Part shown: piece after piece, positions 1 to 25,199 of the stretch | Layout of the letters: every line of letters begins with the position of its first letter | How positions within the stretch are numbered: position 1 is the stretch's first letter | Source: Verrucomicrobiia bacterium | GTDB lineage: Bacteria; Verrucomicrobiota; Verrucomicrobiia; Limisphaerales; JAUIHU01 | Direction: 5' to 3' | Assembly (NCBI GenBank): GCA_030432175.1 | Contig: JAUIHU010000001.1 | Coordinates: 1-25,199, forward strand | DNA length: 25,199 nucleotides | Notes under the pieces: model-generated | Seen by the model: only the letters and a program-made list of their open reading frames with translations | What the model was told of the DNA's origin: nothing | The model's database searches: none | Position numbers and translations under genes: made by a program

Positions 1-4
1 CATT

Positions 5-232
5 ATGAAAAAGCTGAAGAGAATTTTGATACTGAGCCTGCTGGTGGCGGTCGCCGGGTTTGTTGGGGTTGGTTGTAAGACATATAAAATTACCATGTCC
101 AACGGGCAGGAACTCTACTCCAACTCCCGTCCAAGACTGGACGAAGAAGGATACAATTACACCTGGAAAGGGCCGAATGGTGAACAGATGAAACTCAGTC
201 GGATGCGGGTGCGGTCGATTGAGGTTCAGTAA
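5..232 (+). CDS. Small lipoprotein, YgdI/YgdR (DUF903)-like
   Basis: 75 aa. Basic N-terminus, hydrophobic stretch and lipobox-like GVGC. The mature part (YKITMSNGQELYSNSRPRLDEEGYNY...GEQMKLSRMRVRSIE) follows the DUF903 pattern as I recall it. Confidence 0.75.
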   Translation: MKKLKRILILSLLVAVAGFVGVGCKTYKITMSNGQELYSNSRPRLDEEGYNYTWKGPNGEQMKLSRMRVRSIEVQ

Positions 233-382
233 AAGGCTGGATAAACCGTTCCTGCCTGAGCTCGAATAAAGCTGAATTCCACCTCGTCCTATTTTTAAGG
301 GGCGAGATACTTGATCCGATACGCAGGCTCTCACTTCAAGCTCATCTATGAAAGGGTTTGAATGAAATTTTTTTATTCATTT

Positions 383-417
383 TTTGACTATAAGTCAAAT
401 TTAGACTAATAGTCAAA
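383..417. promoter_or_regulatory. Tandem palindromic operator, probable TetR autoregulatory site overlapping the promoter
   Basis: TTTGACT-ata-AGTCAAA (383-399) and TTAGACT-aat-AGTCAAA (401-417), 18 bp period, ending 2 nt before the GTG at 420. TTGACT (384-389) is -35-like, with TAATAG 17 nt downstream (407-412). Confidence 0.75.
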
Positions 418-419
418 AC

Positions 420-1187
420 GTGCAAGATGCCAGAAGCAATCGGAGTGGTTTGAGTCGGAAAGAGCGTGAGCGGCAGCAGCGTGAAGGACTGATTGTCGAG
501 ACAGCTCGGGGAATGATGGCGGCGCAAGGGTATTTGGGGTTGAATATGGATCGTCTGGCAGAGCAGGTCGAGTATTCCAAGGGAACCCTCTATCAGCATT
601 TCAAGACGAAAGAGGACCTGATTCTGGCGGTGGCAGTGGATGCAATGGATGCTCGGCGTGGATTGTTTGCCAGAGCAGATGAGTTTGTGGGTGGGACTCG
701 GGAACGCATCACCGCTTTTGGTGTGGCGGATTATTTGTTCACTCGCATTTACCCGGAGCATTTTCAGATTGAGACACTGGTTCGAGGCGCGTCGTTGTGG
801 GAGAAAACTTCAGATCCTCGCCGGGATCAGTTGAATTCCGGTCAGGAAGGATGTCTTGGGAGGATGGTGAGATTGGTTCAGTTGGCCGCGCAAGAAGGAG
901 ATTACGATCCGAAAATATCGGGTATGAACCCGGAGTCGGTGGCTGAATCATTAAAATCAATTTCAGCCGGGTTTCATTTGACGGCGCCCAATGCTGAGCA
1001 AGATCCGGGAAAAGCATTGGCAAATCATTATCTACGATTGCGGCAGGCGCAGACTATTTTTCTTGATGGTCTTCAGTGGCGTCCTTTGAGCTCTGACTGG
1101 GATTACCATTCGACGCGGCTTCGCGTTATGAGGGAGGTTTTTGATCAGGAATGCCAACAACTTCATTTGATGGAGGATGAAATTTAA
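420..1187 (+). CDS. TetR/AcrR family transcriptional regulator
   Basis: N-terminal HTH signature IVETARGMMAAQGYLGLNMDRLAEQVEYSKGTLYQHFKTKEDL. GTG start, directly upstream of the efflux genes. Confidence 0.93.
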   Translation: MQDARSNRSGLSRKERERQQREGLIVETARGMMAAQGYLGLNMDRLAEQVEYSKGTLYQHFKTKEDLILAVAVDAMDARRGLFARADEFVGGTRERITAFGVADYLFTRIYPEHFQIETLVRGASLWEKTSDPRRDQLNSGQEGCLGRMVRLVQLAAQEGDYDPKISGMNPESVAESLKSISAGFHLTAPNAEQDPGKALANHYLRLRQAQTIFLDGLQWRPLSSDWDYHSTRLRVMREVFDQECQQLHLMEDEI

Positions 1188-1208
1188 TACTTAACCCGGA
1201 CAGGAGAA

Positions 1209-2372
1209 ATGAAGATTCAGAATTGTTTTTCAATGAATTTGGAAACGTGGAAAGTGAGTGGCGTTTTAGTAGCGCTTTCAATCCTGGCGCTGGCGATTGC
1301 TGGTTGTGGAGGCTCTCATGAAACTGAGCCCACGCCAGCGTCTGCAGAACCGCTTCCAGTTGAGGTCTGGTCGGTGCATTTCGAAGAAGGATATGAAATT
1401 CCGGTTCAGTTCACTGGTTTAGTAGAAGCAGCGCGTGAAAGCTGGATTGGATTTGAACTGAATGGAACCTTGAAACGTGTTCTGGGTGTGGAAGGTCAAC
1501 GAGTCAAAGCGGGAGAGGCGCTCGCGGAAATGGAAGATTCTCGACTCCGAGCAGCGTTGCGTGAAGCCAGGGCGGGTTTGGATCAGGCGACTTCTCAAAG
1601 CGAACTGGCCAACTGGTCGCTGGACCGGACCCGTGAGGCTTTTGATCTCAAGGCGGTTTCGGATCTGGAATGGGAAAACACCCGGAGCCAGGCTGAAGTC
1701 GCCTCTGCCAGTTTGGAGGCTGCGCGAGCAAAAGTTCAGGCGCTGGAGGTGGACTTGGAAAAGCATACCATTCGGGCGCCGTTTGATGGTTGGATCGTGG
1801 AAAATCCCTTGGACGAAGGCGCTTTTGCCGGGCCTGGAAAATCAGTTCTCAGGTTGGTGGAAGCAGCGCCACTGCGGGCGCGTATCGCTGTGGCAGTGGA
1901 GGTCGCAGGGGAGTTGAATCCTGGCATGCAAATCACCCTGAAGCATAATCGCAGGGATTTGGATTTGACGGCAACAGTCGAGAAAGTTTCTCCAGAAATA
2001 CAACAGCAAACTCATTCCCGCTGGGTCTGGTTCCGGCTGGAGCATGACGTTGACTCCGGGGACGTCTGGTCAGGGGATCTGGTGGAATACAGGCCAAAGC
2101 TGAAACGGTCAGGAAAAGGCTGTTGGATTCCTGTGACTGCCCTGACTGAAAGTTATCGAGGTTTGTGGTCCTGCTATGCGGTTGTGCCGGATGAAACAAA
2201 CGAAAAAGGTTGGCGCGTGGATCGCCGGGATTTGGAGACGCTGGCTCTGGATGGTGAACGAGTTTACGTGCGTGGGGATTTATTGGAAGGCGAACAAATT
2301 ATTGCCCGCGGCGCCCATCGTGTCGCAGATGGGCAAGCGGTAAGAGTGGTTTCCGAACTGGATGAGATTTAA
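1209..2372 (+). CDS. RND efflux periplasmic adaptor (membrane fusion protein), probable lipoprotein
   Basis: Lipobox-like IAGC. Lipoyl-half motifs (IGFELNGTLKRVLGVEGQRVKAGEALA; IRAPFDGWI) flank a coiled-coil hairpin; C-terminal GDLLEGEQIIARGA. Start could alternatively be the ATG at 1233. Confidence 0.92.
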   Translation: MKIQNCFSMNLETWKVSGVLVALSILALAIAGCGGSHETEPTPASAEPLPVEVWSVHFEEGYEIPVQFTGLVEAARESWIGFELNGTLKRVLGVEGQRVKAGEALAEMEDSRLRAALREARAGLDQATSQSELANWSLDRTREAFDLKAVSDLEWENTRSQAEVASASLEAARAKVQALEVDLEKHTIRAPFDGWIVENPLDEGAFAGPGKSVLRLVEAAPLRARIAVAVEVAGELNPGMQITLKHNRRDLDLTATVEKVSPEIQQQTHSRWVWFRLEHDVDSGDVWSGDLVEYRPKLKRSGKGCWIPVTALTESYRGLWSCYAVVPDETNEKGWRVDRRDLETLALDGERVYVRGDLLEGEQIIARGAHRVADGQAVRVVSELDEI

Positions 2373-2390
2373 ACACTTTGCCACAAAGGC

Positions 2391-5300
2391 ATGCGCAAAA
2401 ATCCAAGGCGAATTGTGAATCTGTTTACTTTATTTTATCGCAATCCGAGAGCTTTGATTCTGGCGATTGCAGGGATCCTTCTGGCGGGTGTGGTTTCTGT
2501 GCTGACACTACCACGCATGGAAGATCCACGACTCAAAAATCGAGTAGCTATCCTCCTCACCCCCTGGCCGGGAGCTTCTGCAGAACGTGTTGAAGCGCTA
2601 GTGACGGATCCAATTGAAGACAAGCTGAGAGAGTTGTCAGATTTTGAACTCATTGAATCCGTTTCAAGAACCGGACTTTCGTACATTCTGGTTGAGTTGA
2701 AAGCGTCGATAACAGAAACGGAGAAATACTGGTCAAAGGTGCGCGCCAAGGTGCGGGATGCGGAACCACTTTTACCGTCGGGTGTTGGAGCGACTACGAT
2801 GGACGATACACGTGGAGCGTTGGCTTTTTCGTTGATCGTCGGTCTAAGCTGGAGTCATGAGGGGGATCCGGAGCTGGGGATTCTTAAGCGGCAAGCGGAG
2901 GAGTTGGCGGATCGGTTACGTGGTGTTTCAGGAACCAAAGTTGTCCAACTTTTCGGTGAGCCCGAGGAAGAAGTATTGGTGGAATTGGATCCGGCAAAAA
3001 TGTCTGCCACAGGACTGGATCCAGGGCAAATTGCTCAAAGCCTGCAGCAGGCGGATCCGAAGGAAGGGGGTGGAACTTTTCGGTCTCAAACTTTCAAAGC
3101 AGTCATGGAGCTTCAGGGGGAATTGGATTCGTTGAATCGAATTGCCGAGGTCCCGATAATCAGCTCTCAGGGTGGTCCGATACTGGCTTTGGGAGAACTG
3201 GCGGAGATTCGAAAAACCTGGAAAACGCCTCAATCAGAAATGGCGCGAGTGCATGGGAAGCCTGGGATCATCGTTGCTGCACGGATCGAAGATTCTCAAC
3301 AGATCGATCAATGGACGGAGAATGCGCTGGACGTACTGGGCGGCTTCGAATCTGGATTGGGTCCGGGAGTCGAGTTGGTTCCGATTTTTACCGAGAATGA
3401 ATACACGCGGGATCGATTGCAGAACCTGACCCGGAACCTGTTGATTGGGGCGACTCTGGTGACGTTTGTGGTATTTGTCATGATGGGTTGGAAATCGGCT
3501 GTGATTGTTGCCGCTGCGCTTCCTTTGTCGGTCAGTGTGGCATTGTTTGGATTGAACCTGCTGGGCGTGCCGTTGCATCAGATCTCCATCACGGGCCTGA
3601 TCATTGCATTGGGGTTGTTGATTGATAATGCCATCGTCATGGTCGATGAAGTTCGGGTTCGAATGGCCAAAGGAGATGATCCATTGCCAGCGATTCTGGG
3701 CGCCGCTCAATTGCTATGGATCCCGTTGTTAGGCTCCACACTGACAACCACCTTAGCGTTCATGCCGATACTTTTGTTGCCTGGCAACACCGGTGAATTT
3801 GTGGAAACGATCGCGCTGTCGGTGATCCTGGCCATCCTTAGTTCATTCGGTATTTCCATGACACTAATTCCGGCGTTGACCGGGCGATTCGGGATGAAAT
3901 CAATTCAGGTTGAGCATTACGTCTGGTGGCGGCATGGGATTCATTTGCCTGGATTCTCTGCCGGGTTCAGGAAATTGATTTTGCTCTGTGCCAGGCGCCC
4001 GGTGGTCGGCTTGGCGATCGGACTGTTGGCTCCGGCTCTTGGGTTTGTTTTAGCTCCAGGATTGAAGAAGCAATTCTTTCCGCCTGCGGATCGAAATCAG
4101 TTTTACATACAAGTGTGGGCGGACCCGGGAGCTTCGATTGATTTTGTGGAGGAACGCACAGGGCTGATGGATGATTTGCTGCGGAGCAGAGACGGGATTG
4201 AATCCGTAGACTGGGTGATGGGCAATGGAGCCCCGCCGTTTTATTACAACATGATGATGGGGCAGGACGGGAATGAATCTTATGCGCAAGCGTTGATACA
4301 CACACGAGACTCCGAAACGGCTATCCAGTTAGCGGAAGAACTGCAAACGGAACTGGATGAGAAGTTTCCTGACCTGTTGACAGTGGTCAGGATTTTAGGT
4401 CAGGGACCGCCAGTCAGCGCTCCGTTGGAAGTACGGGTGATTGGTCCATCGGTTGACACTCTGCGAGAAATCGGGGAGGCGTTGCGGGCGAGGATGCAAC
4501 GTTTACCGGATGTGACGCACACGTCCACATCAATACGTCGGTCGGATCCCAAAATGGTGTGGGAGATTGACGAGCGATCGGTTGAGCCGCTGGGATTGGG
4601 GTTGAGAGATATTGTGAGGCAGACCCGTTACCAGCTCGATGGAGTTGTTGGTGGATCCTGGTTGGAAGGAGCTGAGGAACTACCGGTGAGGGTGAGGTTT
4701 CCGGAGGATTGGCGAAGCTCTCTTCTGAATATGCGATCCTTGAACCTGCCTTTAGGAGAAACCGGGGAATGGATTTCCATGGCGGCTCTTGGAGAATGGA
4801 AACTCAAACCGGAATTGAATGCAGTGACTCGACGCAATGGGGTTCGCTACAATACGGTAAAAGGATATCTGAATACGGAAGCGTTGCCTCCAGAAGTCAC
4901 CGCTGCGTTGATGAGGAATTTAGAAAAGGAGCATTTTGAGATTCCGGACGGGTATCAGATTCAACTTGGCGGGGACACTGAACAGCAGGACAAATCGGTC
5001 AGGGAGCTGTTTGCTTTTGCGCCGGTATTGGCAGCGTTGATGGTAGCGGTGATAGTATTGTCTTTTCAGTCCTTCCTGTTGGCGGCTGCGTTGGGAGTGG
5101 TGGCGTTGATGTCGGTCGGGCTGGGTTTTCTTGGGATTGCCTTTTCAGGGTATCCTTATGGATTCATGGCGATCATTGGCACTGCCGGACTGATTGGGGT
5201 AGCGATCAATGACAGCATTGTGGCTTTGGCTTCCATTCGAGGAAACCCTCAAGCTCGAAAGGGAGATGCGCAGGCGGTGACGGATGAAGTGATGCACTGT

Positions 5301-5507
5301 TCGCGCCATATTCTGTCCACGACACTCACCACCATCGGAGGATTTCTGCCATTGTTGCTGGGAGGAAACGCTTTCTGGGTACCATTGGCAGTGGTGATTG
5401 CTGGAGGTGTTTCCGGCGCGACAATTCTGGCGCTGGTTTTTATCCCGTCAGTTTACATGCAGTTGCTCCGGTGGAAGCCCGGTTTGGGAGCAAGCGTTCA
5501 AAACTAA
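2391..5507 (+). CDS. RND efflux permease (AcrB/AcrD/AcrF family)
   Basis: 1038 aa with RND topology: N-terminal [19 protein letters not shown] porter motif, TM4 [12 protein letters not shown], a second periplasmic loop, and C-terminal TM bundle with [17 protein letters not shown]. Confidence 0.95.
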
Positions 5508-5523
5508 ATATATTTGTAATTAT

Positions 5524-7029
5524 ATGAATAAATTTGTGTTTATAATTACTGGAACTGCTGGCTTCTTGCTGGGTGTTGTTGGGTGTTCGGTTGGGAAAGA
5601 TTATGAACGCCCTGATCCGTTTCAGGGAGCGCTTTCAGAAGGATCGGAGTGGTCAGGGCTGTCAGGTGTTGAAGGAGCCGAACCAGCTGATCTTTTGGAG
5701 TGGTGGAAAGGTTGGGAGAATCCTGAATTGTTCGCCTGGATCGAACTTGCGCTGCAGCAAAGTCCAACATTGGAGCAGGCTGAGGCGCGGATTCTGGAAG
5801 CCAGAGCGGGAAGGTTGAATGCGAGATCCAGGTGGTGGCCGAATCTGAATCTGTACGGAGATGCTGTGCGGAATCGACTCAGTGAAAACGGGGTAGGCGC
5901 TGGATCAGCTGCGGCCTCTGCAGGTTTGGTTGATTTTGAAAACAGTTTCTTTCAAACCGGGTTTGATGCAAGTTGGGAAATTGATGTATTTGGGGGAACG
6001 AGACGAGCTGCTCAAGCGGGACAGGCACGATTGGAAAGCTCTGAAGCGAGGAGGGAAGCAGCTCGTTTGACACTGGCTTCTGAGGTGGCTCGCGCTTGGT
6101 TGGATTGGCGGTATTTGCAATTACAGTTGGATTTGCAGAATCAACAAGTTGCTGTTCTGAAAGAGCGGCAGGATTTATGGAATCGCAAACTGGAACTGGG
6201 ACTATGTAGTGAGATTGATTTTGATCGCAGGATGGCTGAACTGCGGTCCGCTGAAGCAGAAACACCGGCGATGGAAACAAATGTGCGATCTGCGAAGAAC
6301 CAGTTAATGGCGCTCGCGGGAATTCCGGCGAATCAAGAACTTCCGGAGGATGTGTCTTTCAGGGATAGCGGTATGACAACTGCGGACTGGATCAAGCTGC
6401 CTGAGCTTGGTGTTGGGGCTCCGGCAGCGTGGTTATTGCGACGCCCCGACTTGAAAGCTGCGGAAAGAGACTTGGCTGCGGCTGTTGCAGAAACAGGGGT
6501 TGCGAAGGCGGAATGGTATCCACGTTTCTTTCTGATAGGGACAGCCGGGTTGGAAAGCGGAAGTTTGACGGATTTATTCATGACTCAAAGTCGGACCTGG
6601 ACGATTGGGCCGAGTGTTCGGTGGTCTATATTTCAGGGAGGACGAATTCGCGCTGGAATACAAAGGAGTCAGGCTCGCGCTCAGCAGGCGTTAGCACGTT
6701 ATAAAGAGATCGGGTTAATCGCTATCACGGAAGTGGAAACCGGAATCATTGCTGCGCAGAATATGAGAACCAGCAAACAAAAAATGGAGCAGGCAGAGAA
6801 CAGTTCGCAAAAGGCGTGGCTGAAAGCTGAAGCGCTTCACAAACACGGTTTAATCGACCCTGGGCAAGCATTGGAACTACAATTGGAATGGCTGGGAATC
6901 AAAAGACAAGTGACCCGGGCAGGTCATGAAGAAGCGTTGGCGCTGGTGAGTCTTTGCAAGGCGTTGGGAGGAGGATGGGAAAAACGAGGTAGCGAAAGCG
7001 AAATTGCGGGTGTGACATTTGAAAATTGA
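5524..7029 (+). CDS. Outer-membrane efflux lipoprotein (OprM/NodT/TolC family)
   Basis: The ATG at 5524 gives MNKFVFIITGTAGFLLGVVGC with a lipobox. Motifs ASWEIDVFGGTRR, LLRRPDLKAAERDLAAA..G.AKAEWYP and SLCKALGGGW are typical of this family. The ORF-track start at 5398 overlaps the permease and is unlikely. Confidence 0.93.
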   Translation: MNKFVFIITGTAGFLLGVVGCSVGKDYERPDPFQGALSEGSEWSGLSGVEGAEPADLLEWWKGWENPELFAWIELALQQSPTLEQAEARILEARAGRLNARSRWWPNLNLYGDAVRNRLSENGVGAGSAAASAGLVDFENSFFQTGFDASWEIDVFGGTRRAAQAGQARLESSEARREAARLTLASEVARAWLDWRYLQLQLDLQNQQVAVLKERQDLWNRKLELGLCSEIDFDRRMAELRSAEAETPAMETNVRSAKNQLMALAGIPANQELPEDVSFRDSGMTTADWIKLPELGVGAPAAWLLRRPDLKAAERDLAAAVAETGVAKAEWYPRFFLIGTAGLESGSLTDLFMTQSRTWTIGPSVRWSIFQGGRIRAGIQRSQARAQQALARYKEIGLIAITEVETGIIAAQNMRTSKQKMEQAENSSQKAWLKAEALHKHGLIDPGQALELQLEWLGIKRQVTRAGHEEALALVSLCKALGGGWEKRGSESEIAGVTFEN

Positions 7030-7067
7030 CCTTGAACAAACTATTTAGGATATTCGTCTATATCCTT

Positions 7068-8465
7068 ATGAACCATTCTGAAAAAACACAGGGCAATTCG
7101 TCGTCCGCGACCTCTTCCCGTCGCGAATTTATTAAAGACACCAGCACAGTGGCAGCGGCTACAGCGTTGGCAGGAGTAGCAGTCCCGCACGTGCATGCTG
7201 CTGAAAAGAACACAATCAATGTTGTGTTGGTCGGGTGTGGCGGGCGTGGAACCGGCGCAGCTCAAAACGCTTTGTCAGTCCAAAACGGTCCAATCAAGCT
7301 GGTAGCCATGGCGGATGTTTTTGAGAACCGCCTGAACAGCAGCTACGAAGCTCTTAGTGGTCGATTCAAAGATCAGGTGGACGTTCCTGCTGATCGCAAG
7401 TTTATTGGATTCGACGCATACAAGAAAGCCATCGACTGCCTGAGCCCTGGGGATGTGGCCATTTTTGCAACTCCTCCCGGATTCCGTTGGGTTCATTTCA
7501 CCTACGCCATTGAAAAAGGAATCAATGTGTTTATGGAGAAACCAGTCACGGTGGATGGTCCAACGACTCGCCGAATGATTGATTTGTATGAAAAAGCCAA
7601 GGAAAAAAATCTGAAAGTCGGCGTTGGTTTGATGGTGCGTCACTGTAAAGCGCGTCAGGAATTGAAACGCCGCATTGATGATGGGGAAATCGGCGATATT
7701 ATCACGATGCGCGCTTACCGCATGGCAGGGCCAATGGTGGGCTTTGCGGGACCGAATCCGGGTCAGTTGAGTGATCTGATGTACCAGATCCAGCAATTCC
7801 ACAGCTTCCTGTGGGCCAGTGGTGGAACCTTCAACGATTTCTATATTCACCAGGTCGACGAATGTTCCTGGATGAAAGGATCGTGGCCAGTTAGCGCTAA
7901 AGCCAGTGGTGGACGTCACTATCGAGGTGACGCTATTGACCAGAACTTTGATAACTACTCAGTCGAGTACACTTACGAAGACGGAACCAAGTTCTGGATG
8001 TACGGACGGAACATTGGTGGATGTCACAACGAGTTTGCCAGTTACGCGCATGGGTCCAAAGGACTCGGCATCGTTTCGACATCCTCTCACACTCCAGGGC
8101 GTTGCCGGATTTACAAAGGTCACAACATCAGTCGTCGGAATGAGACTTGGGCGTTCCCTCAGCCGGAACAGAACCCTTATCAACTGGAGTGGGATGACTT
8201 GATTCATGCGATCCGCAACGATGAGGAGTACAACGAAGTCAAGCGTGGAGCTGAAGCCAGCCTGGTCAGTTCCATGGGTCGTATGGCCGCTCACACCGGG
8301 CAAGTCATTACATTTGATGATCTGCTGAATGGGGATCATGAGTTTGCTCCGGATATCGATAAGTTGACTCTGTCATCCGAGCCGCCATTGAAGAAAGGTC
8401 CGGACGGTAAGTATCCAGTGCCAATGCCTGGCATCAACCGCCGTCAGGAATATTACGAAGATTGA
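7068..8465 (+). CDS. Gfo/Idh/MocA family oxidoreductase with twin-arginine (Tat) signal peptide
   Basis: SRREFIK Tat motif (7116-7136), hydrophobic segment and VHA|AE cleavage site. Rossmann motif VVLVGCGGRGTGAA and FMEKPV motif. ATG at 7068 preferred to TTG at 7026. Confidence 0.9.
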   Translation: MNHSEKTQGNSSSATSSRREFIKDTSTVAAATALAGVAVPHVHAAEKNTINVVLVGCGGRGTGAAQNALSVQNGPIKLVAMADVFENRLNSSYEALSGRFKDQVDVPADRKFIGFDAYKKAIDCLSPGDVAIFATPPGFRWVHFTYAIEKGINVFMEKPVTVDGPTTRRMIDLYEKAKEKNLKVGVGLMVRHCKARQELKRRIDDGEIGDIITMRAYRMAGPMVGFAGPNPGQLSDLMYQIQQFHSFLWASGGTFNDFYIHQVDECSWMKGSWPVSAKASGGRHYRGDAIDQNFDNYSVEYTYEDGTKFWMYGRNIGGCHNEFASYAHGSKGLGIVSTSSHTPGRCRIYKGHNISRRNETWAFPQPEQNPYQLEWDDLIHAIRNDEEYNEVKRGAEASLVSSMGRMAAHTGQVITFDDLLNGDHEFAPDIDKLTLSSEPPLKKGPDGKYPVPMPGINRRQEYYED

Positions 8466-8544
8466 TCCTTATTGTCCGGAGAACATTTTCCGGATGGTTT
8501 AGATCATCCCAGAGCATTTTTGTTTTGGTAATCGCTTTTTCAGG

Positions 8545-8583
8545 ACCTTCCCGGATTCATGTAGAATCCAGGAAGGTTTTTTG
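8545..8583 (+). terminator. Probable intrinsic terminator after the oxidoreductase
   Basis: ACCTTCC-C-GGATTC, loop ATGTA, GAATCC-A-GGAAGGT: a 13-bp stem with one mismatch, followed by a T run. Confidence 0.7.
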
Positions 8584-8688
8584 ATTTTCTCAGCACATAC
8601 CTAAGAAGCGATCGCTCGCACAGGAACAACGACACCAATCAATAAATGAAGTTTCATTTTGCGGCAAAATAAGCATACTATTGGAATC

Positions 8689-9597
8689 ATGACTGATTAC
8701 AATTCCAACAACACACCTGCAGCGCTTCTCAAGGAGTGGTTGGACAGGGCTTTGTCGGAAACAACTGCGGGCTGGTTGCAGTCAGGCCTGGAGAAAGCTG
8801 ACGATCCGGTTTCTGATCAAGGTTTCTATGTGGCATTTGGAATGGTCCCAAGGAAGCTCGGCAAAGCGACTTTAGAATTGAACGATGAGGATTTGCAGAA
8901 AGCTGACGCAAGCCGTAAGGGGTGGCGTCCTCAAGGCTTGAGTGTTGATCAGGCAGCGAGATTGTTACTGACATTGAATCGTTCGGTCATTATGGGGGAT
9001 CGGTTTCCAGACTGGCTCGATCAATTGATTGCCACAGGAGATGTCGCGGAGCAGGTTGCTCTTTATCGAGGATTGCCATTGTTTCCGTATGACAAGAAAT
9101 TGTCGTTAAGAGCGCAGGAAGGATTGCGGACCAATATCAAGACCGTGTTTGAAGCCATTGCGCATGACAGTCCATTTCCCGCAGAGTATTTTGAAGAAAA
9201 CGCTTGGAACCACATGGTTTTGAAAGCGTTGTTTATAGGCAGCGCTCTTTATCCGATCCAGGGAATTGATCAACGGACTAATGTTCAACTCACCCGCATG
9301 CTGACGCAATACGCGCATGAACGATGGGCGGCAAAACGAGTGATCAGTCCTGAGTTGTGGCGATGTGTCGGGCGTTGTCCGAATGATAGCGCGCTGGACG
9401 ATTTGAAGCGGGTGATATCGAGTAGCGACGAGCTGGAAAATCGGGCTGCGGTTCTGGCTTTAAACGATTTCCCTGAGAAAAATGAATTAGTTGAAGGACT
9501 CCTTCAAACACAGACGGAGCTTTTGGCAGCAATTAAGAATGGAGAACTGACTTGGGATCGGCTTGGAGTTCAGGTAGCTGAAGGTTCCGGACAGTGA
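8689..9597 (+). CDS. eboA: EboA-domain protein
   Basis: Motifs AFGMVPRKLGK, SVDQAARLLL, EQVALYRGLPL, EGLRTNIKTVFEAIAH.SPFPAEYFEENAWNHMVLKALF match EboA-family proteins as I recall them. Adjacent to an EboB-like TatD gene. ATG at 8689 preferred to TTG at 8659. Confidence 0.8.
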   Translation: MTDYNSNNTPAALLKEWLDRALSETTAGWLQSGLEKADDPVSDQGFYVAFGMVPRKLGKATLELNDEDLQKADASRKGWRPQGLSVDQAARLLLTLNRSVIMGDRFPDWLDQLIATGDVAEQVALYRGLPLFPYDKKLSLRAQEGLRTNIKTVFEAIAHDSPFPAEYFEENAWNHMVLKALFIGSALYPIQGIDQRTNVQLTRMLTQYAHERWAAKRVISPELWRCVGRCPNDSALDDLKRVISSSDELENRAAVLALNDFPEKNELVEGLLQTQTELLAAIKNGELTWDRLGVQVAEGSGQ

Positions 9598-9658
9598 ATC
9601 AAGAGACATTCACTAGACACGCTAAGCCAATCTATTGAAATAGAAGAGTTGATTTACA

Positions 9659-10612
9659 ATGAGTGATGGATCTGACAATCAAAACGGAACCCTGGATCAG
9701 GGGTTGAAATTCATTGACCCGCACATTCATATGAACGCTCGGGTCACGGATGATTATGAGCGGATGGCGGCTGCCGGAGTGGTGGCGGTGATTGAACCTG
9801 CATTCTGGTTGGGGCAACCCAGAACCAGTATTGGGACATTTATTGATTACTACTCAACGCTGGTTGGGTGGGAGAGATTTCGCGCAGCGCAATTCGGGAT
9901 TCGGCATTACTGCGCCATTGGGCTGAACAGTAAAGAGGCGAACAACGAACCTTTGGCGGAGCAGGTTATGGAAATCCTGCCGCGTTTCCTGACCAAAGAA
10001 GGTGTCGTTGCCGTGGGAGAAATCGGATACGATGATCAGTCGGAAGCTGAAGATAAATACTTCCGCGCTCAGCTGGAACTGGCAAAAGAACTGGAGATGC
10101 TCGTCATGGTGCACACACCGCACCGAGATAAAAAACAGGGCACGACACGAAGCATGGACGTGATCGAGGAGCATGGGTTGGATCCGAGCCGAGTGGTGAT
10201 TGACCACAATAACGAAGAGACAGTTCGGGAGACATTGGATCGTGGATTCTGGGCAGCATTTACATTATATCCACGCACCAAAATGGGGAATGAGCGGATG
10301 GTGGAAATCGTCAGGCAATACGGATCGGATCGAATCATCGTAGACTCCAGCGCAGACTGGGCAATGTCAGATCCGCTGGCAGTTCCTAAAACTGGTCGGT
10401 TGATGTTAGAGCGAGGGATTTCAAGAGAAGACGTTCACAAGACCTGTTATCAAAATGCTTTGGACGCATATGGACAGAGTGGAGCATTTAACGAAGAGGA
10501 CTGGTTGAATCCAGCTCCGATTGATCAACGAATTTTGTTTGAAGGCAATTCAGTATTGCGTGGGCAGGCTCCCCGAGTGGATGAGGAAAAAGACAATTTA
10601 GTTATTGAGTAG
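9659..10612 (+). CDS. eboB: TatD-family metallohydrolase, EboB-like
   Basis: TatD metal-ligand motifs DPHIHM, VGEIG, VHTPH, IDH, DSSAD. The segment AGVVAVIEPAFWLGQPRT...GWERFRAAQFGIRHYC.IGLNSKEANN is characteristic of the EboB clade. Confidence 0.82.
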   Translation: MSDGSDNQNGTLDQGLKFIDPHIHMNARVTDDYERMAAAGVVAVIEPAFWLGQPRTSIGTFIDYYSTLVGWERFRAAQFGIRHYCAIGLNSKEANNEPLAEQVMEILPRFLTKEGVVAVGEIGYDDQSEAEDKYFRAQLELAKELEMLVMVHTPHRDKKQGTTRSMDVIEEHGLDPSRVVIDHNNEETVRETLDRGFWAAFTLYPRTKMGNERMVEIVRQYGSDRIIVDSSADWAMSDPLAVPKTGRLMLERGISREDVHKTCYQNALDAYGQSGAFNEEDWLNPAPIDQRILFEGNSVLRGQAPRVDEEKDNLVIE

Positions 10613-10687
10613 AGATAGTTGTCTTGAGGATGATTATCTTGTGTTGGAATGGCGTTGAGGTTGATCAATTAAACGCTTTTGTGAATT

Positions 10688-11173
10688 ATGAGTGATAAAA
10701 AACAAGAGATTGCCTGGGGAAGCAGGGACTCTAAAAAGGATGTGGAAACCGGTGAAAAGTTGGCGCCGAAGTTCGATGCCAATGGTTTGATACCGGTAGT
10801 GACCACGGACTATGACACGGGGGAAGTGGTTATGCAGGCGTTCATGAACGAAGAAGCCTTGAAAAAGACGCTCGAAATAGGGGAGGCAGTCTACTGGAGT
10901 CGAAGCCGTAGCGAACTCTGGCATAAAGGCGCTACCAGTGGGTTTACTCAGAAAGTGATAGAGATGAGAGTGGACTGTGATCAGGACTGTATCTGGATCA
11001 GGGTGAGAACGAAAGGGGGAGCTAACTGTCACGTTGGCTATCGCAGCTGTTTTTATCGATCCGTTAGTTTGGGACCGGAAGTTCCGGCAGAGCAGTTGGG
11101 AGCGTTGCAGCTCAGTGAGAACGACAAGGTTTTTGATCCGAACGAAGTTTATGGATCTGGACCAGTAAAATAG
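10688..11173 (+). CDS. hisI: Phosphoribosyl-AMP cyclohydrolase
   Basis: [39 protein letters not shown] and [10 protein letters not shown] are the HisI metal-binding motifs. Stand-alone, with no HisE fusion. Confidence 0.96.
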
Positions 11174-11186
11174 ATTGCGCAGGTAG

Positions 11187-11224
11187 ATCCGCGGAGTTTG
11201 GGGACTCTGCGGATTTTGTTATTT
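11187..11224 (+). terminator. Probable intrinsic terminator after hisI
   Basis: ATCCGCGGAGT / ACTCTGCGGAT, an 11-bp stem with one G-U pair and a 6-nt loop, followed by TTTGTTATTT. Confidence 0.65.
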
Positions 11225-11252
11225 CGACTCAAGCTCCATTGGTAGGGATCTG

Positions 11253-14200
11253 GTGAATATGCAACTCAAATCATCTTTGGCAAAGTTTTCGGGAAGCGTT
11301 GTTTCATTGACAAAGTTTTCAAAACTCCTGGCGTTGCCGTTATCACTGACGATTGCATTCAGTGTAGGGCAGGCTCAAAATCTGTCGATTCGGGAAGCTA
11401 AGTCTGGAGAGATTCCGCGACCTGTTGAAGCGTATTCGGATTTGAATTCCTGGTGGGGACAAGGGAAGGATCATTTTTGGCTGGCGTCGGATAATTTGGA
11501 TTCTCCATCGGAAAGTCAAGTCAACGTTCAAAGGGCGATTGCTTCCAGAGAGGCCCTGATTGAAATTGAAGTGGAACCCAGTGGATCACTTACAATTCAA
11601 CAGGCCCTGGATCAAGTTGTTTCTGGGGGAAGGATCATTTTGAAAAATGGAGAATATGCGGAGCGCATTCGCATCGACAAACCTGTGACGATACTGGGTG
11701 ATGGAGAAGTAACAATTACGTCACCGAACGATGAGACGATTGGATCGGTGGTGAGCATTCGTTCGTCTGGAGTTACTCTGGAGAATATGACGATCACAGG
11801 CGCGAGGGGGACCGGGAGAAATGGCGCAGGTGTTCGTGTATCTGGAGCTGATATTTCACAACTGAAGTTTGAAAATGTGAATGCGAGTCAGAATTTGGGA
11901 GACGGGTTCGCGTTTATTGTTTCAGGAAAATATAGCGCTATTGAATTTTTAGGAACCAATGCACGGTTAAATGAAGGATTTGGGATTGGATTTTATGGAG
12001 GGACTGCAATTAGTGGGCGGAACCATGAATTATCCGATATTCTTTTTGAAGGAAACCGTGACGATCGTGGAGTGGTTGCTTTTAATGAAGCTGGTGGAAT
12101 TTCAATTCGCCTGGGTTCCGGCGCTCAGGAATTAAGACATCAGATTGGGAATATTATTTTCCGGGATGCCGTTCTGGAAACTAATTACGGGGTGTCCCAG
12201 CTGATTATTCAAGGACTGACCCATCCATTGACATTTGAAGGTTGCTGGTTTAATGGCGGACTGTTCAGGGGATTCGACACCTCACAACCGTTGCCAATAT
12301 TGGTTCCATCCAGTCAGTATGCAATCATACTGATGGGAGCTCTGAAACAGGAATTTTACACACCGATTCCAGAGGTTAATTTCATCGCGAACAGTCAGGG
12401 ACAAGTCAACCAGTTTGATGGAATTTACTGGTTTGGGGTTTTGAACTGGATTGGGTGGAGTGATTTGGCAGGTGTACAGTTTGGAGAAAGTTCGGGGAGT
12501 GGAGGCGTTGGATTAGTTCCGGCGGTCGAGGTTGGAGCGACTTTGCAAGGGGAAGACTTGAGTGACTCCACAGCATTATTGAAAACAGGAGGAGCGCAGG
12601 GGAACTTGGATTTGTCTGGGCTGCTGATGGATTCTAATCGAAATGCCAGATTTGATTTGCTGATGGGCGGGCAACCATTCAGTGAAGATCCTGCAAATCC
12701 TGCGCCAACAACTGTGGCGGTGGATGCGAAAGGAATGCTTTTTGAGACCGCTTCAGGGGATATTAAAACTATTGAAGAAATGACTCTGGAAGAGCGATTC
12801 GAACAATCATCCCGGATGGTGACACAGTACAATCCTTCTGTAAGAAATTCAACAGCATTGGGATCCATTGAAATGGTCGAATCGGGCGATGTTTACATTG
12901 TTCCTTCACCAGGAAACAGCATCCAACAAATTCTGGAACGTGTTCCAGAGGGCTCTAGTGTATACGTTCAACGGGGAAATTATCCGGATGATACGACGCT
13001 TAACATAAACCGTGGGCTGAAAGTATTTTTTCAGGGTGGGCTGAATGCGGGGGGAAGCTCAGGAACAGGTGTGAATATTCCTGGACTTTCTCCAGAAGAT
13101 ATCAGCATTGATACAGGCGCGGAAACAGTTGAATTTGAAACACCTTCTGCGCCAGGGCTGACACAGGTAGAGGGAATTGTGTATTTGGATACCAACCGGA
13201 ATGGAACTCTGGAACCTGGAGATGGTCGACTGCAGGGAGCGGTGGTTTATCTGGATGACAACCGGAATGGACAACTGGACGAAGGGGAAATCTCTGTCAT
13301 ATCCGGCGCTGACGGCGCTTATTTGCTGCCAGTGGTCAATCTTGGCATTCGGGATATTGTGTTGGACCTCCCTGAAGGATTTGCTGCTGAACTGCCAACC
13401 GGGGGAAGTTATACAGAATCGCTGATTGCAGGAGACAATCTGGAGGATCGAAATTTCCTTCAAGCAGGAGTCGGACATATTTCGGGTGTGGCATGGGAAG
13501 ATTTGAATGGTGATAGCGTAAGAGATTCCACAGAACCTGAACTGAGTGGATTGGGAATTGTATTAAATCGACTCTCTGACACAGGGCAATCAATAGAAAG
13601 TTTAAGGACGTTGACTGATGAGTCTGGGGTTTTCTTGTTTGAGCGGTTATTTTCTGGAAACTATTCGTTCCGTAAGCCAGTTCCTGCAGATTGGATTTTG
13701 ACTCAGGCTCCAGGAGATGAAGGTCGGGTTGTGTCAGTGGGTGCAACTCCTTTGGAGAATCAGGATTTTGGAGCCTTCCAACTGGCTGCTATCAGCGGTT
13801 CCATTTACGAAGATGAAAATAAAAATGGAGTTTTGGATGAAGGAGAGCGCCTTGTTTCCGGCGCAACCGTCAGTCTGGATATGCAGAGGGATGGTTCATT
13901 AGAAGCTTTTCGTATCACTAATGAGTCGGGTGTATTTCATTTTACAGCCCTTGAGTCTCAGCCATTGAGTGTGTTTTCGCTTCTGCCTTCGTTGCCAGCG
14001 GGGTCGGAACGTTTGGAATCTGAATTGGATTTTGAAATTACTCAATCAGGTCAAGTGATAGATGACGCCATTGTTGGATTTTTCAATCCAGCCAGAGTTT
14101 CTGGTGAGGTGATTTTGCAGGCCGGATCTGATATTGGTCCGGCCGGATCTATCTCTGTTTCACTCGTAGATTCGAGTTCCGGAGAGATCGTTGATACGAC

Positions 14201-17200
14201 GATCAGCGCTTTGGATGGGACATTTGAATTAAGGAGTTCTCAACCTGGGGAGTTCAGTATACAAGCAGGACCATTGCCAGCGAACACACGAACCATCACG
14301 CTTCCTGAAGGTATAAATCTGGTCAGTGGATCTACTATTTCAGGACAAACAGTAGAACTGGCATTGAATCTCAATCCAATACTGGAATCCCAGACATTTA
14401 CCGGGACTCCTGAATTATCTCCGGCAGGCACAGTAGTTGGAATAATAGAAGCGGAGGATCCTGAGGCAGGCGCTATGACATTTGAAATAGTCTCTGGAAA
14501 CCAGATTGAGAATGCAGCCTTGAGGGCCTGGGCCTTCAGGGATCAGTTGGAATCGTTATTTGATGTAACAACAACGCGTGTTTTCGAGACTGCGCCACCC
14601 ATTGATGCTGGGAAGTTGTTACAGGGAATACGCTCTGTCGATGGAGTCAATCAAGTGGAGTTGTACTGGTTGACGGAAAATGGAGGGCTTTTTGCAAATG
14701 TTTATCCAGTTCAAGGTATTCCCGACGCAGATGCAGATTTGCTTGGAGAGAAGTTGGTTCAGTTAGATGGATCCTATTATAATAATCCTGATTTGCTGAT
14801 AGAAGCGTTTGAAAGACCGGAAGGACTGTTTCCGTTTGAGTTAGATGCAGCGACCGGTCATTTGGCATTGGCCACAAACACACTGATGCGCTCACAGCAA
14901 CCGGATGGTGGATTTCGTTTGGTTATTCGCGTTACGGACGAATTGGGGGCAAGCGCTGAAGGGGAAATAACTGTAGATTTACTTCCGGCAAACCTGGCCC
15001 CTGCTTTTATCCAAAACAACTGGACACGTGAGATCGCTGAAGCATCGGAGTCAGGGGTTTCGGTTGGAGAACCCATAATTGCCGAAGATCCTGAATCACA
15101 GGTTCTAACCTATTCAATCACCAGTCAGCAGGATACATTGGATCGACTCATCGAACTGGATAAAATTCATAAATTTCAGGATCCAACCGGTGGGGTGTAC
15201 AGTTTTAACGCACGAGGCGCTGGCGATAAGTGGCTTCATGGATCTCGTACACGCCAATGGTTTTATCTGGTTTTGGATCCGACTACGCGGAGAGCTGAAC
15301 TTTATGAGGCTCCGAAAGACGCAGGTCGTACATTGCAATTGGTTGCAGCTGGCGTGGAGCCTTTGGTTGAACTCAGTGATACCTTCTATGAAGATCCTTC
15401 TCTACTGGTTGGAATTGCGAACACTGATCCAAACCCGGACGCCTTTGCCATTGATAGCTCTACCGGTCAGATAAGGGTAGTCAACCCTCAATCATTAAAT
15501 CCGCTTTTCAATCCATATATCTATCTGACGATTCAGGTGGAAGATGCCGGTATGCCGCAGCTTTCAGCTGAGACCGAAGTCATTGTACGTATTGTTCCGA
15601 CATTGGATTTTCCAGGTATCTCCAGATTCACGAACCTTAGAATTTTGGAAAACTCACCGGCCGGGACACGCATTGGGCAGTTGGCGGCTTCAGATCCACA
15701 AGGGGAGGAAGACCTGGAGAGATTTGAGATACGATATGATGATTCTGGTCCTGGAAGTGAATCCTTCAGAATTGATGCGGACACAGGTGAGTTGTTTGTT
15801 GCTGATGGAGCGACACTGGATTTTGAAAATCAGATTTTTTATGAACTTAGAGTTCGTGTGACCGACCGAAGTCAGCGCTGGGCTGAAGGACGAGTGATTG
15901 TGGATTTGATCAATGTGGATGAGCCTGCGTTTTTGAATGTGGGTAATGGTTTGATCAGTGAAGGCAATGCTGGGAGCAAGTTGTTGGAAATCCCGGTCAA
16001 CCTGACAGCTGGGTTTGCACAGAACATTTTCCTTTCATACGACATTCAATCTGGAACAGCGGCAGAGGGAATTGATTTTGAGGACGCCAGTCCTGTTCCG
16101 GGAAGAGCGGTAATTATTCCTGGTGACCAGTCAACTCATCTGAGATTCAATATTTTTGGTGACACTGAACTTGAGGCTGACGAGACATTTACCGTGACGG
16201 TGGAGCTAGCGCCGGATGCGCCTGATTTGCTGTCCATCAACCAGGGTGATGGCACAGGGACAATTATTGATGATGATCGCCCTCGCGTTCTGGATAATGG
16301 TCGACCGGGGTTTAGCGCGATTGGTTCGGGATGGAATTCTCGAACTGCTAACGGGGCATATAACCAGAATTTACTGTTTGACGAATCAACAACCTCCTCT
16401 GCTAACTGGACATTCGAGGGCTTGGAGCCTGGAAAGTATCGCGTTTCTGTCAGCTCTCCTGCTTTAAGAGCGGTGGGATTTTATTCTGTCTGGGATGAAT
16501 CACGTCAATTGGCTGCTGAAGTGCGACAGGAAACATATACCTGGGCTGGAGGTTTGGGAACGGATTTCAGGGACGAGGAAGATGACTCGATTTTTTGGAA
16601 CGATCTTGGTGTTTATGAATCAACTTCAGGCAACCTGCAGGTGCGGTTGAAGAATAAACTGGAGACAGCAGGATTGACTCAAAGAATTAAACTCGCCGAT
16701 GCTGTTCGTGTTGAGCCAGTGGATCAATCTCCTGCAAAGATATTCATCAACGATCCTTTCCCGGTTCTTTATGGAGCAGATGCTGTTGTTCAGCTGGAAT
16801 TGAATGGTCCCGTAGATGAGACGATTTCTGTTGAGTATTCTATTATTGATCCCAATGGCGCACTAAACGACTTGAACGAGCGTTCAGGAACTTTGGTTAT
16901 GGAAGCTGGTTCTGACGGCGCTCAGCTAAATCTGAGTACTGTTAATTTTGAAAATCCGGGACTGGAAGATGAGCGTCAGTACACGGTCCGACTGGGACCA
17001 GTGACTCAAGGGTATGCTACTATTGTGAATCATTCTGCAGTTGGCAGGGTTGTGCCAGAGGAATTGATGAATCCGCAACTGGATTTGCTGGGACCTTCAT
17101 CGGTTTCGGAATCAACCACAGCCATACCCATGATCGCGAGGTTGAATTTTCCAGCGTCTGAGTTGATTGAAACGCGCTGGCAAGTCGGAGAAGTTTCGGA

Positions 17201-20200
17201 ATCTGGTGAAATTGGATCTGTTATTTCGTCGGGTGAACTGAGTTTTGCAGTTGGAATCAGAGAGGCGCTTTTTGAAATTCCTGCGTTGGACAACGACACC
17301 CCGGATTTACCGAATAGGCGTATGGTCGTCTGGTTAACTCCACGTACTCCTTCACAGGTGATTTCCGGCGATACAAGTCGGATTGTGGAGTTGGAAGATG
17401 ATGATGGGCCCATCATCGTTGATGCGCCGGATTTGAATTTTGGACAAGCCATTTACACTGAAACCAATTTGAGATCCGGGATAAGTGACTGGTCGGACTT
17501 TAACACAGGTTACGGAGGTGTATCGCGAATGATACAGGGGAATATATCGGAGCCTGGGGCTACAGCCATCGGGCAATGGAAGGTGTTTGGGCTGGTTCCT
17601 GGCGCTTTTTACAGAGTCTCTGCAACATGGCCCGGAAATAGTTCATTCACTCGACAAGCGCCATTCCGGATCTATCAGGATGATGAAGCCACTGGTGATT
17701 TAGATTGGGTCGGAGGCGCATTCCTGGATCAATCACTTTCGCCGGATGATTTCGTCACGGATGAGCTTGGGAGATTGACTGAACAAGGGTCTGTTTATTG
17801 GGAGGATGTCGGTTTTTTCAGGGCTGAAACAGAAGACTGGAGAATACAAGTCAGCAACAATGTGCAGGGAGTTGTGGTTGCTGATGCGGTTCGGATTGAA
17901 AGGGTCTTTATCCCTGTTGTGGAAACGATTCCAAACCAGACCAGTGAAGCTGGCGTACCATTGGAGGCGCTGGTGCAACTGGGTCATAGTGATCCAGAGC
18001 GCAATCTGGAGGACGTCGAGATTCAGTCGGTAAGATCTTCCTCCGAATTAATTGTTCCGAATACAATACGCAGTGGCGCAGGAATAACATGGGAACCTGT
18101 TTCGAGAGAACAGGGAATCTGGAGAGTGCGAATTCAGCCGATGGGAATCAGAACCGGGTTGGTTAATTTTACGGTGCGGATTACTGATGGAGAAACTCCT
18201 GTTGAAACAGAATTCAGTGTAGTTTTTCAACGAACCAATTTCCTTTTTGATTTTGGCGTCAGCGGGCTTGTGGAAACACCCGACACTCCTTTCATTGCTA
18301 TTTCAAAAAGTTCACTTTATCGCAGCTCCATGCAATACGGTTGGATCGTTAACCGTGGATTGAGCGTTGATTCAACCGAAGCGGCTGATTTGGCATTGAA
18401 AGATGCAGTTACCGGACCGGTTGCGGTGGATTTCAAATTGGGAGGATTGCCTGCTGGTGATTCATTTGAAATCGATCTGCTGCTTGGGCGTGATAATGAC
18501 AGTCTGGCATCGGGGACTCTGGTGCAGGCAATAGGGCGAGATGAAAATGTCGTTGATTCAGCGAGTTTTTATTACACGGTTTCAGAGAAGCCTGACTCTT
18601 TGAGAAAAGTTTCATTAGTGGCTACGGCAAATTCAGATGGAGAACTGATCATCAGGTTCAGCCCTTACCGTCCTGTAACAGCTCAGGCAGGTTTGAGATT
18701 TGCTATTACAGCCATGCAGGTTCGACCTTTGGGAGCGGAGTCAGTTTCTGCGTGGGAGAGTAAATTGTTAGCTGCCAATCTGAATGGAAATCTTGCCTCT
18801 GCCAATCAAACAATGACTCCACCAAATCCTGGAATCGGCTTGCAATCCAGAGTGGGAGGTGGAGGGGAAATCACATCCATGCCGGCGGCTCTCTGGTTGG
18901 ATGATGGTGGGGTTTCCTTTACAGCCTCCGAGGGATGGGATTCGATAGATGGATTTGGTTTTGAATCTGGTTTGCACTACTTTGCTTCCAGTTCTGCCGA
19001 CGAAACAGCAGACGTTGCTTCCTGGACGTTTATGAATCTTGAGAGTGGGATCTATCGTTTAGCCGCGCATTGGGAAGAAGGTGTGAATCGTTCGGAGCAG
19101 GTGCGTGTTCGTGTCCGACACCAGGATGAAGTGTATGGACCCTTCGTTCTGAACCAGAAACAAGCTCCAGAAGATTTTCAAAAACATGGAACGAATTGGG
19201 ACTGGGTCGGTGATCAGGAATTTTTTGTCGCTTTTGATAGTTTCTCACCAGGGACAGAGCGGGAAGATGGGAGTTTGATTCCTCAGGATTATAATCATTT
19301 TGTTGTGGAAATCCTGCCTTCAGCCGACGGTGTTACGGTTGCCGATGCAGTCTTGCTGGAAGCTGTGGGAGTTGAGCAAATCATAGCCAGTCCGCCTGCG
19401 GAATTGGAGGTTGTAGAAGGAAATACAATCGGGACAGATCTGTTAGTGGAGGTGAATCTTTCGACGGCCCCGTTGGATTTTGTTTCGTTGGATTATCAAG
19501 TGATCGCTGGAAGCGCAACGGGAGGTGTCGATGTGGAACTGGGGGAAGGCAGTCTGATATTTGGTCCGGGGCAAATTGTCAGTCAGATGCTGGTTCCGAT
19601 TTTTGGAGACACTCGTATTGAGGGTGATGAAACTTTCATTATTGAATGGAGCAATTCTATAGGGGTGGACTTAACTCGAACGGAAACTCCTGTGTTGATC
19701 ATAGATGATGATGGCGGTCGATCTGTACAACCATTAAGTGATTCAGTATCAGTCCTGGAGGCTCGGATAGAGGGGGCGATGGTTTGGCGGGATACTGACT
19801 TGAATGGGAGTCTGGATCCATTTGAGTCTGTTGCGACGAGTGATAGCAATGGAGTCGCTCAGTTTGCGATTTTAGAGTCACGCCTAAATTCTCCACTACG
19901 AGCTTCTGGTGGAATCGATCGTGCAACGGGAGATCCGATGATCTATCCGCTGTCAGCGCCACAATCGGCGACCACGATTCATTCATTGACCACATTGTTA
20001 CAATCGCTGGTTGATGAATATCCAACAATTGATTTGGTAGAACATGTAGAGAAGCTTCAAAATGTTTTTGGTATAGATGCAGCAATATCGGTATTGAATC
20101 AAAACGCTCGTGCAGCTTTTCAAGTTGGGTTCAGTGAATCTGCCGCCCGGGTGTTAATCGCGCAAACACTCATTGAAAGCCGGATCCTGGGCTTGGGTTC

Positions 20201-21509
20201 GTTCCGTCTGGGGCAGATGACTGGTGGCTTTTCGGATCAGGAATCTGCTTGGCGCGTTCTGTCGAATGATATTTTCAAAGCTGTAGCTCGGTTGATTGAA
20301 GAAACGCCCATTGGCGCATCAAGCTGGCTTTGGGCAGACCCTGACTGGAATCTGGATTTCCTGAATCAAATTTTCTTCGAGCTGGGTTGGGAGTTGGATT
20401 CATCGGATATTCAGGCGTTAGCGCAGGCTCTTGCTGATCAAGCAGCATTTCTGGATACAATCATGATGAATGAACTCGCCTTGGAAGAAGAAGATCAGCG
20501 CGTCCAGGCGTTGGCTCAATTGTCTCAATTTCGTGCTTATTTGAAGAGAGATTGGAAGGGCTCTCTTGCTGCTTTGGGAAGAGGAGAAGTTTCAAGCGCC
20601 GATTGGATGGATGCGCATTCTGGCGCTGCAATGGAGAGTTTGATACTAACACAATCCACTTTGAATCCAGTGGGTCAAAACCTCAGTCCTGGCCGTATTT
20701 CCTTGATAGTCAGGGAATATGCAGCTTACGAATCAGAGTTGAGAATTGGAGTAGAGGTGAACCGTACTGGTGGATCTCTGGGGGCAGTGAGTGGCGTATT
20801 ACAACCCTTTTCCGGGCAAGCGGAACTGGGTGTTGATGTACTTTCGGATCCGGTGACTTTCAGTTTTAGTTCAGGGGAAGCTGGTTCCAAAATAGTTTAC
20901 TTAGGAATTCTGGATGATGATGAAGCTGAAGAAAACGAAGAATTTTTCATTGAGCTTGTGTCGGTTTCGGGAGGCGCAGCCTTGGATGTTCCGGTAAGAA
21001 TTGCAGCTACCATTCTAGACGACGATTCGGACTCTGCTGCGATATCCGTTCGTTTACGACCTGAATTTAACGCCGGTCAAAATATGATGACCCTGGCCTG
21101 GCCTGAATTCCTTGACGGATTTTCGGAACTGCAATCGTTGGATGGTTTTGGTGACACGGGTGGATGGCGCTCTGTGTTAAAAGATGGTTCAGTAGTTTTG
21201 TTTGGGATCCGGCATTTAACTGTGCCAATTGAAGCAGAGGGTTCCCGGTTTTACAGATTATTGATCGAGCCTCCAGCCCTTGGGATGCGAAACATTAACG
21301 GTGTGGCCACGATCGTCTGCCCGACGGTTGGAGATGGAATGGTTCTTGAAATGCTGGATCTTTCGAACCCGGAAGCAGGTTGGATTCCTGTTCCAGTGTC
21401 CCCTGGCGATAAGGTTAAGGATGAAGCCAAACAAGCCTGGTTAATTCCGGTTCCTCCTGGCTCTGAGGGTCGGTTGTTCCGGTTAAGAGGGGAAATGGAG
21501 GAGTTTTGA
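11253..21509 (+). CDS. Giant (3418 aa) secreted multidomain surface protein/adhesin: beta-helix-like head, SdrD-B-like, cadherin, Calx-beta and golvesin-like domains
   Basis: Uninterrupted 10.26 kb ORF with a Sec-type signal (KLLALPLSLTIAFSVGQA|Q) and repeated recognisable domain motifs, listed separately below. Start is GTG 11253 or ATG 11259, downstream of GGTAGGGA. Confidence 0.93.
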   Translation: MNMQLKSSLAKFSGSVVSLTKFSKLLALPLSLTIAFSVGQAQNLSIREAKSGEIPRPVEAYSDLNSWWGQGKDHFWLASDNLDSPSESQVNVQRAIASREALIEIEVEPSGSLTIQQALDQVVSGGRIILKNGEYAERIRIDKPVTILGDGEVTITSPNDETIGSVVSIRSSGVTLENMTITGARGTGRNGAGVRVSGADISQLKFENVNASQNLGDGFAFIVSGKYSAIEFLGTNARLNEGFGIGFYGGTAISGRNHELSDILFEGNRDDRGVVAFNEAGGISIRLGSGAQELRHQIGNIIFRDAVLETNYGVSQLIIQGLTHPLTFEGCWFNGGLFRGFDTSQPLPILVPSSQYAIILMGALKQEFYTPIPEVNFIANSQGQVNQFDGIYWFGVLNWIGWSDLAGVQFGESSGSGGVGLVPAVEVGATLQGEDLSDSTALLKTGGAQGNLDLSGLLMDSNRNARFDLLMGGQPFSEDPANPAPTTVAVDAKGMLFETASGDIKTIEEMTLEERFEQSSRMVTQYNPSVRNSTALGSIEMVESGDVYIVPSPGNSIQQILERVPEGSSVYVQRGNYPDDTTLNINRGLKVFFQGGLNAGGSSGTGVNIPGLSPEDISIDTGAETVEFETPSAPGLTQVEGIVYLDTNRNGTLEPGDGRLQGAVVYLDDNRNGQLDEGEISVISGADGAYLLPVVNLGIRDIVLDLPEGFAAELPTGGSYTESLIAGDNLEDRNFLQAGVGHISGVAWEDLNGDSVRDSTEPELSGLGIVLNRLSDTGQSIESLRTLTDESGVFLFERLFSGNYSFRKPVPADWILTQAPGDEGRVVSVGATPLENQDFGAFQLAAISGSIYEDENKNGVLDEGERLVSGATVSLDMQRDGSLEAFRITNESGVFHFTALESQPLSVFSLLPSLPAGSERLESELDFEITQSGQVIDDAIVGFFNPARVSGEVILQAGSDIGPAGSISVSLVDSSSGEIVDTTISALDGTFELRSSQPGEFSIQAGPLPANTRTITLPEGINLVSGSTISGQTVELALNLNPILESQTFTGTPELSPAGTVVGIIEAEDPEAGAMTFEIVSGNQIENAALRAWAFRDQLESLFDVTTTRVFETAPPIDAGKLLQGIRSVDGVNQVELYWLTENGGLFANVYPVQGIPDADADLLGEKLVQLDGSYYNNPDLLIEAFERPEGLFPFELDAATGHLALATNTLMRSQQPDGGFRLVIRVTDELGASAEGEITVDLLPANLAPAFIQNNWTREIAEASESGVSVGEPIIAEDPESQVLTYSITSQQDTLDRLIELDKIHKFQDPTGGVYSFNARGAGDKWLHGSRTRQWFYLVLDPTTRRAELYEAPKDAGRTLQLVAAGVEPLVELSDTFYEDPSLLVGIANTDPNPDAFAIDSSTGQIRVVNPQSLNPLFNPYIYLTIQVEDAGMPQLSAETEVIVRIVPTLDFPGISRFTNLRILENSPAGTRIGQLAASDPQGEEDLERFEIRYDDSGPGSESFRIDADTGELFVADGATLDFENQIFYELRVRVTDRSQRWAEGRVIVDLINVDEPAFLNVGNGLISEGNAGSKLLEIPVNLTAGFAQNIFLSYDIQSGTAAEGIDFEDASPVPGRAVIIPGDQSTHLRFNIFGDTELEADETFTVTVELAPDAPDLLSINQGDGTGTIIDDDRPRVLDNGRPGFSAIGSGWNSRTANGAYNQNLLFDESTTSSANWTFEGLEPGKYRVSVSSPALRAVGFYSVWDESRQLAAEVRQETYTWAGGLGTDFRDEEDDSIFWNDLGVYESTSGNLQVRLKNKLETAGLTQRIKLADAVRVEPVDQSPAKIFINDPFPVLYGADAVVQLELNGPVDETISVEYSIIDPNGALNDLNERSGTLVMEAGSDGAQLNLSTVNFENPGLEDERQYTVRLGPVTQGYATIVNHSAVGRVVPEELMNPQLDLLGPSSVSESTTAIPMIARLNFPASELIETRWQVGEVSESGEIGSVISSGELSFAVGIREALFEIPALDNDTPDLPNRRMVVWLTPRTPSQVISGDTSRIVELEDDDGPIIVDAPDLNFGQAIYTETNLRSGISDWSDFNTGYGGVSRMIQGNISEPGATAIGQWKVFGLVPGAFYRVSATWPGNSSFTRQAPFRIYQDDEATGDLDWVGGAFLDQSLSPDDFVTDELGRLTEQGSVYWEDVGFFRAETEDWRIQVSNNVQGVVVADAVRIERVFIPVVETIPNQTSEAGVPLEALVQLGHSDPERNLEDVEIQSVRSSSELIVPNTIRSGAGITWEPVSREQGIWRVRIQPMGIRTGLVNFTVRITDGETPVETEFSVVFQRTNFLFDFGVSGLVETPDTPFIAISKSSLYRSSMQYGWIVNRGLSVDSTEAADLALKDAVTGPVAVDFKLGGLPAGDSFEIDLLLGRDNDSLASGTLVQAIGRDENVVDSASFYYTVSEKPDSLRKVSLVATANSDGELIIRFSPYRPVTAQAGLRFAITAMQVRPLGAESVSAWESKLLAANLNGNLASANQTMTPPNPGIGLQSRVGGGGEITSMPAALWLDDGGVSFTASEGWDSIDGFGFESGLHYFASSSADETADVASWTFMNLESGIYRLAAHWEEGVNRSEQVRVRVRHQDEVYGPFVLNQKQAPEDFQKHGTNWDWVGDQEFFVAFDSFSPGTEREDGSLIPQDYNHFVVEILPSADGVTVADAVLLEAVGVEQIIASPPAELEVVEGNTIGTDLLVEVNLSTAPLDFVSLDYQVIAGSATGGVDVELGEGSLIFGPGQIVSQMLVPIFGDTRIEGDETFIIEWSNSIGVDLTRTETPVLIIDDDGGRSVQPLSDSVSVLEARIEGAMVWRDTDLNGSLDPFESVATSDSNGVAQFAILESRLNSPLRASGGIDRATGDPMIYPLSAPQSATTIHSLTTLLQSLVDEYPTIDLVEHVEKLQNVFGIDAAISVLNQNARAAFQVGFSESAARVLIAQTLIESRILGLGSFRLGQMTGGFSDQESAWRVLSNDIFKAVARLIEETPIGASSWLWADPDWNLDFLNQIFFELGWELDSSDIQALAQALADQAAFLDTIMMNELALEEEDQRVQALAQLSQFRAYLKRDWKGSLAALGRGEVSSADWMDAHSGAAMESLILTQSTLNPVGQNLSPGRISLIVREYAAYESELRIGVEVNRTGGSLGAVSGVLQPFSGQAELGVDVLSDPVTFSFSSGEAGSKIVYLGILDDDEAEENEEFFIELVSVSGGAALDVPVRIAATILDDDSDSAAISVRLRPEFNAGQNMMTLAWPEFLDGFSELQSLDGFGDTGGWRSVLKDGSVVLFGIRHLTVPIEAEGSRFYRLLIEPPALGMRNINGVATIVCPTVGDGMVLEMLDLSNPEAGWIPVPVSPGDKVKDEAKQAWLIPVPPGSEGRLFRLRGEMEEF
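11592..13030 (+). other. Right-handed beta-helix (pectin-lyase-fold-like) head region of giant protein 1
   Basis: Cap motif TIQQALDQVVSGGRIILKNGEY.E.I.IDKPVTILG followed by strand repeats (GVTLENMTITG, LKFENVNASQNLGDGF, NARLNEGFGI). A second cap motif, SIQQILERVPEGSSVYVQRGNY, lies near 12918. Confidence 0.65.
13164..14366 (+). repeat. Four tandem SdrD-B-like (Cna-B-type) Ig repeats, the fourth degenerate
   Basis: Repeats open with EGIVYLDTNRNGTLE (13164), SGVAWEDLNGDSVRD (13473), SGSIYEDENKNGVLD (13785) and SGEVILQ (14091). They contain T..DG.Y/F motifs and the first three end in NF/DFG/GFF. Confidence 0.8.
14373..15926 (+). repeat. Three tandem cadherin-like domains; the first two are interrupted by ~105-aa insertions
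   Basis: E.SP/S.G..VG/IG...A.DP starts, F.ID..TG.(L/I) cores and L.(I/V).VTD/VED ends. Domain 3 (15600-15926) is canonical and includes LDFE. Confidence 0.82.
15930..21026 (+). repeat. Dispersed Calx-beta domains (about five)
   Basis: Clear copies at 15930-16277, 19401-19712 and 20697-21026 (EG....V.L, GTA..G.D, I.GD...E.DETF, TI.DDD). More divergent copies at ~16730-17055 and ~17080-17405. Confidence 0.75.
16281..19364 (+). repeat. Three dispersed golvesin/xanthan-lyase CBD-like modules
   Basis: Copies at 16281-16718, 17409-17903 and 18888-19364 share W.(F/V)..L..G..YR(V/L)...(W/P), a (D/E)DF...W..(L/V)G segment and a terminal ADAV(R/L).E motif. Confidence 0.68.
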
Positions 21510-21551
21510 GCAACTGAGTTATTGGAAGATTAAATCATTCCTCCAAGCGCA

Positions 21552-21590
21552 AAAGCTGGAGTCATTCATTTGGCTTCAGCTTTCTTTTTT
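21552..21590 (+). terminator. Intrinsic terminator after giant gene 1
   Basis: AAAGCTGGAGTC / GGCTTCAGCTTT, a 12-bp stem with G-U pairs and an 8-nt loop, followed by CTTTTTT. Confidence 0.75.
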
Positions 21591-21905
21591 AGTTTCGCAA
21601 TGCATAAGCTTCTTTTCTGGCTGTATAGTTGGTGTTCGGGTGGCTTATAAAGTTCAGCTGTTTTGTAGATTGGGCATGCTTACTGCTGATAGATCATTTA
21701 CACGGTGGAAGGGGATTTGGTTCAGTAATGGATGTTGGAAGGCCAACCTGAGAAGGGACTGATTTTGTTCTGTTTCTAAGTTCCTGTTTAACAATTAACG
21801 TTATTACCCTGGCAAAAAAGCATTCTTAGATTGCTGGTTATGCAATGCAATCACACGTTTATGCAATTTCCGATTAACATTGGAGATATTACATCAGCTG
21901 GACGC

Positions 21906-24900
21906 ATGATTGTAAAATTGACGATATTGGTGTTGTTCATTTCCAGGTTGGTGGCAGGAGTTGCTGGTCAATCAGTGATGGAGCTTGAAGCTGGTGATGT
22001 CTCGGCGTTCGGAGCGGGGCTGGATCGGGTTGAAGCGCTTCCAGGGGTTGAGGGAAGTATTCAGCAAGCTCTGAATCAAGTGGCGGACGGAGGGCAAATT
22101 GTTTTAAAATCGGGAGAATTCCAGGAGCGTTTCATTATAGCAAAGCCAGTCACTATTGTCGGAGATGGAACGGTATTGCTTGCTGAGCCAAATGATGGAA
22201 ATCCGGGCCCGATTGTTTCAATTCAATCAACTGGAGTAACACTGGAAAATCTGACGGTATCAGGATCACAAGGAGAGGGGGTTCTGGTTTCCGGATTTGA
22301 TATTTCGAACGTCAGGTTTCGAGGGATTACTGTCAATCTGAACCAGGGTGATGGCATTGTATTTGAGGTTTCAGGAAAGTATGAAGAGATTGAGTTTTTA
22401 AATACCAATATCATTCTGAATGAAGGGATGGGGATTGCATTTATTCCTGGATTACCTGGATTGGCTGGACAAAGGGAATTGACAGGATTGCGCTTTGAAG
22501 GAAACAGGGATGATCTTGGTGTTGTTGGATTTAATGGTTCCGGTGGTATAACAATACAATTGGATGAGGCGGGCGAGGGAGTCGCAAATGTGATCGGTGA
22601 CTTCGAATTCAGAAATTTCGTGCTGGAATCCAATGATGGAGGTTCAAATTTATTGGTTCAGGGCCTGACACGGCCGATTACTTTTGAAGGATGCTGGTTT
22701 CATGGCGGTCCGATTCGAAGATTTCAATTACCCGGCAATTTCACCACAGTATCTCCATCCAGCTATTTTGGTATTACTTTAATCGGATCGCTCAAGGAGG
22801 AATCCATGACCTCGATACCGCCTGTGAGGTTTCTTTCCAACGCTGAAGGACAAAAAAATCTGTTTGATGGGATCTATCGCTTTGGAGTCTTGAACTGGAT
22901 TGGGTGGAGTGATTTGTCAGCTGTTCGGTTCGGTGGCAGAGATGAGAGTGTTGATCCAGAAATCACTTTTCCAGCAGTCGAAGTGACGGCTTCATTACAA
23001 GGGGAAAACCGGGATGATTCTGCTGCTGTTTTGATATTGAGGGGAGTTGGCGGGACTCTTGATTTGACTGGTATTCAACTTGGGATTACCCGGAAGGCTA
23101 ACCGGGACCTGATGATGGACGGGATTTACTCGGATGAGTTTCCCGAATTGTCAATCCCGTCCAGTGTGGTCGTTGATGCAACTCAATTACTCTTTGAAAC
23201 ATCCTTTGGAGAGGTCATTTCGATCAATGAGATGAGTCTGGATCAGCGCTTCGATCAATCCTCCAGAATGGTAAGCGTTTATAATCCACTAAATAAAAGG
23301 AGCGTTGCTACGGGGTTTGTAGAATTAGTTGAAGGTGGAGACGTATTTGTTACTCCGGGTTCTGGAAGAAGTATTCAGGAAACACTCGATCTGGCTCCTG
23401 CTGGCTCCAATGTTTTTATTCAACGTGGAGAATATCCCGATGACACCGAGTTATTGATTGGTCGTGGGCAAACTGTGTTTTTTCAGGGAGGATTGAGTCC
23501 TGGCGGAGAAGTAAGTGGAGGCGTACGATTACCTGCGCTGAATGCAGAGAATATTGTCGTTGATTCATCAGCTCAGGTGATTGGATTCAATACCCCGACT
23601 GACCCTGGGTTGGCGGAGATATCCGGGAGGGTGTTTCTGGATTCCAATCGAAACGGGATCCTGGATGACGCGGATCTTCCCGTTGAAGGGGTGACCGTAT
23701 ATCTGGACCAGAATCGTAATGGGACATTTGATGAAGGAGAAAGCTTTGTAACCGTCGAGGAGGATGGGGCATACAAACTGAGTGATATTAACATTGGGAC
23801 CCGTGTGTTGAGAGTGAATGTAGCTGCGGGTTACGGCGCAATTCTGCCTGCCGCTGGAAGTTATACTGAATTCCTTAGAGTTGGCAGTCGGTTGACCGGC
23901 AGGAACTTTCTGATCAGTGGAGTCGGTGTCGTAGCTGGGACAGTCTGGGAGGATGTGAATGCTGATGGTATTCGAGATACAGCAGAACCAGCCACTGATA
24001 ATATGGAAGTGATACTGAGTCGACTTGCAGAAGATGGCAGTCCGATTGAGACGTTCAGAACAAGAACAGATGAAGCGGGTACATTCACACTGCGTTCATT
24101 ATTTCCCGGTCGATACGAGTTCAGAAATCCATTTCCTGCAGGCTGGGTTTTAACTCGAAAACCTGGAGATGAGATCATGCAAATTGAGGTTGGGGGTGAG
24201 GTGTTCGACTCTCAGGATTTTGGTGGATTCAAACTCGCGAAGATCAGCGGTAAAATATATGAGGATTTCAATAAGAACGGCAGGCTGGATGACAATGATT
24301 CATTATTGGTTGGCGCGACAGTCAGTCTGGACATGGGGAGAGATGAAGGTTTGGATGCGTTTACAGTTACTGATGAATTCGGAGTTTTTGAATTTTCCGG
24401 CGTTTCATCATTTCCGTTGGGTGTGCTCACCATACTGCCTGCATTGAAGCCTGGAGCTGAAATACTGGAATCACGCCTCAACTTTGAAATCACCCACTCT
24501 GGCCAGATCATTGACAATGCTGTTCTTGGATTTTTCCGACCTGCCACTGTTTCCGGGCAGGTTGTGCTCCGCACTGAGAATACGAATGCTGGAGTTCAGA
24601 ATGTCGTTGTTTCATTGGTTAATGCAGATACGGACGTTGTGGTTGATTCGATCAGAACAGACTCCGATGGAACATTTGAATTGGTCAGCGCACAAACTGG
24701 ACCGTATGAGGTTAGAATTAACTCGCTTCCACAGAACACCCGGATGATTTCTGAGCCTGAAAGTTTCAACCTGTTTAGTGGATCGGTCATCATCGGGCAG
24801 ATCATAGAGCTGGCGCCTAACAGACCTCCAGTCATCCAACAACAAGCATTCAGTGGAATTCAGGAAATGTCGCCGCCAGGAACAGAAGTGGGATCCATTC

Positions 24901-25199
24901 TCACACAAGACCCGGATGGTGATCCTGTGAAATATGAAATCGTCTCGGGAAACAATGTGGAAACCATCGCCTCCATGGCATGGCGGTTCAGGTTGGAACA
25001 CGAGAATTTGTTGGACGTCACTTCAACTCGAATATTTAACCATGCGCTTCCAGTCCGGCCAGGGAGACTGCTTCAGGGAGTGCGGTTTGTTGATGGGGTT
25101 GAACAATTGGATCTTTACTGGCTCACATTAGATGGAGGTGTATATGAGAATTTATATGATGGATCAGAAGCGCCGGACGAAGACACAATCGTCATTGGG
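21906..25199 (+). CDS. Second giant surface protein, paralog of 11253..21509; 3'-truncated by the window edge and missing from the ORF track
   Basis: Manual translation shows the frame open from 21792 (after TAA at 21789) to the window end. In-frame ATGs lie at 21840, 21861 and 21906; 21906 gives the signal-like MIVKLTILVLFISRLVAGVAGQ. Domain order matches gene 1: beta-helix head, SdrD-B-like repeats (23616-24815), then cadherin with the same insertion. 42 of 70 residues are identical in one hand-aligned block (11592-11801 vs 22056-22265). Confidence 0.9.
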   Translation, partial: MIVKLTILVLFISRLVAGVAGQSVMELEAGDVSAFGAGLDRVEALPGVEGSIQQALNQVADGGQIVLKSGEFQERFIIAKPVTIVGDGTVLLAEPNDGNPGPIVSIQSTGVTLENLTVSGSQGEGVLVSGFDISNVRFRGITVNLNQGDGIVFEVSGKYEEIEFLNTNIILNEGMGIAFIPGLPGLAGQRELTGLRFEGNRDDLGVVGFNGSGGITIQLDEAGEGVANVIGDFEFRNFVLESNDGGSNLLVQGLTRPITFEGCWFHGGPIRRFQLPGNFTTVSPSSYFGITLIGSLKEESMTSIPPVRFLSNAEGQKNLFDGIYRFGVLNWIGWSDLSAVRFGGRDESVDPEITFPAVEVTASLQGENRDDSAAVLILRGVGGTLDLTGIQLGITRKANRDLMMDGIYSDEFPELSIPSSVVVDATQLLFETSFGEVISINEMSLDQRFDQSSRMVSVYNPLNKRSVATGFVELVEGGDVFVTPGSGRSIQETLDLAPAGSNVFIQRGEYPDDTELLIGRGQTVFFQGGLSPGGEVSGGVRLPALNAENIVVDSSAQVIGFNTPTDPGLAEISGRVFLDSNRNGILDDADLPVEGVTVYLDQNRNGTFDEGESFVTVEEDGAYKLSDINIGTRVLRVNVAAGYGAILPAAGSYTEFLRVGSRLTGRNFLISGVGVVAGTVWEDVNADGIRDTAEPATDNMEVILSRLAEDGSPIETFRTRTDEAGTFTLRSLFPGRYEFRNPFPAGWVLTRKPGDEIMQIEVGGEVFDSQDFGGFKLAKISGKIYEDFNKNGRLDDNDSLLVGATVSLDMGRDEGLDAFTVTDEFGVFEFSGVSSFPLGVLTILPALKPGAEILESRLNFEITHSGQIIDNAVLGFFRPATVSGQVVLRTENTNAGVQNVVVSLVNADTDVVVDSIRTDSDGTFELVSAQTGPYEVRINSLPQNTRMISEPESFNLFSGSVIIGQIIELAPNRPPVIQQQAFSGIQEMSPPGTEVGSILTQDPDGDPVKYEIVSGNNVETIASMAWRFRLEHENLLDVTSTRIFNHALPVRPGRLLQGVRFVDGVEQLDLYWLTLDGGVYENLYDGSEAPDEDTIVIG

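Follow-up and report, generated by a model that had tools for sequence, protein, structure and literature searches.

A small module nested in two split cadherin domains of a giant surface protein from a Verrucomicrobiia bacterium

The giant protein and its cadherin domains

The window (the whole stretch of 25,199 nt analyzed here, from contig JAUIHU010000001.1 of a Verrucomicrobiia bacterium) carries on its forward strand a giant surface protein, P0001, encoded by one open reading frame of 3418 aa (11253..21509) and predicted to be secreted. The N terminus of the translation resembles a Sec signal peptide and the head of the protein is beta-helix-like. Pfam recognizes SdrD_B/CarboxypepD_reg-like, three cadherin, Calx-beta, and Golvesin_C domains, and the same scan gave no match to RTX repeats or HemolysinCabind. 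A search of the genome against itself finds a tandem paralog on the same strand (24828..25199), with the N half of its cadherin 1 and, before the contig ends, the initial 83 residues of its insert 1 (24951-25199); its identity to P0001 is 48% over 124 aa (E 4e-43). An ortholog, with both inserts present and a syntenic context, occurs in another metagenome assembly. Of the genes compared to place the genome, rpoB assigns it to Verrucomicrobiota; the RND pump has matches in mixed phyla at 47% identity or less, and the TatD-like gene is ~80% identical in several phyla.

The third cadherin domain (15627..15932, forward strand) is unsplit: the Pfam Cadherin model (PF00028) covers aa 1462-1550 with profile positions 3-90 of 93. 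Cadherin 1 (14370..15005, forward strand; aa 1040-1251) and cadherin 2 (15006..15626, forward strand; aa 1252-1458) are split, with the N halves at aa 1040-1083 and 1252-1293 and the C halves at aa 1190-1251 and 1397-1458, respectively. In cadherin 2, Pfam detects the C half only, starting at profile position 39 of 93. Counted from FEI/YSI to the FxLD/FxID strand, the spacing is 115 residues in cadherin 1, 108 in cadherin 2, and 11 in cadherin 3; with its 11 residues at the insertion site, cadherin 3 serves as an internal control. Once the inserts are deleted in silico, alignments with ordinary cadherin domains of other proteins run across the junction in 376 of 377 cases for cadherin 1 and in 555 of 566 for cadherin 2. 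A match to PF00028 over the whole domain is thus found in cadherin 3 as it stands and in cadherins 1 and 2 after splicing.

The AF2 prediction, with a pLDDT of 81, gives cadherins 1 and 2 the seven-stranded cadherin beta-sandwich. Each pair of halves is matched by one cadherin chain at 2.0-2.4 Å, with the insert skipped. For cadherin 1, model residues 2-213 match 7uqu (CDH23 EC9) over 101 aa at 2.0 Å (Z 13.0); the single chains of 7tni and 2wbx also superpose on it, and two-domain cadherin chains align over 197-203 aa with model residues 3-418 (Z 13-14). The alignment behind these models holds three sequences only, the ordinary cadherin domains having been left out because MAFFT misplaced them. 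The initial annotation had nested the inserts in cadherins 1 and 2, with 11 residues at the site in cadherin 3, and took the flanking halves to assemble into a single cadherin fold. The spliced alignments agree with that placement, and the predicted structures show, for each of the two domains, one cadherin fold around the insert.

In the match of their spliced sequences and modelled fold, and in the canonical motifs of cadherin 3, these domains resemble bacterial and animal cadherin repeats (PF00028; CDH23 EC9). Cadherins 1 and 2 differ from ordinary repeats in holding a module of 103-106 aa in the C-D loop and in Ca2+ motifs that look degenerate. Of the inter-domain Ca2+-binding set (xEx, DxD, DRE, xDx, DxNDN), read by eye in the alignment, xEx and DPE/DPD occur in all three cadherins. 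Cadherin 3 also keeps an LDxE-like motif (LDFE) and an N/D-rich linker (INVDEP), whereas the same positions are occupied by LMRSQQ and LPANLAP in cadherin 1 and by LNPLFN and VPTLDFP in cadherin 2. The LDxE motif is absent, too, from some ordinary insert-free bacterial cadherin domains in this alignment. Because cadherins 1 and 2 are without the LDRE-like and DxNDN-like motifs kept by cadherin 3, the Ca2+-rigidified stalk proposed earlier appears doubtful where each split cadherin joins the domain below it. The module leaves its host at the inter-domain end, where the motifs look degenerate, and may brace the junction rather than bind a ligand.

Two inserts and a module family

Insert 1 (14502..14819, forward strand; aa 1084-1189, 106 aa) contains the strings GKLLQGIR (14610-14633), LYWL (14661-14672), and LVQLDGSYYNNPDLL (14754-14798). 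In insert 2 (15132..15440, forward strand; aa 1294-1396, 103 aa), the corresponding strings are DKWLHGSR (15225-15248), WFYL (15258-15269), and LVELSDTFYEDPSLL (15363-15407). The coordinates and strings first given for the inserts were exact on re-check. Compared directly, the two inserts are only weakly similar (BLASTP E 0.001 over 18 residues, hhalign E 0.007); their kinship becomes significant because a family profile links both.

The core of insert 2 (15156..15407, forward strand; aa 1302-1385) belongs, over the full length, to a family of ~72 aa with the consensus LDQ..NARGxGEKW..WYYILPNGELY..LVATLD..YYxDPSLL. An iterated profile gathers 118 copies in 28 proteins and matches insert 2 over profile positions 1-72 (E 1e-16); a profile search at the level of the genome returns identical coordinates for the core. 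Insert 1 is more divergent. Against the 118-copy profile, hhalign aligns aa 1138-1182 (14664..14798, forward strand) with the C-terminal half of the module (probability 94.4%, E 8.5e-8). The score is 40.8, whereas 60 column shuffles give no more than 15.5 and the reversed control gives 9.9. The aligned stretch of insert 1 starts with YWLTENGGLF and ends with LVQLDGSYYNNPDLL. With hmmsearch, aa 1127-1182 are matched (E 0.003), and so is the same region of the ortholog. Homology is demonstrable for the C-terminal ~45 residues only; the N-terminal half has no detectable similarity to the family and has lost the best-conserved segment, NxRGxGEKW. The order of secondary-structure elements is alike in the two modelled inserts. 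On these profile comparisons, insert 1 is probably a divergent member of the family of insert 2 through its C-terminal half, and it is for that half that the mutual relationship claimed for the inserts stands.

Both inserts are conserved and free of gaps. Insert 1 is 55% identical to its counterpart in the ortholog and 49% to that in the paralog, and insert 2 is 60% identical to that in the ortholog; the host halves are 33-55% identical. The view that insert 1 is maintained therefore holds.

Modelled alone by AF2, insert 2 reaches a pLDDT of 89.2 and a pTM of 0.83. The model combines an N-terminal helix with a three-stranded meander, of which the WYYILPNG hairpin is part, and adds a fourth strand and a pair of short helices bearing the YYxDPSLL motif. 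Because this stand-alone model is confident and free tandem copies exist (see below), the module qualifies, as modelled, as an autonomously folding unit. Fold relatives of the model were found neither in the PDB with Foldseek (best E 0.88) nor with VIA (best Z 3.7), and against the AFDB clusters the TM stays below 0.4; the module thus has a confident predicted fold without a solved or clustered relative. An ESM-Atlas feature search with both inserts gave low-recognition, unrelated matches (DUF6531/RHS, phage proteins), which were dropped as leads. The sequence and fold searches identified no functional homolog, ligand, or binding site of the module; aromatic residues are frequent at its conserved positions.

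The initial annotation could name no Pfam family for the module. The scanned copy of Pfam has none, nor does NCBIfam release 20.0, and the profile defines a domain family that these two do not catalogue. In the literature, we found no description of the module, nor of cadherin domains as insertion hosts. The GxWYYILPNGxLY hairpin does give weak matches to cell-wall/choline-binding hairpins (PF01473; LytA, 1hcx) and to propeller-blade hairpins, but the module has extra helices, occurs once per unit, and does not form a solenoid as choline-binding hairpins do. These matches cover ~20-45 residues below the family thresholds and are a lead, not a relationship. On the inserts of P0001, Pfam gave no match to Choline_bind_1 (PF01473) or PH_20 (PF20399). 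Among single copies from other proteins, the best values are E 0.0016 for Choline_bind_1 and E 0.023 for PH_20, short of the curated cut-off; P0103 alone, taken as a whole protein, passes the PH_20 cut-off by summed partial matches.

Hosts and distribution of the module

An exhaustive HMMER search of 1.84 billion representatives with the insert 2 profile returned 30 proteins at E<=1e-3 (best E 2.6e-18), each with 2 to 8 matched stretches, the window's own protein excepted. The candidates P0102, P0119, and P0125 were lost on iteration; P0119 and P0125, in which PD40/DPPIV-type propeller matches are present, are probably chance hairpin matches. The module is rare: among sampled genomes, it occurs in 4 of the 401 from Planctomycetota and in 2 of the 301 from Verrucomicrobiota. 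It is absent from four Planctomycetota genomes reached via unrelated loci.

The usual hosts are tandem-95/Big_9/Cadherin_5 domains (NF012211, PF17963, PF17892) of Planctomycetota-type extracellular proteins, an Ig-like family other than the PF00028 of P0001. Of 116 module copies outside P0001, 98 are nested in Big_9/tandem-95 domains at the loop equivalent to that of the cadherins, after the 'LxYTA' strand; their junctions fall at ~43-53 of the 95 positions in the alignment of the Ig-like domain. The Pfam and NCBIfam models omit this nested form and detect only half-domains on the hosts; when homology tools see half-domains only, annotations of giant proteins miss both host and insert. A second type of host is represented by one copy in an SdrD_B-like domain, at a different loop. 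Free tandem copies occur in P0106, P0116, P0120, and P0124, and some free-standing copies adjoin proteases, with no Ig-like host. Free-standing copies, which the initial annotation placed in giant Planctomycetota proteins, do exist, but the module is mostly nested, and in few genomes.

Among the domains of the carriers are Peptidase_M10, Peptidase_S8, trypsin, CotH with dockerin, FG-GAP, and invasin D3. In many carriers, the module is present in every consecutive repeat of the stalk, 4-7 in a row. A small module on every stalk repeat is as compatible with a structural function as with binding.

Split-domain display and the possible role of the module

A split Ig-like domain that projects a ligand-binding domain has already been published for RTX adhesins (PMC10865825, PMC12077191). 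In V. cholerae FrhA, A. hydrophila AhLap, and M. primoryensis MpIBP, the BIg extender is split after the first strand or before the last two strands (PMC10865825, PMC12077191, bioRxiv 10.1101/2025.09.30.679566). As in these units, the stalk beta-sandwich of P0001 is discontinuous in sequence and a second domain, itself complete and with its N and C termini side by side, emerges from the host sideways off the fiber axis (alignment and AF2 models). The differences are several. The host in P0001 is a true cadherin (PF00028), split in mid-domain within the C-D loop, near profile position 38 of 93. The protein has a Sec-like signal peptide, and neither a C-terminal RTX beta-roll with T1SS signal nor an N-terminal retention module. 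The inserts of RTX adhesins are CBM, PA14, vWFA, or peptide-binding domains, whereas that of P0001 is a module of ~85-105 aa with no known fold match and, unlike the distal ligand-binding region of RTX adhesins, the module unit is repeated in tandem in relatives. P0001 therefore shares the split-domain design of RTX adhesins and is not one of them. The module family is uncatalogued; the design itself is known, and it extends beyond the RTX adhesins of Proteobacteria to Verrucomicrobiota and Planctomycetota, in true cadherins and tandem-95 repeats.

We favor, as somewhat more likely than not, the reading in which split cadherins 1 and 2 project an autonomous module as a sideways binding knob. 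In the models, the chain exits the cadherin sandwich once the third strand (FEI/YSI) is laid down, folds the small alpha/beta module, and re-enters to finish its host domain. The module would then project from the C-D loop, at the domain end that faces the next cadherin (an orientation deduced from the topology). It belongs to a rare, insertion-competent family of PVC-type extracellular proteins, mostly lodged in tandem-95/Big_9 loops. The knob may bind a glycan or another surface polymer, most likely with low affinity and multivalently. The function is suggested by analogy, because of the likeness to the RTX split domains, the aromatic conserved positions, and the adhesin-like and secreted-protease carriers.

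A purely structural module is unlikely, with arguments on both sides. It would pack on the linker and the next domain, replacing the Ca2+ brace or thickening and protecting the stalk, without external ligand. In the cadherin topology, the C-D loop and the Ca2+-binding linker share one end of the domain, and it is the two interrupted cadherins that have lost the LDRE-like and DxNDN-like motifs, both present in the uninterrupted cadherin 3; one module per consecutive repeat, as in many carriers, is also what a stalk element would give. However, loss of LDxE is unspecific, as the insert-free bacterial cadherins indicate, the free-standing copies beside proteases have no Ig-like host to pack on, and the other loop used in the SdrD_B-like host is unlike one fixed packing partner.

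Self-association of the module, with homophilic fiber–fiber or copy–copy contacts leading to a surface mesh or to cell aggregation, seems improbable. Homophilic contact is classical for cadherin-type proteins, the module is present in multivalent, evenly spaced copies, and the central hairpin weakly resembles repeats that pack on each other (cell-wall-binding repeats, propeller blades); P0001, on the other hand, has just one canonical and one divergent copy. That the inserts are functionless lineage-specific long loops, decaying remnants, or an artefact of assembly or annotation is very unlikely: their weak direct similarity and the few known relatives (one ortholog, one paralog) would fit, but the reading frame is uninterrupted, both inserts recur with synteny in an independent metagenome assembly and are conserved at least as well as their hosts, insert 2 belongs at full length to the 118-copy family, and both AF2 models are confident.

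The reading of the module as a binding knob can be extended, tentatively, to the whole family. The module could represent a new autonomous fold and a portable knob, inserted independently into at least three beta-sandwich families (cadherin, tandem-95/Big_9, and SdrD_B-like) and carried also by secreted proteases in free tandem arrays. If so, it would constitute an unrecognized class of substrate- or surface-targeting domain in PVC bacteria. With the profile of the family and the site of insertion, the units could be mapped and the module expressed with correct boundaries.

Split cadherins and their inserts

The giant protein (11253–21509, + strand, 3418 aa) starts with a signal-like segment and contains SdrD_B/CarboxypepD_reg-like, cadherin, Calx-beta, and Golvesin_C domains; Pfam has no match in the long N-terminal region at its head. 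Downstream from the cadherins, there are three Calx-beta domains and two Golvesin_C matches (aa ∼2555–2640 and a second copy).

The FEI/YSI strand and the FxLD/FxID..TG strand are separated by 115 residues in cadherin 1, by 108 in cadherin 2, and by 11 in the uninterrupted cadherin 3. The strings and coordinates reported for this region in the initial annotation are all exact on rechecking. Insert 1 (aa 1084–1189; 14502–14819) and insert 2 (aa 1294–1396; 15132–15440) were deleted in silico and the spliced cadherins searched against cadherin-rich proteins, a junction being counted as crossed when the alignment extends by 10 residues or more to both sides of it. With spliced cadherin 1, 376 of 377 alignments cross the junction, and with spliced cadherin 2, 555 of 566. 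In cadherin 2, the Pfam Cadherin profile recognizes the C half alone, from position 39 of 93, so that the insertion lies in the loop that follows strand three. In the AlphaFold2 model of aa 1036–1460 (53 alignment rows, mean pLDDT 81), model residues 2–213 superpose on CDH23 EC9 (7uqu; 101 aa, 2.0 Å, Z 13.0) and on the single cadherin chains 7tni and 2wbx (∼100 residues aligned), and two-domain cadherins align over 197–203 residues across model residues 3–418. The inserts are thus skipped, and each pair of halves is predicted to make up a single cadherin fold, the two folds standing in tandem, in agreement with the nesting proposed from the sequence.

The only full ortholog found, P0004 (3396 aa), comes from an independent metagenome, has the same gene neighborhood, and carries both inserts. 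Identity to P0004 is 55% for insert 1 and 60% for insert 2, with no gap in either, and 33%–55% for the four host half-domains. In the collinear paralog (21831–25199), which the end of the contig truncates, the 82 visible residues of insert 1 are 49% identical. Both inserts are therefore maintained, as had been proposed earlier for insert 1. The tandem paralog is missing from the syntenic locus L003, the sole metagenome contig bearing the ortholog; the duplication thus either belongs to the lineage of the window alone or has disappeared from the other. Contig C45, which the window spans in full, is part of a metagenome-assembled genome of 751 contigs (78% complete). The best named relatives of its rpoB (∼84%–85% identical) are labeled Verrucomicrobiales, Pedosphaera, or Verrucomicrobia, which places the genome in Verrucomicrobiota.

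The module family

The inserts had been described as resembling each other. Compared directly, they barely do: BLASTP aligns just an 18-residue C-terminal motif (E 0.001), and profile–profile comparison of shallow alignments gives E 0.007 with a probability of 5.6%. The relationship emerges through a family. An insert 2 profile, run exhaustively with HMMER against 1.84 billion representatives (cut-off E ≤ 1e-3), returns 30 proteins (best E 2.6e-18), with two to eight matched stretches each, except for the window's own protein, which has one. Iteration settled at 118 copies, spread over 28 proteins, with the 72-position consensus LDQQLGLSAPGGNYYFNARGLGEKYLRGANSSQWYYILPNGELYRWTGSSAILASTLVATLDAAYYQDPSLL. 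Insert 2 (aa 1302–1385) matches the iterated profile over its full length (E 1e-16). Insert 1, absent from that profile, is matched by hmmsearch in its C-terminal half only (aa 1127–1182, E 0.003), and that region of the ortholog is matched too; for a three-sequence insert 1 alignment set against the family, hhalign gives a probability of 94.4% (E 8.5e-8, score 40.8, against a maximum of 15.5 over 60 column shuffles and 9.9 for the reversed alignment). In the model, both inserts have a common order of elements: a helix, a three-stranded meander, a fourth strand, and two short helices. We conclude that insert 2 is a canonical copy of one module and that insert 1 is probably a divergent copy of it, whose N-terminal half, including the NxRGxGEKW segment best conserved in the family, has diverged beyond recognition.

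No Pfam or NCBIfam family covers the module, and the initial annotation had named no Pfam family for it. Weak matches below threshold are confined to the central hairpin (Choline_bind_1, PH_20, designed and natural propeller blades, LytA repeats). Modeled alone, the module is predicted with confidence (pLDDT 89.2, pTM 0.83), but no fold relative was found in the PDB with Foldseek (best E 0.88), among 48,161 chains with VIA-align (best Z 3.7), or in the AFDB clusters (best E 0.18, TM below 0.4). The whole protein P0103 (HZU38876.1, from a Gemmataceae MAG) scores 44 bits with PH_20 (cut-off 27), a sum of four partial matches on the module hairpin region; PH_20 may be picking up the module spuriously or be distant kin to part of it.

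Hosts and distribution

Elsewhere, copies are spaced by ∼165–199 aa (the module plus one Ig-like domain) or by 76–99 aa (tandem), with three longer gaps. With all modules deleted and an uninterrupted Big_9-like repeat of P0098 as query, 98 of 116 junctions fall inside the Ig-like domain alignment, at about position 43–53 of 95, directly after the LxYTA strand and topologically at the same site as in the window's cadherins. Pfam and NCBIfam see these hosts as half-domains only (Cadherin_5 59–89 of 98, Big_9 43–81 of 89, tandem-95 repeat 38–90 of 98). Nesting is the usual state of the family. Free-standing copies, as mentioned in the initial annotation, do exist: four proteins hold free tandem modules only (P0106, P0116, P0120, and P0124). 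Some hosts contain two to four modules in tandem (P0103, P0117, and P0104). In a second Verrucomicrobiota genome, G247, one canonical module interrupts an SdrD_B-like domain just ahead of its last strand (L006, ∼G247:C43:1810–2025); the open frame, 2163 aa long, encodes Calx-beta-like repeats as well. The site is clear because the next SdrD_B-like domain, used for comparison, is uninterrupted. The SdrD_B-like domain is thus a third type of host.

The module family is rare: among 301 genomes sampled from the window's phylum, two have it, the window's own included, and in the phylum to which a Planctomyces MAG belongs, at least four of 401 genomes do, a lower bound since only 14 candidates per genome were scored. 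In the genome survey, the insert 1 type occurs solely in the window's own genome. A shape search of the ESM-Atlas finds the module solely within multidomain proteins of Planctomycetota that also have SdrD_B or both Peptidase_S8 and Big_9 (TM 0.60–0.61). The carriers are extracellular, and among their features are Peptidase_M10, Peptidase_S8, trypsin-like protease, CotH with dockerin, FG-GAP, invasin D3, and the Planctomycete extracellular signal.

Possible role and genomic surroundings

The analysis shows that the cadherin host is split and that the module is autonomous, conserved, and able to insert into other domains. In the standard cadherin topology, the C–D loop is at the domain end facing the next repeat, so a knob would emerge near the inter-domain junction. 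The reading we prefer, by a modest degree of confidence, is that the module is a displayed binding knob, because of its aromatic-rich conserved positions, its occurrence next to secreted proteases without any Ig-like host, and the analogy to RTX adhesins, whose split Ig-like domains display domains that bind sugars or peptides (PMC10865825, PMC12077191). The main rival, a structural brace, is rather unlikely. Cadherin 3 retains the Ca2+-type motifs LDFE and INVDEP (alignment of 14370–15932), at the positions of which cadherin 1 has LMRSQQ and LPANLAP and cadherin 2 LNPLFN and VPTLDFP; the motifs look degenerate precisely where a split cadherin precedes the junction, which is so for two junctions, as a brace would have it, but they are likewise missing in some uninterrupted bacterial cadherins. 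Self-association of the module is improbable, and non-functional or artefactual inserts are very improbable.

The design principle behind a binding knob, a split domain with a projected one, is already published for RTX adhesins. The giant protein is not one of them, since it has no RTX repeats recognized by Pfam and has a Sec-type N terminus. It differs also in the host family (a true cadherin here, tandem-95 in relatives), in the mid-domain split site, in the module fold without known relative, and in the use of module units in long tandem arrays. The searchable literature yielded neither an account of the module nor one of cadherin domains that host insertions.

Upstream, an efflux operon (420–7029) comprises genes for a TetR regulator, a membrane-fusion protein, an AcrB-type RND pump, and an outer-membrane factor. 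In species genomes, the closest relatives of this pump reach no more than 47% identity and belong to mixed phyla. The ORF at 8659–9597 has no match in the local Pfam copy; its L003 ortholog carries the tag EboA (PF28008). Next to this ORF comes a TatD-like hydrolase (9659–10612), ∼80%–84% identical to proteins labeled Proteobacteria, Myxococcota, and Planctomycetes, and this unusually high conservation across phyla suggests that 8659–10612 is an ebo-type gene pair spread horizontally.
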